The notes: generated by a model from the sequence alone, not told the origin. A stretch of DNA of 64,000 nt from Escherichia phage PNJ1809-36 (MT944117.1), one strand, 5' to 3'; shown: positions 1 to 64,000, counted from the stretch's first letter. Numbers and translations are program-made.

Positions 1-160
1 GGAAGTCGCCGTAGGCTGAATCAATCTTACCTGTAATTGGGTTCTCTCGTGAACGAGGATCGTATTCTAATGTGATATGCGTTACACCAGGTAAAGTAAC
101 AAACTGACAACGGATGTTGACACGTGGTGCAATTGACACGCTAAACAGGCTGTTTGACAT
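1..160 (-). CDS. hypothetical protein, N-terminal part (gene runs off window start)
   Basis: ATG at 158-160 preceded by GGAGG on minus strand; open frame to position 1 (MSNSLFSVSIAPRVNIRCQF...). Confidence 0.4.
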   Translation of the reverse strand, partial: MSNSLFSVSIAPRVNIRCQFVTLPGVTHITLEYDPRSRENPITGKIDSAYGDF

Positions 161-307
161 TTAAACCTCCTCGTAGTAAGGCAAAGCTTTAATCAATTGT
201 TCTGAAGTACCATTCTCTATCCACGTAGCCCCGTTGTCAAGAGAAACATACCCTTTCTTATCGATAAATTTACGGAGACAGCCAGTGAACTTGTTTTTGT
301 AGATCAT
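161..307 (-). CDS. small hypothetical protein (48 aa)
   Basis: ATG at 307 overlaps stop of upstream gene (ATGA); stop abuts SD+ATG of next gene; MIYKNKFTGCLRKFIDKKGY... Confidence 0.4.
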   Translation of the reverse strand: MIYKNKFTGCLRKFIDKKGYVSLDNGATWIENGTSEQLIKALPYYEEV

Positions 308-747
308 TTCTTCTTTCCTTTCTTTAATTTGTTGTGACCTTTACCCTTATAAAGCTTGTGATTACGAGCAGACGGGTTATTTTGGTTCTCCAGTCGGCTA
401 ACAGGTGTATTCCAAAGGTTTCCTGCTACAAAAGATGCTGCCACAAGTTCTTCCAGGTATACAAAATCCAAAGCAGGTATCTTTGTTTCCCTCATCTCGC
501 GTTCTACATTAGACAACACGCCTTCTTCCTTACTATCTTCTTTTTCAATTACAGACCAACCCTCTTCCTGCCAAGCTTCCCCTCTGAACCAAGTTTCCAT
601 GTTATAACCTTGTTCGTCGAGAATAACACCATCTCGCATCTCAAACCATTCGCCACCACAAAAATGGCGGTGCTCAACACGTCTACCTTCCTTCATTGCT
701 TCTTTAGCTTCGAGCCAAGTCAGTTTGATGTTTTGGATGTTTTGCAT
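304..747 (-). CDS. DUF2829-like small protein (Tad2-like candidate) with Lys-rich C-terminal tail
   Basis: ORF 147 aa; SD AAGGAG upstream; N-terminal region WLEAKEAMKEGRRVEHRHF..GEWFEM...ETWF..EAWQEEGWSVIE resembles DUF2829 pattern (recalled, not searched). Confidence 0.45.
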   Translation of the reverse strand: MQNIQNIKLTWLEAKEAMKEGRRVEHRHFCGGEWFEMRDGVILDEQGYNMETWFRGEAWQEEGWSVIEKEDSKEEGVLSNVEREMRETKIPALDFVYLEELVAASFVAGNLWNTPVSRLENQNNPSARNHKLYKGKGHNKLKKGKKK

Positions 748-861
748 TTGTTTTCTCCTTTTGTTTGGTAGGAGTTGATCTTAACAAGATTAAAAAGTAT
801 GTCAATACTTGATCTGAAATTATTTTCAGGTATCATGTATGAACATTAACAAGAGAGGTAG

Positions 862-1155
862 ATGATGAACATTACTTTAGCAACTAAGAATATTTCTGAA
901 ACAATTAACGGTTTTGGTGTTATTGTAGCCTTGCACGGTAACAACGAGAAATGGTTGGCTTCTTTTGAAGAGGATCGTCAACACAATATCATTTTAGACG
1001 CTCCTATAAAAGTTATGCATATCCTTGGTGAAAACAAAGTGCTCACTTCCTCCCGTTCAAAGGAACAAATTACAAACGAATTAGTAAAACTGCTTGACAA
1101 TGTTCTTAACATGTTCGATAATGCACCTATCGACACAAAACGTGTCTTAATGTGA
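862..1155 (+). CDS. hypothetical protein (97 aa)
   Basis: ORF with SD AGAGAGG just upstream. Confidence 0.6.
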   Translation: MMNITLATKNISETINGFGVIVALHGNNEKWLASFEEDRQHNIILDAPIKVMHILGENKVLTSSRSKEQITNELVKLLDNVLNMFDNAPIDTKRVLM

Positions 1156-1167
1156 AAGGAGAATATA

Positions 1168-1659
1168 ATGGCTTACCCTGATTACATTGACGAACGTGCT
1201 ATGGGTTTCTTCCGTAACTTCTTGGTTGGTCGTTCTCACGGAGACAACGGTTCCAGTTATAAAACAAGCTGGGATAGTCAATGTGGCGCTAAGGCTACCA
1301 AAACTTTGAAAATGCCAGGTCGTCCGTTGTGCGCGTATTGTGGTAATGAAGCCTTAGCTCTTCAACCTGGTATTGAACATGGTGATTATACTATTAAAGG
1401 TTACACTTGTGTCTGCAAAGGTGCAATGGACGAGGCGGATTGGGTAAAAGAAAAAGCAGAGATGGAGGAACGCCATAAACGAGAAGTTTATGAAATGGAA
1501 AAACGTATGCCTGTTCCAGATTTGCAAGTTAAGAAAAATATTGTTGCGAAAATGATGGAAAAAGTCCAGAAAGCAGAGACGGAAGAAGACCTAAACCGTG
1601 CACTGGAAAACTTGCGTAATTTTAAAGAAGAAAAAGAGTTGCGCGAGATTATGTGGTAA
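1168..1659 (+). CDS. hypothetical protein, Cys-rich N-terminal region and charged helical C-terminus
   Basis: ORF 163 aa; SD AAAGGAG; CAYCGN...CVCKG cysteine pairs. Confidence 0.65.
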   Translation: MAYPDYIDERAMGFFRNFLVGRSHGDNGSSYKTSWDSQCGAKATKTLKMPGRPLCAYCGNEALALQPGIEHGDYTIKGYTCVCKGAMDEADWVKEKAEMEERHKREVYEMEKRMPVPDLQVKKNIVAKMMEKVQKAETEEDLNRALENLRNFKEEKELREIMW

Positions 1660-1696
1660 GGTATACTATTTCCATCAATTAAGAGAGGAGAACCAA

Positions 1697-1984
1697 ATGT
1701 ATTATTCACAAGATGAAGTAGCAAACATTAAACTGGCAGTGGGCGATCTTATTGTGTCACCTAACTACTATTGGGATAACACAGATTTGGTTGAAGTAGT
1801 AACCTATGTTGGAGTTGAAGGTATTGTGCTCTACACACTAGGTGGAGGTGTTGTTGGGGAAATGGAACGTTATACGACAACGAAGAAACTGGTAAGCTCT
1901 TATCACATGTTTTTACACCAAGGTTCGGAAGAGTATACAGCTTTCTTGTTGAAATTAGATGCAGATCGGGAGAAGGCACGATGA
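1697..1984 (+). CDS. hypothetical protein (95 aa)
   Basis: ATG 1697 after SD AGAGAGGAG; listed ORF 1598 start is an upstream alternative. Confidence 0.6.
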   Translation: MYYSQDEVANIKLAVGDLIVSPNYYWDNTDLVEVVTYVGVEGIVLYTLGGGVVGEMERYTTTKKLVSSYHMFLHQGSEEYTAFLLKLDADREKAR

Positions 1985-2337
1985 AAATTGTACACGATGA
2001 AATTCAAATAGAAGAAAGTGACCTGATGGATTTGGATGCAGCTTTGGGGAAGGTAATCTATGCAGGAATTAAAGCCTTCCGTGAGAAGGCAAACAATAGC
2101 ACGTTTGTCATGATCCCCACTAAACTGATGCGTGTTTTGTATCCAAATAGAAGTGCGCCGTATACAGATGAAGAAGAGGAGACAGGTAGAAGAGAGTGGT
2201 TAAATATTTTAGAAAAGATGGAGAATGCTTTTATTGATAGTGGTAATCCAGAAATCGTGTATGCTGAAGATCAAAGGAAGGCACGGTTAGAGGGCCGTCT
2301 TTTATTCGCTAGTTATTTTGATAATCTTTGGAGCTAA
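1981..2337 (+). CDS. hypothetical protein (118 aa)
   Basis: ORF; ATGA overlap with upstream stop. Confidence 0.6.
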   Translation: MKIVHDEIQIEESDLMDLDAALGKVIYAGIKAFREKANNSTFVMIPTKLMRVLYPNRSAPYTDEEEETGRREWLNILEKMENAFIDSGNPEIVYAEDQRKARLEGRLLFASYFDNLWS

Positions 2338-2339
2338 AT

Positions 2340-2516
2340 ATGTCTGAATTCTTCACAATGGCTTTCTTAGGGATCTATCTGATTATTAGTGCTGTTGGCT
2401 TAATCATGTCTCTAATAGAGGAAATGGGGATTAAGTGGAATTGTGCATTCGGTATAGCTCTTATGCTCACTCCAGTTTGGATTTACATTTGCAAATCGGT
2501 TGAACTAATTGGTTAA
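2340..2516 (+). CDS. small membrane protein (58 aa)
   Basis: internal ATG of listed ORF 2328; hydrophobic helix FLGIYLIISAVGLIMSLI. Confidence 0.5.
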   Translation: MSEFFTMAFLGIYLIISAVGLIMSLIEEMGIKWNCAFGIALMLTPVWIYICKSVELIG

Positions 2517-2526
2517 TGGAGGTAAT

Positions 2527-2865
2527 ATGTTTAGTAAAGAAATGAGAGAGGTAATCGCTACTCTGGTAGTTGATCATGGTGTTGAAGTTGAGCGTCACGT
2601 TTGGAAAGACGAGCCTCCTTTCTTTGATTTGGCATCACGGGCTAAAAGTCACATGTATCTCCTTGAAGATGATAAGGATTTTATTCTGCGTATGCGTTAT
2701 GATCGAGAGTTTAGAATTCCTCTTGACACAGATCCTGATGATGTAGTATTGTGGTTGGCAGAGCATTTCGCATTTAACGCTCTACATGGAAGAAGTTTTG
2801 GTAATGAACGTTGGGATACCATTTGTCGTAAACATAATATTGAACCAGAATACGGGAGTATGTAA
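2527..2865 (+). CDS. hypothetical protein (112 aa)
   Basis: ATG 2527 after SD GGAGG. Confidence 0.6.
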   Translation: MFSKEMREVIATLVVDHGVEVERHVWKDEPPFFDLASRAKSHMYLLEDDKDFILRMRYDREFRIPLDTDPDDVVLWLAEHFAFNALHGRSFGNERWDTICRKHNIEPEYGSM

Positions 2866-3116
2866 TGTTAAGTATCAAACCTAAAATGATTACTGAAGAT
2901 CAAAAAGATTACATTTATAAATGTGGTCGGGTGTGGAAAGAATACACTAAAGGTAATGAAGTTATTGTAGTTACGGAACATGCTATTTCTTTATCAGATC
3001 TTTTTGGTGATTATTTGCAAGTCATTAAAATTGGTATTGACAGAGGTTTGGTGCAGGTGTTAACATTATCCCAAGTTGAAGCAGAACACTTAGACAAAAT
3101 CATTGTCGAGTTCTAA
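2865..3116 (+). CDS. hypothetical protein (83 aa)
   Basis: ORF, start overlaps upstream stop. Confidence 0.55.
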   Translation: MLSIKPKMITEDQKDYIYKCGRVWKEYTKGNEVIVVTEHAISLSDLFGDYLQVIKIGIDRGLVQVLTLSQVEAEHLDKIIVEF

Positions 3117-3129
3117 GAGGAGAAAGAAT

Positions 3130-3294
3130 ATGATCTCTTTAGAATCAATAGCTTTTAAGAAAGGGTATACCGCAGGGTTCAAGTTTGGTATGTTTAATAA
3201 AGTAAATCCATATTGTCCAATGACACACAAAAAGGAATTCGAAGAATGGGAAGATGGATTTTCTAAAGGCTATCAGGCAAAAGGTTGGTTGTAA
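3130..3294 (+). CDS. hypothetical protein (54 aa)
   Basis: ATG 3130 after SD AAGAGGAG. Confidence 0.5.
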   Translation: MISLESIAFKKGYTAGFKFGMFNKVNPYCPMTHKKEFEEWEDGFSKGYQAKGWL

Positions 3295-3303
3295 GGAGAG
3301 AAT

Positions 3304-3468
3304 ATGATTTTAAACTTCATCATCAACTTGTGTTTGACATTGGGATTACTCTGTGCAATAGTATCCCCTCTGGTTGGTGAATATTGTTCTGAACTGGCGA
3401 TGTTTATAGTTCTTGGTGCGGCTATTGCTAATATGTTTATCGCTGCGATTTGTATGTTGTGGGAATAG
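3304..3468 (+). CDS. small membrane peptide (54 aa)
   Basis: SD AAGGAG + ATG 3304; two hydrophobic segments; below 60 aa so absent from ORF track. Confidence 0.45.
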   Translation: MILNFIINLCLTLGLLCAIVSPLVGEYCSELAMFIVLGAAIANMFIAAICMLWE

Positions 3469-3479
3469 GAGGGAAGTTT

Positions 3480-3836
3480 ATGAAAAAACTAATCTTAGCC
3501 ACATTGCTGGCTACCGTAAGCTTCACCACTTACGCTCAAAAATTTGTAGCAGTTAAAACGGATATTGGTAAAGATGTTGTGATCACAGGCAACAAATTTT
3601 ACTATACACCTGGGAATGGTGTTCTAGAAGAGTGCCAAGATGTTGAGGCATATACAGGAAAAGAAGATAACACGGAACGTCCTTTTTATTCGATTATAGC
3701 TACTTGCAAAAATGAAATAGTAGCTATTAAACAATACAAAGATGCCCCTGGAGGAGAGTACTTGTTAGTCAAGAATATTAAGAGTGAAAAAACTGCAAAG
3801 TTTACAGTAATTATTTTAAAAGGAGAAACGTTCTAA
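3480..3836 (+). CDS. secreted small protein with N-terminal signal peptide
   Basis: SD AGGAGGG + ATG 3480; MKKLILATLLATVSFTTYAQ signal-like N-terminus. Confidence 0.65.
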   Translation: MKKLILATLLATVSFTTYAQKFVAVKTDIGKDVVITGNKFYYTPGNGVLEECQDVEAYTGKEDNTERPFYSIIATCKNEIVAIKQYKDAPGGEYLLVKNIKSEKTAKFTVIILKGETF

Positions 3837-4975
3837 TGAAATACACTATTTTTGGAGATGTAGCTGTTGTAAATAAGGAATATGGCGTTGAAGCTAATAA
3901 ACTTCCTGCTGGAGTTTGGGTTGTCAACTGCGATCCGCACGGTAACTACTCTTTAGTGCGTGGCGAAAGTTTCTCTCTTCCGAACACTCTTTATGGGGAA
4001 ACTAAAGATCGCGCCGCACATGTTATTAAAACATTTGCTCGTCGTAGTAAAGAAGGTAAAAATACTGGGGTGTTACTGACAGGGACAAAAGGCAGTGGTA
4101 AGACGATGTTAGCTAAACTGATTAGCATGTCTCTAATGTCCACAGAAGGTTTAGGTATTCCAACCATTTTGGTTACACAGCCTTACACAGATGCTGGATT
4201 CTTAGAATTTATGAGTAAAATTACAGATCGTGCTGTTGTTTTATTTGACGAATTTGATAAAGTGTATGCTAAGAAAGAAGATCAGGAAGCACTGTTGACC
4301 TTGTTGGATGGAACAGGAAGTGGGAATAAACTTTACATCCTCACTAAAAATAGTGGTTATATCTCGGAATATTTTGTAAACCGTCCTAGTCGTATCTACT
4401 ACAGTTTCAATTACGATAAACTGTCTAGTGAAACTATGTTAGATTACTTGGATAAGAACTTGGTAAATAAAAAACACGTAGATAACTTCCAACGTTTATG
4501 GGATGTTAGCACAGAGTTGTCTTTCGATGTTATTCAAGGCATTGTAGAAGAATTGAATTTCTATCCAAAAATGACTTTTAAAGAATGTCTTGAAATGATG
4601 GGTATTTCTTTAGGCAATGATGCTAAATGGAATGTGGTTTCTATTGTAGCTAATGGCAAAACCTTGAAGGTGAATTGGATCAATAACTGGCACGACTTTA
4701 CCCCTACTAAGTTTTTGTCGGGTGCTTGTTCCTTGAACATCTATCTACAAAGCTTGAAAGATGATGAAGTGGAAGCAATGGAAACCAATAGTTATGTTAT
4801 CCTAGACGAAGATGGCGACCCACATATTGATCTATGTGCAACTGCTGATGGTCTAACTTGTGATCTGATTGAAGGTGGTAAGATCCTGGTGATGAGCACT
4901 ACACCAGGAAACACTCTGCGAGTGGTGCTGGAGCCTGTAACGCAGCGATCTACCACACTGGGTAGCGTATTCTGA
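3836..4975 (+). CDS. AAA+ family ATPase
   Basis: Walker A GTKGSGKT, Walker B VVLFDEFD, sensor ILTKN; 379 aa. Confidence 0.75.
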   Translation: MKYTIFGDVAVVNKEYGVEANKLPAGVWVVNCDPHGNYSLVRGESFSLPNTLYGETKDRAAHVIKTFARRSKEGKNTGVLLTGTKGSGKTMLAKLISMSLMSTEGLGIPTILVTQPYTDAGFLEFMSKITDRAVVLFDEFDKVYAKKEDQEALLTLLDGTGSGNKLYILTKNSGYISEYFVNRPSRIYYSFNYDKLSSETMLDYLDKNLVNKKHVDNFQRLWDVSTELSFDVIQGIVEELNFYPKMTFKECLEMMGISLGNDAKWNVVSIVANGKTLKVNWINNWHDFTPTKFLSGACSLNIYLQSLKDDEVEAMETNSYVILDEDGDPHIDLCATADGLTCDLIEGGKILVMSTTPGNTLRVVLEPVTQRSTTLGSVF

Positions 4976-4992
4976 TACAGCACAAATAGCTA

Positions 4993-5016
4993 AACCCGCT
5001 TCGGCGGGTTTTGTTA
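4993..5016 (+). terminator. rho-independent terminator (UUCG tetraloop)
   Basis: AACCCGC-TTCG-GCGGGTT followed by TTTGTT. Confidence 0.7.
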
Positions 5017-5044
5017 TATTGATTTCAGTTTAATAGGAAGAGAA

Positions 5045-6052
5045 TTGTTAGATATGCCAGTAAAGAAGAGTATTGAAACATATATGGAAGAATGTAAGCC
5101 GATAGCTGAGGCTAAAGGGATTACCATTCTCGGCACGTATGGAGAAGATAAAGGTGTGCATACGAAGATGATCAATCGTTGTGAGCATGGTCATGAATGG
5201 AATACTACAACGTTTCACAGTTTTAAAGATGGTCGAGGTTGTCCTAAGTGCGCCTACAGGGAACGTTCGAAAAAGAGAAGCAAAGCTATCACTATTCCAG
5301 ACCAGCAACACATACAAGATTTTATGAAGGTAGGTAAATTTAAGGAAGGCACTATTTTCACCAATACAGGAGAACGTAAAGGGTGTGATATAGTATGGAT
5401 GGTTGAATGTCCTGTTTGCTCTCATGATGAATATGTGGAAGCTGGGGTGTGTGATGGTAAATTCTATGCTACCGGAAGTCATCTTAAACGTGGGTGTCTC
5501 CCTTGCCGCTGTTCTACAAGTTACAAATACACAGAGGATCAGACCACCTATAGAACAAGAAAGGAAGTAGAAAGGAGAGGATATATATGGGTAGGATGGA
5601 TCGGTAAACCTTCAACAATGGGTAAGTTTAAATATGGATGTAAGGAGCACGGGGAACAGATAGGGCGTGCAGATGGTTTGCTACATAAGGGGAGTGGGTG
5701 TCCGCAGTGCGGGGGCCAAAACCAACAACAATGTTACATTAATCATATTTATGATGAAGATGGTATTCTTTGTGCACTGAAGTTTGGTATTGCCAATAGT
5801 AGTGATCGCCGTATCAAAGAACAGAATAGCCGCAATGTGTTTACTATGAGACAAGTTCAAGTGTGGCAGTTCCCCACTGTGAAGCAGTGCAAAAATTCAG
5901 AAAAGTATTGCAAAAAGGTGTTAGACACAGAAGCAGTGAGCAAATATGCTATGCCAGACGGCTACACAGAAACAGTGGAGCTATCTTGTCTGGCATCAAT
6001 ACAAAACATTTATAAACTTTATGGTGGAATATTACAGGAGGAAACATGTTAG
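5045..6052 (+). CDS. T5orf172/GIY-YIG-like domain protein with Cys-rich N-terminal repeats (homing-endonuclease-like)
   Basis: three GCPxC-type repeats; C-terminal KFGIANSSDRRIKEQNS resembles T5orf172 core; start may be TTG 5045 or ATG 5054. Confidence 0.55.
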   Translation: MLDMPVKKSIETYMEECKPIAEAKGITILGTYGEDKGVHTKMINRCEHGHEWNTTTFHSFKDGRGCPKCAYRERSKKRSKAITIPDQQHIQDFMKVGKFKEGTIFTNTGERKGCDIVWMVECPVCSHDEYVEAGVCDGKFYATGSHLKRGCLPCRCSTSYKYTEDQTTYRTRKEVERRGYIWVGWIGKPSTMGKFKYGCKEHGEQIGRADGLLHKGSGCPQCGGQNQQQCYINHIYDEDGILCALKFGIANSSDRRIKEQNSRNVFTMRQVQVWQFPTVKQCKNSEKYCKKVLDTEAVSKYAMPDGYTETVELSCLASIQNIYKLYGGILQEETC

Positions 6053-6411
6053 TTGACGTTCAAATTATGCGCAACGAAAGAATGGACTTCTTTGAAGCAG
6101 TAGAGAAACATCTGATCAGATGGGACTATGAATTTGTTCCTGCTGGATGTGGACCAGTAGAGCATTTAGCGGAAGACGATGATGTATACATGATCATTCG
6201 TCAAGTGTACCAGACAGACCAGTGTGAAGAAACTCCCGAACTGATTTTGTTTGAGTGTAAAGATCTTGCAAAATATTTTGACTATGGCGGAAAAGAGGGT
6301 CATAATCTCTCCAGATACAATAAACGTCTACTTATCTTAGACTACATGCGGAACAACAAACACAAACTCATCGACGCAGACGCAGTTTATGGCTACTGGT
6401 GGATGGATTAA
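6046..6411 (+). CDS. hypothetical protein (121 aa)
   Basis: SD CAGGAGG + ATG 6046. Confidence 0.6.
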   Translation: MLVDVQIMRNERMDFFEAVEKHLIRWDYEFVPAGCGPVEHLAEDDDVYMIIRQVYQTDQCEETPELILFECKDLAKYFDYGGKEGHNLSRYNKRLLILDYMRNNKHKLIDADAVYGYWWMD

Positions 6412-6424
6412 CAAAGGAGAAACT

Positions 6425-6613
6425 ATGGCACGTTTAGCAGATAACCCTGTATTCTACCCCGTTCTTGATCTTTATGATGAATTGACATATGTTGTGGAGC
6501 GGTATAATTACAATGAAGACCTCTTGGAGACAAACCTTAAAGTAGTTCTGATGAAAGCCTATCAGCAAGGGCAACGTGAAATTTTGGAGAGTATGAAAAA
6601 TGCGAATAACTGA
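6425..6613 (+). CDS. hypothetical protein (62 aa)
   Basis: ATG 6425 after SD AAAGGAG. Confidence 0.5.
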   Translation: MARLADNPVFYPVLDLYDELTYVVERYNYNEDLLETNLKVVLMKAYQQGQREILESMKNANN

Positions 6614-7142
6614 TGATTATGTATTCTTCTTTTCACATAAAGATGTTTTTAGTAATTGGTATATTGCACCCTTTACAGAAACCGAACCAAGTTACAATCA
6701 GACATTTAATTGTGTCGAACAATACATGATGTGGCGTAAAGCTTTGCTTTTTAATGATCACAACACTGCACAGGCTATTCTGACTCATAGCTTAAAACGA
6801 GAAGATGAGAAGATACAAGCTTATTACAAACGTATGGGTAGGGCAGTAGCAGGTTTCGATAACAAAATATGGGAAGAGAATCGTGAGCGTATTGTTATGC
6901 GAGGTTTATGCTTGAAGTATGTACAGAATCCAGACTTGTATGCCGATTTACGTCTATATCAATACAAAACATTTGTTGAAGCAAGTCCTTACGATAAGGT
7001 ATACGGAATTGGAATGGGGATGTATGAACCAGGGGTGCTAAACCCTGCCACCTGGAAAGGGCAGAATCTTTTAGGCAAATATCATAACAAACTGATCGAA
7101 ATACTTTTCCCAGACAAAATACCGCAAAGACGATATTTGTGA
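6600..7142 (+). CDS. NADAR-domain (YbiA/DUF1768-like) protein
   Basis: FSNWYIAPF, EQYMMWRKALLF, RMGRAV...W..NRE..VMRG...KY, YGIGMG...G.NLLGK blocks match the YbiA-family pattern. Confidence 0.75.
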   Translation: MRITDDYVFFFSHKDVFSNWYIAPFTETEPSYNQTFNCVEQYMMWRKALLFNDHNTAQAILTHSLKREDEKIQAYYKRMGRAVAGFDNKIWEENRERIVMRGLCLKYVQNPDLYADLRLYQYKTFVEASPYDKVYGIGMGMYEPGVLNPATWKGQNLLGKYHNKLIEILFPDKIPQRRYL

Positions 7143-7383
7143 TATTTTAACTTTTTTCATTTTTAGAACAAAGGTGTCACTTTGTAGCACAGAAATAAGG
7201 CTCCTACAGCACCGTAGAGAGCCTGTTATTTTGTCCTATACAAACCCTTATCTTTTTCAGTTTGCATCACTAGGATTCGATCTAAGTGGGTTCCTGAAGG
7301 TTTACCAATAAGATTAAAGGTTATCTCAAATTCCCACTACCTATTATCTCAAAAATCCCTCAAATTATTTAAACTTTTTAAGA

Positions 7384-7570
7384 ATTTACAAAAGTGAAAG
7401 TTGAAAACCAAAATTTAAAGTTTAGGAAAATTATCTTAAAATGTTAGATACAAAACAAAACTCAAAAGTCAAGGAAAATTTTAAAAATTTTGCGCGCCCA
7501 CAGTATTTAAAGTTTTTTTGCTTTTACAAAAATGAAAGTACAAAAGCAAAATTTAAAGTTTACAAAAATT
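7384..7570. repeat. two copies of a ~48-bp direct repeat (iteron-like)
   Basis: tttacaaaagtgaaagttgaaaaccaaaatttaaagtttaggaaaatt at ~7384 and a near-copy at ~7521. Confidence 0.7.
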
Positions 7571-7583
7571 TATGCAGATGGGA

Positions 7584-7698
7584 ATGAGAAGAGTTCTCAT
7601 ATGGAAATGCAAATGATAATGATTCGCATTTAGGTTTATAAATGAGATTGATTCTTATTTGATAAGGTAAATGATAATCATTCTCATTTAGAGAATGA
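7584..7698. promoter_or_regulatory. cluster of dyad-symmetric operator-like sites, Fur-box-like
   Basis: ATGAGAAgagTTCTCAT (7584-7600), AATGATAATGATTCGCATT (~7612), AATGATAATCATTCTCATT (~7669, 13-nt core identical to Fur box core AATGATAATCATT), CATTCTC-N5-GAGAATG (7679-7697). Confidence 0.4.
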
Positions 7699-7946
7699 CG
7701 CGCAGGGGCGGTGTTTGTCTCGCGCTCCCGTGTCCCCTCGCCATGTAATAAGAATAACAGATCCAGCCAGGAAAGCAAGCGATTATTTTATCTTTACATT
7801 TCTTTACAAATATATAGCGCCCAGCCTACCGGCGATCAACCTTCCAACCAGCGCCCTGGTATGTTAGCCCCGCCTTTACGCCGTGGGGTGGCGCTTCCTC
7901 TTCTGTATGTAAAACAGTATAAGCCCGATCCCTGGGCTTGTCAAGA

Positions 7947-8213
7947 TTATTTTTTGTTTTCTTGCCAGGAAAGGACACCTAACCAAAAATGCATATCGCC
8001 CCGCGCCCCTGGTGGGATCTTGCTTTCCCCGCCGCCACTGCAAGCCCATAAATAACCATCAGCAAACGGATCAAAATGGTCTATCTCTTCCACCTTATGA
8101 TCGCCCAGGTTGAGAACGGTTTCAACCTTTAAGCCCGTTGCGCTTGCTACCTGGTGCACCGTGCCGCCTTGCCAGCCCAATGAGTGCATAAGGTGTAATG
8201 TAGTATTTGTCAT
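7947..8213 (-). CDS. hypothetical protein (88 aa) inside a GC-rich island
   Basis: only clean ORF in 7700-8300; weak SD. Confidence 0.35.
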   Translation of the reverse strand: MTNTTLHLMHSLGWQGGTVHQVASATGLKVETVLNLGDHKVEEIDHFDPFADGYLWACSGGGESKIPPGARGDMHFWLGVLSWQENKK

Positions 8214-8322
8214 GGTGTCGCCCTTTCTTTGTTGTGCGCCCTGGTTGGCGCGGTAGAAAGATGATAGCCCTTTCTTTTATATATAGCAAGCAAAAAGAAA
8301 ATAAAAAAGATTGAAAAAGTGA

Positions 8323-8381
8323 TTGACGTTCGCCAGGTGGCGGCATAATATTTACCACGTAGGGCGGCAATGGTGCCGCTC
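8323..8381 (+). promoter_or_regulatory. early cassette promoter E1 with 5'-proximal stem-loop
   Basis: -35 TTGACG 8323-8328, -10 CATAAT/TAATAT ~8344-8351, stem-loop GGCGGCA-ATGG-TGCCGCT 8362-8379. Confidence 0.65.
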
Positions 8382-8400
8382 ATTATTTGGAGTTAAGATC

Positions 8401-8598
8401 ATGGCAACATTGCACATTGTGGCGAAAGCTGGACAAATCAACGTAATAGTAAACGGTTTTACTGAGTTCAGTCATCCCCAGGATGATCATGAAACGGTTT
8501 TATCTTTCATTGATTCACTGTTAGAAATGGGAGTAATTACAGAAGATCAGCATACTGCAAAATGCAAGCGCGTTAAGCAGATTGCAGGAATAGAATAA
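8401..8598 (+). CDS. hypothetical early protein (65 aa)
   Basis: ATG 8401 after SD GGAG; listed ORF 8323 start lies in promoter. Confidence 0.6.
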   Translation: MATLHIVAKAGQINVIVNGFTEFSHPQDDHETVLSFIDSLLEMGVITEDQHTAKCKRVKQIAGIE

Positions 8599-8603
8599 AA
8601 GTC

Positions 8604-8666
8604 TTGACAACAAGCCACAACCTGATAAGATGTATCACATAGGGCGGCGGAATGGTCCAGCCGCTC
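8604..8666 (+). promoter_or_regulatory. early cassette promoter E2 with 5'-proximal stem-loop
   Basis: -35 TTGACA 8604-8609, TGaTAAGAT ext -10 8623-8631, stem-loop GGCGGCGGA-ATGG-TCCAGCCGC 8642-8666. Confidence 0.65.
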
Positions 8667-8689
8667 ACAACAGAAGAGAGATTATAATC

Positions 8690-8962
8690 ATGGCATCATA
8701 TAGCGCAACAATGATCGTAGCTGGCACAACTGGTAAACCTATGAGCGGTGGCGGATCTTTCGCTAATATCAATATTGACGGGCGTTTATCCCTGGACGCA
8801 GCGATTGCCATTGCACGGGAAACATTTAAGAAAGAATGTAATTTCAACAAGCAAGATTATCTCGGTTTCGCTATTGAAAAAACCGCGCGCTTTGTTGATT
8901 ATAAAAGCCCGAAAATGGTTGATACTACACTAAAAGCGCAAGATGTAGCGTTTTTGCTTTAA
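8690..8962 (+). CDS. hypothetical early protein (90 aa)
   Basis: ATG 8690 after AGAAGAGAG SD-like leader. Confidence 0.6.
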   Translation: MASYSATMIVAGTTGKPMSGGGSFANINIDGRLSLDAAIAIARETFKKECNFNKQDYLGFAIEKTARFVDYKSPKMVDTTLKAQDVAFLL

Positions 8963-8965
8963 GGC

Positions 8966-9020
8966 TTGACATTAACGAATAATTTGTTAATATGTTACAT
9001 AAAGCGGGAATAGTTCCCGC
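8966..9020 (+). promoter_or_regulatory. early cassette promoter E3 with 5'-proximal stem-loop
   Basis: -35 TTGACA 8966-8971, TGtTAATAT 8985-8993, stem-loop GCGGGAA-TAG-TTCCCGC 9004-9020. Confidence 0.65.
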
Positions 9021-9038
9021 TATTTGTAAGGTGGTAGA

Positions 9039-9296
9039 ATGTTTTACATCAAATTAAAAGGTCACGTGATCGCGTTCAAAGATAACGCTTTTTACAGATT
9101 AGCAAAATATGCGTTAATACATCCCCACTATGTTTATATAAGGGGGCGTGATGAAATAAATATCTTTGATCAAACAACATGCGAGAACATCGAGATCCGC
9201 AAGGTTGGCGTACGTGATTATCGTACATCTTTCTACCCTTGCAAGGATTCAGCAAGTCTTTTTAAAGTATGCCAATTGTTGAAAAAAGGTGGTTAA
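9039..9296 (+). CDS. hypothetical early protein (85 aa)
   Basis: ORF; SD GGTGG. Confidence 0.6.
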   Translation: MFYIKLKGHVIAFKDNAFYRLAKYALIHPHYVYIRGRDEINIFDQTTCENIEIRKVGVRDYRTSFYPCKDSASLFKVCQLLKKGG

Positions 9297-9297
9297 T

Positions 9298-9855
9298 ATG
9301 GGCCGCGAATATGTGATCCAGTCTTGGGTAAAACATGAAGCAGATGATCCGCGCATCATTCCCGATCATCTTATCGATGAATCCACGGGATATAGCGGTG
9401 AGCAAATAGGTAACAGATTAGCACGTAGTAACGGCAACGTAAAAGCGCGTTATGTGCGCCCTGGCTGGCTGGCAAATGGTAACGCTGATTTATCCAGTGC
9501 GGAAGATGCGAGCGACGGCGCGAAAGATAATCCTTTGTACAAAGTTGATCCGGCTTTTCGTGTCCTGGATGAATACCCCAGCAAGATAGCGGCGCTTGAT
9601 GAAGCATTAGAAAGTAAGCGCATAACCTGGACCGCTTACAACATGGCAAAAAACGTACTTGATGGTAAATTGATTCAAGCCGAAAGAAAATTAGCCAAAA
9701 TTGCAGCCATAGCCCAGGAGGAAGACGAGGAGACAACGGAAGAGGAAGAGTACGAAGAGATCCCGCCGTTGTTGTGTATTGATGCTTTTCCTGATTATCA
9801 GCCGACAGAGGAAGAAAAAAGGATCGCACTAGAAAACTTTGAAAATAGTCTTTGA
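9298..9855 (+). CDS. hypothetical early protein with acidic C-terminus
   Basis: ATG 9298 after SD AAAGGTGG; listed 9289 start is GTG in same frame. Confidence 0.6.
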   Translation: MGREYVIQSWVKHEADDPRIIPDHLIDESTGYSGEQIGNRLARSNGNVKARYVRPGWLANGNADLSSAEDASDGAKDNPLYKVDPAFRVLDEYPSKIAALDEALESKRITWTAYNMAKNVLDGKLIQAERKLAKIAAIAQEEDEETTEEEEYEEIPPLLCIDAFPDYQPTEEEKRIALENFENSL

Positions 9856-9910
9856 CATATCGCCGCCACTGGTATAATATTTACCACGTAGGGCGGCAAT
9901 GGTGCCGCTC
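9852..9910 (+). promoter_or_regulatory. early cassette promoter E4 with 5'-proximal stem-loop
   Basis: -35 TTGACA 9852-9857, TGgTATAAT 9870-9878, stem-loop GGCGGCA-ATGG-TGCCGCT 9892-9909. Confidence 0.65.
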
Positions 9911-9937
9911 ATAGTGAAATTATGCAAGAGGTTTACA

Positions 9938-10033
9938 ATGATTAATAAAGAAAATAGCTTGACGGTTGGAACGATTAACGCTATCATTTTCGCCGTTCCA
10001 TTTTGGGTTGTAGTAGCGGCTATTATTTTCTAA
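9938..10033 (+). CDS. small hydrophobic peptide (31 aa)
   Basis: first ATG after E4 with SD AAGAGG; single hydrophobic helix. Confidence 0.4.
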   Translation: MINKENSLTVGTINAIIFAVPFWVVVAAIIF

Positions 10034-10041
10034 AAATATTC

Positions 10042-10102
10042 TTGACAACGTTTTTTAATCTGATAAGATGTATCACATAGGGCGGCGGAATACTTCCCCG
10101 CC
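10042..10102 (+). promoter_or_regulatory. early cassette promoter E5 with 5'-proximal stem-loop
   Basis: -35 TTGACA 10042-10047, TGaTAAGAT 10061-10069, stem-loop GGCGGCGGAA-TAC-TTCCCCGCC ~10080-10102. Confidence 0.65.
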
Positions 10103-10123
10103 AAAACAAAAAAGGGTAACACA

Positions 10124-10486
10124 ATGAGCAAGCAAATCAATACTATCATGTTTAATCTGGTATCTTTCCGCGATGATATGAAAAATTTACCACGTGAAAC
10201 GGTTGATATTCATGTTTCAGCTTATCGCGCCCTTATTGATATGTTACCGCTAAAACGTGATCAACATGCCGCTAATATGATGCTTAATGCTATGCTTAAA
10301 AAGATGATTCAAACGGATCTTACTCTGGCGTATGAGTATCAAGGGCGCTTATATGCTACTTACAACAAGGCGGTACCTGGTCTGGGAAGTACCGAAGAGT
10401 TGCACGGCTTAAACTTGGATCAGAACACTTGGGATAGTATGCGCCGCGTTATGGTATGGGCCGAAAGCGGTAAAATTTACGAATAA
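10124..10486 (+). CDS. hypothetical early protein (120 aa)
   Basis: ORF; SD AAAGGG. Confidence 0.65.
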   Translation: MSKQINTIMFNLVSFRDDMKNLPRETVDIHVSAYRALIDMLPLKRDQHAANMMLNAMLKKMIQTDLTLAYEYQGRLYATYNKAVPGLGSTEELHGLNLDQNTWDSMRRVMVWAESGKIYE

Positions 10487-10492
10487 AAACGG

Positions 10493-10552
10493 TTGACACT
10501 GTTTAAAATTCCGGTATAGTTTACCACATAGGGCGGGAAGTGGTTTCCCGCC
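10493..10552 (+). promoter_or_regulatory. early cassette promoter E6 with 5'-proximal stem-loop
   Basis: -35 TTGACA 10493-10498, -10 TATAGT 10515-10520, stem-loop GGCGGGAA-GTGGT-TTCCCGCC 10532-10552. Confidence 0.65.
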
Positions 10553-10574
10553 AACAATGAAAAAGGTTATCATC

Positions 10575-10940
10575 ATGGCTATTAATATTAATGTTTCCTC
10601 TTATGCTACCCTGGCTAACACGGCTAAAATTGAATTATCCAGCATTGAGGCGGTGCATATTAGCGCCCGTCGCTGGTTTCAACAGTCCTACGGTAACACA
10701 TATTTTTCTTTAATGGTTGACGTTGAGATCGGCGGTAAACTGATCGAGGTGGTTAACGTTCCGTTTCAATATGGCTATGGTGATCATTTTGATACCGTCG
10801 CCCTGGAAGAATTTAGCAAGGTTATCAACCTTGAGGGCAAGGAATTTTCACGCGGCGCGTATCTTTCCCGTTTTTGCCGTGACAATGGGATCACTGTATA
10901 CAGTCATGCAAGCGATGTTAAACGTAAAAAAGATCTATAA
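10575..10940 (+). CDS. hypothetical early protein (121 aa)
   Basis: ATG 10575 with SD AAAAGG; listed 10557 start abuts the hairpin with no SD. Confidence 0.6.
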   Translation: MAININVSSYATLANTAKIELSSIEAVHISARRWFQQSYGNTYFSLMVDVEIGGKLIEVVNVPFQYGYGDHFDTVALEEFSKVINLEGKEFSRGAYLSRFCRDNGITVYSHASDVKRKKDL

Positions 10941-10946
10941 AAAGCA

Positions 10947-11005
10947 TTGACAGCACGAATAAAAAGAGTAAACTGTATTACATAGAGAGCGGGAACACTT
11001 CCCGC
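10947..11005 (+). promoter_or_regulatory. early cassette promoter E7 with 5'-proximal stem-loop
   Basis: -35 TTGACA 10947-10952, -10 TAAACT 10969-10974, stem-loop GCGGGAA-CAC-TTCCCGC 10989-11005. Confidence 0.65.
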
Positions 11006-11029
11006 CTCACTGAAAAAGAGAGAAAAATC

Positions 11030-11269
11030 ATGGCTAAATCTAAAATGTACAACGGTCACAAAAACAAAACTCATTGGAATGTAAGCCTGTGGATTAATAA
11101 CGATGAGGGATTGTATCGGTTTGCATTGGGATTGATCAATGAGTGCGGTAATAAAGATCAGGCGGCTGATTTAATGTGCTACCGTTTGAAACAGGATGGA
11201 ATCACTACAACGCCAGACGGCTTTAAGTATAGTAAAACTGCAATCCGCGCCGCTATGGTTGGAATGTAA
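11030..11269 (+). CDS. hypothetical early protein (79 aa)
   Basis: ORF; SD AAGAGAG. Confidence 0.6.
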   Translation: MAKSKMYNGHKNKTHWNVSLWINNDEGLYRFALGLINECGNKDQAADLMCYRLKQDGITTTPDGFKYSKTAIRAAMVGM

Positions 11270-11282
11270 AGGAGACATAAAA

Positions 11283-11363
11283 ATGAAACATCGTTCGACC
11301 TATCTCACAAAACGTTTTAGCTTAGATCATAAATTGGGCTATTACGGAAGAAATAGAAAATAA
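11283..11363 (+). CDS. small basic peptide (26 aa)
   Basis: SD AAAGGAG + ATG 11283. Confidence 0.3.
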   Translation: MKHRSTYLTKRFSLDHKLGYYGRNRK

Positions 11364-11364
11364 T

Positions 11365-11424
11365 TTGACAACGTTTAAAATTAGTGTAAGATGTATCACA
11401 TAGGGCGGGAAGTGGTTTCCCGCC
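11365..11424 (+). promoter_or_regulatory. early cassette promoter E8 with 5'-proximal stem-loop
   Basis: -35 TTGACA 11365-11370, -10 TAAGAT 11387-11392, stem-loop GGCGGGAA-GTGGT-TTCCCGCC 11404-11424. Confidence 0.65.
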
Positions 11425-11446
11425 AACAACAGAGAGATTAAAGATT

Positions 11447-11674
11447 ATGGCTATCAATATTGTTCGTGTATCCGGCACCGTTGGCAGTTCCCAGGTTGTA
11501 GCAGTTGTAACAAACAAAAAGATTAATGATGTATGTGAGATCTTGAATAAGTGGGCTATTGCTAATTTTGGAGAATATGCGAGCGTCGAGTACATCGAAT
11601 CCTACCAGGTGCCAACCATCAGCCTAACCGATCTCAACGTTGATCGCCTGTTATGCCTGGATGAATTAATCTGA
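11447..11674 (+). CDS. hypothetical early protein (75 aa)
   Basis: ORF; leader AACAGAGAGATTAAAG. Confidence 0.6.
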   Translation: MAINIVRVSGTVGSSQVVAVVTNKKINDVCEILNKWAIANFGEYASVEYIESYQVPTISLTDLNVDRLLCLDELI

Positions 11675-11683
11675 AAAAGATTG

Positions 11684-11740
11684 TTGACACGGGAAAGAAA
11701 AAGAGTAAACTGTATTACGTAGGGCGGCAATGGTGCCGCT
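11684..11740 (+). promoter_or_regulatory. early cassette promoter E9 with 5'-proximal stem-loop
   Basis: -35 TTGACA 11684-11689, -10 TAAACT 11706-11711, stem-loop GGCGGCA-ATGG-TGCCGCT 11723-11740. Confidence 0.65.
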
Positions 11741-11764
11741 CACAACAGAAGAGAGATTATCACG

Positions 11765-11980
11765 ATGGCTAATATCCGCACACTGTTAAAAAATGCAAGT
11801 CAAGTTTTATTTTCAGATGACGAGTATTTCAATAAAGACATTACGGGCGTAAAAAGTCTTAAAGATGTAAAGGATGTAATAGGTATTCGCGGATCTTTAC
11901 GTAAGGGCGATTACTACGGTAACAAGGTGCAATATAAACTGTCAAAAGATTATGATTTTACTTTGACAATTATCAACTAA
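11765..11980 (+). CDS. hypothetical early protein (71 aa)
   Basis: ORF; leader CACAACAGAAGAGAGATTAT. Confidence 0.6.
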   Translation: MANIRTLLKNASQVLFSDDEYFNKDITGVKSLKDVKDVIGIRGSLRKGDYYGNKVQYKLSKDYDFTLTIIN

Positions 11981-11991
11981 GGGATCACAAA

Positions 11992-12150
11992 ATGAAAACT
12001 TGCCAATGTGGTAAAAAGTCTATCTCTGGTTTAAAACGTGGCGTTGCTCTTTGTCAATACCACTATAACGCTCAAACGTGGGGTAAGCAGTGGGCGGATC
12101 AGGTGGAAGAGGCAAAGAAAGAAAATATAAAAGTAGTTGCAAAGAAATAA
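11992..12150 (+). CDS. small Cys-containing protein (52 aa), possible zinc ribbon
   Basis: SD AAGGGA + ATG 11992; CQCG...LCQYHY. Confidence 0.4.
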   Translation: MKTCQCGKKSISGLKRGVALCQYHYNAQTWGKQWADQVEEAKKENIKVVAKK

Positions 12151-12198
12151 AAATAGAGTAAACTGTATTACATCAAGGCGGCGGAATGGTCCACCGCC
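12137..12198 (+). promoter_or_regulatory. early cassette promoter E10 with 5'-proximal stem-loop
   Basis: -35 TTGCAA 12137-12142, -10 TAAACT 12159-12164, two-helix stem-loop GGCGG-c-GGA-ATGG-TCC-a-CCGCC 12177-12198. Confidence 0.55.
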
Positions 12199-12222
12199 TA
12201 ACAAAGAGAAGAGGAAAATATC

Positions 12223-12390
12223 ATGATCACTTTCGCTACCCGTGAAGCCGCTCGCAACGTTGCACGTAAAGTTAACGCCGCCAACTTGGGCGCTACGCTT
12301 AAAGCCCCTGTAAAAGATGAATCAGGAAAATGGATCTTACCTGGTCTGCGTCATGCTGACAAGTTAGGTACTTTAAGCCTTAAAAAATAA
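12223..12390 (+). CDS. hypothetical early protein (55 aa)
   Basis: ATG 12223 after AGAGAAGAGG leader; N-terminus MITFA shared with next gene. Confidence 0.5.
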   Translation: MITFATREAARNVARKVNAANLGATLKAPVKDESGKWILPGLRHADKLGTLSLKK

Positions 12391-12393
12391 TCG

Positions 12394-12430
12394 TTGACTT
12401 TTCGTTATAGCGCCTTATAATGGGCGCTAT
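12394..12430 (+). promoter_or_regulatory. promoter E11 with perfect 8-bp inverted repeat flanking the -10
   Basis: -35 TTGACT 12394-12399, -10 TATAAT 12416-12421, IR ATAGCGCC (12406-12413) / GGCGCTAT (12423-12430). Confidence 0.6.
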
Positions 12431-12464
12431 AGAGAAGAGAAACCACTATTAACAAGGAAACATC

Positions 12465-12686
12465 ATGATTACTTTTGCTATTGTCGCCGTTGTTGCTGGT
12501 CAGGTTTACGTAAACGAGACATTTACTACAGAAGACAAGGCCGCAGGAGATATAACCGCCGTTTACAATGAGTGCAAGGCAGTAGAAAGGATGTTATCGC
12601 CTTGTATGCTAATGAGTGAACGTCAGGATGGGATAACAGTATTTACTAACATTGAAACAGGGTACCAAATGGTAGTAACAAAATAA
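12465..12686 (+). CDS. hypothetical early protein (73 aa)
   Basis: ORF; SD AAGGAAAC. Confidence 0.6.
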   Translation: MITFAIVAVVAGQVYVNETFTTEDKAAGDITAVYNECKAVERMLSPCMLMSERQDGITVFTNIETGYQMVVTK

Positions 12687-12689
12687 AGC

Positions 12690-12746
12690 TTGACACGTAT
12701 TTAATTTTCAGTAAACTGTTACACGTAGGGCGGGAATAGTTCCCGC
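12690..12746 (+). promoter_or_regulatory. early cassette promoter E12 with 5'-proximal stem-loop
   Basis: -35 TTGACA 12690-12695, -10 TAAACT 12712-12717, stem-loop GCGGGAA-TAG-TTCCCGC 12730-12746. Confidence 0.65.
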
Positions 12747-12764
12747 TAAAAAGAGAGAAAGACC

Positions 12765-13118
12765 ATGAAAGCACAAAATGCAATTAAAGAGTACATCCTT
12801 GCCGCTATCGATTTTAATGATTATGGTATTACAACCGAAAAAGAGAAGATCGCGGAATTGATGCGCCGTTTTAATTCCGAGTACTGGTACCCTGATAACC
12901 AATCACGTTTTAATTATAGTATTGTTAAAGCACTTGCATCATGGTTACAAGGTTTGCCATCAGATATTAATATCGCTTTCGAATATTGGGAAATTGATCG
13001 CTTGTTAACATCCTGGGGATACATTAAAGAGAATAGCAGCGATGATAAAATCCAACGAGAAAGGGAAAATTATTGGCTTTATATTGCAGGCGTGATCCTT
13101 GCTTGCTCTTATGAATGA
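12765..13118 (+). CDS. hypothetical early protein (117 aa)
   Basis: ORF; leader AAAGAGAGAAAGACC. Confidence 0.65.
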   Translation: MKAQNAIKEYILAAIDFNDYGITTEKEKIAELMRRFNSEYWYPDNQSRFNYSIVKALASWLQGLPSDINIAFEYWEIDRLLTSWGYIKENSSDDKIQRERENYWLYIAGVILACSYE

Positions 13119-13124
13119 TAAACC

Positions 13125-13178
13125 TTGACAATTTTACAAAACAGTTTAAATTAATAATATAGCGGCAATGGTGCCGCT
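13125..13178 (+). promoter_or_regulatory. early cassette promoter E13 with 5'-proximal stem-loop
   Basis: -35 TTGACA 13125-13130, -10 TAAATT ~13148-13153, stem-loop AGCGGCA-ATGG-TGCCGCT 13161-13178. Confidence 0.55.
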
Positions 13179-13197
13179 CATATAAAGAGGAAACAAA

Positions 13198-13344
13198 ATG
13201 AATACATCTAATCGCGCAGAAAAAATTCAATCTTCCAAGATCCGCAAGGCCTGGAATGAGGAAGTGATCCGCAAAGGCGACAAGCGCAATAAAACAAAGC
13301 GCGGGAAGAGTGACAAATATAATTGGATGGATTTAGAGAATTAA
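13198..13344 (+). CDS. small basic protein (48 aa), Lys/Arg-rich
   Basis: SD AAAGAGG + ATG 13198; KIRKAWNEEVIRKGDKRNKTKRGK. Confidence 0.45.
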   Translation: MNTSNRAEKIQSSKIRKAWNEEVIRKGDKRNKTKRGKSDKYNWMDLEN

Positions 13345-13352
13345 CATAACAA

Positions 13353-13378
13353 GGGCGCACCAAGCGCCCTTTCTTTTT
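13353..13378 (+). terminator. rho-independent terminator
   Basis: GGGCGC-ACCAA-GCGCCC followed by TTTCTTTTT; identical copy at 18808. Confidence 0.75.
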
Positions 13379-13399
13379 ACATGTAGAGGATAAACAAAA

Positions 13400-13585
13400 A
13401 TGACTTTAAACGAGCTTAAAACAGCCTATAACGCAACATTAAAAATAGCCGTGCGTTACCGTGACGAATACGGTTTTATTGCGCAGGGCGTGATCCTGGG
13501 CTTTTCTGACGATGGTTTGATCTATGTTGATGCACATCACAACAAGGTTAAACTTGAAAACGTCATTAGCATAAAATATCTTTAA
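13400..13585 (+). CDS. hypothetical early protein (61 aa)
   Basis: ORF; SD GAGGA. Confidence 0.55.
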   Translation: MTLNELKTAYNATLKIAVRYRDEYGFIAQGVILGFSDDGLIYVDAHHNKVKLENVISIKYL

Positions 13586-13591
13586 AAGTGG

Positions 13592-13650
13592 TTGACACCA
13601 TAACCGGACCTGTTAAACTGTATTACATCAGGCGGGGAATAGTTCCCCAC
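13592..13650 (+). promoter_or_regulatory. early cassette promoter E14 with 5'-proximal stem-loop
   Basis: -35 TTGACA 13592-13597, TGtTAAACT 13611-13619, stem-loop GGGGAA-TAG-TTCCCC 13634-13648. Confidence 0.65.
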
Positions 13651-13670
13651 CATACAAAAAGGTAAATATT

Positions 13671-13877
13671 ATGATCACCGCAAAACAAGAAAAAATCATT
13701 ATCGACGTTGCAGCCGTTGCCGCTATTGCTATTATCGGTACCTACTATGACACCGCGCGTCCTTCCTCCTTGCATGAGATCGCCGCCGTTGCATCAGTTG
13801 GCGTGCTGTTTTACGTTGGTAAACGTTATTTATCACCAATGATTAACAAGCTGACACCGTGGAAAAATAAAGGTTGA
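13671..13877 (+). CDS. small membrane protein (68 aa)
   Basis: ORF; two hydrophobic segments (VAAVAAIAIIGTYY, IAAVASVGVLFYVG). Confidence 0.6.
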   Translation: MITAKQEKIIIDVAAVAAIAIIGTYYDTARPSSLHEIAAVASVGVLFYVGKRYLSPMINKLTPWKNKG

Positions 13878-13929
13878 TCCTGTTTTATATTGTGTTATAG
13901 TTATCGTGTAGGGCGGCAATGGTGCCGCG
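13874..13929 (+). promoter_or_regulatory. early cassette promoter E15 with 5'-proximal stem-loop
   Basis: -35 TTGATC 13874-13879, TGtTATAGT 13893-13901, stem-loop GGCGGCA-ATGG-TGCCGC 13912-13929. Confidence 0.6.
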
Positions 13930-13948
13930 CCCCTTTGAGGATGCAATC

Positions 13949-14233
13949 ATGAGTAAAGCTAACACCGTGCTAATGTTTTCCCTGATTAATGATCCCGCTT
14001 ACTTGTCCAACATGACGCAGGAGGGTAACACATTAACGGCAACATTCACCAATAAGCTTGACCGAGTGATCATCATCTCACTGAAAACAGTTAGTAAAGG
14101 CTTTTACTCGTTAGCTTATCATTGGATCACTGATACCGATGAGACAAGCCAGGACTATAGCGCCCCTTTCCCTGAATCAATGGCACGGGAGATCATCGCC
14201 GCCGTTGTAAATGATGGTTTGTTTACTGCATAA
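13949..14233 (+). CDS. hypothetical early protein (94 aa)
   Basis: ATG 13949 after SD GAGGA; listed 13919 start lies within the hairpin. Confidence 0.6.
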   Translation: MSKANTVLMFSLINDPAYLSNMTQEGNTLTATFTNKLDRVIIISLKTVSKGFYSLAYHWITDTDETSQDYSAPFPESMAREIIAAVVNDGLFTA

Positions 14234-14251
14234 AATAATTTAGAAAAAGGC

Positions 14252-14308
14252 TTGCAATCATTTTGAGATAGTGTATATTTAATTCATAGGGCGGCGGGAA
14301 TAGTTCCC
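14252..14308 (+). promoter_or_regulatory. early cassette promoter E16 with short 5'-proximal stem-loop
   Basis: -35 TTGCAA 14252-14257, -10 TATATT 14274-14279, stem-loop GGGAA-TAG-TTCCC 14296-14308. Confidence 0.5.
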
Positions 14309-14331
14309 AAAGCAAACGAGAGGATTACACG

Positions 14332-14451
14332 ATGAGCAAGTACACAGTAGAATACACGGTAGAGAATCCGGTAGTATCCGAAGGTAAAAAGATGACATTT
14401 GCCATCAGTATAATCGCTTTCGTTGTCACTATCTTATCAATCATCTTATAA
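14332..14451 (+). CDS. small membrane peptide (39 aa)
   Basis: SD GAGAGGA + ATG 14332; C-terminal hydrophobic helix. Confidence 0.4.
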   Translation: MSKYTVEYTVENPVVSEGKKMTFAISIIAFVVTILSIIL

Positions 14452-14461
14452 GGTGCACACC

Positions 14462-14623
14462 ATGAAAATAACAGACATTATCAAAGAGATCGCCCTTGCC
14501 GCTGGCGTTGAAGTCGAGGAAGTGATCGCGCTCAATCTTACAGAAAACGATCTGCGCAACTATGAAGCGGAAAGCGTGAAAGCAAGCGGCGCGGTCCTGG
14601 TATATGATCCGGCTAACAAGTAA
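14462..14623 (+). CDS. hypothetical early protein (53 aa)
   Basis: ATG 14462 after SD AAGGTG; listed ORF 14423 start is upstream alternative. Confidence 0.5.
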   Translation: MKITDIIKEIALAAGVEVEEVIALNLTENDLRNYEAESVKASGAVLVYDPANK

Positions 14624-14632
14624 GGGGATAAC

Positions 14633-14743
14633 ATGAATCCGAAAGATATGCAAGCATGGAAAGGGTACGACGATCTAAGCGCCTTGCGCAATAAGTCAAG
14701 CCGTAACCTTAGACGGTTGGAAGCAAAGAAAAAGAAAAAATAG
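14633..14743 (+). CDS. small basic peptide (36 aa)
   Basis: SD AAGGGGA + ATG 14633; Lys-rich C-terminus. Confidence 0.35.
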   Translation: MNPKDMQAWKGYDDLSALRNKSSRNLRRLEAKKKKK

Positions 14744-14744
14744 T

Positions 14745-14801
14745 TTGACAAGTCCGCGTAGTCTGATAATATGTATCTTGTAGCGCGGCAATGGTGCCGC
14801 T
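14745..14801 (+). promoter_or_regulatory. early cassette promoter E17 with 5'-proximal stem-loop
   Basis: -35 TTGACA 14745-14750, TGaTAATAT 14764-14772, stem-loop GCGGCA-ATGG-TGCCGC 14785-14800. Confidence 0.65.
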
Positions 14802-14821
14802 CACAAGAAGAGAGAAAAATC

Positions 14822-15106
14822 ATGAAAATTACAAAAAGCCTAACTAATTATGCAGCACGTCGCGGATTATGCTTAACCGTTGAAAACTTAGGGAAAGAAG
14901 ACTTTTTGTGTTTTTGGGAGCTTGAGAATGATTGCGAGTGGATGTTTTCTTATTCTATCTGCGAAGATCAAAACGGTTGTTTGTTAACCTGGCGCGGTAA
15001 TATCTATTTACCGGAAGAAATTAAAGAAGAGTTACCAGGTACGATCATGACAGAGAGACAGCTTAAGGAAGTGATCAATTTTGTAGGGCAAAACATTAAA
15101 AAATAA
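14822..15106 (+). CDS. hypothetical early protein (94 aa)
   Basis: ATG 14822 after leader CACAAGAAGAGAGAAAAATC. Confidence 0.6.
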   Translation: MKITKSLTNYAARRGLCLTVENLGKEDFLCFWELENDCEWMFSYSICEDQNGCLLTWRGNIYLPEEIKEELPGTIMTERQLKEVINFVGQNIKK

Positions 15107-15107
15107 T

Positions 15108-15169
15108 TTGACAGTAGGCAAACAACGTAGTAAAGTTTATTACATAGAGCGGCGGAATGGTCCACCGCT
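15108..15169 (+). promoter_or_regulatory. early cassette promoter E18 with 5'-proximal stem-loop
   Basis: -35 TTGACA 15108-15113, -10 TAAAGT 15131-15136, two-helix stem-loop GCGG-c-GGA-ATGG-TCC-a-CCGC 15148-15169. Confidence 0.6.
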
Positions 15170-15191
15170 CACAACAGAAGAGAAACAAATC

Positions 15192-15362
15192 ATGATCCCG
15201 ACTATGTTTTATGTATCGCGCAAAGGTCACAATATTTTTTGGTCTGAAGATTTAAATGAAGCTATGACGTTTGCCCGTGATCGTGTTGCTATCGGTGGCG
15301 TTAACATCACCGTAACCGATGAAAATGGCATTGAATACTATAACGGCGACGATGAAGAATAA
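15192..15362 (+). CDS. hypothetical early protein (56 aa)
   Basis: ATG 15192 after conserved leader CACAACAGAAGAGAAACAAATC. Confidence 0.5.
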   Translation: MIPTMFYVSRKGHNIFWSEDLNEAMTFARDRVAIGGVNITVTDENGIEYYNGDDEE

Positions 15363-15369
15363 TTAATGA

Positions 15370-15390
15370 GGCGGGGGAGTATTCCCCGCC
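15370..15390 (+). ncRNA. promoter-less intercistronic GC stem-loop (same family as cassette hairpins)
   Basis: GGCGGGGGA-GTA-TTCCCCGCC, no T-run, no upstream -35/-10. Confidence 0.45.
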
Positions 15391-15409
15391 GTCAATAAAG
15401 AGGTAAATC

Positions 15410-15679
15410 ATGAAAATATCATTAGACGTTGCAATCAAGGCCATCGAATCTGGTTACATCCTGGTAAAAGATGATAAGGCTAAAATAGTGCATCATGTTA
15501 ACAAGGAAACAGGTGAAAGCATGATCACATATAAAGCCGCCTACTTTCTCCAATCAGTAGCAGATCCGCGCGTACAACGCCAGGTTACGGCGGCTATTGC
15601 TAAAAAATTATGTGCTTTACAGGGTACAAGTTTTAACGAGATCGCCCCGTGTTTTGAGTGGTCAAGCTTGAAAAAATAA
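15410..15679 (+). CDS. hypothetical early protein (89 aa)
   Basis: ORF; SD AAAGAGG. Confidence 0.6.
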   Translation: MKISLDVAIKAIESGYILVKDDKAKIVHHVNKETGESMITYKAAYFLQSVADPRVQRQVTAAIAKKLCALQGTSFNEIAPCFEWSSLKK

Positions 15680-15680
15680 T

Positions 15681-15742
15681 TTGACAACAATTATAAATCG
15701 GGTAGAATGTATTTCGTAGGGCGGGGCAATAAGGCAACGCCC
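15681..15742 (+). promoter_or_regulatory. early cassette promoter E19 with degenerate 5'-proximal stem-loop
   Basis: -35 TTGACA 15681-15686, -10 TAGAAT 15703-15708, GGGCG...CGCCC 15719-15742. Confidence 0.55.
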
Positions 15743-15760
15743 ATTAATGAGGGTAGAATC

Positions 15761-15865
15761 ATGTTAGAGAAAATTTTCACGGTCGTAGTAGTGGGCCTGG
15801 CGTTATCGGTTGGAGTGGTTGCGACTATGGCTAACATGATCCTATCTTCCCACGGTATCGGCTAA
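15761..15865 (+). CDS. small membrane peptide (34 aa)
   Basis: SD GAGGG + ATG 15761; hydrophobic helix. Confidence 0.4.
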   Translation: MLEKIFTVVVVGLALSVGVVATMANMILSSHGIG

Positions 15866-15879
15866 AAGAGAGACACAAC

Positions 15880-16266
15880 ATGAAAACAGAAATCATTATT
15901 GAAATCATCAACGGCTATAAAGAAGCCTTTATTTTTGCTGAATCAGCAAGGGATCATGAAGGTAATTTTATTGATAACTTAGACGATTATGATTTTTCTC
16001 CTAGCGCGGACGAACGGATCGCCCAGGATGTAACAGCCTTTATTAATGCTAATCTTGCCGCTATCTCTGAGGCAATGAGCGACGGCGCAACAGCCAACCA
16101 GATCGGGAATGATTTACATTTTACCCGTAACAGTCACGGCGTAGGCTTTTGGGATCGCCCTGAAATATACACCACTAACACAGCCAACCGCCTAACCAAT
16201 GCAGCTAAGTTTATGCCGAACGTGTCGGCTTACATTGGTGAAGATAATTTGATTTATATTGAATAA
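15880..16266 (+). CDS. hypothetical early protein (128 aa)
   Basis: ORF; SD AAAAGAGAG. Confidence 0.65.
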   Translation: MKTEIIIEIINGYKEAFIFAESARDHEGNFIDNLDDYDFSPSADERIAQDVTAFINANLAAISEAMSDGATANQIGNDLHFTRNSHGVGFWDRPEIYTTNTANRLTNAAKFMPNVSAYIGEDNLIYIE

Positions 16267-16272
16267 AAAGTA

Positions 16273-16329
16273 TTGACACAGATCGCCAGTGTGCTAATAT
16301 TTACCACGTAGGGCGGCAATGGTGCCGCC
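16273..16329 (+). promoter_or_regulatory. early cassette promoter E20 with 5'-proximal stem-loop
   Basis: -35 TTGACA 16273-16278, TGcTAATAT 16292-16300, perfect stem-loop GGCGGCA-ATGG-TGCCGCC 16312-16329. Confidence 0.65.
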
Positions 16330-16347
16330 GATAATGAGGAAAGTAAA

Positions 16348-16647
16348 ATGGAAACTATCGCTATTGTTACCGTAGAAAAACTGGTTGTTGGTGATGTATT
16401 CGCGTTAATGGTGCCTAACAGCAGCAAGCTGGGCGCTTATGAAGTAATGGATCATAAAAATGAATCATTTGGCGACGGTTGCACAATGGCGGTAAAATCC
16501 TTAAAGGATGGAATCATCCGTCAAGCTAATTGGCACAAAGGGAATCAAGTCGGATTAATATCAGCTAATTTCTTGCCAGAAGAGCAAACGTTAGACCAAC
16601 TATCAGGCGGTAAGACGTTAGCCGAACTACTGGAAACAGCGATCTAA
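16348..16647 (+). CDS. hypothetical early protein (99 aa)
   Basis: ORF; SD GAGGAAAG. Confidence 0.65.
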   Translation: METIAIVTVEKLVVGDVFALMVPNSSKLGAYEVMDHKNESFGDGCTMAVKSLKDGIIRQANWHKGNQVGLISANFLPEEQTLDQLSGGKTLAELLETAI

Positions 16648-16655
16648 TCAACAAA

Positions 16656-16669
16656 GGGCGGCAACGCCC
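16656..16669 (+). ncRNA. promoter-less intercistronic GNRA-tetraloop hairpin
   Basis: GGGCG-GCAA-CGCCC, no T-run. Confidence 0.4.
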
Positions 16670-16690
16670 CACATCAGAAAGGAAAAGATT

Positions 16691-16927
16691 ATGAGTATTG
16701 CAACAGTATTAACCGCCGTTAAAACCGCTGAATCATCCGGCTTGCATGTTGAGCTTATAGATCAACCAGGTGGCGATCTCCTTGTCCAGGTTTACCCGCC
16801 GAAAGTAGGAGATGATTATTATTGGTGCTATTCTGATACGTTCGAACAAGTAGACACGAAAGCGATCACGGCTTTTATTTTAAAAGCTGTTGAAGAAAAT
16901 AACTTTCATTATAACATCAATCAATAA
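16691..16927 (+). CDS. hypothetical early protein (78 aa)
   Basis: ORF; SD AAAGGAAAAG. Confidence 0.6.
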   Translation: MSIATVLTAVKTAESSGLHVELIDQPGGDLLVQVYPPKVGDDYYWCYSDTFEQVDTKAITAFILKAVEENNFHYNINQ

Positions 16928-16936
16928 ACTTTAAGC

Positions 16937-16952
16937 AGGGCGGTAACGCCCT
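16937..16952 (+). ncRNA. promoter-less intercistronic GNRA-tetraloop hairpin
   Basis: AGGGCG-GTAA-CGCCCT, no T-run. Confidence 0.4.
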
Positions 16953-16982
16953 ATTAAACGCAATAGGAAGAGGATAGAAAGC

Positions 16983-17273
16983 ATGAAAAAGATGATCGCA
17001 GTAGTTGCCCTGGTTGTTGGTATTAACGCGCCTGCAATGGCTAATGATTTGCCTGAATCCATCACGTTAACCGATATCAACGCGGTAAACCGGATCGGTG
17101 TTAATTATCGCCTATGCCTTGCCGCTAAAACTTTCCAGGACGGCACGACAGAATACCACGGATTCGAGGGTATCCGCTGCGGTGAGCTTGCACGCGACCT
17201 TAAGGAAGATCCAGACCTTGAGGCCATACCGATGACCGTAAACGGTAAAGCTTACGTAAACCGCCAACAATGA
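16983..17273 (+). CDS. secreted/periplasmic small protein with signal peptide
   Basis: MKKMIAVVALVVGINAPAMA signal-like N-terminus; SD GGAAGAGG. Confidence 0.65.
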   Translation: MKKMIAVVALVVGINAPAMANDLPESITLTDINAVNRIGVNYRLCLAAKTFQDGTTEYHGFEGIRCGELARDLKEDPDLEAIPMTVNGKAYVNRQQ

Positions 17274-17284
17274 GAAAGGTAATC

Positions 17285-17404
17285 ATGACAATGGGGATCA
17301 TAGTAGCAACGCTGGCGCTGATCCCCTTCCTGGTTGAATATGTGCTGATTAGTGTTGTCCTGGTAGTCAGTGACTTATTGGAAACGGTTGGCACCTGGTT
17401 TTAA
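17285..17404 (+). CDS. small membrane peptide (39 aa)
   Basis: SD GAGAAAGG + ATG 17285; hydrophobic throughout. Confidence 0.4.
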   Translation: MTMGIIVATLALIPFLVEYVLISVVLVVSDLLETVGTWF

Positions 17405-17416
17405 GGAGTAATAAAA

Positions 17417-17608
17417 ATGAATGCAGAACAAGTTAGAAAGGTATTAGCAGCGTTGCGGTATCACAACCATAGCAAGGTAAAGAATGATCCTGATTATGTG
17501 GATTCAAGCCTGGAAGAAGACACATTGCAAGCTATAAGCCATATGCAAGAATTGTTTAAGCGTATGACAGAGAAAAACAGATCTGATTATATAGGTGACG
17601 AGATCTAA
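17417..17608 (+). CDS. hypothetical early protein (63 aa)
   Basis: ORF; SD AAGGAG. Confidence 0.6.
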   Translation: MNAEQVRKVLAALRYHNHSKVKNDPDYVDSSLEEDTLQAISHMQELFKRMTEKNRSDYIGDEI

Positions 17609-17620
17609 TCCTTACAAAAA

Positions 17621-17646
17621 CAGGGCTTGCTTTTGTCCTGTTTTTT
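17621..17646 (+). terminator. putative rho-independent terminator
   Basis: CAGGGC-loop-GTCCTG (one G-U) followed by TTTTTT. Confidence 0.45.
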
Positions 17647-17785
17647 GTTATACTTATTGAACGGGCGGCACCTGGTAGCAGGGGAAGATAATCACCGGAC
17701 GACCCCGCTATATATTGATAGCTAACATCTATCAAACAACAAAACATCAAAGAAATAAACTATCAAATCTTTACAATGCTACCTA

Positions 17786-17846
17786 TTGACACCGGATCAC
17801 GCTTACATTATTATTTATCACGTAGGGCGAGCAATACAGCAAGCCC
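17786..17846 (+). promoter_or_regulatory. early cassette promoter E21 with degenerate 5' stem-loop
   Basis: -35 TTGACA 17786-17791, -10 TATTAT 17809-17814, conserved TTATCACGTAGGGCG initial sequence. Confidence 0.55.
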
Positions 17847-17863
17847 ACAAAGAGGAAAATAAA

Positions 17864-18232
17864 ATGAGCAAATCAGCAATTAAAGCACTTGAAAAAGCAC
17901 AAGAAGTGATCGCAACGTCAACCACTGGCGCAAAGGTTAATCTCGTTGGTTATCTGACAGATGAAACTATCCGTAAAAATTGGCGTAATGCTGATTTACT
18001 GGCTTGCTTATTGATTAATAGTGTCGCTAATGCTTTCCAGTGTGAAACAGCCGAGAGCCTGGAGGCAAACTTGTTCGACAGTATGGATCAAGCCATTGAA
18101 ACCTATATTCAATCAAATTTAGATAGCTGGAACAATAAAACATGGCCCGACAACTTACGCGATACAACTGATCAACTGATCCGCCTTGCCGTGATGGTTG
18201 AACGCGATAACGTTCACAACCGCACAAAGTAA
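17864..18232 (+). CDS. hypothetical early protein (122 aa)
   Basis: ATG 17864 after SD AAAGAGGAAAA. Confidence 0.65.
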   Translation: MSKSAIKALEKAQEVIATSTTGAKVNLVGYLTDETIRKNWRNADLLACLLINSVANAFQCETAESLEANLFDSMDQAIETYIQSNLDSWNNKTWPDNLRDTTDQLIRLAVMVERDNVHNRTK

Positions 18233-18243
18233 GATTATACAAG

Positions 18244-18263
18244 GGGCGCACTAAGCGCCCTTT
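18244..18263 (+). terminator. putative terminator hairpin (short T-tract)
   Basis: GGGCGC-ACTAA-GCGCCC followed by TTT. Confidence 0.4.
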
Positions 18264-18290
18264 AACGTAAAGAAATGTAAATAATGCGCT

Positions 18291-18327
18291 ATCCCCTATT
18301 GACAGGGGATCGGCGTTATATTATATT
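18291..18327 (+). promoter_or_regulatory. promoter E22 with 7-bp inverted repeat straddling the -35
   Basis: IR ATCCCCT (18291-18297) / AGGGGAT (18305-18311) around TTGACA 18299-18304; -10 TATATT 18322-18327. Confidence 0.55.
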
Positions 18328-18372
18328 TAACTCACTGGCAGCAAACAACGAAACGAAACAAAGGACAACACC

Positions 18373-18792
18373 ATGAACATTAAATCAAATAATCCAGCTT
18401 ACTCCTTCGATAACGCTTTTTGTCACGGTAGCGCCGCCAAAGGCTTCGAAATCGATGGTAAATTGGTTATCGTGAACGTTGACGGGGAAGAGGTTGCAGT
18501 ATATCCGGTAAACGATGTTAAAAGCCGTTTACAATGCCGCATGGATGTTACCGCATATCAGCTTGATCCGGTCCGTGTAGTTGCCCTGGTATTAGAGGAA
18601 GAGATCAAAGCAATGCATCATAGTAATAAGTTTATTGGTGACGCGCAGGATAATATGAACGTTTGCCGCCATAAAGTTAATGAAGCCTTGAAAGAATGCG
18701 GTTTTAAGGATCTGATGATTAAACGTGATGAAAAATTCCGCTTTCGTAATGACCTGGCAAACCGGATCTACTCAATCTATGAAGCGTTATAA
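18373..18792 (+). CDS. hypothetical protein (139 aa)
   Basis: ORF; SD AAAGGA. Confidence 0.65.
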   Translation: MNIKSNNPAYSFDNAFCHGSAAKGFEIDGKLVIVNVDGEEVAVYPVNDVKSRLQCRMDVTAYQLDPVRVVALVLEEEIKAMHHSNKFIGDAQDNMNVCRHKVNEALKECGFKDLMIKRDEKFRFRNDLANRIYSIYEAL

Positions 18793-18807
18793 TTGACAAC
18801 AAAACAA

Positions 18808-18833
18808 GGGCGCACCAAGCGCCCTTTCTTTTT
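18808..18833 (+). terminator. rho-independent terminator closing the early array
   Basis: GGGCGC-ACCAA-GCGCCC followed by TTTCTTTTT. Confidence 0.75.
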
Positions 18834-20366
18834 GCCCGAATAATGTTGATAGATTCCGCCTATGAAAAACCGACACAGAACAAAACTGAATAGATCGCGG
18901 TATCGAGCTAATCAACCATTAAACGAATAACCATACCTCCCAGGGTAACAGGTTGTTAGAGAGCCATTTAGAGCGGTTAAAATCGATCAACAACCAACAA
19001 CAAACCATCAAAAACACCCTTTTACCTCCTTTCTAGTGCAATGATAACCATTATCATCTATCCATGTTTATCTATGCAATATAAGTGCATAACTATAATG
19101 TTGATAATAGTTCGCAACAACTAACTAACCAACAACCTAAAACAATAAGCAAACTAATCATAATCAAAGGAATAATAGCAAGATGATTGATAACGACAAA
19201 CAATCAAACCATGATGAATACTAAGCAAGATAACGATAACACGACAAAACAACCAACTAACGAACAATAACAAACGAAACCATTAAAATAACAACTATTA
19301 GCAAAATAGTGCCTGAATGAAATCATTACAAAACGAATCATTCACAGGATCATCATTAGCACGCTATGCCGGACACATAGCGAGCTAATAATAAGCCAAC
19401 TACACCCCAACAATCATAACCATCGGTGATGGTTATTTCTTGTTACTGCGTAGCTTGCAATAATTGCAAGCGTAATGACGCTTACACTTATTGCGCTGGC
19501 TTATTATTAGCATTATATGTAATTACCAAGATCATAACATTAGCGCAATAACAATAATCATTGTGGTAATTACAAGATGAAATAATCGCTATCGCTCAAA
19601 GATTATTAGCAAGATGAATAATTGCACGTAGCAACATGAGCGAATAGCGACAGGTTGCATAGTGTGCACATAGATGTACACGCAGTGTATAAACATACAG
19701 GAAAATAAAGGCTAATCTTTTGGGGGCGAATACTATCGCGTAGCGATATGTTGAGCATCTTCTCTTAAACGTAAATAAAATCAGAAAATTCTTGATTTAT
19801 TTTAATTTTTATGTTAATAAACGTTTAAATAATAATCATTCTCATATGAATAATAGTCTGCTTGTCATGAGCGGGATTAGTTGACAATGTTCCGTCATAT
19901 GATGAGGTTGCCAAACCATTGATAAATAAGTGTTTGTGTGATTTATAATCAAGCGGCCCACCTTGTCGCTATGTTGGCATGAGCCTTGCATAAGTCATTG
20001 AATACGAATGATAATTATTCTCATTCGCATGATATTTGGGAATTGTCGCTGCGTGGACCTGACGGCCCGAAAATTCGCGTTAAGCACTTCTTACGTATGT
20101 GCCATGATTTTTGCCATATGATATTGATTCTACTAGATATTCTTGCCATGATTGCCATGAAACAGGGTGTCCCGAAATAATCTCTCCCTGTAGATATTTT
20201 GGGTTACTTTTTATACAAGAGTGGGGTGTCAAAAATAATTGGTATATATGGGATAATTGATAGGAATCCCCTATGATAATTCGATTGTAATTCCCTAAGA
20301 TTGATCGTATGATGTTGGTGATTGATGATTGCCATGAAAGATGGCTAACGATGAGAGGAGATTATC
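18834..20366. other. gene-free 1.5-kb region, strand-skewed A+C-rich (CAA/AAC-rich, G/T-poor on plus strand)
   Basis: no credible ORF; long tracts such as aaccaacaacaaaccatcaaaaacaccc and acaaaacaaccaactaacgaacaataacaaacg. Confidence 0.7.
20100..20337. repeat. five copies of TTGCCATGA-type motif including a perfect tandem pair
   Basis: TGCCATGA at ~20100, TTGCCATATGA ~20111, TTGCCATGATTGCCATGA 20143-20160, TTGCCATGA 20329-20337. Confidence 0.6.
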
Positions 20367-20741
20367 ATGCAAGAGAGTAAAAATGTTCCGTTGAGTAGTG
20401 CAACATTGCTTCGCTTCTATAAAGCATGGATTGCCAACTATCCTGCAATGAATCGCACAACGAGTGGCTTATGTGGTTGTCTGGTAGATTATGTAGATGA
20501 TTTTGTTGGTGAGACAACTAGAGAAGAAGATAGAAGATGGCGTGATCATTTGTTGGACCGTTTGAAATATGAAATGAGGAAACAATTTACATGTGCAGGG
20601 CTGGACTACAATCTTCCGTTCAATGCAGATTGCATGGATTACCTTTCAGAGTGTATAAACTTGGCGTGTCATACCAACACGTTACGTCTTCAATGGGTGA
20701 AAGACAGAATCGAAGATGCAAATAATGCTTGCATTGAATAA
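20367..20741 (+). CDS. paralog family member 1 (GLC...PF...WVKDR family)
   Basis: SD GAGAGGAG; FYKAWIANYP..SGLCGCL...LPFN...LRLQWVKDRIED. Confidence 0.65.
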   Translation: MQESKNVPLSSATLLRFYKAWIANYPAMNRTTSGLCGCLVDYVDDFVGETTREEDRRWRDHLLDRLKYEMRKQFTCAGLDYNLPFNADCMDYLSECINLACHTNTLRLQWVKDRIEDANNACIE

Positions 20742-20812
20742 AAATGTCTGTATGATGGTTTGCATGAGAGGTGCGATATCGCGCATAACAAACAGCTAAT
20801 GAGGAGATTGGA

Positions 20813-21025
20813 ATGCATAGCATGAAACGCATGAAAATTCGTATTGAGAATGATGGTGGTTATAAAGGATTGGCACATGCAAAATTTCCACTTGTGCTGG
20901 AAGCTACGGTGGAATACAGTGGGCTTGCTCATGTGCGATTCTCGAAGATGATGGAAGTGCAGGAGTGGTTTTGGGACGAGATAGATGCACGAGAAGGGGG
21001 AAGATTATGTTTTCTTTCCTCATGA
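20813..21025 (+). CDS. hypothetical protein (70 aa)
   Basis: SD GAGGAG + ATG. Confidence 0.6.
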   Translation: MHSMKRMKIRIENDGGYKGLAHAKFPLVLEATVEYSGLAHVRFSKMMEVQEWFWDEIDAREGGRLCFLSS

Positions 21026-21056
21026 ATATGAAATCGTTTATTAAAGGTTGTGTGCA

Positions 21057-21296
21057 ATGATCACACCACAACAGAATGAAGCAGCAATGGATCTTCTTGA
21101 TAGTTTGTATTTCGATAATTGGTACTCTGAATGTGAATGGATGAATATGCAAACTCTGAAAGAGAAGACAGAAGCGTTGATTACCGTAGATCAATTTCTT
21201 GCAGAGACGGAAAGAATGAATTATGATATGGCATCTCGCGCACGACGCGTTTCCATTTTCAATAAAATGTTAGCATTATGGGGAGGTAGAAAATGA
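21057..21296 (+). CDS. hypothetical protein (79 aa)
   Basis: first ATG in listed ORF 21048 (TTG start). Confidence 0.55.
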   Translation: MITPQQNEAAMDLLDSLYFDNWYSECEWMNMQTLKEKTEALITVDQFLAETERMNYDMASRARRVSIFNKMLALWGGRK

Positions 21297-21754
21297 GACA
21301 ATTCACTATACTGGCAGCTTATGTGCAATGTGTTCACGATTATGTTAGTGCTCATACAGGTTTGCTGGAAGTTAATAGTAAAATTGAAGGCAATATGGGT
21401 ACTGTCTATGTGCAACATACTTTATCTAACGTGCCGTATAAAGTGTTCACTGTTGTAGCTGCCGATTACAATCGTGTAGATGTGCGTTTCTTGGATCATA
21501 ATTTTCGTAACGCACTAGATAATATCGAAGATTATCTTCCCGTGAAACCTTTGTCATTTCCACCGAGTCGTGCAAATAATGTAGTGACAAACCTTAATGA
21601 AAGGAATGTGGCTATGCACAAAAAAGTCCGTCAACTGAAAACGCTGATGGAAATGCAAGAAGAGATTGAAAAAGAACTGAAAGAAGATTTTGGTATGCTT
21701 CCAAAAGACGCTTTGAAATGGTATGATGAACTAGGAGGAGAAAGTTATGAATAA
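21293..21754 (+). CDS. hypothetical protein (153 aa)
   Basis: SD GGGGAGG; ATGA overlap. Confidence 0.65.
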   Translation: MRQFTILAAYVQCVHDYVSAHTGLLEVNSKIEGNMGTVYVQHTLSNVPYKVFTVVAADYNRVDVRFLDHNFRNALDNIEDYLPVKPLSFPPSRANNVVTNLNERNVAMHKKVRQLKTLMEMQEEIEKELKEDFGMLPKDALKWYDELGGESYE

Positions 21755-21777
21755 AGAGACTACTGTATATTTAGTGA

Positions 21778-21921
21778 CTAAGAACACCCCAGGTTGGAAT
21801 CAGTGCTCAACACCTCGAAAAAATTCTCTCCAATGATAGCAGCAATACTGTTATCAAAGGTAGAATATAGTCGCATATAATCTTCATCCTGGAAACGGTA
21901 GACATGACCTTCTTTAAACAT
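21778..21921 (-). CDS. small antisense-oriented hypothetical protein (47 aa)
   Basis: internal ATG of listed ORF with strong SD AAGGAG 6 nt upstream. Confidence 0.45.
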   Translation of the reverse strand: MFKEGHVYRFQDEDYMRLYSTFDNSIAAIIGENFFEVLSTDSNLGCS

Positions 21922-22035
21922 TGTATGCTCCTTCTTGTTCAAGAGTGAAAGGAATGATTTCACCATAGCTGTATCGCATAGCATCAACTTCTGCTTCTGC
22001 ACGTTGTGCTAGTTCTAGTGTTGCACAGATTTTAT

Positions 22036-22389
22036 ATGGGGTTGTTGAGCACTGATGCAAATGGTAATATCTTGTCAATTGTTGTGATAGGGAGAGACGG
22101 TATTATCACTGCTAGTGATGGGGATCGTTACATAATCAATTCTGCTCATATAGATTATTTTGTTGACGGTGGTATTCGTGGTGGTCGTGGAAAACCCCAA
22201 GAAGAACCTGTTGATACAACAAAAGAAGAGTGGTATGTTGTAATGACTGATGACACCTGTATTTCTGGATTTGAAAGTTATGAAGAAGCTTTGAAAGAAG
22301 CAGCAGAGCATAAAATGGCTAATCCTACAGAAGAGGTTGAAGTTTATAAACGTTTGGTTGTTGCTACCATCGGCGTATCTTTTGTTTAA
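22036..22389 (+). CDS. hypothetical protein (117 aa)
   Basis: first ATG in listed ORF 22006; no clear SD, start uncertain. Confidence 0.45.
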   Translation: MGLLSTDANGNILSIVVIGRDGIITASDGDRYIINSAHIDYFVDGGIRGGRGKPQEEPVDTTKEEWYVVMTDDTCISGFESYEEALKEAAEHKMANPTEEVEVYKRLVVATIGVSFV

Positions 22390-22401
22390 AAGGGGAATGT
22401 T

Positions 22402-22839
22402 ATGTTTAAAGTTAATGCTGTTTACTGTTTCAAAACTAAAGCTGCCCGTGAAGCTTTCTCTATGATCTCTGATGAAAATTTCAAAATGGCAGCTTTGATT
22501 GAAGGGTCTTGTTTCCGCGTCGAAGATGTTAGTGAATCAGGCTCTGTTTGCTCATTGACTTTATTGGACAGCGGGGATATTATTGAAGCTGGACAGTATC
22601 CGTTCAGAAGTTGGGGGATATTGTTAGCTCGCGGAGAGCGTAACTTTTTTATGTGCGTGTCTGCGGGGGAAGTTGTGAAAGAAACTAAGGATGTTTCTGT
22701 TTACAATTCTGAATTTATAAGTTATAGTGAGTATCAACATCTGGAAGGCATTGTTGGTCACTTGTTATCTCTGATTAATATTGAATGTGACTTGCCTGAA
22801 TCATTGAAAGAAGAGTTGAAAGCATTAGATCTGCTATAA
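22402..22839 (+). CDS. hypothetical protein (145 aa)
   Basis: SD AAAGGGGA. Confidence 0.65.
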   Translation: MFKVNAVYCFKTKAAREAFSMISDENFKMAALIEGSCFRVEDVSESGSVCSLTLLDSGDIIEAGQYPFRSWGILLARGERNFFMCVSAGEVVKETKDVSVYNSEFISYSEYQHLEGIVGHLLSLINIECDLPESLKEELKALDLL

Positions 22840-22866
22840 TGTTTCACACAACGAAAGGAGAATAAG

Positions 22867-23166
22867 ATGAATCTGACTGAACAGTTACGCCGTATTGCAA
22901 AAGAAGCTTCCTTCAACTTCCCTGTTGAAGAAGTGATCGAGACATGTTTTGCTGAAGCACGAGCGGGAAACTCTTCAAGAAATTTCACGCCATCTGATTT
23001 TGGTTTGGATAATTCTCCTACTCACCCAGGGGAAATCTACAATCAGGTGAAATGGATGGATGAAGCAGTAGCAATTCTTCGTGAGCGTGGGCTTATTGTT
23101 TATAAAGAAATGGATCTGAACGGGGCATACGAGTGGATCACTATTGATTGGTCGGAGGTGAAATAA
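22867..23166 (+). CDS. hypothetical protein (99 aa)
   Basis: SD AAAGGAGA. Confidence 0.65.
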   Translation: MNLTEQLRRIAKEASFNFPVEEVIETCFAEARAGNSSRNFTPSDFGLDNSPTHPGEIYNQVKWMDEAVAILRERGLIVYKEMDLNGAYEWITIDWSEVK

Positions 23167-23375
23167 TGGTTACTATCACGTTGACAGTTACACAAGAGCA
23201 AGCAGAAGAATTACGTGATGCACTGGCATATATGGGACGCGCTTATTATATGCCTCACAAATCTCAAGATGTTTTTGCTACAGCCGTTGAGAAAGCTTTA
23301 AACAAATACCGAGAAACTCATGCCGTTCCTAAAGTATCAGCGGAAGAGTTTGGCACTTGGCACGAAGTTCACTGA
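23166..23375 (+). CDS. hypothetical protein (69 aa)
   Basis: ATG 23166 after GGAGGTG. Confidence 0.55.
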   Translation: MVTITLTVTQEQAEELRDALAYMGRAYYMPHKSQDVFATAVEKALNKYRETHAVPKVSAEEFGTWHEVH

Positions 23376-23385
23376 GGAGGTTTCG

Positions 23386-23619
23386 ATGAAAGGTAACAAG
23401 ATGAAAGTTAATCAAGTGCCGAGCGCATACACTTTGTGGCTTGCGCGAGCGTTACACCAGACGATCAAAAACCCTAAGAAGCCAATGAAGAGCGGGAAGA
23501 AGTTTATGTCTAAGGGCAAAACAACCTTTGGCTTCACTCGTATGTCTGTTAAGATGAAAAGACTGGGGTACAAGCCAAACTACGCTCGTTACCCTTCTGA
23601 ATACAACTGGTTTGACTAA
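23386..23619 (+). CDS. small basic protein (77 aa)
   Basis: ATG 23386 after GAGGAGG; Lys-rich. Confidence 0.55.
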   Translation: MKGNKMKVNQVPSAYTLWLARALHQTIKNPKKPMKSGKKFMSKGKTTFGFTRMSVKMKRLGYKPNYARYPSEYNWFD

Positions 23620-23631
23620 AAGGAGAAAGCA

Positions 23632-24105
23632 ATGGCAGGTTTGAAACTGGAGATGTTGACAAAGCAAGAATTTGTTCCCGAACACGGTGAAACTTACATT
23701 GCTTTCTTGATTAGTGATTTTTATGGGGATTTAGAGTATGTTGAACTGGAGTGTGAGTTTCACTACCAAATGATTGACGCAGAAACTGGTTATTGTTTGG
23801 GTACGTCTGCGGTGTATAATGGTGATAATGGCATTCCTTTTCATACCCCAATGAGGTACGAAGCGAAAAGCCGATTCAAACTTCTCACAGAAGAAGAAAA
23901 AGAGACATATAAATATCACGAAGAGGAGGATCAACGCTTCTGGTGGGAGAAAACTTGGTTCCTGTCTGATCGCCGTAATCTTCAGATTCACCCAGAAGAA
24001 CTGGATGAAATGTCCATCGGGATTATGAAGAAGAAAGACTTCATGTACCAGGTGAGAGAAGCTAATAAGTTCCGTGTTGCAACTAAAGAGGAGAACAAAA
24101 CATGA
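23632..24105 (+). CDS. hypothetical protein (157 aa)
   Basis: SD AAAGGAGAAAG. Confidence 0.65.
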   Translation: MAGLKLEMLTKQEFVPEHGETYIAFLISDFYGDLEYVELECEFHYQMIDAETGYCLGTSAVYNGDNGIPFHTPMRYEAKSRFKLLTEEEKETYKYHEEEDQRFWWEKTWFLSDRRNLQIHPEELDEMSIGIMKKKDFMYQVREANKFRVATKEENKT

Positions 24106-24320
24106 AAACATTTATTCGCGTAAAACATGATCCAAACAGCAGTTACCCATACGCGTATGTTGAACGTCATGAAGGAGCCTATTACACCATAAAACGTAAA
24201 GTCCCAACTGATACAGGGTTTAACTTTGATGTTATTGCGCTGGATGATCAAGGTGTTGATAATCTGGTGAATGCATTACTCGCATTGAAGGAAGTACGAT
24301 ATGAAAATCAGACTAATTGA
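24102..24320 (+). CDS. hypothetical protein (72 aa)
   Basis: SD AGAGGAG; ATGA overlap. Confidence 0.6.
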   Translation: MKTFIRVKHDPNSSYPYAYVERHEGAYYTIKRKVPTDTGFNFDVIALDDQGVDNLVNALLALKEVRYENQTN

Positions 24321-24492
24321 AAAGGGTGATACCATCTTCGAAACCCGTAAAGGTGAAATCACAGAGATTCCAGAAGAAAGATCAACAATCCTTGTCGATG
24401 GTGTTTTGAAATATTGCTGTAGTGTCTATAAATCTTACGAGAAGGATCAGTATGGCGATCCAGAAATCTGGTTTGTAGGAGATGTGTATTAA
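24301..24492 (+). CDS. hypothetical protein (63 aa)
   Basis: ORF overlapping upstream gene end. Confidence 0.5.
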   Translation: MKIRLIEKGDTIFETRKGEITEIPEERSTILVDGVLKYCCSVYKSYEKDQYGDPEIWFVGDVY

Positions 24493-24501
24493 GGGGGTAA
24501 A

Positions 24502-24861
24502 ATGAGCGGAGAATTTCGTAAAGTAAAAGATATCTCCTTGTTTGAAGGAGATGTTGTTAGGATGAACGGAAGATTGTTAAAATTTCACCAGTTGATGCAT
24601 CCAAGCACAACACGTAACGTGATGGTCATCTTCCAGGATGCTTTTGCTGCCAGCGATTACACTCCATATTCAGCAGAAACTGAAGTATATTTTGAAGGAT
24701 ATGTTGATCGACCACTTGCAAAAGAGATGTGGGACAAGTATCATATAAACATTACAGATTCACGGGGTGTCTTCTGGAACTACCCTAGTGAAGGTAAAGT
24801 GGCTTTCGATTCTTGTGATCGTTTAGCCGAAGAGATTGCCGAATGGCGCGATACTCACTAA
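24502..24861 (+). CDS. hypothetical protein (119 aa)
   Basis: SD AAGGGGG. Confidence 0.65.
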   Translation: MSGEFRKVKDISLFEGDVVRMNGRLLKFHQLMHPSTTRNVMVIFQDAFAASDYTPYSAETEVYFEGYVDRPLAKEMWDKYHINITDSRGVFWNYPSEGKVAFDSCDRLAEEIAEWRDTH

Positions 24862-24876
24862 AACAGGAGAAAGATT

Positions 24877-25053
24877 ATGGCTACTTTTCAACAACTGAAA
24901 GATGTTTCACGTTTAGTAAGAAAAATCCGAGAAGCAGACGCTGCTGTGCGGAATGCATTAACGCCAGCAGAGCGTGAAGATCTTGAAGAGGAGGTGAAAA
25001 CAGCCGAGAATGCTTTTGCTGCGTATCTTTCAACACTGTACACAGGAGGTTAA
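24877..25053 (+). CDS. hypothetical protein (58 aa)
   Basis: SD ACAGGAGAAAG + ATG; stop abuts next ATG. Confidence 0.5.
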   Translation: MATFQQLKDVSRLVRKIREADAAVRNALTPAEREDLEEEVKTAENAFAAYLSTLYTGG

Positions 25054-25368
25054 ATGTCAGAAGAACTAAAAGAATTTTATCAGGCATATCATAACTGGCT
25101 GTTAGCTGGCGCTCCAGATAATAATCCTTTCTGGCACGATAAAGGATTATGTAGTTGCCTCTACCTTTGGACTGGTGGTTACGATGATCTAAATTATGAA
25201 ATGCAAATGCAATTTCGAGAAGCAGGGTTGTCTGAAGAATACCCGTTTGATGACGGAGACTGGTTTAAATATGATTTTGCACAAAGAAACGGGCTATTGC
25301 ATTTGAATGCTGCCCGTATAAAATGGGTAAAAGATCATGCTACACAGGAGGATGTGCAATGCCAATAG
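25054..25368 (+). CDS. paralog family member 2 (GLC...PF...WVKDR family)
   Basis: SD CAGGAGG; FYQAYHNWLLAGAP..KGLCSCL...YPFD...ARIKWVKDH. Confidence 0.7.
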   Translation: MSEELKEFYQAYHNWLLAGAPDNNPFWHDKGLCSCLYLWTGGYDDLNYEMQMQFREAGLSEEYPFDDGDWFKYDFAQRNGLLHLNAARIKWVKDHATQEDVQCQ

Positions 25369-25559
25369 TGTTTAGTTTCTTGGTAATTGTTATGGTTGTT
25401 CTTTTCGCGGCATGGCTTTGGGATTTTGACCCAGGAGCAGCGCAGCAAAGAGCTACAGACTGGAAAGAACAGTGTATTGTGCTCAAACATGAACGAAATG
25501 CGGAGAAATTTCTTGACCTGGAGTGTGATCGCCTTGTAAGATACAAGCAAGATAAATAA
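25359..25559 (+). CDS. small membrane protein (66 aa)
   Basis: ATG 25359 after CAGGAGG; N-terminal hydrophobic helix. Confidence 0.55.
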   Translation: MPIVFSFLVIVMVVLFAAWLWDFDPGAAQQRATDWKEQCIVLKHERNAEKFLDLECDRLVRYKQDK

Positions 25560-25573
25560 CCTTGAGGTGCAAA

Positions 25574-25762
25574 ATGGTAATTGAGATTAAACTTGAATAT
25601 GCTGGGGCTGTTGCCCTGATCGCACAAATGTTGGGAGCAAAGATTGAAGAAGTGTATATCAATGCCTGGAGTGTAGAGATTGATGTTCCTATGGATAACA
25701 TTGCTAATCGCTTGCTGGTGGCAGAGTGTGAACGCACCAACATAATCTACAAAGGAGCATAA
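25574..25762 (+). CDS. hypothetical protein (62 aa)
   Basis: ATG 25574 after GAGGTG. Confidence 0.5.
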   Translation: MVIEIKLEYAGAVALIAQMLGAKIEEVYINAWSVEIDVPMDNIANRLLVAECERTNIIYKGA

Positions 25763-25763
25763 T

Positions 25764-25985
25764 ATGAAAATCAGAGTTTGTGATGTATTGGGTTATGTTG
25801 GTTTTAAGAATGTTCAGATTCCTTTTGTTGTTGAAGCACATCTTGTTAGCGATGATATGACAACATTCTTTGTTACGATAGAAGAAATGTCCAAAGTTGA
25901 GGGATGGGAGTGGTTTGAAGAAGATGTTTGGGAAGGTTGTGATTACGTATTTTTCTCTGATGAAGTGAATGTTCTTTCGGAGTAG
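25764..25985 (+). CDS. hypothetical protein (73 aa)
   Basis: SD AAAGGAG. Confidence 0.6.
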   Translation: MKIRVCDVLGYVGFKNVQIPFVVEAHLVSDDMTTFFVTIEEMSKVEGWEWFEEDVWEGCDYVFFSDEVNVLSE

Positions 25986-25987
25986 GT

Positions 25988-26194
25988 ATGTCTTGTTTTA
26001 CAAAAGCAGTATCCATATGTAAGAAACAGTATGAAAGTGATTACGGGATATTTAATATTCCAGCGGATCATACGGAGTATTGTTCATGTGGTGGCAGAAT
26101 GAAGAAAACAGTGATTTATGCGGATAATGAAGATGAACTTGTTCCGGTTATGGTTTGCAAAGCTTGTCATTCTGTTAAAACATTAAAAGCGTAA
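25988..26194 (+). CDS. small zinc-ribbon-like protein (68 aa)
   Basis: CSCGG...CKAC cysteine pairs; SD GGAG. Confidence 0.55.
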   Translation: MSCFTKAVSICKKQYESDYGIFNIPADHTEYCSCGGRMKKTVIYADNEDELVPVMVCKACHSVKTLKA

Positions 26195-26289
26195 GGAGTC
26201 GGGACACCCGACGATTGGAGCTAAAAATTTTGCGTACAACCCTTTCCGCCCAACAGGGGCGCGTCGGGTAAATAAAGAGGAGAGTTTAT
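26195..26289 (+). ncRNA. GC-rich structured intergenic element with alternative helices
   Basis: GTCGGG-ACA-CCCGAC (26198-26212); CCCGACG (26207-26213) can instead pair CGTCGGG (26262-26268); CCGCCC/GGGCG hairpin ~26246-26261. Confidence 0.35.
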
Positions 26290-26688
26290 ATGAAAAAGAT
26301 CATCGTAGGTTTATTGTTACTCATTGCATCACTCGGAACAGCAAATGCGTCTCAAGTTTATGAGTGTGTGTCAGATGTGGTTGTTAAAAATCTGAAAGGT
26401 GAAGTGATTTCTGGTCCTAAGAAAATGGCTTCTGTTGTCATTAATAAAGATAACTCCTTTATCCTTAAAAATTCAGGTGGTGCTTTGATGAGTGGCATTC
26501 TGCAATACACAGGAGAAAAAAGTAAAGATGGTAGTGCTATGTATGGTTCACAACAGTTTATTGGCACTACTGAAGTTGTGATGATGCGCACAGAGTATCG
26601 AGACACTTTAGCTTGGTTTGCATTTCTAAAAAATGATAAAACAATAACGAATGTTCTTACTCTAGAAGCTGATTGTACGCAACGATAA
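26290..26688 (+). CDS. secreted protein with signal peptide (132 aa)
   Basis: MKKIIVGLLLLIASLGTANA signal-like N-terminus; SD AAGAGGAG. Confidence 0.7.
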   Translation: MKKIIVGLLLLIASLGTANASQVYECVSDVVVKNLKGEVISGPKKMASVVINKDNSFILKNSGGALMSGILQYTGEKSKDGSAMYGSQQFIGTTEVVMMRTEYRDTLAWFAFLKNDKTITNVLTLEADCTQR

Positions 26689-26697
26689 GGGGGATTT

Positions 26698-27153
26698 ATG
26701 ACTAAAATGAGACATTACGCTGTAAACTGCAACGATGCTTGGCGTTTGTGTCCTGATGATCCGACAGAAGGTACATTTGTAAGATATGAGGATTATAAAG
26801 AGTTATCGGATGCTGTAATCGCATTGTTAACTGATATCCGTTCACGTTATCCAGGACAAGATTTCACTTGCCCTCACATCAAACTTCTTGCTTGCCTGGT
26901 AGAAGGTGAGAAAGAAGTGGAAGATGGCTTCAAGCGTGTAGAGTATCAAGGTGAAACTTTAGATGTTCCTGAATTTGTTAATTATATTGCAACAGATTCA
27001 AGTGGCGAGCGTTATGGTTACACTCATAAACCGGAGATTCCAGATTTCGCTTATGCGTGGCGTATTCCTTATGAAGTTTTTAATGTTGCAGATTGCTGGT
27101 ATTTAGGAGAAGGAAACAACCTTAATTGGCGTGATTCCTTGGTTCAGGTTTAA
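26698..27153 (+). CDS. hypothetical protein (151 aa)
   Basis: SD AAGGGGG. Confidence 0.65.
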   Translation: MTKMRHYAVNCNDAWRLCPDDPTEGTFVRYEDYKELSDAVIALLTDIRSRYPGQDFTCPHIKLLACLVEGEKEVEDGFKRVEYQGETLDVPEFVNYIATDSSGERYGYTHKPEIPDFAYAWRIPYEVFNVADCWYLGEGNNLNWRDSLVQV

Positions 27154-27157
27154 CAAT

Positions 27158-27421
27158 ATGAAAGAGACATTGCCAGCAGCATACCGTTTGAATGATGAAC
27201 GTATTTGGGAGTGGACCGACGTTTCTTGTTTTTACCCTGAAATAGTTCAATATTGGCGAGCAAAAGGGTGTGTTGTAGTTATCAACCCATGTGGACCAGT
27301 GGATGAAGATTGCTTGTATCTCGATGGAAAGTGGCACAGTTATTGTCGCTGGCCTTTTGAGTGGATGTGTAAAGAAGATCTCCCAGAGGGTTGGGAGTAT
27401 CCAAAAGCAAATAGGAGATAA
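27158..27421 (+). CDS. hypothetical protein (87 aa)
   Basis: first ATG within listed ORF 27131. Confidence 0.5.
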   Translation: MKETLPAAYRLNDERIWEWTDVSCFYPEIVQYWRAKGCVVVINPCGPVDEDCLYLDGKWHSYCRWPFEWMCKEDLPEGWEYPKANRR

Positions 27422-27422
27422 T

Positions 27423-27785
27423 ATGTCTGAAGATTTTGTTGAAGTGTTTGTCAAAGACGAAGAAACTGGTTTAGGCACAGGTTTCATTTGTGAAGAAACC
27501 TTTAAACGTGAACAAGAAAAAGCTATTCTTATGCGAAACTATGATCACGCATTAGAACAATGGAAAAATGCAGAACAAAAATGCAAAAACCTTTATGCAG
27601 AAAATAGAAAACTACAAGATCAAATGGAGTTGTTAGCTATCAGTTTACGATCTCTCATTTTGGCTGTAGAAGATGGTTTTAAAAATCCAGATGGTTTTCC
27701 TGTGAGCGATATTGAACATGATTTGTATCTTGCTCGTGGTGCTTACTTCTATGTTAAACAGAAGTCTGTAGAAGGAGAGAAGTGA
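27423..27785 (+). CDS. hypothetical protein (120 aa), coiled-coil-like
   Basis: ATG 27423 after SD AATAGGAGA; listed 27291 start overlaps upstream gene. Confidence 0.6.
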   Translation: MSEDFVEVFVKDEETGLGTGFICEETFKREQEKAILMRNYDHALEQWKNAEQKCKNLYAENRKLQDQMELLAISLRSLILAVEDGFKNPDGFPVSDIEHDLYLARGAYFYVKQKSVEGEK

Positions 27786-27982
27786 TGGAAGAAAAACTGG
27801 AACGTATTATCGAGTTAGCCATGTCTATTGGCTACGACGATTGTTTTCTCCAAACTATTGGAGAAACAGAGAACGATTACGACTCTTGGGTGAAAGAGTT
27901 GGAAGAACTTAAAACTTCCTTGATTGCTGACTTTGCTGAAGCAGAGGATAAAGCAGATCGTTACAACTATCTGTGTCGATAA
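27782..27982 (+). CDS. hypothetical acidic protein (66 aa)
   Basis: SD GAAGGAGAG; ATGA overlap. Confidence 0.6.
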   Translation: MMEEKLERIIELAMSIGYDDCFLQTIGETENDYDSWVKELEELKTSLIADFAEAEDKADRYNYLCR

Positions 27983-27985
27983 GCC

Positions 27986-28013
27986 TTGACATTTATTTTA
28001 TGTATGGTATACA
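27986..28013 (+). promoter_or_regulatory. sigma70-type promoter
   Basis: TTGACA 27986-27991, 16-nt spacer, TGgTATACA 28005-28013. Confidence 0.6.
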
Positions 28014-28044
28014 TACATTATCAACGTGAGCAAGGTGGTGTAAT

Positions 28045-28317
28045 ATGAATAAAGATCGGTTTCTTTCTTTAGTCGCGGAAGCTCCTTTTGATGTTCTTGG
28101 GGTGAGATTATGGAAAGACAGAAACTATGGGTTAGATGTTCAAACATACTCTCTTTGGTTGGTTGGGGAGCACAGTTTAGATGAAAGCTTGTGCATGGGT
28201 AGGGATTCTCGTTCCCTCTGTTTAAAGTTCAGAAGCTTAGAACGCGCAAACAAAGAGCAAGAAAAACTAACGAGGTGGCTAAATGAAAACAAGCGCAAGG
28301 TTGATGGAGTTTTATAA
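28045..28317 (+). CDS. hypothetical protein (90 aa)
   Basis: SD AAGGTGG. Confidence 0.6.
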   Translation: MNKDRFLSLVAEAPFDVLGVRLWKDRNYGLDVQTYSLWLVGEHSLDESLCMGRDSRSLCLKFRSLERANKEQEKLTRWLNENKRKVDGVL

Positions 28318-28609
28318 AATTTATTTAGCATGGATTGATGTTGGTGCTCCTGATGGTAAACCTTTTCGGCGGGATTGCGGTTTGTGTGCCAACTTATTCG
28401 ACTATGTGCACGCGGATGGCTACAATCCCCTTATAACAACCTTGTCAGATGAAATGCACGCACAGTTTTACCACAAAGGGTTGAGTCAAGAATTACCCTT
28501 CAATGAGAACTACGATGCATATGTCTTAGAATCAGATGCAGAGGTATGTCACCTGAATGTGGACAGGATTAATTGGGTAAGAGATCGTATTGCAGAGGAG
28601 GATGAATAA
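28283..28609 (+). CDS. paralog family member 3 (GLC...PF...WVKDR family)
   Basis: FYKIYLAWIDVGAP..CGLCANL...LPFN...DRINWVRDR; start 28283 or 28304. Confidence 0.65.
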   Translation: MKTSARLMEFYKIYLAWIDVGAPDGKPFRRDCGLCANLFDYVHADGYNPLITTLSDEMHAQFYHKGLSQELPFNENYDAYVLESDAEVCHLNVDRINWVRDRIAEEDE

Positions 28610-28836
28610 TGTCGGATTATAACTGGTATGAACTTGAGGCTGTTTGTCAGTTTTATGACTCAATAGTTCTGCGTGATCCAATCTGTCAAGAATTGAGTCG
28701 CCGTGCAAGTGCATTGGCAATCCGTGTTAAAATAAACGGTTGGAACGCAGATTTGGAAAAAGAGTTGGAATTTCTCTTAGAAAACACGCGGGTCTTCCGC
28801 AAAGTGTTCCCTGAATGGTTTGAGATGGAAGAATGA
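28609..28836 (+). CDS. hypothetical protein (75 aa)
   Basis: SD GAGGAGG; ATGA overlap. Confidence 0.6.
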   Translation: MSDYNWYELEAVCQFYDSIVLRDPICQELSRRASALAIRVKINGWNADLEKELEFLLENTRVFRKVFPEWFEMEE

Positions 28837-29051
28837 TCATGTGGATTGTGCGTCTTAAGTATGATGGCAAGTTTCCGTGGGAGAAAGATGTTTGTGCTTG
28901 TGATTCGGCAGCACATGCCAAAGCAGCGGGTCAGGCAGTAGTTGACATGTATAACAACACTTCCGTTGATCCAGAAATGGCAGGTGTTACAATGAGCATG
29001 TTCACTTACTATTCTTTTGAGGTTTACTATCATGAAGGAGAGTGGAAATGA
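28833..29051 (+). CDS. hypothetical protein (72 aa)
   Basis: ORF; ATGA overlap both ends. Confidence 0.55.
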   Translation: MIMWIVRLKYDGKFPWEKDVCACDSAAHAKAAGQAVVDMYNNTSVDPEMAGVTMSMFTYYSFEVYYHEGEWK

Positions 29052-29368
29052 GCGAAGAACTATTAACATTTTACCGCACGTATTTGGCATGGTTGGAAGC
29101 TGGTGCTCCTGAAGGCGAACCGTTCACCCGTTGCACAGGTTTGTGCTCGAACCTCTATCATTTTTACGATATGGGTGAAAGCGAACGATACGAACCCGTA
29201 CTGGATGAAATGCATGAGCAGTTCTACCGCAAAGGTTTGGTTATGGTGTTGCCTTTCAACAGTAATTTTGGAAAGTACACCTTAGAAGCGGAAAAAAGCC
29301 GCTGTCACTTGAATGTGGATCGTGTGAACTGGGTAAAAGAACGTGTAGCAGAAGAAATAATTGGTTGA
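29048..29368 (+). CDS. paralog family member 4 (GLC...PF...WVKDR family)
   Basis: ATG 29048 after AAGGAGAG; FYRTYLAWLEAGAP..TGLCSNL...LPFN...DRVNWVKER. Confidence 0.7.
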   Translation: MSEELLTFYRTYLAWLEAGAPEGEPFTRCTGLCSNLYHFYDMGESERYEPVLDEMHEQFYRKGLVMVLPFNSNFGKYTLEAEKSRCHLNVDRVNWVKERVAEEIIG

Positions 29369-29422
29369 CAGAGGGATCTGTCTTTGTCATAATCATCTCA
29401 TCGAAACAGAGAGGAGAGAATC

Positions 29423-29836
29423 ATGAAAAAGTTTATTTGCACCCGTTCCACTAACAGTGATATCCTTGTAGGTAAGGTTATCAAAGGAGAACTCTTCCAT
29501 GCAAACGGTAAGAAATATATTCTGCTGAAAGATTCTTTCAACGGGGAATATCCGCGCTGCACTTTCTTCAATTACAACACTCCATTTGCTTTAGAAGGAG
29601 ATGCTTGGGACTGGGCTGAACTCAATCCTTGTTGTGAGGAAGAAGAATCTATGTTCTTAGGTTTAAACGTTTACCGTGTAGATTACACCATGTGCGGAGC
29701 GGAACATTCTGTTCGCGTAGAAGCCGAATCCAAGCTACAAGCACCTTTCAAGGCGGGATTGCCTTTGGGTCATTGTTTGGCAAACATTGAAGATGTTGTG
29801 ATCCAAAGAGTTGTTTTAGAGAAAGGGGCTATTTGA
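29423..29836 (+). CDS. hypothetical protein (137 aa)
   Basis: SD AGAGGAGAG. Confidence 0.65.
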   Translation: MKKFICTRSTNSDILVGKVIKGELFHANGKKYILLKDSFNGEYPRCTFFNYNTPFALEGDAWDWAELNPCCEEEESMFLGLNVYRVDYTMCGAEHSVRVEAESKLQAPFKAGLPLGHCLANIEDVVIQRVVLEKGAI

Positions 29837-29889
29837 CAGAAAACGGTACAATATTTAAAATATAAAGATTAACCACAAAAGGAGAGAAA

Positions 29890-30189
29890 ATGCAAGTTGA
29901 AGACCTGATCCAGATTCTGAATAGAGCCAAAGAGAAGGGTGCTATCAAAGACTGGAAACGTGAAACGAGTGAAGACCTATCTCACTGTTGCCGAGAATTT
30001 TACATCGAAGGTATTGCTGACGATCATTATACTATCGAATGGTATATCAACTTAATGACCCTTAAGCACGGTTCATTTGAGATTTGGTTTGATGACATTG
30101 ATGTAAATGGTTTTCATCCTGGCTATAAAATCGCTATGCAGTTATCTTATCGTAGAGAAGTTGTAGCACATTTGGGTTTACATAACTAA
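29890..30189 (+). CDS. hypothetical protein (99 aa)
   Basis: SD AAAAGGAGAG. Confidence 0.65.
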   Translation: MQVEDLIQILNRAKEKGAIKDWKRETSEDLSHCCREFYIEGIADDHYTIEWYINLMTLKHGSFEIWFDDIDVNGFHPGYKIAMQLSYRREVVAHLGLHN

Positions 30190-30199
30190 GGAGAAAAGA

Positions 30200-30523
30200 A
30201 TGCAAGCAGTTGTTAACGAAGCTATTATGAACTTATCCTTCTTGTTAGCTGGTTTAGGAGGTGTTCTCATAGGTTTGGGTCTTATCTGGTGTATTCGTCG
30301 ATTAATCGGGTACCGACAAAAAGGTGTTTCATGTTTTGTATCTTACAATTTTACAACTGCTTACAGCAATGAAGTTGGATCTGGTAATGCTCAAGCATTT
30401 TTACCAACATATCCTCCTACGGTGGAAGATATTCGAAACTTGGAAGTACAACTTATGGGACTAGGTGATAACTATACATCTCTAGTTATTCAAAATATTT
30501 TTCGACTAAAACAGGGGGCGTGA
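30200..30523 (+). CDS. membrane protein (107 aa)
   Basis: SD AAGGAG; N-terminal hydrophobic helix LAGLGGVLIGLGLIWCI. Confidence 0.6.
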   Translation: MQAVVNEAIMNLSFLLAGLGGVLIGLGLIWCIRRLIGYRQKGVSCFVSYNFTTAYSNEVGSGNAQAFLPTYPPTVEDIRNLEVQLMGLGDNYTSLVIQNIFRLKQGA

Positions 30524-30736
30524 ATGAAGGTACATTACCCTCATCCCTTTGATCCTAAAAACAAAGCCGTAATTCTTCGTCAGTGGCAACGGGTTTGTCG
30601 TACTAAATGTCCAATCAATAGCCCACACAATGTAGACAAGGACTATCTTGGTACATTTGTTGAATACACTTACATAGACAAAAACAAGCGTAAACAACAT
30701 GTCGAGGAATACTGCTTAAGAGTAGAATGGCTGTAA
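30524..30736 (+). CDS. hypothetical protein (70 aa)
   Basis: SD AGGGGG; ATGA overlap. Confidence 0.55.
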   Translation: MKVHYPHPFDPKNKAVILRQWQRVCRTKCPINSPHNVDKDYLGTFVEYTYIDKNKRKQHVEEYCLRVEWL

Positions 30737-30748
30737 ATAATAAATACC

Positions 30749-30777
30749 TTGACAAGTGTTTATTCGTTTTGTAAAGT
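30749..30777 (+). promoter_or_regulatory. sigma70-type promoter upstream of recombinase gene
   Basis: TTGACA 30749-30754, 17-nt spacer, TAAAGT 30772-30777. Confidence 0.55.
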
Positions 30778-30806
30778 GGGAATACAGCAATGGTTTAGGA
30801 GTGGTT

Positions 30807-31478
30807 ATGAAAAAGTTTGTTGTTTACAGTCGTCTTTCTAAACAGAAAAAAGGTGAGGCACAATATGGTATGGAGAGCCAAGAGAATGATATCCGTTACT
30901 TCTTAGACTCTGTGCCTGATGCGGAAGTTATTGGTCAATTTTCTGAATACTATTCGGGTAAGGGCGATTGGAAGCAACGTAAGGAACTGGTTAAAGCGGT
31001 TGAAATGTGTAAAGCTACCGGAGCAACTTTATTGGTAGCTAAAGTTGACCGCTTGGGTCGTAACAACGCCTCTGTAGCAACTCTTCTAGAGATGATCGAT
31101 GTTAAGATAGCCATCATGCCAGACGCAGATAAAATGGTTATACAGCTTCTGTCTGTTCTGGCTGAACAAGAAGTTAGAGGTATTGCTGATCGTATTAAAA
31201 AGGGTCTTGCTGTAGCAAAAAGCAAAGGTGTTTTATTAGGCAGTGCTAATCCTAAAACTGCCGCTGCACGTAGAAAAGGGAAAATGGAATACAACTCTGT
31301 TAAAGCAGACGCTTTTGCAGAGACATTCCGTGAACGCTTGGAGATCCTTAGAGATTTAAATACACCTTACAAAACTATTGCTGAAAAATTCAATAGTAAG
31401 AAAATAGCAACAGCACGTGGTGGTAAATGGGATGCTAAAACTGTTTCTCGTTTGTGTGCCAGACTGAACATTAAATAG
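30807..31478 (+). CDS. serine recombinase (resolvase/invertase family)
   Basis: VVYSRLSKQ (catalytic Ser region), LLVAKVDRLGRN, QLLSVLAEQEVRGIADRIKKGL match resolvase catalytic domain; C-terminal HTH-like tail; ATG 30807 after GGAGTGG. Confidence 0.8.
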   Translation: MKKFVVYSRLSKQKKGEAQYGMESQENDIRYFLDSVPDAEVIGQFSEYYSGKGDWKQRKELVKAVEMCKATGATLLVAKVDRLGRNNASVATLLEMIDVKIAIMPDADKMVIQLLSVLAEQEVRGIADRIKKGLAVAKSKGVLLGSANPKTAAARRKGKMEYNSVKADAFAETFRERLEILRDLNTPYKTIAEKFNSKKIATARGGKWDAKTVSRLCARLNIK

Positions 31479-31486
31479 GAGAGGAT

Positions 31487-31909
31487 ATGAAACAAGAAAA
31501 TGAATCTGTAGATCACTTAATCATGCTGTCAGCCCTTTTTGCCGGATGGGACGTATTTTTTGAAAATTTGTTCAATTCTTCTACAGATGGTTCCGATTTT
31601 ATGCGCCAGTTTAAACGACGAACTGTTGAGGACTATGCTTTCTATTCAGGTCGGATTGAAAAAGGTTACGAAGATACAAATACAACACTCACCATTAAAG
31701 TTTTAGATGTGATGTTTAGTGTTATAGATGCTATCGACGAAAGTCTTCCGATCCTAGACAATTGTAATACGAAAGCCTATGTTTACAAAATAGCTCGTGC
31801 TTATGTGTCTGCAAACAGTTGTCTTCTTTCCACCCAGATTGCCGTGAACAATCTTGCCAACTTGTTTGATGAAGGAGAAACTTTTTATGACAATCGATTT
31901 GAAGTGTAA
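31487..31909 (+). CDS. hypothetical protein (140 aa)
   Basis: SD AATAGGAGAGG. Confidence 0.65.
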   Translation: MKQENESVDHLIMLSALFAGWDVFFENLFNSSTDGSDFMRQFKRRTVEDYAFYSGRIEKGYEDTNTTLTIKVLDVMFSVIDAIDESLPILDNCNTKAYVYKIARAYVSANSCLLSTQIAVNNLANLFDEGETFYDNRFEV

Positions 31910-32252
31910 GAGGATTCTTTTAGATTTCTATAATAATTGGTTAGAACACCTCCGTCTCTTTCCAAGAGAAAGTGGTTACGCTGATGTTGGCTTATGCCGA
32001 GGTCTGCGTATGTATATAAGTGATGAATTTCGGGCAGAGCATTCTTTAGCATATTCTGTTTATGGTATGCAATTAGCCAGTTTTGAAAACGCTGGCTTAG
32101 ATACAACTTTCCCATTTAACACAGCAAAATCTTTTGATCAAGAGTGTAAGGAAAAACGTTGCATGTTTAATGAAAAACGTGTACAGTGGGTTAAGGATCG
32201 AGTTAAACAACTGGAACAAGAGTTGGATTTCTTCTATGATGAGGCAGAATAA
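31887..32252 (+). CDS. paralog family member 5 (GLC...PF...WVKDR family)
   Basis: ATG 31887 after GAAGGAGAAA; FYNNWLEHL..VGLCRGL...FPFN...KRVQWVKDR. Confidence 0.6.
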   Translation: MTIDLKCKRILLDFYNNWLEHLRLFPRESGYADVGLCRGLRMYISDEFRAEHSLAYSVYGMQLASFENAGLDTTFPFNTAKSFDQECKEKRCMFNEKRVQWVKDRVKQLEQELDFFYDEAE

Positions 32253-32524
32253 TGGATAGACAAACCTTAAAAACAATGGCAGATGCCACTAATTCCCCGT
32301 ACTTTGAAAAAGTAAGTAAATTGGTAGCTCAAGCCGCAGAGGAAGGATATTATAACATAAACATCCATAACCCAAGTCTTATACTAGAAATGCCAAGTGA
32401 TAAGAAGATACAAGAGAGTATCTGTGAAGGTATTGTTAGTTACTGGCGCGAGCGTGGGTGTGGTGCAAACATGGCTTTAGACAGTGCAAACATTGTAAGA
32501 TATATAAATATTTCTTGGGGGTGA
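32252..32524 (+). CDS. hypothetical protein (90 aa)
   Basis: SD GAGGCAG. Confidence 0.6.
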   Translation: MDRQTLKTMADATNSPYFEKVSKLVAQAAEEGYYNINIHNPSLILEMPSDKKIQESICEGIVSYWRERGCGANMALDSANIVRYINISWG

Positions 32525-32528
32525 TTTT

Positions 32529-33140
32529 ATGATTCAATGCACTCATATCCAAATTACTTGGAGAGATGAACTTTACCATTTGGGACAATTTACTGTAGGG
32601 GAAACATACCCTGTCATTAAACATAATCCTAACATCGCAAACTTTGATAGGATGGTTCTTGTTGAGGACGATCTGGGTCAAACTTATTCTTTAGATCTAA
32701 AATATCCGTTTTCTTACGGCTACGATTGGATCGTTACTTTTGAAGACGTGGAGGAAAATAAAACAATGAACGAAAAAAATTCTTGGTATTATCGTTGTGA
32801 ACTGCCGCCAGTAGGTGAAAAGGTTATCTTTGTTCCTGATTTGGAAAGATATTCTTGGGACAGTTCTTATTCTATTCCTAAAGAAGGCACCGAAGTTGAA
32901 GTTATTGCACATCGCACAACTTCGCATGGTAACGATGTAGCAGTTGTTTTCTGGGATGATGAAGGCGCTGCTTGTGCAGGTGGCTTTGTTGCAGGTAATT
33001 TTGAACCCCTGCCAGATCCTTTGAAGGAGGCAATTTTAGGCGTAGCTTCTTTTGGACTCTCTTACACATCTGCACAAGAGATCGTAGAAGGTATTTTAAA
33101 CGGTACCGTTCCAAACGAAATTTTTAAACAGATTAAATAA
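32529..33140 (+). CDS. hypothetical protein (203 aa)
   Basis: SD GGGGGTG. Confidence 0.65.
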   Translation: MIQCTHIQITWRDELYHLGQFTVGETYPVIKHNPNIANFDRMVLVEDDLGQTYSLDLKYPFSYGYDWIVTFEDVEENKTMNEKNSWYYRCELPPVGEKVIFVPDLERYSWDSSYSIPKEGTEVEVIAHRTTSHGNDVAVVFWDDEGAACAGGFVAGNFEPLPDPLKEAILGVASFGLSYTSAQEIVEGILNGTVPNEIFKQIK

Positions 33141-33147
33141 TAGTTGC

Positions 33148-33175
33148 ACCCCGTTCTGCGGGGTGTTATTGTATA
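33148..33175 (+). terminator. putative rho-independent terminator
   Basis: CACCCCG-TTCTG-CGGGGTG followed by TTATTGTAT. Confidence 0.55.
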
Positions 33176-33191
33176 TGTAAAGGAGGCGCTA

Positions 33192-33530
33192 ATGTATTAC
33201 ACTGAAGACTACATATTGTATAACTTTTTTAAAGGTTGGTTGAAATGGGCGGAACAAGCTCCTGTCGGAGATTGTGTTTTTCCTTGGGATTCTCGTCAAG
33301 GCTTGTGTCGTTGTTTGGAAGATTGGCTTATAACCACAAACTACAATTCAGAAACTAAGAAATCTACATCAAACAGATTAAAAATGTTGTTTGAAGAAGA
33401 TGGTTTAGATCCAATTTATCCTTTCGGTGAGGAAAGTTTCCACAATGGTCTTTTCCTTGGCACTCAACATTATGATAAAGATCGTGTAGATTGGGTAAAA
33501 GAAAAGGTAGCACAGTATGAATGGGGTTAA
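33192..33530 (+). CDS. paralog family member 6 (GLC...PF...WVKDR family)
   Basis: ATG 33192 after AGGAGG; FFKGWLKWAEQAP..QGLCRCL...YPFG...DRVDWVKEK. Confidence 0.65.
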   Translation: MYYTEDYILYNFFKGWLKWAEQAPVGDCVFPWDSRQGLCRCLEDWLITTNYNSETKKSTSNRLKMLFEEDGLDPIYPFGEESFHNGLFLGTQHYDKDRVDWVKEKVAQYEWG

Positions 33531-33720
33531 GAATTATCACCGCTGGTTAGAAAGCTATCTTAAGAAATGTGAACTTGGTGTTCCAGGTTATACTTACGAC
33601 ACGGACGAGATCCTTGATGAAATGGAAGTTTGGTTTAAAGAGCCTCGTGAACTATTGGAAAACATTCTAATGGCTTGGGATGGTACGGCACAAAGCATTG
33701 AAGGAGGTAGAAATGAGTAA
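33517..33720 (+). CDS. hypothetical protein (67 aa)
   Basis: ORF overlapping upstream gene end. Confidence 0.5.
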   Translation: MNGVKNYHRWLESYLKKCELGVPGYTYDTDEILDEMEVWFKEPRELLENILMAWDGTAQSIEGGRNE

Positions 33721-33847
33721 GAAATTGTTTAATATTCGTGAGAATCGTGATGGATCGTTCTCTGTAGTCAATGAGTTTAATGTTTCGGTTGGGACTTTTA
33801 TTACTAAACGTCAAGCAGAACAAGTAAGAGATACTTTAAACAAGTAA
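33713..33847 (+). CDS. small hypothetical protein (44 aa)
   Basis: strong SD GAAGGAGG + ATG 33713. Confidence 0.45.
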   Translation: MSKKLFNIRENRDGSFSVVNEFNVSVGTFITKRQAEQVRDTLNK

Positions 33848-33864
33848 ATTTTTAAGGGGGACTT

Positions 33865-34284
33865 ATGTTAGGTAAGATCAAAGCTTTTTTCAAACGTATT
33901 GTTGAAGGAAGTCCAACAGAAGGTGCATTAGGAAGATCTCTAACAGGAGAACCGCTTGCCATAATTTCTATCAGTCGGTATGGTGGATATTCAATTAAAC
34001 AAACACCTTTAGGTATAGAAGGTAGTATGCTTTCTTGGACAATATCTCAAGTTGGTGATAACAGGCTTGCAGCTATAGCATTGCTTCGTGGGGAGTATGA
34101 CTATTGTTTATCAGCGCCTTGTAAAAAGCATCTCATAGAGCACATTAGAGACAGAGTAGAAAGAGAAGGCGGATACTTCTTCGAAACTAAGAGAAACGAA
34201 CAAGGAACTCTTGACTTCACTAAGGTTTACTGGGACAATCATACTCGTCAAACTGTTGAACAACTTCTGGAGGAAAGATGTTAA
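33865..34284 (+). CDS. hypothetical protein (139 aa)
   Basis: SD AAGGGGG. Confidence 0.65.
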   Translation: MLGKIKAFFKRIVEGSPTEGALGRSLTGEPLAIISISRYGGYSIKQTPLGIEGSMLSWTISQVGDNRLAAIALLRGEYDYCLSAPCKKHLIEHIRDRVEREGGYFFETKRNEQGTLDFTKVYWDNHTRQTVEQLLEERC

Positions 34285-34487
34285 AAGCTTTTGCTGTATA
34301 CTCTACTGTAGGATTCTTTTATTGGATTATAGTTGTTGTTGGATGTTGGTTGGGTTCTTCTGTTGTGATGGGAGAATGGTTAACATACAATGTATTTGAA
34401 TGGGATGTAGTTTGTAGATCATTACTTGTTATATGGACTGCTATTGTTTGTTGGATAACTGTTAGTCTAACATTAGATCTATATTGA
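34278..34487 (+). CDS. small membrane protein (69 aa)
   Basis: two hydrophobic helices; start overlaps upstream stop. Confidence 0.5.
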   Translation: MLKAFAVYSTVGFFYWIIVVVGCWLGSSVVMGEWLTYNVFEWDVVCRSLLVIWTAIVCWITVSLTLDLY

Positions 34488-34496
34488 TTAATAGAT

Positions 34497-34573
34497 GGTA
34501 GATAGATGATCATAGTTTATCTACCTTCACTTACGTTTCATACCTCACTATCGTGAGTAACATGAAACATTAT
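34497..34573. repeat. nested inverted repeats in 360-bp intergenic gap
   Basis: GGTAGATA-N13-TATCTACC (34497-34525) and GTTTCAT-N15-ATGAAAC (~34545-34573). Confidence 0.5.
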
Positions 34574-34847
34574 TATATAGAAATCTACTACTCGCTATCG
34601 CTCGTAAACATATGTTTAGGGTACCATATTTTTTTGAAAAAGTCAATGCTGATTCACCTATCAATTATCTGTTTAAGATAAATCTTACCTATCAATCTAA
34701 CTCTTAACTAGTATTGCACCTATAGTAAGACTATTCCTATAGTTATTAACCCTCTTCTTCTGTAGAATGTAATTAGATCCTTGACAAACTCACAAAGCTT
34801 GTGTTACATTGTGTCTCACAAGTGAATAATACTGAACAGGAGGAAGA

Positions 34848-35063
34848 ATGAGTTCCAATTTTCTATACAAAGCAAAAGATTCACGAGATGGAGAGAACCA
34901 TTGGTGGTTGATCACAGAAGATGGTGTTATCATCCTACCGTGGGACGGAGAGACGAAAGTTCAAATACTAGAGAAAGTAAAAGGTGTTAGTTTTAATATT
35001 AGTCATGATATAACAACTTTCAAAGCTTTTGCTATGAATCCTAGTCTTGTTGCTGAATGGTAA
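34848..35063 (+). CDS. hypothetical protein (71 aa)
   Basis: SD ACAGGAGGAAG; possible TTGACA promoter ~34781. Confidence 0.6.
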   Translation: MSSNFLYKAKDSRDGENHWWLITEDGVIILPWDGETKVQILEKVKGVSFNISHDITTFKAFAMNPSLVAEW

Positions 35064-35076
35064 TCCAGGAGAAGAT

Positions 35077-35295
35077 ATGACTAAAATGTATGCAGCCGTT
35101 GATAAGCTGGATGGGTCTGATTCTGTTTTTATTTTGAATAAAATGGGTGTCTTAGTTTATGCCCGAACTTCTCAAAACATAGAGCACCAAGTGGAAGCAG
35201 CGCAAATTTTAGAGCAAATAACCCCTCCATACCTATATTCAAATGTTGAGCGTTTTAACGATGCACTTGGTCTGACATTAATAGCGGAGTGGTAA
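35077..35295 (+). CDS. hypothetical protein (72 aa)
   Basis: ATG 35077 after CAGGAGAAG. Confidence 0.55.
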   Translation: MTKMYAAVDKLDGSDSVFILNKMGVLVYARTSQNIEHQVEAAQILEQITPPYLYSNVERFNDALGLTLIAEW

Positions 35296-35297
35296 TA

Positions 35298-35495
35298 ATG
35301 GCGAAAATGTTAGCAATTGATGATGTTGTAACAATTACTACGTCCATACCTTGTCCTCCTATGCCTTGCCCCTATTGTGGTGGTTCAGGGTATGTTATGG
35401 CGGATGTAGGTCAAATCTACGAGTGTAATCCGTGCAAAACCACGGGTTATATCCAAATAGAATCAGAGGAGAAACACTATGAGCCAAAACGCTAA
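35298..35495 (+). CDS. small Cys-rich protein (65 aa)
   Basis: CPPMPCPYCGG...CNPC; ATG 35298. Confidence 0.55.
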   Translation: MAKMLAIDDVVTITTSIPCPPMPCPYCGGSGYVMADVGQIYECNPCKTTGYIQIESEEKHYEPKR

Positions 35496-35928
35496 AGAAA
35501 AAGAAGTAATCACGGTAATCCGTCAGATGGAAGGTGCCGAAAACAATGCTTTTGTTACTAAGATTCTTCTTAATATCTTTGAAGATGTTATTTTAAACAA
35601 TCCTGGTCATAAAGATTATCAGTATGATGTTATGATGGGTGCTTTGCTTGAGATTAACAAAAACACTTTTGCTGAATATGAGCAACACATGCTTTTACCA
35701 GAGGAAGATCAGGATTATTTGTTATCTGGTGCTTTAAGTGCACAAGAAAATTTCTACCACGTTCTTAATATGGCTTATGCAGATGAACTTGCTGTCTCCC
35801 TTGAAGAGCGGATTCAAATGGTTCGTGACGTAATGAATGAACAAATCCAAGAAGTTGAAGATCTGGTAGCAGAGCCTTTAGCAGAAATTCGTGCAGCTAT
35901 TGAAAAACAAAAAGGAACTCAATCATGA
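35479..35928 (+). CDS. hypothetical protein (149 aa)
   Basis: SD CAGAGGAGAAA. Confidence 0.65.
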   Translation: MSQNAKEKEVITVIRQMEGAENNAFVTKILLNIFEDVILNNPGHKDYQYDVMMGALLEINKNTFAEYEQHMLLPEEDQDYLLSGALSAQENFYHVLNMAYADELAVSLEERIQMVRDVMNEQIQEVEDLVAEPLAEIRAAIEKQKGTQS

Positions 35929-36092
35929 TGCAAGTAGGTGATGTGGTTTGTCTTAAAGGTGCAAACAAACAAATGACAGTAATAGAAAGTTATGGTGAAT
36001 CTTGTAAAGTAACTTGGTTTGATGAAAACGGCGAGTTGCAACACGCTATATTCGATCAAAAAGCTTTGAGGAAGGTTGAAGAAAAAGAATGA
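35925..36092 (+). CDS. small protein (55 aa), DUF2158-like
   Basis: VGDVVCLKGANKQMTV motif; ATGA overlaps on both sides. Confidence 0.45.
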   Translation: MMQVGDVVCLKGANKQMTVIESYGESCKVTWFDENGELQHAIFDQKALRKVEEKE

Positions 36093-36352
36093 GCCATCCG
36101 TCAATATTTTTCTGTTTTGTAGATCTTGAAAACGAGTCTTTAATCGTTGATAGTGAGGGTTACTTCACTTATTGGGAATCCGAGCACGAAACTATAAGTG
36201 TAGTGAAAGAAATTATGCAAACCAATCCAAACCTACCAGCACATAAGTACGGTATTGCAAAAGTGTTTGTTACTAAAACAGAGTACACAAAAGAGCGAAG
36301 CACTTTGTACCATAATATTGAAGTGATTCACTATTTCAAAGATGTTATTTAG
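36089..36352 (+). CDS. hypothetical protein (87 aa)
   Basis: ORF; ATGA overlap. Confidence 0.6.
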   Translation: MSHPSIFFCFVDLENESLIVDSEGYFTYWESEHETISVVKEIMQTNPNLPAHKYGIAKVFVTKTEYTKERSTLYHNIEVIHYFKDVI

Positions 36353-36360
36353 GAGGTTAT

Positions 36361-36969
36361 ATGGAAGAGAAGATTTGGGATGGTAAAGATCCTTTAGAAG
36401 TTGGACACGTAGCACGTGTCAAAAAATCTACTACAGGTCCTGGTTTTTCTGGTTTGTATCATATACCAGAAGAAGGTCAGCACGTTACAATTTTGGCTCG
36501 TGACAAACAAAACGGAGCAACGCCTGTGTGGATTGTTCGCTGGTATGACAAAGATCTTAACATTTGCTTGTCACCTATTATGGCTCATTTGCTGGAAGCC
36601 CCTTGCTCTGAAGAAGCTCTAATTTTTGTTTCGGCTTTTCAGAAAGCCACAGGTTTAACATTAGATGCAAAAGATGTGCAAAAAGCATTTGACATTATTC
36701 AGGAAGACAACGATACTACATCTAACGACGAACTGGTTGAAGTTACAATCTTATCTTCAGCAGATATCCGAGAGATTGATAATTGTGATTTTCCAATCAC
36801 ATTTAAAATGTCGCAGAAAGACATGCAGTCATCTGGAAGTTGTTTTGGTATACCTCGTTGGTTTTTTGATTCTATCAAAAATTCTACTACAGAGGGATCA
36901 GACTATGATCAAGATGACATGCTTTGGTTCTTAAAAAACCGAGAGATTGTTCTCTCACCACTTAAATAA
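36361..36969 (+). CDS. hypothetical protein (202 aa)
   Basis: SD AGGAGG. Confidence 0.7.
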   Translation: MEEKIWDGKDPLEVGHVARVKKSTTGPGFSGLYHIPEEGQHVTILARDKQNGATPVWIVRWYDKDLNICLSPIMAHLLEAPCSEEALIFVSAFQKATGLTLDAKDVQKAFDIIQEDNDTTSNDELVEVTILSSADIREIDNCDFPITFKMSQKDMQSSGSCFGIPRWFFDSIKNSTTEGSDYDQDDMLWFLKNREIVLSPLK

Positions 36970-36978
36970 GGAGAAATA

Positions 36979-37080
36979 ATGGTTTCATTTATCGTAGGTG
37001 TAGTTGTAGGCTATCTGATTAACAAATATCAAGACGTTATCACGGCAAAAGTAAAAGACATTTTAGACTCATCTAAATAA
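36979..37080 (+). CDS. small membrane peptide (33 aa)
   Basis: SD AAGGAGAAA + ATG 36979. Confidence 0.4.
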   Translation: MVSFIVGVVVGYLINKYQDVITAKVKDILDSSK

Positions 37081-37132
37081 TCTATCAAAGCTGCATCTTC
37101 AATAGGTGCAGCCTTTTAAAAGGAGATATGGC

Positions 37133-37306
37133 ATGACTAAACGCACTGATTTTAAATGTATGCATTGTGGGAAATCTTTTGGGGATCATCAAGCTCGCAC
37201 ATTCAACTGTCCACGTAAAGGTCGCGGAAATTTTAAAGGTTTTAATCCCGCACATGTTTATTCTCCAGATTACGATAAGCCAGAAGAAGAAAAATTTGTT
37301 ATTTAA
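37133..37306 (+). CDS. small zinc-ribbon-like protein (57 aa)
   Basis: CMHCG...CPRKG; SD AAAGGAG. Confidence 0.5.
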   Translation: MTKRTDFKCMHCGKSFGDHQARTFNCPRKGRGNFKGFNPAHVYSPDYDKPEEEKFVI

Positions 37307-37318
37307 TAAGGAGGTCAT

Positions 37319-37600
37319 ATGGAACTCGTTCAAGAATTGTATAATGCTTTAGGAGCAAAAGGAAAAGATTGGCCCGAACATGCGCTTATTGCTATAAGAG
37401 ACTCCGATGGTGAGATTAAGTTTTCAAGCGTAAGTAAAGAGCACATCGTAGAAACAAAACTGGGTATTTACATGCGTGGAACTTATTGCTTATTCAACAC
37501 CAGAATGGTAGAAGCTCCTGTTATTGAAAATGGGACAAAAGATTGCCCCACAATCGTAACAAAAGCTGAATATGAGAAGTTTTTCTACGCTAAGGCTTGA
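37319..37600 (+). CDS. hypothetical protein (93 aa)
   Basis: SD AAGGAGG. Confidence 0.65.
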   Translation: MELVQELYNALGAKGKDWPEHALIAIRDSDGEIKFSSVSKEHIVETKLGIYMRGTYCLFNTRMVEAPVIENGTKDCPTIVTKAEYEKFFYAKA

Positions 37601-37644
37601 CACAGGAACAATACTATAGGATAGTGATCCTATCGTAGCAATAG

Positions 37645-37667
37645 AACCCGCTTCGGCGGGTTTTTTC
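37645..37667 (+). terminator. rho-independent terminator (UUCG tetraloop)
   Basis: AACCCGC-TTCG-GCGGGTT followed by TTTTTT; same stem as 4993. Confidence 0.75.
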
Positions 37668-37691
37668 ATATCTGTAGCAATAGGAGGTCGT

Positions 37692-37922
37692 GTGTTAAAT
37701 AAAATCGAAGAAGGTTGTATGGCATTTTTGGTAGATAACCCGTTTCCCTTTATGGTTAAGGTCCATGTAGGAGAGTATTTAGGTTATGACGAATGGGATT
37801 GTAGTATCAATAGTGAAATGCACCACTACCAACCAACAATACTTAAGACGGATCAAATGGCGCGTATTACAGTAGAGGATGAATTGATCATCGAGTTATA
37901 CGAGAGAGCACTGCACAAGTAA
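37692..37922 (+). CDS. hypothetical protein (76 aa), GTG start
   Basis: AGGAGG 4 nt upstream of GTG 37692. Confidence 0.55.
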   Translation: MLNKIEEGCMAFLVDNPFPFMVKVHVGEYLGYDEWDCSINSEMHHYQPTILKTDQMARITVEDELIIELYERALHK

Positions 37923-37965
37923 GCTAGAACCCACCTAAATCGAACAGAGACGCTCTAAAATAGAA

Positions 37966-37995
37966 AAGGCACCCACTTGGGTGCCTTTGTTTTAT
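37966..37995. terminator. bidirectional terminator at convergence of plus and minus blocks
   Basis: GGCACCCA-CTT-TGGGTGCC flanked by A-run upstream and T-run downstream. Confidence 0.7.
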
Positions 37996-38264
37996 TCTTC
38001 GTTAGATTGCGTCTCAGACGCGTTAAATTCGGTTTCAGTACAACTTGCTAGGTAACTTATATTTTGCATCACTACAACTACAGGTGTTTGAAGTTTATCT
38101 TCTAGCCCCGCAGCCACTTGAGCCAAGGCATTATCAATATTTGATTTCCTAACGCCTGTTCCATGTCCTGTTGCCAAGTAAAGATTACCTTCCCCTTTTT
38201 GTGTAGCATTAGCAAAGTAGTAAACGTAATGTGCAAGGTAGTAATCACGGATTTCTTCAGTCAT
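37992..38264 (-). CDS. hypothetical protein (90 aa)
   Basis: ORF; last gene of minus-strand block. Confidence 0.6.
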   Translation of the reverse strand: MTEEIRDYYLAHYVYYFANATQKGEGNLYLATGHGTGVRKSNIDNALAQVAAGLEDKLQTPVVVVMQNISYLASCTETEFNASETQSNEE

Positions 38265-38281
38265 TTTATTCTCCTAATAAG

Positions 38282-38300
38282 AAAGGGGCCGAAGCCCCTT
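38282..38300 (-). terminator. UUCG-tetraloop hairpin (partial terminator or mRNA stabiliser)
   Basis: minus strand GGGGC-TTCG-GCCCC followed by TTTCTTATT. Confidence 0.5.
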
Positions 38301-38307
38301 GAGTGGT

Positions 38308-39108
38308 TTATTTGTTTAAGTGGTCTTCGACCATTTTAATGAAACCTTCATTGCTGAAGGCTGTTGCAGCTTTTTCTCGGTAAACAAAAACTCCACGATC
38401 TTCATAGAGAAGTGTTTCTTCGTAATTAACTCCAGGGTTAACTACAACCATTTTTGTCCCGATATTAAGAGCAGGAAAAAGCTCCCAGTTAAAATTGATA
38501 ACTTGATTAGAGCAACCCACTACAATCACCATATCTTGAGCCGTCAAGCCGTCTAAGATGTGGTACATATCGTTATACAATGGGGCAGTCTCCCCAAAGA
38601 ACACTACATTGGGCTTCACATACTTGTAATCATCCACATCGATAGCAGCATAGCCAACATCTTTGATGATTCTATTGTCTACGATCACTTCAGGCAGGAA
38701 GCCGTGAACATGTAGAACATCTTCATGAACAACACCCGCTTGTTCCAGAAGATCATCTACGTTTGTCGTGATGTTGATAACACGATCACAGCCGTACTCT
38801 TGAAACCATTCCGCGATCTGGTAATGCGCAGCGTTAGGAGACACACTATCCATCTCTACGCGACGTTTATTGTAGAAGTCATGAGTTTTACGGTAGAGGT
38901 TGTATCCCTCTGCATCTAATCCACCAACAGCGCCAGGAACACACTGTTCTTGCTGGTAGCCAGCACGGAAATTGAAAATGTCACACACTTCAGAAAGGTC
39001 GTATTCATCCCACAAAGCTTTACCACTTTCTGTGTCAGTGCGGAAAGTACGAATACCGCTATCGGCGCTTAAGCCAGCGCCGCTAATCACTATTAATCGT
39101 CTTGGCAT
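38308..39108 (-). CDS. Sir2-family (sirtuin-like) NAD-dependent protein
   Basis: GAGLSADSGIRTFR, TTNVDDL, HVHG, VVFFGE, GCS motifs; no CxxC zinc-ribbon pairs; SD GAGGAGG. Confidence 0.8.
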   Translation of the reverse strand: MPRRLIVISGAGLSADSGIRTFRTDTESGKALWDEYDLSEVCDIFNFRAGYQQEQCVPGAVGGLDAEGYNLYRKTHDFYNKRRVEMDSVSPNAAHYQIAEWFQEYGCDRVINITTNVDDLLEQAGVVHEDVLHVHGFLPEVIVDNRIIKDVGYAAIDVDDYKYVKPNVVFFGETAPLYNDMYHILDGLTAQDMVIVVGCSNQVINFNWELFPALNIGTKMVVVNPGVNYEETLLYEDRGVFVYREKAATAFSNEGFIKMVEDHLNK

Positions 39109-39578
39109 TCTTCCTCCTCAAATGGATCATAAGAATCGTACTCGTAAGTATCATCTTCTGAAAATTCTACTTCGAAATAAATATCAAACTCTGCAAACAG
39201 ACGTAGGATGTTAGACATGCTGTAATAATTATCGCAGGCAGATTCAGCTTCATAGTAAACATAAAGCAAATGGTTAGCCTTATCATCTTCCAAATATTTC
39301 CCGTCTGCATACGCATAGTCTGCATATGCTTTACCTGCATCTTCCACAAGAGAACGATCAAGCAGAGTAGGAAATGGTTTCTCTTTTTCTTTTAGTTTGC
39401 TCACCAACCAATGTGCAATATCATTCCATTCTGCATCCATACCACTAAAGCAACTTGCTTCTTCTCCAAAAGAAGCTTCTCCTAAATCGCCACTAATACG
39501 AACAACATTAGATGAACTATAGCCACACGTTTCACAATCAGAGTAACTATTATGCACATTGACATTTACTTGAAACAT
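39093..39578 (-). CDS. hypothetical acidic protein (161 aa)
   Basis: SD AGGAGGG; Asp/Glu/Tyr-rich; overlaps Sir2-like start by 16 nt. Confidence 0.65.
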   Translation of the reverse strand: MFQVNVNVHNSYSDCETCGYSSSNVVRISGDLGEASFGEEASCFSGMDAEWNDIAHWLVSKLKEKEKPFPTLLDRSLVEDAGKAYADYAYADGKYLEDDKANHLLYVYYEAESACDNYYSMSNILRLFAEFDIYFEVEFSEDDTYEYDSYDPFEEEECQDD

Positions 39579-39596
39579 ATTCCCTCCTATAAAAGA

Positions 39597-39627
39597 AAAG
39601 CCCCCTGAAACAGGAGGCTTTGTTCAG
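39597..39627 (-). terminator. putative terminator hairpin
   Basis: minus strand GCCTCCTG-TTTC-CAGGGGGC followed by TTTTCTTTT. Confidence 0.45.
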
Positions 39628-39636
39628 ATATCTGCA

Positions 39637-40290
39637 CTATACCAGACTTTGAAGGTATTTGTCAAGTGCTTCTTGATCACCTTGACAAACATAGCAACGG
39701 AAGTCTTGAGCAGAAGGTTCTTTGTCCTCGTCCCAATCCCAATAGACAGTACCTTTATAGCGTGAGCCTGGGAACTCGAAGTATGCCACATGAGTAATAT
39801 GGTGTGGGCCACCCCAAAACTCTGTAAAAGTAAATTGAGGATACGCTGCTTTAACTGTATTTTCAAACCAAGTTTTACGATCTAATGCTTCGTTTATAAA
39901 ATAAGCATGGCGTTCCATTTCATCCCACGTTTTCCAGACACTTCTCTCATCAGGAGAAAAGACAAGCCATTCTGGAAGGTAGAGAGTGTCATAGTAATCA
40001 TCATATTCGATCTCGGAGACGCACGAAGCTGACTCCTCCAGTTTTGAGTAATCAAAAGCAGAATATACCCACCAACCATCTTCCAGTAACGCTTTGATAG
40101 GGACGAAGCCTTTATCAGCATATTGATCGAATTGTTTGACACGGTGGCTTGTGCAGTCTTCAAACTCACATTCTAAACGATATGCACCTTTTCGACGAGC
40201 CTCAAGACCGTGTGCACTGAAAATAACAACACTTCCTTCACCATCATTACGATCTACTTGATAAGCAACTACTTGTTTTGAATTTGACAT
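39637..40290 (-). CDS. hypothetical protein (217 aa)
   Basis: SD AAGGAG; TAATG overlap with upstream gene. Confidence 0.7.
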   Translation of the reverse strand: MSNSKQVVAYQVDRNDGEGSVVIFSAHGLEARRKGAYRLECEFEDCTSHRVKQFDQYADKGFVPIKALLEDGWWVYSAFDYSKLEESASCVSEIEYDDYYDTLYLPEWLVFSPDERSVWKTWDEMERHAYFINEALDRKTWFENTVKAAYPQFTFTEFWGGPHHITHVAYFEFPGSRYKGTVYWDWDEDKEPSAQDFRCYVCQGDQEALDKYLQSLV

Positions 40291-40973
40291 TATTTCTCCT
40301 TATCTAGAAGATTGTTAGACAAAAACACTGCACGAGCAAAACCACGTGCGGTTAAGGATCTAAGTTGTTTTGTTTTTGCACTAGCTCCACCTAAGCTTTT
40401 CCAACCCCAGAAGCAGCCTATATGATCTACTGGTTTCTTCACTGGTTGAACAAAACCATTGCCGTGCCAAATACAAGTTTTCTTTGTATACCCATCACGG
40501 GTAGGCATTTTAGGATGAAAGCTTCCTTCCTCTTCAAACAAATACCCACCATACTCATAAGGATCAAAGTAAAAATCGGGTTTACGCCATAAGGTTGAAA
40601 GTTTACCTACTGGGTTCTCAATCATCCAAGGAACATTATATTTGTTACCCAAAGATTCCACTACACGAATATTAGCTAAAGCTTCATCTAGTTCCTCTGT
40701 GCTACGTTCGTGTTTGCTACCACTACCTGCTAACATAGTGCAAGGTGGAAATCCAAAAATAATATCGGGTTTAGGTATCCCATGATCTTCAGGGTTGAAT
40801 GTAGAATCTATCCAGGCATTCACATAGGTTATGTTTGGGTGCTCCATCCTAACCTCGTATTTACCGTGATCCCCTTCATCAGCGTTTACACAAAAACACT
40901 TGTGACCTGCTTCGGCATAACGTAACACCATAATCCCAGATCCGTCAAACATAGACAAAACTGTTTTACTCAT
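40290..40973 (-). CDS. minimal C5-cytosine methyltransferase-like protein
   Basis: motif I SMFDGSG, motif IV GFPPC, motif VI ENPVG in canonical order and spacing; only 227 aa; ATG 40973 after GGAGGGG. Confidence 0.55.
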   Translation of the reverse strand: MSKTVLSMFDGSGIMVLRYAEAGHKCFCVNADEGDHGKYEVRMEHPNITYVNAWIDSTFNPEDHGIPKPDIIFGFPPCTMLAGSGSKHERSTEELDEALANIRVVESLGNKYNVPWMIENPVGKLSTLWRKPDFYFDPYEYGGYLFEEEGSFHPKMPTRDGYTKKTCIWHGNGFVQPVKKPVDHIGCFWGWKSLGGASAKTKQLRSLTARGFARAVFLSNNLLDKEK

Positions 40974-41361
40974 TACCCCTCCATTCAAGACAAGCCATAA
41001 CTTTACGCCAATCACTTTCTGTAAGAAAAATCTCGTTTGCTTTCTTCCACAAATCTAAATCGTGAAGGGTTGGAATACGATATGTTAGTTCACAGAATCT
41101 ATGCTCTTCTTCTGTAATATAACCAAAATGCAGAGCCACATCGTGAAACCAACACCAACCATGCATCTCTCGAACAACATGGTCATGCTGAGACATTGTT
41201 TTATGCCGTAAACCTAACCAACAAGGAACAGATACTTTAGTAGTCTTTAATCTGTGATCAACAGTATTAGAGTATTCAATAATAGCTGTCAGTTTCAATC
41301 GTGCTTTTTCTAAATCCTCATGGGTCACTTTGAAATAACTTTCTGAAAGATATCCACACAT
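40966..41361 (-). CDS. hypothetical protein (131 aa)
   Basis: ATG 41361 after AAGGAGG; listed 41379 start is TTG. Confidence 0.6.
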   Translation of the reverse strand: MCGYLSESYFKVTHEDLEKARLKLTAIIEYSNTVDHRLKTTKVSVPCWLGLRHKTMSQHDHVVREMHGWCWFHDVALHFGYITEEEHRFCELTYRIPTLHDLDLWKKANEIFLTESDWRKVMACLEWRGNE

Positions 41362-41362
41362 A

Positions 41363-42304
41363 TTAATAACCTCCTTCAAAACGCTTAACTACATGTTGAT
41401 TAGCTTTAAAACGTTCAACATAGTCGTTTTCGCCCATGTTTTCATATAGCTTAGTAACAACATAAAAGTTTTCCCAAGCATATTCCCTAAACCAACCACT
41501 AGTGATGGATGTGCAGACTTTAGATAAAGCCATTATAAAACTTTGCTTAGGGGTTGGACCTCCGATCTCTTCACCGAAAGGAATTTGTGAACGTTCCAAA
41601 GCCAAAACACACGCTTCTTCATAAACACCTAACAGGCGCACATGTTTTGGTTGAGCAAAAAACTTTTCTTTGCTGGTCATAACTTCACTTCCATCTTTCA
41701 TATAAGATTTATATGCTGGAGCATCCATTAACGCGATTGCTTCATGGATAGAATCATGATCATAAACATACGGAACCTCGTCACCTTTAAAGAAGTCTTT
41801 ACTTTTTACGTTTAAGTTCGGATGAGAGTAAGTGTATGTTTCTTTCTCACGTAACTCATAAATACTCTTAAGATTTTCTGGGATCTTTGCGCCCAGTGAC
41901 CGCATGAAATGAATATCTTTCATAGTTTTAAAGAAGTGAGGACTATCCTTTTTAAAACGATGACTCATTTTAAGAAGGTAGAGCACATCTAAAGGAGCAA
42001 CAACATGTCCAGCGTAAGTTCGACGAACATCATCAGAATCTTCACAATAACTAATCAAAGCTTCTGTGCTATCTCCTTGAGAAGCAATATCATATTCCAA
42101 ATGTGCACCAGCTATCATTTTGACGTGGCCTTTGTTCCCTTTACGTTCTACAAGTTCAACAAACTCGTCTTGAGAGAACATTTTTGATAATTCTTCCCAC
42201 TCTTGTTCTGTACACAGGTAATCTAAATCTACACAAGGGCGATACAAGTCTTTTCCCATGTCCATAGCATGAATTTGTAATGCACGGCTACCAATTAACA
42301 CCAT
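41363..42304 (-). CDS. hypothetical protein (313 aa), possible nucleotidyltransferase-like N-terminus
   Basis: SD AGAGGAG; IGSRAL...VDLDY resembles a GS...DxD NTase motif with atypical spacing. Confidence 0.7.
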   Translation of the reverse strand: MVLIGSRALQIHAMDMGKDLYRPCVDLDYLCTEQEWEELSKMFSQDEFVELVERKGNKGHVKMIAGAHLEYDIASQGDSTEALISYCEDSDDVRRTYAGHVVAPLDVLYLLKMSHRFKKDSPHFFKTMKDIHFMRSLGAKIPENLKSIYELREKETYTYSHPNLNVKSKDFFKGDEVPYVYDHDSIHEAIALMDAPAYKSYMKDGSEVMTSKEKFFAQPKHVRLLGVYEEACVLALERSQIPFGEEIGGPTPKQSFIMALSKVCTSITSGWFREYAWENFYVVTKLYENMGENDYVERFKANQHVVKRFEGGY

Positions 42305-42334
42305 AATATTTCTCCTCTATTGGTTGATAGGTTA

Positions 42335-42363
42335 AGTTTATCAAGCTTCCAGATTCCTGTCAA
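42335..42363 (-). promoter_or_regulatory. sigma70-type promoter on minus strand
   Basis: minus strand TTGACA (42358-42363), 17-nt spacer, TAAACT (42335-42340). Confidence 0.6.
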
Positions 42364-42388
42364 TAAAAAACCCGCCGAAGCGGGTTAT
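42364..42388 (-). terminator. rho-independent terminator (UUCG tetraloop)
   Basis: minus strand AACCCGC-TTCG-GCGGGTT followed by TTTTTTATT. Confidence 0.7.
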
Positions 42389-42394
42389 TATTTA

Positions 42395-42667
42395 CTAACA
42401 CATTGAGGAAGAAGAGATCCAAACACCTCTTGTGGTTAAACCATTTTCATCCAACTCTACACCATAATCTTCACAAATGAAATCAATATAGTGATCTGCG
42501 GCTGGCGTTCCTGTAGGGTAATAAGTTTCTCCGTTACCGTAGTCACCTATCCAAGCTTGTTCCTGAAACTGTTCACAGAGTTCTTCAATTTCCTTACGAA
42601 ACTTTCTTTGTGCTTGTTCCATCTCTTTAACTTTCTTTTTTATCAGCAGTTCGCCTTCAGACTCCAC
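42395..42667 (-). CDS. hypothetical protein (90 aa), GTG start
   Basis: AAGGAG 5 nt upstream of GTG. Confidence 0.6.
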   Translation of the reverse strand: MESEGELLIKKKVKEMEQAQRKFRKEIEELCEQFQEQAWIGDYGNGETYYPTGTPAADHYIDFICEDYGVELDENGLTTRGVWISSSSMC

Positions 42668-42676
42668 AATCTCTCC

Positions 42677-42895
42677 TTAACAGCTACTACTGTGCCAAAC
42701 GCCTTGAGAATTAACGACGAAACCATCATCACCTTCACCATAACAAGAAGAGGATTGCCAATCTTCAAAACAGATTGCGTCATCTTCTAAGCTAAGACCA
42801 AAACCAGCATCTTCGGCTTCTTTTGTAAGTTCGTCCACTAAAGCCATAATAGCTTGGGCTTTTTCAGTTAATTCTTCAATGTTACGATAACTCAT
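42677..42895 (-). CDS. hypothetical acidic protein (72 aa)
   Basis: ATG 42895 after GAGGAG; TAATG overlap. Confidence 0.55.
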   Translation of the reverse strand: MSYRNIEELTEKAQAIMALVDELTKEAEDAGFGLSLEDDAICFEDWQSSSCYGEGDDGFVVNSQGVWHSSSC

Positions 42896-43164
42896 TAGTA
42901 TTTCTCCTCTGGTTGGAAAACGGAACGACAGGCCCACATAGAAGCTTCTTTCAACTTAGTCTTTGCTATTGAAATTTGGTCAAGGCGGGTGGATATATTG
43001 GTAGACTCTTCCAAATCTTCACAATCATCCAGTTCAGCCCACAATTCAGACATTAGAGCATCAAAGATTAATCCTAATCGAACTTCAGCATCTTTAATAG
43101 CATTCACTTTACCAATTTTGTCATCGGTATGCGGTTTATAACCTTTGATATCTTCGATTCCCAC
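42895..43164 (-). CDS. hypothetical protein (89 aa), GTG start
   Basis: AGGAGG 4 nt upstream of GTG 43164; listed 43203 TTG start lacks SD. Confidence 0.5.
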   Translation of the reverse strand: MGIEDIKGYKPHTDDKIGKVNAIKDAEVRLGLIFDALMSELWAELDDCEDLEESTNISTRLDQISIAKTKLKEASMWACRSVFQPEEKY

Positions 43165-43175
43165 TTTACCTCCTA

Positions 43176-43373
43176 TTAACAACTTAAAGAAGATGGATGC
43201 CAATTTGTTCCAGTATTCTCATTTTCATCTTCTGGATCATAATAACCACCCATCCCATATTCAGGAGAGAAACTGAAACCTTCACCAGTCTCGTCTGCTA
43301 ACTGTTCTGCTTCCGCTAAAGCCTCATAAGCTGCTTTTACGGCTTCTTCTACTGTTTTAAACTTGGTCGTCAT
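43176..43373 (-). CDS. hypothetical acidic protein (65 aa)
   Basis: SD GGAGAGGAG. Confidence 0.6.
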   Translation of the reverse strand: MTTKFKTVEEAVKAAYEALAEAEQLADETGEGFSFSPEYGMGGYYDPEDENENTGTNWHPSSLSC

Positions 43374-43647
43374 AAAATTTCTCCTCTCCTAAAGACATGT
43401 TGACATGAAATGCGCGGTATGTAAATTCGTTGTCCGTTGTGTTAGAATAAAACTCAAATTGAACAACACCGTCTTGAGAAGACAAATACATGCCAATTTG
43501 AACTGTTCCTTCTGGTACCAGGTAAGCATACTCTGGACGTAGTGTTACATTGTAAAAATAAAGTTCCCCAACACCCATTTCATCCCAAGCTTCCCAAGCG
43601 GTAACGAAGTTACTTTCAAAACTTGTTACTGATCCGAACTCTGCCAT
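43357..43647 (-). CDS. hypothetical protein (96 aa)
   Basis: SD GAGGAGG. Confidence 0.65.
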   Translation of the reverse strand: MAEFGSVTSFESNFVTAWEAWDEMGVGELYFYNVTLRPEYAYLVPEGTVQIGMYLSSQDGVVQFEFYSNTTDNEFTYRAFHVNMSLGEEKFYDDQV

Positions 43648-44138
43648 AAAACCTCCTCAATCTTGTAGTTTGACTCCATCTCCAACACATTTCCACGAAC
43701 ATCTCTCCGAAGAAAGGCATAAGCTTTATTAGGTATTGTAGACTCATATTTAACCATATCTGGCACAGCAAAAGATACTACTACTCCTGCTGGGCTTCTG
43801 TCAAGAGCCTTATTAATATTTCTAAGGATATCGTTAGCCAAGATTTCTGCCAATTCTCCAAGAACAGTTTCGGTTATATCTTTATATCCCATTAAATATT
43901 TGTTGATATCTTTCATCTCTGTATTGTTCAGAGTATAGTCTAAAGGATAAAAATTCAAAGAGGAGTCACTTTTATGTGTCCACATGAAATGCACCCGATC
44001 CGAGCAGAATCGTAACCCTCTACGAAGAATATCTTCTACAACAGGGAGAATTTCTTTTGTCACATCATTAACCATGTTGTAATCTAAGATTTCTGCCAAG
44101 TTTGTTCTTTGTTCACCACGTTTACGTCTAGGAATCAC
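43626..44138 (-). CDS. hypothetical protein (170 aa)
   Basis: ORF; start codon uncertain (GTG 44138 or ATG 44075). Confidence 0.55.
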   Translation of the reverse strand: MIPRRKRGEQRTNLAEILDYNMVNDVTKEILPVVEDILRRGLRFCSDRVHFMWTHKSDSSLNFYPLDYTLNNTEMKDINKYLMGYKDITETVLGELAEILANDILRNINKALDRSPAGVVVSFAVPDMVKYESTIPNKAYAFLRRDVRGNVLEMESNYKIEEVLWQSSDQ

Positions 44139-44709
44139 TTGTTATTGCCCTCATTACCAAAGGTCGTAGAAAATCGTAAATCTCTTGTTTTGTTTTCCCA
44201 CGAATGTTTAAACAAGGAACATTATTGGCTTTAGCTATCTTCCAAGCCGTAGCTGTTCCACCTTTTGCATCTCCATGTTTATCAGTATTAGCACAAGCCA
44301 ACAAGAAACATGATGGAGCAGGATTCTCCAAATCTCTGCCTAACACTTGATGCACATTACGTTGGTGCAATTTTCTAGCACCCTGCTTAAGCTTTTCATA
44401 AGCTGGGTGAACATCTTTGATCCATTGCACAGAGATAGCATAGTTCATTGTATCTGGTTTTGCAAGAACAATAACATCACCTGGAATCTGATTACCTTTG
44501 AAATTTTCCCAAGGAACATAAATTTCCTTGTTAGTAGGATTTTCAGACTCTTGGACACCTGTTTCAAAAGCAGAATCACTACCCTCTGCCTTACCAGACC
44601 GTAATTTAAACCCAAGGTTTGAAAGCCATTTCCCTATGCCTACCATCAAAGCCCACTCTTCTTCAGATATGTCCCTACTTCCAACTCCCGTATAGAACAG
44701 TTCTGCCAT
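44128..44709 (-). CDS. Rossmann-fold protein, SLOG/DprA-like (tentative)
   Basis: YTGVGSR and SGKAEGSDSAFETG motifs; ATG 44709 after GAGGTGA. Confidence 0.4.
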   Translation of the reverse strand: MAELFYTGVGSRDISEEEWALMVGIGKWLSNLGFKLRSGKAEGSDSAFETGVQESENPTNKEIYVPWENFKGNQIPGDVIVLAKPDTMNYAISVQWIKDVHPAYEKLKQGARKLHQRNVHQVLGRDLENPAPSCFLLACANTDKHGDAKGGTATAWKIAKANNVPCLNIRGKTKQEIYDFLRPLVMRAITSDS

Positions 44710-44716
44710 AATCACC

Positions 44717-45025
44717 TCAACAAGTAATTTCAAAAGGTGTATAGGGTTCCGTATTTCTCATAATCCAAGGACTGCTAGGATTGCTCGGATCATAAGGACC
44801 AAAAGGTTTTATGGTAGGTTGTGTTTCTTTCTTCTGAATCTCTTCAAAAATACGACGAAGTTCAGAATATTCTTGATCCACCATAAGATTCGGTGCATCT
44901 GATTCTACAGTTTGCAGGTTATCTTCCTTAAGAACAATCTCACGAACAAGATTAACATCTTCTGTTTCTAAGATAACTTCTTTACGGATATTACCTACAC
45001 TTTGAATAATTGTAATTTTATACAT
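44717..45025 (-). CDS. hypothetical protein (102 aa)
   Basis: SD GAGGAGG. Confidence 0.65.
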   Translation of the reverse strand: MYKITIIQSVGNIRKEVILETEDVNLVREIVLKEDNLQTVESDAPNLMVDQEYSELRRIFEEIQKKETQPTIKPFGPYDPSNPSSPWIMRNTEPYTPFEITC

Positions 45026-45768
45026 TAATCCTCCTCAAGAGTTGAATAAAATTGAAGACCACCATCCATATCGAAATAAGCAAATGTTAAGTTATTATTG
45101 AACACAGATCCAGTATCCATATAAACACGATTCGCATTGATAATAGGTGTTTTTACATAAGAGTGTCCATGAAACACATAATCCACACCCATCACAACAG
45201 GAAGTTTCATTCCCTCTTTAGCACAGTCTACCATATCTCTGTCCCACATAAGTGCTTCAGCAAAACGGTTTTCCTGTGTTTTTGTCATCTTCGAAATGTA
45301 TTCTGGAAGATCTGTTACAGGGAGATATTCCAAAGAAGATGGATACCCACCATGAATAAACGCAAGTTTCATGCCTCTGTAGTTAACAATGAGAACAACA
45401 GGTAAATCTTCTGTCATCATTGCTAAGGCTGTAGCTCCTTCTTCACCACATTCTTCAAATACCGTATATCCTCCATTTTGATACCAACACTCGTAGTAGC
45501 TACGATCTCCTTCCAGCATACCTTTAATCATCATGTCTTCATGATTGCCACGAATAGCGTAGCGATTGTGTTTACGAGTAAATTCTAAAACACAACGAAA
45601 GTTTTGCTTTCCACGATCAGTAAGATCTCCTAAAGATACAACCACATCTGTATCTCGGATACCTAACTTTGCCTTTCCTTTTTCATACAGATTATAACAA
45701 CCATGTAGATCTCCAATTATAAAAAGATCTTGATCGCTTTTAACAGTAATTTCTCTATGTATGATCAC
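45025..45768 (-). CDS. PPP-family metallophosphatase (Ser/Thr protein phosphatase-like)
   Basis: GDLHGCY, GDLTDRG, RGNHE motifs; GTG start after GAGGAGG. Confidence 0.8.
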   Translation of the reverse strand: MIIHREITVKSDQDLFIIGDLHGCYNLYEKGKAKLGIRDTDVVVSLGDLTDRGKQNFRCVLEFTRKHNRYAIRGNHEDMMIKGMLEGDRSYYECWYQNGGYTVFEECGEEGATALAMMTEDLPVVLIVNYRGMKLAFIHGGYPSSLEYLPVTDLPEYISKMTKTQENRFAEALMWDRDMVDCAKEGMKLPVVMGVDYVFHGHSYVKTPIINANRVYMDTGSVFNNNLTFAYFDMDGGLQFYSTLEED

Positions 45769-46094
45769 TTATCCTCCTCAAAATCTAAGAAAATAAAAAT
45801 ATTCACCTTTCCTTCAATCTCTTGTTCTAAAACAAGATCGGCAAATTCTGCATAAGCTTTCTCTTCAACTTTTTCAATATGCTCTGCGGCATCTTTAAAA
45901 GGCGTATCCCCATCCACCTTTACTAATAAGAAAAGAGATCGCATTTCTACGCTTTTACTGTTACGAGGAAGGAAATCTACAGCTTCAACAATTCTCCAAC
46001 CCAAATAGCCAGGGGTTTTATGAATCTCTCCTAAATACTTTTCTAATATTTTACGACCCTCGTCGATAAGGGCTTGTTCTGTAGTAATTTCCAT
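45765..46094 (-). CDS. hypothetical protein (109 aa)
   Basis: SD GAGGAGGAAGG. Confidence 0.65.
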   Translation of the reverse strand: MEITTEQALIDEGRKILEKYLGEIHKTPGYLGWRIVEAVDFLPRNSKSVEMRSLFLLVKVDGDTPFKDAAEHIEKVEEKAYAEFADLVLEQEIEGKVNIFIFLDFEEDK

Positions 46095-46104
46095 TCCTTC
46101 CTCC

Positions 46105-46677
46105 TCAAATTATTAACGAAACCGCATGACTAAATCTTGGTTCAGATATAACCTCTGCTACAGTAACATATGTATCGTGCAGCCAAAAAGATTCTACTCT
46201 ACAAACACAAATACCGTTGATAATGAAATCTACACAGGCTTTATTATTTTCGCACACTTGTTGACTATAAACAACCCCTAAAGAGTCATAAAGTGATCTC
46301 ACTGTTGCTACCATTTCATCTGTTTCGTCTTCCTGTGAAACAAAGAAAACGAATACAGACAAGTTATTAGCGAAAGTATTGCTATTCTCTACCTCAACCG
46401 ACTTACAAGGTAAAAAGGAGTAATATTTACCATTAGGTATCAATTTCGCCTCAACCTGGTTAAGTATGCTTTGAGATGGTTTTGTTACATAAAAAAGATT
46501 TTCTGTTGGGTTTTCAACATTACTCCTTACTATGCAACGAGTGGGGTTCGAAGAATCAAAAACATGATCGAAATCGACACACACAGGTAAGTTAACAACT
46601 TTAAACTTTTTGCTAAGAATGCTTACTGCTGTAAAAATCAAACCAGCATTTATTTTGCCAGTGAAAGTTGAACGCAT
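46105..46677 (-). CDS. hypothetical protein (190 aa)
   Basis: ATG 46677 after GAGGAG; listed 46695 start has no SD. Confidence 0.6.
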   Translation of the reverse strand: MRSTFTGKINAGLIFTAVSILSKKFKVVNLPVCVDFDHVFDSSNPTRCIVRSNVENPTENLFYVTKPSQSILNQVEAKLIPNGKYYSFLPCKSVEVENSNTFANNLSVFVFFVSQEDETDEMVATVRSLYDSLGVVYSQQVCENNKACVDFIINGICVCRVESFWLHDTYVTVAEVISEPRFSHAVSLII

Positions 46678-46691
46678 AACTACTCCTCGGA

Positions 46692-46886
46692 TCATTCTAC
46701 CAAAGAGAATTCCGCCTCTTCCAGGTAGATTACAGACCTTGTTGCATGATATTTAACGCTCCAGAAATTACCTTCGCGCCGTAAAAGTATCTCATTCACA
46801 TCAAGATTGCTTAGAAAAACCATATAACTTAAAGCTTGTTGACGCGTTGAGAATTGTTTCTCTAAAAGTTCTTCTCCGCTCTGCAT
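46692..46886 (-). CDS. hypothetical protein (64 aa)
   Basis: SD AAGGAGGG. Confidence 0.6.
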   Translation of the reverse strand: MQSGEELLEKQFSTRQQALSYMVFLSNLDVNEILLRREGNFWSVKYHATRSVIYLEEAEFSLVE

Positions 46887-46931
46887 AATCCCTCCTTAAA
46901 ATACTCCCTCCGAAAAGGGAGTATAAGTATA

Positions 46932-47135
46932 TCACGTAGTTGTTATGTTGTCTTCTTGGATTCTAGAATCCACTTCTGCAAACATATCTTCTGCACTGTA
47001 ATTATTTCCAGTCCAGCGTGATAAAAGGATAGCACCAATCTCTTTTGCATGAGATTCGGACTCCGCATAAACGTTAGTCCCAGTGTCACCTTTTTTCTTT
47101 TCATGTGCATAAATGCAGTAATAATTGTAAGCCAT
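46932..47135 (-). CDS. hypothetical protein (67 aa)
   Basis: TAATG overlap with upstream gene. Confidence 0.55.
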   Translation of the reverse strand: MAYNYYCIYAHEKKKGDTGTNVYAESESHAKEIGAILLSRWTGNNYSAEDMFAEVDSRIQEDNITTT

Positions 47136-47371
47136 TAGTCTTCCCAGTCATTGCCCTCGGTAGAGTGAACCAAAGCTCGCACGATACCGCCGTAATCTAC
47201 TGCCTGATTTGCAGCATGTTCGGCATAAACTTCAATGGCTTTTTTGAAGAAAAGAGCAGTAGCTGCTTCAATATTATCCATTTCGCCATCTACGTCAGTA
47301 GAAAGTGAAAGGTTGAGGCTTTCATCTACTTCATCAAAATCAATAGCCACTGTCATAATTAGTTTACCCAT
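47135..47371 (-). CDS. hypothetical acidic protein (78 aa)
   Basis: SD AAGGAG. Confidence 0.65.
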   Translation of the reverse strand: MGKLIMTVAIDFDEVDESLNLSLSTDVDGEMDNIEAATALFFKKAIEVYAEHAANQAVDYGGIVRALVHSTEGNDWED

Positions 47372-47383
47372 AGTTCACACTCC

Positions 47384-47893
47384 TTAAACAAAATAAAATG
47401 GTTGAGAGAGGCCCAAACGATTCTTTGGGTCGTATACATACCAAGCGTATGCTGTCTTATCTGTTCCACCTGCAACAAACGAAGGCCGTTCTGAAAGGAC
47501 TATAAGGTTTGTTGGTGGATTCTTTTGATGGAACTCTCGTCGTTTCTTTGACTCCAAGAAGCCCAACCGAAGAAGATAAATACAAACATCCGCCTCTTTT
47601 AAGCTCTTTTCCAAGAACTCCATTGCTAACTTAAATGGAGGATTTGTGATTATAATATCGGGACGATTTTCCCATTTATGACTAAAATAATCTTTACCTT
47701 CTTCAAGTTCGCAATATTCTGAACCTTCAGGAAAATGGCGATAAATCGCTTCAGCTTCACCTCTACAAGGTTCTGCAAAAACCCAACCTTCTTCCTTTAG
47801 ATTTTTGAAATCTATAACACTAAACAAACTATTGATTGCTTTTTGCGGTGTCGGATAATAATCGCTCGTTGGGCGATCATAATCTAATGCCAT
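47384..47893 (-). CDS. small amino-methyltransferase-like protein (NPPF motif), candidate phage Dam-type N6-adenine MTase
   Basis: DYYPTP near N-terminus and IIITNPPF catalytic-like motif; SD AGAGGAG. Confidence 0.5.
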   Translation of the reverse strand: MALDYDRPTSDYYPTPQKAINSLFSVIDFKNLKEEGWVFAEPCRGEAEAIYRHFPEGSEYCELEEGKDYFSHKWENRPDIIITNPPFKLAMEFLEKSLKEADVCIYLLRLGFLESKKRREFHQKNPPTNLIVLSERPSFVAGGTDKTAYAWYVYDPKNRLGLSQPFYFV

Positions 47894-48311
47894 CTAAAAT
47901 CTCCTCTTTTGTAATATTATCCAACTCTTTAAAGGATGAAATCTCGTTTAATAATCCTATTTGATCAGCCTCTAGAGGATAAGTGTTTTTATCTGTTTTT
48001 CTAGACAGAATATCTTCAACAAACTTATCAATAGCCAAAGAAGAATCATAAAATTTTAAAAGTTGGTAATCCATAGGAGATATTTTGTCATCTCTTAGAA
48101 ATATTTCTAACATGTTTTCAGTAGTATCGTGGTTTAGTGTATGTTCACCAAAAATATTAACTTCGTAAACATCTTTGCCAAACCAACGTTTCTTCTTTTC
48201 AACAGTATAGGTTTTTGCCACCAGACCATCTAAACAGTTTCTTGCCCTCTTACATGTTTGACGGTAAGAGTGGATAGCGCCTTCAACAAACTTAGCAGGA
48301 ACTTGTAACAT
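47877..48311 (-). CDS. hypothetical protein (144 aa)
   Basis: SD ATAGGAG. Confidence 0.65.
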   Translation of the reverse strand: MLQVPAKFVEGAIHSYRQTCKRARNCLDGLVAKTYTVEKKKRWFGKDVYEVNIFGEHTLNHDTTENMLEIFLRDDKISPMDYQLLKFYDSSLAIDKFVEDILSRKTDKNTYPLEADQIGLLNEISSFKELDNITKEEILDGIRL

Positions 48312-48329
48312 TATTAATCTCCTATGTTT

Positions 48330-48352
48330 AAGAAATGCCCCCGAAGGGGCAG
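48330..48352 (-). terminator. UUCG-tetraloop hairpin (partial terminator)
   Basis: minus strand GCCCC-TTCG-GGGGC followed by ATTTCTT. Confidence 0.5.
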
Positions 48353-48356
48353 TTTG

Positions 48357-49049
48357 TTAAATAGCGGTTCCTTCGAAATCCGCCACATTTACGAGATTAA
48401 TATTTTCAGATTTAGAAGTCAAGTTGTTTTCTGCAACAGATTTTTCTTCAGTATCCGCCTCGTTACCTGCCACGTTACGAGGTTCTTCTTCACCGTAGGG
48501 ATTACCGAATTTCAAAAGATTGATCAATTCTTCTTTGGAGAAGTTTTCTAAATCATCGTCTGTTAATTCAATAATCTCGTCTTGTTCTTCAATAAATGTT
48601 TCACCACCAGAAAAAGCATCTCGCTTTTTAGCTACTTCCATAGCTTGTTCTGGTGTTGCCCCTGCGTCAAGAGCAGCTAAAGCAAAGTCTGACCCACTTC
48701 CTACTGCATAATATTCTTCATCAATCGGATATGCACGTGTTGGGTTGTTACCTTCGTGCAAGAAAATACGTCCGTCTGGATGAACAACAAGTGCAATAAA
48801 CTCTTCATCTTCTTTATCTGGATCAGAGTGAATCATCAAACCAGGGACAGCATCACGTGCTGCTTCGCACTGTAGATTTTGTTCAAACCATTGAAAGAAA
48901 GAAAGCACGGAGGTCAGACGACCAGCACCACCTACAAGGTAATCTCCAATTTTTCGGACCTTTTTGAAATTAATAGAATCTACACGTCCACCAAAAGTTA
49001 CCTTACCGTCACTCAAAATCTTATTTTTGGTTGCAATAATTGTCGTCAC
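48357..49049 (-). CDS. HslV-like Ntn-hydrolase peptidase with acidic C-terminal extension
   Basis: MTTII N-terminus (Thr after Met), GGRVDS...KKVRKIGDYLVGGAG, AVGSGS; C-terminal 90 aa Glu/Asp-rich; GTG start after GAGGAGG. Confidence 0.7.
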   Translation of the reverse strand: MTTIIATKNKILSDGKVTFGGRVDSINFKKVRKIGDYLVGGAGRLTSVLSFFQWFEQNLQCEAARDAVPGLMIHSDPDKEDEEFIALVVHPDGRIFLHEGNNPTRAYPIDEEYYAVGSGSDFALAALDAGATPEQAMEVAKKRDAFSGGETFIEEQDEIIELTDDDLENFSKEELINLLKFGNPYGEEEPRNVAGNEADTEEKSVAENNLTSKSENINLVNVADFEGTAI

Positions 49050-49549
49050 TATTCTTCCTCCTCTGTTAATGTTTTAAGAACCGCTTTCCCGCCATTCACA
49101 TATTTGCAGATGTATTCTATCGCACGTAGTGTCTCTTTGTCAACAAAAATTTGATCAGACGTTGCGAGCGGGTTATTAAGAAGATCACTGCAATCACGAA
49201 CAAGCAGTGCTTTCTTATTAAACAAATTACTTAAGAACAGTAACTTCGCCTCTTCTTCTGTTATGTGCAGAAGGCTAGGATCGGAGCCAGCTATTCCTAT
49301 TATACAATCAAACAAGCTTTCTTTACTATCAGAAAGTTCTTGAAAATGGTTTAAAAGCCAATCTTCTCCTAGACACCAACATTTAAACATTTCCAGTTTA
49401 TCTCGGAGGGTCATATTCTCTAAAGTAAGAGCAATCTCTTTTTCAATATGGTTTACACAAATTTGACGAAATTCGTTAGGTTTTACGAGTCCCGTTTGAT
49501 AGCACTCATCTATACCGCTTCTTCCGATAGCTATTGTTGCTACACCCAT
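49049..49549 (-). CDS. hypothetical protein (166 aa)
   Basis: ATG 49549 after AAGGAGG. Confidence 0.65.
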   Translation of the reverse strand: MGVATIAIGRSGIDECYQTGLVKPNEFRQICVNHIEKEIALTLENMTLRDKLEMFKCWCLGEDWLLNHFQELSDSKESLFDCIIGIAGSDPSLLHITEEEAKLLFLSNLFNKKALLVRDCSDLLNNPLATSDQIFVDKETLRAIEYICKYVNGGKAVLKTLTEEEE

Positions 49550-49584
49550 CAATCCTCCTTATAAATGGCTTCCCTGCCATGTCA

Positions 49585-50343
49585 TTAAATAAACACTTCA
49601 GTAATCAGTTTAGACAAACGTCCACGTTTATTATCGTCCGTTGTCAGTTCAACGTATCCAATAAAATCTACAATTGGCTCACGAACACCTTCTTCATTTT
49701 CTGGATATAAAAGTTCCAAAATTTGATGCAGACCATTGCTACGTTTTTTAATTGCATATGTCTGGCGAACATCGCCTAATACAATAACATGCGTATTAAT
49801 ACCTGCACGTTCAATAAGAAGTTTAAGTGTTTCTGTTGACATAAGTTGTGCTTCGTCAATAATGACGATTGTATTATCCAGGGTGGCCCCCAACAAATAG
49901 TTAGGAATATTCAATTCGATCTTACCTGATCCAATATCGTTTTCCAATTTGTTGGCTGTCATGAATTGCTGGAAAATACGTTTTGTAGATTCATAGTGTG
50001 CTGCTAGTTTATCTGTTTTATCTCCAGACAAGAAACCAATCTGGTCATCTCCGACTTCAGTAGGGTTCTTGATAAAAAGTAGTTTACGGAAGTCTCCTGA
50101 ACGAAGCATCTGCAAAGCTTTCCATAAAGCAACAGAGGTTTTACCAGTCCCTGCCGGAGCATTTACAACAGTCAGATCATTCCAAATCATGCTTTGAACA
50201 ATCTTATTTTGGTCCCCTTCAGGCATAAATTCATCTAAACGGTAATCGTCATTACCTACCGCTTTTGCTGCATAACGGCTTTCAATCTTTGCTGAATTAG
50301 CCAGTTTCTGCCGTTGTGTTTTAGCTGCGGTTTTATTTCCCAT
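49585..50343 (-). CDS. phoH: PhoH-like ATPase
   Basis: Walker A APAGTGKT; PhoH-like body; ATG 50343 after AAGGAG. Confidence 0.85.
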   Translation of the reverse strand: MGNKTAAKTQRQKLANSAKIESRYAAKAVGNDDYRLDEFMPEGDQNKIVQSMIWNDLTVVNAPAGTGKTSVALWKALQMLRSGDFRKLLFIKNPTEVGDDQIGFLSGDKTDKLAAHYESTKRIFQQFMTANKLENDIGSGKIELNIPNYLLGATLDNTIVIIDEAQLMSTETLKLLIERAGINTHVIVLGDVRQTYAIKKRSNGLHQILELLYPENEEGVREPIVDFIGYVELTTDDNKRGRLSKLITEVFI

Positions 50344-50360
50344 AGTAGCACTCCTTTTAG

Positions 50361-50378
50361 AAGGGGCCGAAGCCCCTT
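50361..50378 (-). other. intercistronic UUCG-tetraloop hairpin without T-run
   Basis: minus strand GGGGC-TTCG-GCCCC between lysozyme stop and phoH SD. Confidence 0.5.
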
Positions 50379-50380
50379 TA

Positions 50381-50881
50381 TTAGTTGTAAGCATCTAAAG
50401 TTCCAGAAGTCAGAACTTTAATTACTCGTTCAGCACGGTTTGGCGTCTGGCTATACCATCGGCTTTTACGCATGTTTTTACCTGCTTGAGTATAATATGC
50501 ATTGCTGATTAAAGTCAAGCTATTTTGAAACCCTTCAGCACCTTTTAACCCCAACTGGAAAACCATGTTGATTATTCCCAATTTACGAGTATCACTAACC
50601 TTATCATAGATTGGTGATAAGATAGCACTGTTTTTTATGTCTCTCTTCACTTTTGCAACATCGTCAGCAAAGATTTGACGGGCTTCTTTTTCTGTGATAA
50701 CTCCATTAGTCTTACGACCAAGAAGATTATCTAAGATTTGAATAGCCTTTGCTTTATCTTTTATTTTAGTCAGAAGGTGTCCTATGCCGACTGTCCAATA
50801 ACCAAGATGGTCTTGATAAACAGTAAGCTTCAGTCCTTCATCGACTCGTAGCATATCAAACTCATCTACTACTTTAGCCAT
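50381..50881 (-). CDS. T4-type lysozyme (endolysin, muramidase)
   Basis: MLRVDEGLKLTVYQDHLGYWTVGIGHLL closely parallels T4 lysozyme N-terminus incl. catalytic Glu/Asp/Thr region. Confidence 0.9.
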   Translation of the reverse strand: MAKVVDEFDMLRVDEGLKLTVYQDHLGYWTVGIGHLLTKIKDKAKAIQILDNLLGRKTNGVITEKEARQIFADDVAKVKRDIKNSAILSPIYDKVSDTRKLGIINMVFQLGLKGAEGFQNSLTLISNAYYTQAGKNMRKSRWYSQTPNRAERVIKVLTSGTLDAYN

Positions 50882-50888
50882 TTACTTC

Positions 50889-51038
50889 CTATTCGTCGTC
50901 TCCTACTCCGTGATCCAACTCGTTAAACAACAGATGTTCTGGAGAAGTTTCACGTTTTGGTTTCGTTTTCTTTATGTTGGACTTCAGCTCATTTGCCAAA
51001 GCACGAGAAAAGATCTTACGTTTCTGTTTACTTTTCAT
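50889..51038 (-). CDS. small hypothetical protein (49 aa), basic N-term and acidic C-term
   Basis: ORF between glutaredoxin and lysozyme genes, stop 4 nt before lysozyme SD. Confidence 0.4.
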   Translation of the reverse strand: MKSKQKRKIFSRALANELKSNIKKTKPKRETSPEHLLFNELDHGVGDDE

Positions 51039-51043
51039 AATTG

Positions 51044-51304
51044 TTACTCCGCAATTTGAGCCATGAGATCACGCAGTTCGGTAAAACCGCCTACGTATGT
51101 TACCTCCCCGTTCACTTCGGACAGAATTTGTGGAAATGTGCGTGGAGGAACTCCGGTAAGATCAACAACTGTTTTAGTCATTGATTCTAAATCATAGTCT
51201 TGATCAAGACTTAAATATTCAAACTGTTTATTGCGCATGGTTAATAGTTGTTTTGACATTTCACAAAATTGACAGTTAGGTTTACCAAAAATTACAAATT
51301 CCAT
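51044..51304 (-). CDS. glutaredoxin/NrdH-like redoxin
   Basis: 86 aa with CQFC (CxxC) active site near N-terminus; adjacent to nrd genes. Confidence 0.7.
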   Translation of the reverse strand: MEFVIFGKPNCQFCEMSKQLLTMRNKQFEYLSLDQDYDLESMTKTVVDLTGVPPRTFPQILSEVNGEVTYVGGFTELRDLMAQIAE

Positions 51305-52146
51305 TACCTCTCCTTATTAAGTAATACTGCTAAAGACTGTTCAATACCTTTATTTAAATCTGATTTTGTAAGATAGTGACTGGTTACTAGTTGTGACTTC
51401 ACCGGACGTGCTGCTGGAGCATTATAGGTTGAAGCTGATACCGCCGATATCTTAACAGGTTCTGGCATCTGTGTCAAGATCTTTTCCGCAAACTCCGCCC
51501 AAGAAATAAGATGGCTTCCTGCAAAATGGTAAGTCTTAACAGACCTTGACCAACCTGTTTTTAATACTTCAAAAATAGCTTCTGCTAAATCTGGAGCATA
51601 TGTTGGACAAGAGAACTGATCAGCAACAATAATAAAATCACGTTGTCCATCATTATAGCGAGACAACATGGTTTTTAGAAAGTTATTTCCAAATTCGCTA
51701 TATACCGAGGCTGTTCGAATAATATATGCATTTGGGTTAACTCCTCGCACCATTTTTTCACCAAGTTCTTTCGTATACCCATAATTGTTTATTGGGTTAG
51801 GTGTAGTATCTTCAAAAATAGGATGAGAATAATTAAAAATATAGTCTGTAGAAATATGCACAAAATCAATTTTAAGTTTGCTGCACACTGCCGCAATATT
51901 TGCAGGTCCATACGCATTAACAGCCAAAGCAGTAGCAAAATCATGTTCTGCTTTATCTACAGCCGTATAAGCGGCGCAATTAATAACACCATCTACATAA
52001 TCTTCAATAATAGCGTTTCGCACAGCTTCAAAATTTGTAATATCTACACGTTCTTTAGGATAAATTAAAGATACATTTGAAGGAGCCACTTTACGTAAAG
52101 CTTGTCCCAGTTGTCCATTACCGCCCAATACCAGATATGTTAGCAT
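51304..52146 (-). CDS. rmlD: dTDP-4-dehydrorhamnose reductase
   Basis: N-terminal GGNGQLG Rossmann motif; 280 aa; operon with rmlC/A/B. Confidence 0.85.
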   Translation of the reverse strand: MLTYLVLGGNGQLGQALRKVAPSNVSLIYPKERVDITNFEAVRNAIIEDYVDGVINCAAYTAVDKAEHDFATALAVNAYGPANIAAVCSKLKIDFVHISTDYIFNYSHPIFEDTTPNPINNYGYTKELGEKMVRGVNPNAYIIRTASVYSEFGNNFLKTMLSRYNDGQRDFIIVADQFSCPTYAPDLAEAIFEVLKTGWSRSVKTYHFAGSHLISWAEFAEKILTQMPEPVKISAVSASTYNAPAARPVKSQLVTSHYLTKSDLNKGIEQSLAVLLNKER

Positions 52147-52706
52147 ACACCCTCGCTACGTAACTGTTGAAAAGATTTAGCCATTGCATCTTTTGTTGAT
52201 AGAATAGGTTTAAAACCTTCGTCAAAAATCATATCGAAGCCCCAATCGATCCCTATATCAGGATCATCCCAACGTAAACTTTGTTCACTAGAAGGGTCGT
52301 ATGGAGTTGTGCATTTGTATTCAAAGATAGCATCCATACTCAAAACTATAAAACCATGAGCCAAACCAGGCGGAAGCCAAAACTGCGTATGGTGTCGTGC
52401 ACGAAGAACAACACCGTCCCAAGCACCGTAAGTTGGACTATCTTTACGTAAATCTACAGCGAAATCCAATACTTCCCCACTTACACAACGAACTAGCTTA
52501 CCTTGCGGGTTATTTGTTTGAAAGTGCATTCCTCGCAAAACACCGAAGTTTGATTTAGACATGTTATCTTGAACGAAAGTTTGTCTACCAATAATATCTT
52601 CGTATTTTTGTTCATTATATGTTTCTAGAAAGAAACCACGATCATCTTTATAAACGTCTGGTTTGATAATTACCGCACCTTCAATTTTTGTTTTTTCTAC
52701 TTTCAT
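52140..52706 (-). CDS. rmlC: dTDP-4-dehydrorhamnose 3,5-epimerase
   Basis: RGMHFQ motif region; ATG 52706 forms ATGA overlap with rmlA stop. Confidence 0.85.
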
Positions 52707-53581
52707 TTTCTCTCCGCTAATTTGAGTAGGTATTGCCCGTACTCTGTTTTCTTCAGTGAGTTTCCATGATACACCAAAGTCTCTAAAGAAATCCACCCTT
52801 TTTTGAAAGCAATTTCTTCCAGGCACGCAATCTTCAATCCTTGACAGTTCTCAATAGTCTGCACGAATTGACCGGCTTCCATCAGACTGGCGTGTGTTCC
52901 TGTGTCAAGCCAAGTAAATCCTCGTCCGAGAACTTCCACTTGTAACTTCCTGTCTTCTAGGTAGCTGCGATTGATATCAGTGATCTCCAGTTCTCCACGC
53001 GCGGAAGGGGTTACTTCTAATGCACGTTGAATAACAGAGTTATCATAGAAATACAAACCTGTGACAGCATAATCTGATTTAGGATTTTCAGGTTTCTCTT
53101 CAATAGAAATAGCTTGACGATTACTCCCAAATTCAACCACACCGAATCGTTCAGGATCTTTCACCAAATACCCGAAAATACAAGCTCCGCCCCAAACATC
53201 TACCATCTCACTGGCGTTAATCAGTAGTTTACCAAAGCTTTGTCCGAAGAATAGGTTGTCACCTAAAATAAGAGCAACAGAGTCTTCTCCGATAAAATCT
53301 TTACCTATGATGAAAGCTTCCGCAAGACCTCGTGGCTCGGATTGGATTGCGTAAGTGAGTTTTATCCCAAACATAGACCCATCTCCGAGAAGATACTCAA
53401 AGTCTTCCTGATCACCTGGTGTGGTGATGATTAAAATATCCTTAATGTCAGCCAACATCAATACCGATAAAGGGTAGTAGATCATGGGTTTGTCATACAC
53501 AGGGAGCAATTGCTTGCTCACACTGCGTGTTACCGGATGAAGGCGGGTTCCACTTCCTCCCGCCAAAATAATACCTTTCAT
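52703..53581 (-). CDS. rmlA: glucose-1-phosphate thymidylyltransferase
   Basis: [19 protein letters not shown]-terminus; SD AAGGAGGG. Confidence 0.9.
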
Positions 53582-53589
53582 AACCCTCC

Positions 53590-54582
53590 TTAAATTTTCT
53601 CACTCCACCATTGAGGGTTGTTTAAGTACCATTCAATCGTTGAGTAGAGATCTTGTTCAAATGTAGAGTTTGCACTCCAGCCCAGTTCAGACTCTATCTT
53701 AGAAGGATTGATTTCATAACGCAAGTCATGTCCTTTACGATCTTCAACAAAAGTTATCAAGTTGGAAGAAGGGTAGGTTACTGCTTCTGGATGTACAGTA
53801 TCCATATAGTCACAAACCATATAGATGATCTCCATATTGGTTTTGGGATTACGTGTTCCAACATTATACGTTTGACCTGGTTCTCCACCTGTTGCCACTT
53901 GAAGAATAGCTCGCGCATGATCCTCAACAAAAAGCCAGTCTCGCACCTGGTCGCCTTTACCATACACCGGAATCTCTTTATTCGTCAAGATACTTGTGAT
54001 GATTTTTGGGATCAGCTTTTCTGGATGTTGATAAGGCCCAAAGTTATTGGAGCAGTTGGTTATCACAACAGGCAAATCGTAGGTGCGGTGCCAAGCTTTC
54101 ACAAGATGGTCAGATGCCGCCTTAGACGCACTGTATGGGCTTGAAGGGGCATAAGCTGTCTCTTCGGTAAAAGGAACGCCAGAGTCTGCCATATCGCCGT
54201 ACACTTCGTCTGTGGAGACGTGTACGAACATCTTCAGTTTATTTTTTGGGAGGAGCCTTGCAGCTTCCAATAAATTGTATGTACCAATAATATTGGAGTC
54301 AATGAAAACTCGTGGATTCTTGATAGAATTATCCACATGACTCTCTGCCGCTAAGTGAATGATGAAATCGGGATTGCACTCTACTACTAAACTTTTGACC
54401 TGGGTTTCGTTTGCCAAATCTGTCATGCTTAGTTTAATGTGAGTGATATCGCCTACATTCTCAATATCTGCTGCATAGCCCATCTTATCAACGACAAAAA
54501 CTTCGTTATTAGGATCTTGACAAAGAGAGCGCACCACGGCACTCCCAATAAAACCAAGACCACCTGTTACCAGATAGCGCAT
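53590..54582 (-). CDS. rmlB: dTDP-glucose 4,6-dehydratase
   Basis: [17 protein letters not shown] Rossmann N-terminus; SDR dehydratase length; SD AAGGAG. Confidence 0.9.
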
Positions 54583-54591
54583 CAGTTCTCC

Positions 54592-54918
54592 TTACCAGAC
54601 ATGTTGAGAAATAATAGTTTCCGTTTTAATGTTATATTTTTCAAGTAGTTTTGCATAGGCTTCTTTTGCATTCTCATTCAATTGCTCAAGATCTACAGCT
54701 ATGCTTCCTTCTCCGCCTTCTAAATCAAGGCCATATATGCAATAAGACTCATCCGCATCGTAGAAAGGAGAGATGCGGCTTAAGTCAAGACCTTCTTGTA
54801 AGAACCAGTTAAAATCTCCGTCAAATTCTTCTTCAATTCTAGGGTCTTCTCCTACAGCCTCTTCCCACTTATTAAAAGGTGCACCCTGTAACATACGCCA
54901 TTCGATATCAATACCCAT
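54592..54918 (-). CDS. hypothetical acidic protein (108 aa)
   Basis: ORF; overlaps upstream small gene. Confidence 0.6.
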   Translation of the reverse strand: MGIDIEWRMLQGAPFNKWEEAVGEDPRIEEEFDGDFNWFLQEGLDLSRISPFYDADESYCIYGLDLEGGEGSIAVDLEQLNENAKEAYAKLLEKYNIKTETIISQHVW

Positions 54919-55072
54919 TTTTCATCTCCTCCTCTTCTTGAGCAGCTTTAATAATTGCTTCATAAATATCGTAAGCAATGCCTCCACAACATCTAGCTTC
55001 GAAAGCTATTGCTTCTGCAATGTGATCTGTTAATTCTCGTGGAATGCGGACATATTCTTTTTCACTCTCCAT
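54908..55072 (-). CDS. small hypothetical protein (54 aa)
   Basis: SD GGAGG + ATG 55072. Confidence 0.4.
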   Translation of the reverse strand: MESEKEYVRIPRELTDHIAEAIAFEARCCGGIAYDIYEAIIKAAQEEEEMKNGY

Positions 55073-55214
55073 CTTCTACCTCCAACCCTTCTTTTTCAAA
55101 GATTACTACTCGTCCCTCACCATGACAATTCAGGCAAGGAAATGTTACCATAATTTCCACTTCCATCTGTCCAGTCCCACCGCACACAGGACAAAAAATA
55201 AGTTTTTCAGCCAT
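55062..55214 (-). CDS. small zinc-ribbon protein (50 aa)
   Basis: CPVCGG...CLNCHG; TAATG overlap with upstream stop. Confidence 0.45.
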   Translation of the reverse strand: MAEKLIFCPVCGGTGQMEVEIMVTFPCLNCHGEGRVVIFEKEGLEVEDGE

Positions 55215-55423
55215 TATTCCTCCTTAATTATTTCAAACTTGGCAACACCATTTACAATAATATGACCACAAGACATAACTCCTAGCCAAGGATCGCCGTT
55301 TTTCTTCAGGCGTTTACCGAATACATCACAAAAACCATTCTTCATTTCGGAGGCTTCATAAGAAGCCCCTTTGTCAAAAACGTCTTTGAATGTGTCGATT
55401 ATACCAACACATCTCAAAATCAT
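55214..55423 (-). CDS. hypothetical protein (69 aa)
   Basis: TAATG overlap with nrdB stop. Confidence 0.55.
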   Translation of the reverse strand: MILRCVGIIDTFKDVFDKGASYEASEMKNGFCDVFGKRLKKNGDPWLGVMSCGHIIVNGVAKFEIIKEE

Positions 55424-56508
55424 TAGAAGTCAAGCTCCTCATCATCAGAGAGATCTTTGTTAGCTGAATTCAATTTGTAATTAGTTAACTGAATCTCTTG
55501 GGCTGCTGACTGAATCAAATCAGGATTCAACCATTTTTCCATCCAAGCTAAAGGACTATGTTTAGGTGCTTTAAACTTGGCTTTCATTTTCAATCGACGA
55601 TAAATAGGAGCAGCATTGAAATAAACCCACTGTTTAGACAATTCAGCGTTAAGACCTACAATAAAACGACCTTCACTAAACAGGTAGTCACACCACTGTT
55701 CCTCTTGTTCAACAACAGTGTCGAGGATCAAAGTCAACTCTTCAATATTGTCTTCGTAAATTTTACGCCAAATTGGGTCATGCATCAATGCATCAATTAC
55801 AGCATAATCCATCTTAACATGCAAGATTTCATCTAGCATAATTTTCTGGATCAGTTTACAAGCCCCAACAAACAGTTGTTGTTCTGCCATAGCAAAAGTA
55901 GCAGAGAAGGAAGATATAAACTGAATACCTTCTAATCCAATCAGGGCTACCATCCCTTTAAGAATCAGCAGTCGAAGTTCATCGTTAGCTTCAATCAATC
56001 CTAGAGCATACTTATGACCAGCTTCTTCCAACTGACCCATGATATCAGCAATGATACCCATACGATTGAAAATTTTATCATTAATCATAATCTGATTGAT
56101 GACTTCAATTGGATCTGGAGTACATTGACGGATTATTTCAGAATACGTTAACGCATGGAGAACTTCCATTTCACTCTGCTTCATCATCATAGCACAGGCT
56201 TCATTGTTACTCAAGAATGGAGAGAACAAAGTGATGATTGATTTTGCAAGAGAATCATTTTCCCATTGGAACGATAAGTTTTTAATCATAACATCATAGT
56301 TGTTTTTAGAACAAGCTACGAAATCTTTACGTGTCTGATCCAGATTAACTTCGTTTTCATCCCAATCTTGTGCTTTTTGAAGTTTGTAGAGTTTGTGCAT
56401 TTCAGGGTAAGTCACGTTGATAGAATCAAAAATCCCCAACTGTTCCCCCATGAAAACTGGATATTTACCTGTTTTGTAAGTCTCGTTATGTAAATTAATT
56501 GCTGCCAT
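55423..56508 (-). CDS. nrdB: ribonucleotide reductase class Ia beta subunit
   Basis: 361 aa; NrdB-like ferritin-fold protein next to nrdA; SD GGAGG. Confidence 0.9.
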   Translation of the reverse strand: MAAINLHNETYKTGKYPVFMGEQLGIFDSINVTYPEMHKLYKLQKAQDWDENEVNLDQTRKDFVACSKNNYDVMIKNLSFQWENDSLAKSIITLFSPFLSNNEACAMMMKQSEMEVLHALTYSEIIRQCTPDPIEVINQIMINDKIFNRMGIIADIMGQLEEAGHKYALGLIEANDELRLLILKGMVALIGLEGIQFISSFSATFAMAEQQLFVGACKLIQKIMLDEILHVKMDYAVIDALMHDPIWRKIYEDNIEELTLILDTVVEQEEQWCDYLFSEGRFIVGLNAELSKQWVYFNAAPIYRRLKMKAKFKAPKHSPLAWMEKWLNPDLIQSAAQEIQLTNYKLNSANKDLSDDEELDF

Positions 56509-56833
56509 TTAAATCCTCCACTATTTCACAAAAACCTCTTAAGCTTAAAATATCTTCTTCCTCAAAATCATTGCTCCGGTAGAAAGCTTCCAGTGCTTCC
56601 CATACGCTTCTACCAAGTATAACAGTCACTGTTTCTTCACTTCTTGCCCTTGTTATTGCGTAAGCCGTGGCTTCTGGATAAAAAGATTCCCAAATCTGCA
56701 TGTTAGCTATTTCAAGACCGCCAAGATAATGGTGACACCAAGTAGGGGTAAAATCTTCAGGGCGAATCAACAGAGGCTTAAACCCAGGTCGGTAGATTGG
56801 GGTTACTCCAGGTAAAACTATAAGTGTGCTCAT
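56495..56833 (-). CDS. hypothetical protein (112 aa) between nrdA and nrdB
   Basis: internal ATG of listed ORF (avoids overlap with nrdA and terminator hairpin). Confidence 0.5.
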   Translation of the reverse strand: MSTLIVLPGVTPIYRPGFKPLLIRPEDFTPTWCHHYLGGLEIANMQIWESFYPEATAYAITRARSEETVTVILGRSVWEALEAFYRSNDFEEEDILSLRGFCEIVEDLNGSN

Positions 56834-56846
56834 AATCCTCCTCAAT

Positions 56847-56872
56847 AAAAAGGGGCTGAAGCCCCTAGTTTC
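56847..56872 (-). terminator. hairpin terminator/attenuator after nrdA
   Basis: minus strand GGGGC-TTCA-GCCCC followed by TTTTTATT. Confidence 0.55.
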
Positions 56873-56873
56873 A

Positions 56874-59114
56874 TCACATTTTGCAAGCTTCACAACCACC
56901 ATCAGAATCTTCTTGTGCTAAAGAGTCTGCTGATTTTGTTCTACTGTTAAGGTAATACAATGACTTGCCACCCAGTCTAGCAAAATTCAGAATAAACTGC
57001 ATCTCAGCTTTCACTGATAAACGTCCACCTACCAATTTAGAATAATCTAGCCAAGAATCACAAGAAATTCCTTGGTCCGTAAACTTGGTAAAGATACCAT
57101 ACATTTCTGCAAGATCTTTAGCCGGAGTGTCCCAGGCAGACTGGTAGAACATTTTCAGTTTTTCATAGTCTGGAACAATAAATAATACACTACCTTTCTG
57201 ACTTTGTTTATACATAATAGTATCACGAACAGGATACAGAGAGTTAGTAGTATTGCTTACCAAACTGCTGGACTCATTAGGTGCAATAGCAGCCAAGACA
57301 CTGTTACGGATACCACCTTGTTCAATGATTTCAGCACGTAAGCCTTCCCAGTCCATTTTAAGATCAAAATTACCGATACTATCTACTGTTTTAGCATAAG
57401 TGTCAATTGGTAGCCAACCTTGAGGCCATTTGGTCTTATCGATCCATTCTGCATTACCTTTTTCCTTAGCCAGACGCAGAGAGGCTTTTGCCAACCAAAA
57501 GTAATGACGTTCTGCAAGTTCATGCATTAATTTTTTAGCATAAGCGTCTGAATAATTTACAAAATTACTTGCCAAATAATGCGCTAAGTTTGTAATGCCT
57601 ACACCAATAGATCTACGTGCTTTAGCAGTTATTTCGTTATGTTTAAATGGATAATCCATTGTTTCAATAACGTTGTCAATTGTCAATACAGTGTAGTATG
57701 CAACATCCTCATATTCTTCAGGTAAGACACGACCAGCAACAATAGAAGATAAGAAGCATAAAGCCAATTCTTGATTTTCTGTATTCTCACCAGTAAAGAG
57801 ATCCGGCATACTGTGGAAAGCTTTAGTTGGTAAGAAGATCTCTTGACACAGGTTTGATTGATACACCGTATCCAGGAAAGGTGTATGGTTGTTAACGTTG
57901 TCAGCAAAGAACATGTAAATACGTCCTGTTTCTGCACGTTGAACAATAATCTCTGTCAGAAGATCACGAGCCTTAACAAATTTTTTCTTAATGCGACGAC
58001 GGCTTACTTTGTCATAAACTGCATCAAACTCTTCTTCACTTTTATACAAAGCTTCATAAAGTTCAGGAGCATCATCACAACTAACTAACATCCAATCTTC
58101 GTTTTTTGCTGCTCGACGCAAGAACGAACGGTTAACAACAATAGAATAATCCAGTTTGTCTACTCGTTTATCTATAGGTGTTGTTGGATTCTTCAGTCGA
58201 ATCAGATCGTCGAAGTCTGGTTCAAGTATGGTAAAGGTAACTGTAGCACTACCTCCACGGCTTGCTTGCTTCGAAGCTCCAACACTATCTTCCATCCATT
58301 TCAGATACGGAAGAAGACCACCATGAATAATACGATTATTCTTAACACCTTGACCTGTGGCACGAGTTTGAAGATTAACACCAATACCTGCGTTATTCAA
58401 CGTATACTCATGAGCTAAGTAATTAGCAATGGCTAAAGACTCTGCCGTATCGTCTGCACGGAACAAACAACAAGACGCACTTCCTTTGATTGGAGTTCGT
58501 AGAGTTGTCAGATACGGCGATGGCAGATTAATCTTAAGATCGCTAACATAAGTATAAAGTTTTTTAATATCTTCTATACGGCGTTCTTTTGGTTGGATCT
58601 CCATAACCTTCATTGCGATACCAATGAAAAGAAACTGTGGAGACTCATGCACCACATCGTTTACTGCATCTCGAATAAGATATTTATCTACCATCTGACG
58701 TAAAACAGAATAACCATAAGTTAGATTTTTATTATGCTTTACAATCTTACCGATTTCTTTGATCTCTTCATCAGTATAATCCATTTTAGCCCAATGTCCA
58801 CGTTCTACCATATCATGATAAAAGGTATTCAGTGAAGGGATACTGTGGTATCCCCCATGAGCCTGTTTGTAAATCATACCCAGAAGAAGTCTTCCTGCCA
58901 TATCACTGTAAGCTTGTGTTTTCTTGTCAATACACGCTGCAATCATTGCTTTATGCAGATCACGTGTAGACACACCGTCATAACACCGCTTCACAGCTTC
59001 TAATTCAATTTCAGACCAGTTTAGTTTACCTGCTGCAAATTCAGACCACTTGCGAAGTTTTTCTGGATTAAACTCCTCTGTCTTACCGTTAGATTTAGTT
59101 ACAAAACGAATCAA
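56874..59114 (-). CDS. nrdA: ribonucleotide reductase class Ia alpha subunit
   Basis: 746 aa; ATP-cone N-terminus similar to T4 NrdA; C-terminal Cys pair CEACKM; TTG start after GGAGGAG. Confidence 0.95.
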   Translation of the reverse strand: MIRFVTKSNGKTEEFNPEKLRKWSEFAAGKLNWSEIELEAVKRCYDGVSTRDLHKAMIAACIDKKTQAYSDMAGRLLLGMIYKQAHGGYHSIPSLNTFYHDMVERGHWAKMDYTDEEIKEIGKIVKHNKNLTYGYSVLRQMVDKYLIRDAVNDVVHESPQFLFIGIAMKVMEIQPKERRIEDIKKLYTYVSDLKINLPSPYLTTLRTPIKGSASCCLFRADDTAESLAIANYLAHEYTLNNAGIGVNLQTRATGQGVKNNRIIHGGLLPYLKWMEDSVGASKQASRGGSATVTFTILEPDFDDLIRLKNPTTPIDKRVDKLDYSIVVNRSFLRRAAKNEDWMLVSCDDAPELYEALYKSEEEFDAVYDKVSRRRIKKKFVKARDLLTEIIVQRAETGRIYMFFADNVNNHTPFLDTVYQSNLCQEIFLPTKAFHSMPDLFTGENTENQELALCFLSSIVAGRVLPEEYEDVAYYTVLTIDNVIETMDYPFKHNEITAKARRSIGVGITNLAHYLASNFVNYSDAYAKKLMHELAERHYFWLAKASLRLAKEKGNAEWIDKTKWPQGWLPIDTYAKTVDSIGNFDLKMDWEGLRAEIIEQGGIRNSVLAAIAPNESSSLVSNTTNSLYPVRDTIMYKQSQKGSVLFIVPDYEKLKMFYQSAWDTPAKDLAEMYGIFTKFTDQGISCDSWLDYSKLVGGRLSVKAEMQFILNFARLGGKSLYYLNSRTKSADSLAQEDSDGGCEACKM

Positions 59115-59130
59115 CTTCTCCTCCCTATTA

Positions 59131-59373
59131 TTAATGCATATTCAAAACATCTACATCATAACCGAACTTCATTTCATTAAAAAGTCCATTAGCATATAGA
59201 AAACCTTCAAAATGAGTTATGTCATCAAACCCTTTTGCTTTTGCTCGACGGTCTGCTTCTTGTCTTTTAGGAGATAAACGTTTTGAAGTGTCTAGAATTA
59301 CAGTTACATTACAACCAACAGTTTCATCAAAATAGACTTCGATTTCACAGCCTTCATATTTATTATCAGTCAT
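59131..59373 (-). CDS. hypothetical protein (80 aa)
   Basis: ORF; ATG 59373 preferred over 59385. Confidence 0.55.
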   Translation of the reverse strand: MTDNKYEGCEIEVYFDETVGCNVTVILDTSKRLSPKRQEADRRAKAKGFDDITHFEGFLYANGLFNEMKFGYDVDVLNMH

Positions 59374-59381
59374 TGTCCCTC

Positions 59382-59792
59382 TCATTGATTAGTATCATCT
59401 GCTTTCGCAGGATCATAAGAGTTACCGAAATCATCCATCTTAATATGTGACGCACCCCAACCTGTAAATTCTTCATCACCAAAATGAAAAATATCATTTT
59501 CTTGATAGATTCGTTTAAAACCACAATTAGGTGAAACAGGGAAAGTGAAAAGCGTTGTATTTGAAAACACTACTCGCTTATCGTTATTGCTTCGGATATT
59601 CACATTACGCTCAACAGAATAGTGTGAATCTTCAGCCATACCCAGCATTACAAGCGACGCTCTAATAACAGCATTTTGTTTCTCGTGTGGGATATTGCCA
59701 TTGTGTTTATTTGATTCTAGTTTCCAGATAGGGGTAGACATTACAGTAGACATGCTTACGGTAGCCCAAGTTGTAGTATTTACTAATGACAT
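59382..59792 (-). CDS. hypothetical protein (136 aa)
   Basis: ATG 59792 after AAGGAG; listed 59825 start falls in upstream hairpin. Confidence 0.6.
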   Translation of the reverse strand: MSLVNTTTWATVSMSTVMSTPIWKLESNKHNGNIPHEKQNAVIRASLVMLGMAEDSHYSVERNVNIRSNNDKRVVFSNTTLFTFPVSPNCGFKRIYQENDIFHFGDEEFTGWGASHIKMDDFGNSYDPAKADDTNQ

Positions 59793-59813
59793 ATTTTCTC
59801 CTTCATTTTGAAT

Positions 59814-59874
59814 GGGAGGACTCACCTCCTCCCAGTATTGTGCTATATTATACTAAAACTAATACTAAAGTCAA
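59814..59874 (-). promoter_or_regulatory. sigma70-type promoter with 5'-UTR hairpin (minus strand)
   Basis: minus strand TTGACT (59869-59874), 16-nt spacer, TATAAT (59847-59852), then GGGAGGA-loop-TCCTCCC hairpin 59814-59833. Confidence 0.6.
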
Positions 59875-59890
59875 TAACTATTTAAACAGA

Positions 59891-60889
59891 TCACCATTTA
59901 GTATGATTTGTTAAAAGTTGACGATGTTGAATCCAGCCTTTGAAATTGCCAGACCAAAACTTACCATTACGATCTACATGGGTAATACCTGGTTCCCAAG
60001 AGTTAAAATCCCAAGGAGCATTGATAAACAAATCTTCAAAACAGTTCTCTCCATATTGTTCGCATGTTTCTTGAATTGGAGTGGCTTGATGTTCAAACGG
60101 AGAAGCATGAACCTTGCGCCCAGTCAGCAAACGACCATAGATATCTAAAGCTTTATCTTTAGTTGCATTTAAACGACGATAGCTAACCTGTGCACAACAT
60201 GAAGCTGAAATAGCTTTAGCTTCTTCCAAAGTAAGCACAACAACTTCTCCAGATTCATCTTGAACGTAGTATCCACCAAAAACAAAATGATCGTCACCTT
60301 CTGTGCCAATATTATCGTAGAAATGGTCTACATAAGGTGTGTGCCATTGCCCTGGTTTCAGCACTTCTGGTGTAGATCCTTCATACTCTTTGTGCATCTC
60401 TTTAGCCAAAGCTTCGATAGTAGGATCGGCTTCTTTGTCATCACGTAGCCACCAGAAATTTTCATATTCTGTTGCTGTCAGAACTGTTTTAATTCGTTGG
60501 AAAGGTTCCAGAAGACGGTTTGCAACTTGTTTGTGGTACCCTGCCAAAGAGAATTCTTCTGCAAAACGTGCTGCACTAAGCGCGGCAAGATCCCACCACT
60601 CTTGAGCAGTATAACCTGCATCAATAAGAGCGTCATGATCAACACCTTTATCCTGCATACCAGGTTGGTTAGCCCCAAAACGATAAGGACGAGCAGGTTG
60701 ATTTCGCACCATTTCAATCAGTGTTTTAACAGGTATAGCACGGCTAGAAGCAGCATTACGACTGAACAGGCGGTGAGTCATCAATTCTGAATGAATAATA
60801 CGTGGATATTCTAGTTCAAAAGTTACAATCTCTTTTCCGTCTTCAGTGATGGAATGCGCAATAATACTAGCCGAAATCTGTTTTGTCAT
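59891..60889 (-). CDS. thyX: flavin-dependent thymidylate synthase-like protein (ThyX family, divergent)
   Basis: THRLFSRNAASSRAIP resembles the ThyX RHR-x7-S signature with Thr for first Arg; 332 aa, longer than typical ThyX. Confidence 0.7.
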   Translation of the reverse strand: MTKQISASIIAHSITEDGKEIVTFELEYPRIIHSELMTHRLFSRNAASSRAIPVKTLIEMVRNQPARPYRFGANQPGMQDKGVDHDALIDAGYTAQEWWDLAALSAARFAEEFSLAGYHKQVANRLLEPFQRIKTVLTATEYENFWWLRDDKEADPTIEALAKEMHKEYEGSTPEVLKPGQWHTPYVDHFYDNIGTEGDDHFVFGGYYVQDESGEVVVLTLEEAKAISASCCAQVSYRRLNATKDKALDIYGRLLTGRKVHASPFEHQATPIQETCEQYGENCFEDLFINAPWDFNSWEPGITHVDRNGKFWSGNFKGWIQHRQLLTNHTKW

Positions 60890-60898
60890 TTTTTCTCC

Positions 60899-61507
60899 TT
60901 AGTTTTTAAAATTGTTCAAAGTGTTAAAAACATCCAAACATGTTAGCCACTGATCTTCTAAACCTGTGATCACAACATTTGGTTTTTTCTTTAGTTCTTC
61001 TAGATGGTTATCTTTATAAGGCGTATTAAAATATATTTTAACCACTTCATCTGGAAAATATAGTAGGTTATCAGCCCTGTCATCTATTGCTATATCACAA
61101 GGCAATAAGTATTTTTCTTTCGTAGCAAAAAAGCCGTTACCAGATCCTTTGCTAAAATCAATCGTATCTAACGTTCTTAAAACATGCTTATGTTTAGAAC
61201 TTAAGTGACCACCTTTTGTCACACTTGCGATCAAAAGATTGCTACCTTTCCTTGAAACATACTTTAAGAAATCTGGCATACCTGGAACAAAACCCATTGT
61301 ATCATAGAGATGAGGATTATCCAGAAATCCGTAAGGATCTATATTGAACTCCTCCCTGAAACCAGGAAAGTAGTTGGTAAGATCATAGTCTGCATTTTTT
61401 GTGAATGTGTCTATCTTAACACCAAGTCCACTAATCTTATTCAACCATTCTAACCAAGCAACATCTAATGGAGCCACAACTAAATCCCAATCACATACTA
61501 TCTGCAT
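60899..61507 (-). CDS. HAD-family 5'-deoxyribonucleotidase (T5 Dmp-like)
   Basis: N-terminal IVCDWDLV (DxD), later SVTKGG and AIDDRADN. Confidence 0.65.
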   Translation of the reverse strand: MQIVCDWDLVVAPLDVAWLEWLNKISGLGVKIDTFTKNADYDLTNYFPGFREEFNIDPYGFLDNPHLYDTMGFVPGMPDFLKYVSRKGSNLLIASVTKGGHLSSKHKHVLRTLDTIDFSKGSGNGFFATKEKYLLPCDIAIDDRADNLLYFPDEVVKIYFNTPYKDNHLEELKKKPNVVITGLEDQWLTCLDVFNTLNNFKN

Positions 61508-61526
61508 AAAACCTCCTCTCTCTTTT

Positions 61527-61554
61527 AGTATAGTTATCTTATACTAACTTTCAA
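61527..61554 (-). promoter_or_regulatory. putative sigma70-type promoter for nucleotidase-thyX unit
   Basis: minus strand TTGAAA-N16-TATACT; overlaps 3' end of HNH ORF. Confidence 0.45.
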
Positions 61555-62119
61555 TTTCCTGCAATAGGATTTTGACTATTTGTTTGCGGCGTTTCGCTAC
61601 TGTGCTTTCAGGTTCTATTTTACGCTTCTTCAACCAAGCTTTATCTTTCTTAGCTCTACACAAAGCTATTGCTTCTTTTTCAGCTTTCGCTTCTTCAAAA
61701 GATATACCTTGTTTATCTGCATAAGCAAGAATAGAGTTGCACAATTTACAAACCATTCGCAAATCTTCTTCTTTCACATAGATCAAACGGAAAACAAAAA
61801 GGGGAATATCCTCAAAACATTGAAGTTGTTTTGCTGCGTGAATATGATCCACTTGGAAGTCTTTCATTCCTCCTCTGTGTCCACATATTTCGCACTCACA
61901 ATTCCAAACTTGTTTTGGTTTTCCAGTTTTCTTGTCTATCATCACATTGCCGTCTTTATCTACACGATCAACTTTAAAACGCCTTGCATTGATAACCTTA
62001 ATTTTATTAGGGTGTCTCATCCATGCTTTTCTAAAACATCCCCTAAGATAAGTATAAAATTCAGCTTGTGTTTTCCAGGGTGTTCCTTCACCCCACATTA
62101 TTTTTGGTTCACCTGCCAA
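61544..62119 (-). CDS. HNH homing endonuclease
   Basis: CECEICGH...FQVDHIHA...CKLCN (HNH-type His/Cys/Asn motif); basic C-terminus. Confidence 0.7.
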   Translation of the reverse strand: MAGEPKIMWGEGTPWKTQAEFYTYLRGCFRKAWMRHPNKIKVINARRFKVDRVDKDGNVMIDKKTGKPKQVWNCECEICGHRGGMKDFQVDHIHAAKQLQCFEDIPLFVFRLIYVKEEDLRMVCKLCNSILAYADKQGISFEEAKAEKEAIALCRAKKDKAWLKKRKIEPESTVAKRRKQIVKILLQEIES

Positions 62120-62164
62120 TATTGCTCACCTTTTTAGCTGTATATTCCCCTGGTGGGATATTGT

Positions 62165-62198
62165 GTTTAAAAAACAAAAGGCGGTCTAACCCCGCCTT
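62165..62198 (-). terminator. rho-independent terminator upstream of HNH gene
   Basis: minus strand AAGGCGG-loop-CCGCCTT followed by TTTTGTTTTTT. Confidence 0.6.
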
Positions 62199-62286
62199 GC
62201 ACATTGTTTCTGGAATAGTCAAAGTTAGTAAAAGTTTATCACCTTTTCGGTTGAATATTTTATAAACTTCTCCTGCTCCATATTGT

Positions 62287-62688
62287 TTAGTATTGCTCGC
62301 CACTAATACGTTCCTTAAGTTGTTTAATAGCTTCGATTGCATCTACATAAGAAGAGTTATACATGTGTTTCAGTGCTACTCGTACTAAAGGATCTTTTGT
62401 GAAGAAATCAATAAGAAGCATAGCTTGATCATGTTTAGCTGCATTTGTCATAGATGGATAATTTTCACGAACCATATACGTGCTATTTTGCATAAGGGTT
62501 CTTTCTAGTTCAATACAATGAATAGCTTTATCTAGGTTAATCTGACGTTCACCTTTAATACGTGTTGCGTATTTTGCCAATTTGCAAAAACAAGGTGTGC
62601 CACCAACCAAATAAGCTAGTTCAATAGGTTGCATTGCCATTTTTGTGTAGTGATCACCGTCAACCTGATTATCAAAAGCATTAGACAT
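62287..62688 (-). CDS. hypothetical protein, DUF3310-like (tentative)
   Basis: 133 aa; N-terminal VDGDHY motif; next to nucleotide-metabolism genes. Confidence 0.35.
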   Translation of the reverse strand: MSNAFDNQVDGDHYTKMAMQPIELAYLVGGTPCFCKLAKYATRIKGERQINLDKAIHCIELERTLMQNSTYMVRENYPSMTNAAKHDQAMLLIDFFTKDPLVRVALKHMYNSSYVDAIEAIKQLKERISGEQY

Positions 62689-62908
62689 AATTTTCCTCCT
62701 GAATTCCTACTGCACCTTCTTCTGGGTAGTCTGCATAATAAGCTACCCTACCTTGATAGATAACATCACCATCATTATTGTAGATTGCTGTATCTTCTTG
62801 AATTGTTATTTCAACATCAAGTAAATCTGGGTCTTTCTCGATGGTATAGTTCAAACCTAACATTTCAAACAGTTCGAAAATTTCGTTACCTGTTAATGTA
62901 ATGCTCAT
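62681..62908 (-). CDS. hypothetical protein (75 aa)
   Basis: ATG 62908 after AAAAGGAGG; listed 62944 GTG start lies in promoter. Confidence 0.6.
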   Translation of the reverse strand: MSITLTGNEIFELFEMLGLNYTIEKDPDLLDVEITIQEDTAIYNNDGDVIYQGRVAYYADYPEEGAVGIQEENYV

Positions 62909-62935
62909 ATTTCCTCCTTTTATTGTGGTTAGCAG

Positions 62936-62964
62936 AGTATACACTAATATAAAATTTTTGTCAA
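62936..62964 (-). promoter_or_regulatory. sigma70-type promoter (minus strand)
   Basis: minus strand TTGACA (62959-62964), 17-nt spacer, TATACT (62936-62941). Confidence 0.7.
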
Positions 62965-62990
62965 TAAAAAAGGGAGCAATAAGCTCCCTG
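62963..62990 (-). terminator. rho-independent terminator after exonuclease gene
   Basis: minus strand AGGGAGC-TTATT-GCTCCCT followed by TTTTTTATT. Confidence 0.7.
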
Positions 62991-62994
62991 ATTA

Positions 62995-63954
62995 TTAGAT
63001 TCCAATAATAGTTGCTGCTCGTTTATCCTTGGATCTGGTGTTTGCTCTACTACGTGACAAACCGCCGCAAGATTCACAACGAATGATATCGAAAGAACTT
63101 ACCGCAGTGTGGTATTGTTTACCAGTAACAACGTGAACGTGATCACTGCCACAACGAGAACAACGGACCTTCTCATCTGGGTAATAAGCGGATAAGTTAG
63201 GATGCTGTGGAATCCACGGAAGGATTTTCATATACAAATCACGGAGTGAAACAACATCACCATCATTGTAAATCTGCATACGTTCAAAAGCATCACGATC
63301 ACCTTCACAACATGCTTTCCATAAAGGGAATCCCTCGTTATCCAGTTTTTCACTTTCTGTTTCGAAATATGCTCCCATTTCTTTAAGGGAGTTGGAAGGA
63401 AGTGCAAATTGTTTCTTAGCTGCCTTCAATGTATCAACAACTACATAATTAGAAGGAGGAGCCATATCGTGATATGCAAATCGTTGGTTAATGTATGCAC
63501 GGTCAAACTTATACCCGTTGTGTGCCACAACTACATCTGCCTCATTCAGAAGGTTCCAAAGATCTTGGCAAAGCTCCCAATCATCTGTATGATCAATATC
63601 AAAAAGAGGATAAGAAGACAAGTTCTTACCTTCCACTTCACCAGTATACAGGTCAGCAGAAGAGTAAGATAACAAATAACCCCTACGAATTACTTGATCT
63701 GGAGAAATGAAGGCTTTGAATCGACGGAAAGTATATGCAATCTCTGGTGCAGTTTCAACATCAATAATTTTAATAACGGGTTGTTTCTTTTTAACTGGCT
63801 CTTGTTTACTTGCTCCAAATCGTGCAAGGAAATCGTTCACTGTGCTTTTTCTTGTTGGACTACCTAAAACAATTGCTGCAATATTACGAGAAGACATACC
63901 CTCTGCACTCATACTAAGGATATCTGCTTTCTGCTCTTCTGTTAATCTGCTCAC
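62995..63954 (-). CDS. DnaQ-like 3'-5' exonuclease (DEDD family) with N-terminal HTH and C-terminal Cys pairs
   Basis: IDVETAPE (Exo I), VVAHNGYKFD (Exo II), YNDGD (Exo III-like); N-terminal HTH-like segment; CSRCG...CESCGG. Confidence 0.65.
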   Translation of the reverse strand: MSRLTEEQKADILSMSAEGMSSRNIAAIVLGSPTRKSTVNDFLARFGASKQEPVKKKQPVIKIIDVETAPEIAYTFRRFKAFISPDQVIRRGYLLSYSSADLYTGEVEGKNLSSYPLFDIDHTDDWELCQDLWNLLNEADVVVAHNGYKFDRAYINQRFAYHDMAPPSNYVVVDTLKAAKKQFALPSNSLKEMGAYFETESEKLDNEGFPLWKACCEGDRDAFERMQIYNDGDVVSLRDLYMKILPWIPQHPNLSAYYPDEKVRCSRCGSDHVHVVTGKQYHTAVSSFDIIRCESCGGLSRSRANTRSKDKRAATIIGI

Positions 63955-64000
63955 TCTGCCTCCTGTTGTGAGATGTATGACTGAAGCATACTCTCAAATG

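Follow-up and report, generated by a model that had tools for sequence, protein, structure and literature searches.

A dTDP-L-rhamnose gene cluster in an Escherichia phage of the genus Phapecoctavirus and its putative glycosyltransferase partners

The rml genes and their neighborhood

The 64,000-nucleotide stretch of DNA from Escherichia phage PNJ1809-36 (MT944117.1) analyzed in this study (the window) belongs to a Phapecoctavirus, a phAPEC8-like E. coli myovirus. It contains four intact and co-oriented genes on the minus strand (51304-54582) that make up the complete dTDP-L-rhamnose pathway in the order rmlB-rmlA-rmlC-rmlD, as the original prediction had claimed with exact coordinates. The genes encode dTDP-glucose 4,6-dehydratase (rmlB, 53590-54582, 330 aa), glucose-1-phosphate thymidylyltransferase (rmlA, 52703-53581, 292 aa), dTDP-4-dehydrorhamnose 3,5-epimerase (rmlC, 52140-52706, 188 aa), and dTDP-4-dehydrorhamnose reductase (rmlD, 51304-52146, 280 aa). 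The longest open reading frame of rmlC extends to a GTG start at 52826, but the ATG at 52706 was chosen as the start codon because it is preceded by a Shine-Dalgarno sequence and agrees with both GenBank and the alignments to PDB structures. The proposed tight coupling of the four genes is borne out by overlaps or short gaps at every junction: rmlB and rmlA are separated by 8 nt that include AAGGAGG, rmlA and rmlC overlap in an ATGA, rmlC and rmlD overlap by 7 nt, and rmlD and the following glutaredoxin gene overlap in a TAATG.

The surrounding genes, all encoded on the minus strand and identified by Pfam, are likewise those originally described. Downstream, the same gene string continues with glutaredoxin (grx, 51044-51304, overlapping the rmlD stop codon; Glutaredoxin, E = 1.8e-9), a T4-type lysozyme (50381-50881; Phage_lysozyme, E = 6.6e-11), and a PhoH-like ATPase (phoH, 49585-50394; PhoH, E = 1.2e-36). 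Upstream, the class Ia ribonucleotide reductase genes nrdA (56874-59114; Ribonuc_red_lgC, E = 2.9e-97) and nrdB (55423-56508; Ribonuc_red_sm, E = 8.3e-33) flank a 135-aa open reading frame, and four small open reading frames intervene between nrdAB and the rml genes. A 108-aa open reading frame directly upstream of rmlB (54592-54918, phrog_15453) has no Pfam match and shows ∼90% nucleotide identity to Justusliebigvirus phages. Apart from weak intragenic sites, no terminator-like sites were found on the minus strand from 56850 to 48351, and the rml genes appear to be transcribed within the nrdAB-grx-phoH nucleotide-metabolism gene string.

The four Rml proteins match their Pfam families with E-values of 2e-66 to 5e-80 and exceed the respective NCBIfam equivalog cut-offs: RmlB reaches 431.7 bits on TIGR01181 (cut-off 365.1), RmlA, of the short form, 464.5 bits on TIGR01207 (360.65), the cupin RmlC 225 bits on TIGR01221 (155.75), and RmlD, with a narrow pass, 237.6 bits on TIGR01214 (224.05). 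RmlD falls below the cut-off of the enterobacterial model NF007440 (118 vs. 308), and its top PDB matches are from Bacillus anthracis (3sc6, 153.6 bits) and Clostridium (1vl0, 152 bits), compared with 105 bits for the Salmonella structure. Characteristic motifs are retained in RmlB (GGxGFIGS, the TDE triad, and YSASK; aligned with Salmonella enterica RmlB 1g1a, E = 1.5e-110), RmlA (GGSGTRL, LGDN, EKP, and WLDTGT(H); aligned with 4ho0, E = 4.8e-125), RmlC (catalytic His, Lys, and Tyr in LRGMHFQ, GKLVRC, and FEYK, respectively, with STKDA, checked for the Asp partner, also aligned; 1dzr), and RmlD (STDY and the YxxxK motif YGYTK; 3sc6). All four genes are under purifying selection, with dN/dS values of 0.01-0.12 against a 97.5%-identical phage and of 0.03-0.04 (rmlB and rmlA) and 0.11-0.20 (rmlC and rmlD) against phiWec179; the overall range of 0.01-0.20 covers the comparisons with unsaturated dS. 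The four genes are thus predicted to constitute a working, phage-owned RmlA/RmlB/RmlC/RmlD pathway, and the product of RmlD may also be the C4 epimer dTDP-6-deoxy-L-talose.

The phage enzymes resemble those of the bacterial rfb/rml O-antigen clusters (Salmonella, E. coli, and Pseudomonas; 1g1a, 1h5r, 1dzr, and 1kbz) at the equivalog level and in their catalytic residues, whereas the gene order differs (B-A-C-D in the phage, B-D-A-C as annotated in E. coli) and the phage genes sit in a ribonucleotide-reductase operon without an adjacent transferase, flippase, or polymerase.

Ancestry and variation of the cluster

At the DNA level, phAPEC8 and vB_EcoM_ASO2A share 99.6% and 99.9% identity, respectively, with the present sequence, and their four rml products carry the same annotations. 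The rml cluster is already known: GenBank has listed it with annotation since 2012 as phAPEC8 gp100-103 (JX561091), and it has been a subject of discussion from then on. Olsen et al. (2020, PMC7552041) remarked on the odd rml cluster in Danish wastewater phages and proposed rhamnosyl-DNA, and the cluster of phi92-like phages was discussed for the BASEL collection (Maffei et al. 2021, PMC8594841). Both the rml observation and the DNA hypothesis, presumed to be novel in the original prediction, had therefore been printed (PMC7552041), and within the window there is no difference from the cluster published for phAPEC8, for phi92-like phages, or by Olsen et al. and Maffei et al. The present analysis adds putative transferase partners, shows how common an rmlBA indel is and where its breakpoints lie, puts the DNA hypothesis to the test, and dismisses the window open reading frames as transferases.

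The order nrdAB-rmlBACD-grx-lysin-phoH is also found in the divergent Klebsiella phage 05F01, whose Rml proteins are 41-68% identical, and homologues of RmlD can be found all across Phapecoctavirus, the phiWec group, Justusliebigvirus, and the Klebsiella members of the Stephanstirmvirinae. The cluster is ancestral to this subfamily, old, and vertically inherited. Almost all E. coli genomes searched (5,423 out of 5,426) match the cluster, but the E. coli loci share just 60-80% DNA identity with it (∼64% in the top-ranked matches), none of the 5,426 genomes covers at least 80% of it, and the G+C content displays no discontinuity at the cluster. Low nucleotide identity and coverage together with an even G+C content disfavor a recent capture; judged from these sequence comparisons, the cluster is not a recent acquisition from E. 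coli.

Within Phapecoctavirus, rmlB and rmlA form a cassette (52716-54586, minus strand) that is present in some isolates and absent from others. About one third of the Phapecoctavirus records lack exactly these 1,871 bp and retain rmlC and rmlD. In Mt1B1_P17, for example, the alignment covers only positions 50601-52715 and 54587-55800 of the window, and the 108-aa open reading frame upstream of rmlB is retained in such variants (gp243 in Mt1B1_P17). RmlD (and RmlC) is found with at least 95% identity in 64 Phapecoctavirus-level records and RmlB with at least 90% identity in 47 records, six of which are attributed to the phiWec/PsgM04F group; ESCO37 is also reported to lack both rmlB and rmlA (PMC10269720). 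A GGAGA Shine-Dalgarno microhomology marks the indel junction, and rmlC therefore takes over the ribosome-binding site of rmlB in the shorter variant. Homologues of rmlA are present in 5,422 out of 5,426 E. coli genomes, and the median genome has a single such locus. Every E. coli makes dTDP-4-keto-6-deoxyglucose via RffH and RffG for the enterobacterial common antigen, and only some strains make rhamnose from it. RmlC and RmlD, the rhamnose-specific steps, are the conserved core of the cluster, and RmlA and RmlB would form a dispensable booster cassette for an intermediate that host RffH and RffG already supply.

The natural dispensability of rmlB and rmlA might suggest that the cluster consists of passenger genes that were captured from a host and play no role in the phage. 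This explanation is effectively refuted by the intactness and purifying selection of all four genes, by a position that is kept across the subfamily in spite of the divergence of the Rml proteins, by the absence of a close DNA match in the E. coli genomes, and by the conservation of rmlC and rmlD in as many Phapecoctavirus-level records as the glycosyltransferase gene gp115 described below.

Glycosyltransferases of the phage lineage

Four open reading frames in the window had been proposed as transferase candidates, and none of them (0/4) is a glycosyltransferase according to Pfam and PHROGs. The top candidate (41363-42304) carries DUF7277 and DUF7275 with a nucleotidyltransferase-like fold; its AlphaFold2 model (pLDDT 90) best matches the nucleotidyltransferases MenT1, ANT(2'')-Ia, and LnuA, and the modeled fold is that of a MenT-like nucleotidyltransferase. 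The PHROG of another candidate (46105-46695) is labelled tRNA-synthetase-like, and the remaining two (39637-40290 and 43626-44138) were rejected because Pfam and PHROGs gave no glycosyltransferase signal. The alternative suggestion that the transferase lies elsewhere proved correct: the close relative tuntematon carries four glycosyltransferase genes outside the stretch that corresponds to the window, at 48.5-51.6 kb and ∼70 kb from its rml genes.

The four products (gp113-116) match PHROG glycosyltransferases with E-values of 1e-78 to 1e-148 and comprise two GT-A enzymes with DxD motifs (gp113 and gp114) and two enzymes that match GT-B Pfam families (gp115 and gp116). They are soluble, and a Kyte-Doolittle scan identified no transmembrane segments in gp113-117. 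The clade distribution of gp115 equals that of RmlD (64 Phapecoctavirus-level records each), and no rv5- or PVP-SE1-type phages are among the gp115 matches listed. Furthermore, a divergent metagenomic relative (L021) encodes an RmlB-like 4,6-dehydratase inside the transferase cassette. Because of the shared clade distribution and this dehydratase, the four transferases are the most likely consumers of the sugar, and we infer that they use dTDP-rhamnose. The two gene sets lie far apart on the chromosome, which counts against such a link, and their co-occurrence could reflect mere shared descent.

Outside the lineage, gp115 matches proteins of Streptomyces and Arthrobacter phages that are annotated as glycosyltransferases, with 25-26% identity. 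In a Serratia prophage the cassette is flanked by the lysis genes on one side and HNH-TerS-TerL-capsid on the other, in lambdoid contigs it lies between Q and holin, and in 25 out of 71 distant IMG/VR loci it is followed on the same strand, at a distance of ∼1.8 kb, by a large terminase gene. No rml genes were seen in the examined stretches of the temperate phages that carry the cassette, which leaves room for a sugar donor other than dTDP-rhamnose.

Temperate phages convert the O-antigen with GtrABC and Oac, integral membrane proteins that are made in lysogens. A phage-encoded modification of cell-surface sugars is one possible reading of the present genes as well: the soluble transferases might alter the LPS core, the O-antigen, or the enterobacterial common antigen from the cytoplasmic face of the membrane, blocking superinfection or preventing the attachment of progeny to debris. 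In temperate phages, the cassette lies at sites where morons are classically found (Q/holin and spanin/terminase), and all four transferases belong to the PHROGs category "moron, auxiliary metabolic gene and host takeover". In addition, capsule, enterobacterial common antigen, and LPS have been proposed as receptors of these phages (PMC10844046, PMC8594841), and rhamnose is named as a facultative component of the K-12 LPS core in a passage of PMC12548472 that cites Klein 2011. Such remodeling of the host envelope is nevertheless unlikely. No flippase, polymerase, GtrA/B/C-type, or other membrane protein is present in or beside either gene set, and Pfam scans of the window found no GtrA flippase, GtrB, GtrC, or acyltransferase families. 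In contrast to GtrABC and Oac, the transferases lack transmembrane segments and the lineage is virulent (PMC13407771), as the original prediction of a lytic phage had stated; a virulent phage would have little time to replace surface LPS. The location of the cassette in the late transcript of temperate phages is also unusual for lysogenic-conversion genes.

A role without any glycan product was also considered, in which RmlC and RmlD divert host dTDP-4-keto-6-deoxyglucose from common-antigen and O-antigen synthesis. It is established biochemistry that dTDP-L-rhamnose allosterically inhibits RmlA, and its accumulation could inhibit host RmlA/RffH and thereby close a drain on dTTP and glucose-1-phosphate or perturb the envelope. 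The position of the cluster within a dNTP-supply operon (nrdAB, thyX, an NT5C-like nucleotidase, and grx) and the roughly one third of isolates with RmlC and RmlD only would fit, but in most isolates RmlA and RmlB are present too and evolve under strong purifying selection (dN/dS 0.03-0.12), so that the use of dTTP goes up and is not spared. The clade-wide co-occurrence with four transferases and the dehydratase inside the cassette point to a glycan product, which makes metabolic diversion very doubtful indeed.

The acceptor of the sugar

Olsen et al. (2020, PMC7552041) argued for DNA as the target from the location among DNA-metabolism genes, and the hypothesis, which was also the first option of the original prediction, is repeated in PMC10844046: phage transferases would move rhamnose from dTDP-rhamnose onto a hydroxylated base in phage DNA, much as T4 glucosylates its hydroxymethylcytosine, and the DNA would thereby evade host nucleases. 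The rml genes lie inside a nucleotide-metabolism operon, and the transferase genes adjoin primase/helicase, Dam, and DNA polymerase genes in the genome of the relative. The gp114 protein, with a generic GT-A fold, shows weak local similarity to the TET-associated glycosyltransferase (TAGT; 19.5 bits over 37 residues, below the cut-off of 27.5) and, in 39 residues that surround the DxD motif, to phrog_842 (E = 7.6e-6), which represents the T-even beta-glucosyl-HMC-alpha-glucosyltransferase, and distant cassette loci also adjoin ParB_N and methyltransferase genes, typical neighbors of DNA-modification genes. These weak matches and distant neighborhoods count against a non-DNA acceptor.

The sole thymidylate-synthase-family enzyme, however, is of the ThyX type (59891-60889, minus strand; Thy1, E = 5.4e-8; phrog_85, E = 1.2e-107), with a visible HRxxSRxxxSSR motif, and not a ThyA-type hydroxymethylase; GenBank notes describe ThyX as common to rv5 and PVP-SE1. 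No Pfam match to a ThyA-like hydroxymethylase or TET/JBP was found among window open reading frames of at least ∼155 aa, and none was found in the rest of the relative's genome by annotation and by Pfam on the larger unknown proteins. The cassette is also carried by lambdoid phages without a visible base-hydroxylating enzyme. The literature on relatives speaks against the resistance to restriction digestion that had been put forward as a check: phi92-like phages that carry rml genes are "exceptionally susceptible" to restriction-modification systems (PMC8594841), and within the ESCO collection only ESCO10, ESCO47, and ESCO58 were HincII resistant (PMC10269720), from which it appears that HincII did cut the DNA of the Phapecoctavirus and Justusliebigvirus isolates. 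The same study used a Nextera kit for its phage DNA libraries, which also speaks against hypermodification. Bulk glycosylation of the DNA is unlikely, the T4-like scheme is quite improbable, and hypermodified DNA is the least likely of the three products originally proposed.

The T-even glucosyl- and arabinosyl-hydroxymethylcytosine systems share with the present one a phage sugar system among DNA-metabolism genes and one weakly similar transferase, but differ in that here no hydroxymethylase was found, thymidylate synthase is ThyX, and relatives are restriction sensitive and reportedly cut by HincII. Furthermore, T-even phages take UDP-glucose from the host whereas the rml phage makes its own dTDP-sugar. 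A sparse or sequence-specific variant, in which a gp114-type GT-A enzyme places rhamnose or a short rhamnose-containing chain on a rare modified base, is very improbable; if true, it would occur too sparsely to block EcoRI, EcoRV, EcoKI, and HincII, it might counter another defense, and it would represent a new kind of DNA sugar modification, supplied by a phage-made dTDP-sugar.

Viral glycosylation of virions has precedents. Mimivirus and PBCV-1 encode nucleotide-sugar pathways and transferases that glycosylate capsids or fibrils; these giant viruses and chloroviruses use a UDP-rhamnose route in eukaryotic hosts, whereas the route here is the bacterial dTDP route and virion glycosylation is a candidate function. 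The transferase sets of the mycobacteriophages Che8 and Rita decorate capsid proteins, as PMC11256854 summarizes from Freeman et al. (2023); these phages likewise encode transferase sets, but infect actinobacterial hosts. A search of the literature identified no report of glycosylated virion proteins in the Stephanstirmvirinae. Both gene sets are located among early/middle DNA-metabolism genes and not among structural genes, an arrangement that counts against a virion target.

Overall, with a probability of about one half, the window phage has a working rml pathway that feeds its own transferases and a non-DNA acceptor. In the infected cell, the phage Rml enzymes would convert glucose-1-phosphate and dTTP to dTDP-L-rhamnose, which the four soluble glycosyltransferases of the phage would most likely consume to place a rhamnose-containing glycan on that acceptor. 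Virion proteins made late in infection are the first choice, and a glycoconjugate of the host envelope would be the second; elsewhere the cassette is found in a late or virion-linked context (the Serratia prophage, lambdoid contigs, and IMG/VR loci).

Identity and ancestry of the rml cluster

The four genes at 51304–54582 (minus strand) were predicted to encode the complete dTDP-L-rhamnose pathway and this prediction was accurate. RmlB (53590–54582), RmlA (52703–53581), RmlC (52140–52706), and RmlD (51304–52146), all encoded on the minus strand, match their Pfam families with E-values of 2e-66 to 5e-80 and score above the NCBIfam equivalog cut-offs, which RmlD clears only narrowly (237.6 vs. 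224.05 bits). In comparison with solved structures the catalytic signatures are retained in RmlB (TDE and YSASK), RmlA (GGSGTRL), RmlC (His, Lys, and Tyr), and RmlD (STDY and YGYTK). The junctions are tightly coupled: an 8-nt gap containing AAGGAGG lies between rmlB and rmlA, rmlA and rmlC share an ATGA overlap, rmlC and rmlD overlap by 7 nt, and rmlD and the glutaredoxin gene share TAATG. The true start of rmlC is the ATG at 52706 and not the GTG at 52826, to which the mechanical ORF list extends the gene. As claimed earlier, nrdA and nrdB are located upstream and the genes for glutaredoxin, a T4-type lysozyme, and PhoH downstream (Pfam and GenBank annotation). By every sequence-testable feature, the cluster belongs to the bacterial Rml pathway. 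A promoter and terminator scan returned only consensus-level matches near the shuffle expectation, from which the transcription unit is not definable.

Two features upstream of the cluster are recorded here. A 108-aa ORF directly upstream of rmlB (54592–54918, minus strand; phrog_15453, no Pfam match) is also kept in natural variants that lack rmlB and rmlA. Its nucleotide identity in Justusliebigvirus phages is ~90% whereas the adjoining Rml proteins are only 54–62% identical, which suggests that the ORF was exchanged recently or is unusually tightly constrained. A strong terminator-like hairpin (AGGGGCTTCAGCCCCT) with a T run directly follows the nrdA stop codon (56851–56866, minus strand) and falls within an annotated 135-aa ORF (56495–56902); it may act as a nrdA/nrdB attenuator, or the ORF call may be doubtful.

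The rml region is 99.9% identical to that of Escherichia phage vB_EcoM_ASO2A and 99.6% identical to that of phAPEC8, the type phage of the genus Phapecoctavirus (Stephanstirmvirinae), in which the genes have been annotated as gp100–103 since 2012. Olsen et al. described their place in the DNA-metabolism region as “peculiar” and proposed rhamnosylation of hydroxymethylated nucleotides (PMC7552041), Maffei et al. (2021) described the phages as “exceptionally susceptible” to restriction-modification systems all the same (PMC8594841), and both points recur in Vitt et al. (2024; PMC10844046). The rml observation and the leading interpretation in the original prediction are therefore already published, and the cluster is an already described phage instance of the Rml pathway. 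The literature searched, up to mid-2026, yielded annotation-level remarks only and no experiments on phage rml function.

The genes are intact and under selection, with dN/dS values of 0.01–0.12 relative to a 97.5%-identical phage (Nei–Gojobori). RmlD homologues were identified in Phapecoctavirus, the phiWec group, Justusliebigvirus, and the Klebsiella members of the subfamily, and the divergent Klebsiella phage 05F01 carries the same nrdAB-rmlBACD-grx-lysin-phoH order with Rml proteins that are only 41–68% identical. Almost all of 5,426 complete E. coli genomes match the cluster, but only at 60–80% nucleotide identity; the top-ranked matches show ~64% identity, every match covers less than 80% of the cluster, and the loci under the best matches are annotated as rfbB, rfbD, rfbA, and rfbC. 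There is no G+C step at the cluster. The rml cluster is an ancestral trait of the Stephanstirmvirinae and not a recent capture from a host.

Presence and absence of rmlB and rmlA

A segment of 1,871 bp that comprises rmlB and rmlA (52716–54586) is exactly absent in several Phapecoctavirus isolates, including Mt1B1_P17, anhysbys, nepoznato, ZCKP1, ABPW7, SF1-1, and ETEC-TG, and ESCO37 was reported without both genes (PMC10269720). The deletion junction is a GGAGA microhomology and the ribosome-binding site of rmlB passes to rmlC. Identity reaches 95% or more for RmlD in 64 records and 90% or more for RmlB in 47 (~6 of them from the phiWec/PsgM04F group), from which it is estimated that about one third of the Phapecoctavirus records lack rmlB and rmlA. 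Relative to phage phiWec179, RmlB and RmlA are 94–97% identical but RmlC and RmlD only 64–66%, a difference that points to a separate history of the rmlBA cassette; the corresponding dN/dS values are 0.03–0.04 for rmlB and rmlA and 0.11–0.20 for rmlC and rmlD (Nei–Gojobori). Among the 5,426 E. coli genomes, 5,422 contain rmlA homologues, at a median of one locus each, and RffH and RffG supply enterobacterial common antigen synthesis in all E. coli. The phage would thus have to bring RmlC and RmlD, and RmlA and RmlB would merely boost flux.

Two annotations that touch on the pathway were rejected. A second rmlA/rmlB pair in ESCO5, an idea taken from PMC10269720, corresponds by its coordinates to the same genes that ESCO37 lacks and not to duplicates. 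The “TDP-4-keto-6-deoxy-D-glucose transaminase, wecE” of phage SKA64 (5932–6078 of stretch L004) is a misannotated 48-aa ORF that could mislead pathway inference; a genuine enzyme of this kind would have implied an amino-sugar branch. Among the records, near-identical phages bear the names “Campylobacter phage B15/A145/C3”, “Acinetobacter phage vB_AbaM_ABPW7”, and “Pseudomonas phage PsgM04F”, host labels that look doubtful on E. coli-type Stephanstirmvirinae.

Search for glycosyltransferases inside and outside the window

No ORF of at least ~155 aa in the window matches a glycosyltransferase family (Pfam), in line with the earlier failure to recognize one. Four ORFs had been put forward as candidates (41363–42304, 39637–40290, 46105–46677, and 43626–44138) and none of them has a glycosyltransferase family match in Pfam or PHROGs. 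The product of the top candidate, 41363–42304 (minus strand; DUF7277 and DUF7275, a GS...DxD motif) has 2,209 homologues, some of them in jumbo Salmonella phages. Its AlphaFold2 model (pLDDT 90.2) is nucleotidyltransferase-like, with MenT1, a tRNA-targeting toxin, and the antibiotic nucleotidyltransferases ANT(2'')-Ia and LnuA as the best fold matches, and the hhalign probability of a relation to the GT-A family of gp114 (described below) is 0.4%. It was rejected as a glycosyltransferase and is predicted to hold a Pol-beta-type nucleotidyltransferase domain; a helical domain with an invariant His and Asp is also present.

Several other genes in the window deserve mention. A Sir2-family protein (38308–39108, minus strand) and a NADAR-domain protein (6600–7142, plus strand) are both present and, because both families are tied to NAD or ADP-ribose chemistry, may have counter-defence or host-takeover functions. 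The early region encodes a serine recombinase/resolvase (30756–31478, plus strand; Pfam Resolvase, 6.7e-18) in a phage lineage described as strictly virulent, and the genes at 3836–6052 (plus strand), which lie among the small early genes, encode an AAA-type ATPase of 379 aa and, next to it, a 335-aa protein that combines a CapR homology domain with a treble-clef zinc finger. The long string of minus-strand genes encodes a HslV/proteasome-like peptidase (48357–49049), a DprA-like protein (44128–44733), and a NT5C-like deoxynucleotidase (60899–61507) adjoining ThyX.

The alternative that the transferase lies elsewhere was borne out. The close relative tuntematon carries four adjacent genes assigned to PHROG glycosyltransferases (gp113–116, 48.5–51.6 kb) between a SleB-type endolysin gene and a primase/helicase gene; the cassette is outside the stretch covered by the window because, as calculated from alignments, the window corresponds to roughly 111.8–150.5 kb and 0.4–25.7 kb of tuntematon. 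The small proteins gp113 and gp114 carry DxD motifs, gp115 and gp116 are of the GT-B type and paralogous to each other, and none of the four contains transmembrane segments. Profiles of the GT-A and GT-B families gave nothing significant against PDB sequences and only fold comparison was successful. The distribution of gp115 equals that of RmlD (64 Phapecoctavirus-level records each, with further occurrences of both in Justusliebigvirus, in the phiWec group, and in Klebsiella members), with no rv5- or PVP-SE1-type phages among the gp115 matches listed. In a divergent metagenomic relative from IMG/VR (IMGVR_UViG_3300031372_000212; stretch L021, 7379–10927) an RmlB-like NDP-hexose 4,6-dehydratase is encoded between gp113-like and gp114-like genes, upstream of the primase and DNA polymerase genes. 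The dehydratase scores 195 bits against TIGR01181, which is below the cut-off, and its position is the best contextual sign that the cassette may use a 6-deoxyhexose nucleotide sugar.

The cassette is mobile. In a Serratia prophage, gp113-, gp114-, and gp115-like genes (41%, 36%, and 51% identity) are flanked by the lysis genes on one side and by HNH-TerS-TerL-capsid on the other, and lambdoid contigs carry a pair made up of a gp114-like and a GT-B gene between the Q antiterminator and holin genes. At least 561 relatives were confirmed in IMG/VR. Same-strand neighbors at 71 distant loci, with relatives inspected over flanks of 10 kb, include HNH (39), a gp114-like GT-A (31), the large terminase ~1.8 kb downstream (25), ParB_N (24), a hexapeptide acyltransferase (24), and a methyltransferase (14). 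Small GT-A plus GT-B cassettes are widespread in phages (e.g., tuntematon gp113–117 at L002 23463–26885, L009 5589–7670, L010 9394–10969, and stretches L014–L092), often directly upstream of HNH, TerS, and TerL or, in temperate enterobacterial phages, beside lysis genes. To our knowledge, no function has been assigned to them. Directly upstream of the endolysin gene and the cassette, tuntematon encodes a Ter-type module (gp088–108, L002 11459–22140) with TerC, TelA, vWA-TerF-like, and TerD proteins, a ComF-like phosphoribosyltransferase, a HAD hydrolase, and a phosphatase; its TelA, vWA-TerF, and TerD core is conserved in the divergent relatives L006 and L007. A link between the transferases and the TelA/TerD/vWA-TerF/TerC genes is not supported, the cassette being found without Ter genes in other phages.

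Candidate acceptors and significance

The proposed route begins with dTDP-4-keto-6-deoxyglucose, which would be made by RmlB and, where present, RmlA, or by the host enzymes RffH and RffG. The phage RmlC and RmlD would turn it into dTDP-L-rhamnose in any host, whatever the O-antigen type, and the four soluble transferases would build a short glycan containing rhamnose on an acceptor other than DNA, most probably a virion protein. The sequences establish the identity and integrity of the enzymes, the selection acting on them, the anatomy of the operon, the rmlBA insertion/deletion, and the folds and distribution of the transferases; which donor these transferases use, what they glycosylate, and the C4 stereochemistry of the product are predictions drawn from the genes.

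Among the products named in the original prediction, rhamnosylated bulk DNA is improbable, and the virion-protein and host-envelope readings are kept. Both the rml and the transferase genes sit among replication genes, gp114 shows a faint sub-threshold similarity to TAGT and a T-even DNA glucosyltransferase PHROG, and distant cassette relatives adjoin ParB_N and methyltransferase genes, all of which would fit a DNA acceptor. However, the thymidylate synthase is ThyX, shared with rv5 and PVP-SE1 according to GenBank notes, and phi92-like relatives are restriction-sensitive (PMC8594841). Neither a ThyA-like hydroxymethylase nor a TET/JBP enzyme turned up among the window ORFs of at least ~155 aa or, by annotation and Pfam scans of the larger unknown proteins, in the remainder of a relative's genome. 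In the ESCO collection, whose members include isolates of Phapecoctavirus and Justusliebigvirus, only ESCO10, ESCO47, and ESCO58 withstood HincII (PMC10269720). In the missing hydroxymethylase or dioxygenase and the restriction sensitivity of relatives, the system departs from T4-like glycosylated-base systems.

Decoration of virion proteins is given a probability of about 0.35; the late-operon position beside packaging and head genes and the neighboring sugar acyltransferase fit this reading. Morons classically occupy the same positions, and remodelling of the host envelope is therefore retained as a somewhat less likely alternative; the genes differ from Gtr-type conversion systems in the tested defining features of the latter. 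The probability left after these two and DNA falls to other targets or a pure metabolic diversion. In its logic, the predicted decoration of the virion would resemble the self-glycosylation of giant viruses and mycobacteriophages.

Phapecoctavirus and Justusliebigvirus phages are among the coliphages with the widest host ranges, and their use in therapy and biocontrol has been suggested repeatedly (PMC10844046, PMC10269720). A rhamnose-containing glycan on their virions, if present, would affect how stable the particles are, how they bind mucus, and how the immune system clears them. Natural anti-L-rhamnose antibodies are abundant in humans. The natural variants without rmlB and rmlA and the four-transferase cassette provide ready-made genetic handles on the fate of the sugar. 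Self-decoration would, if true, place these phages among the few from Gram-negative hosts that make their own nucleotide sugar for this purpose; if the sugar goes to the host envelope or DNA instead, the finding would bear on superinfection exclusion or defence evasion.
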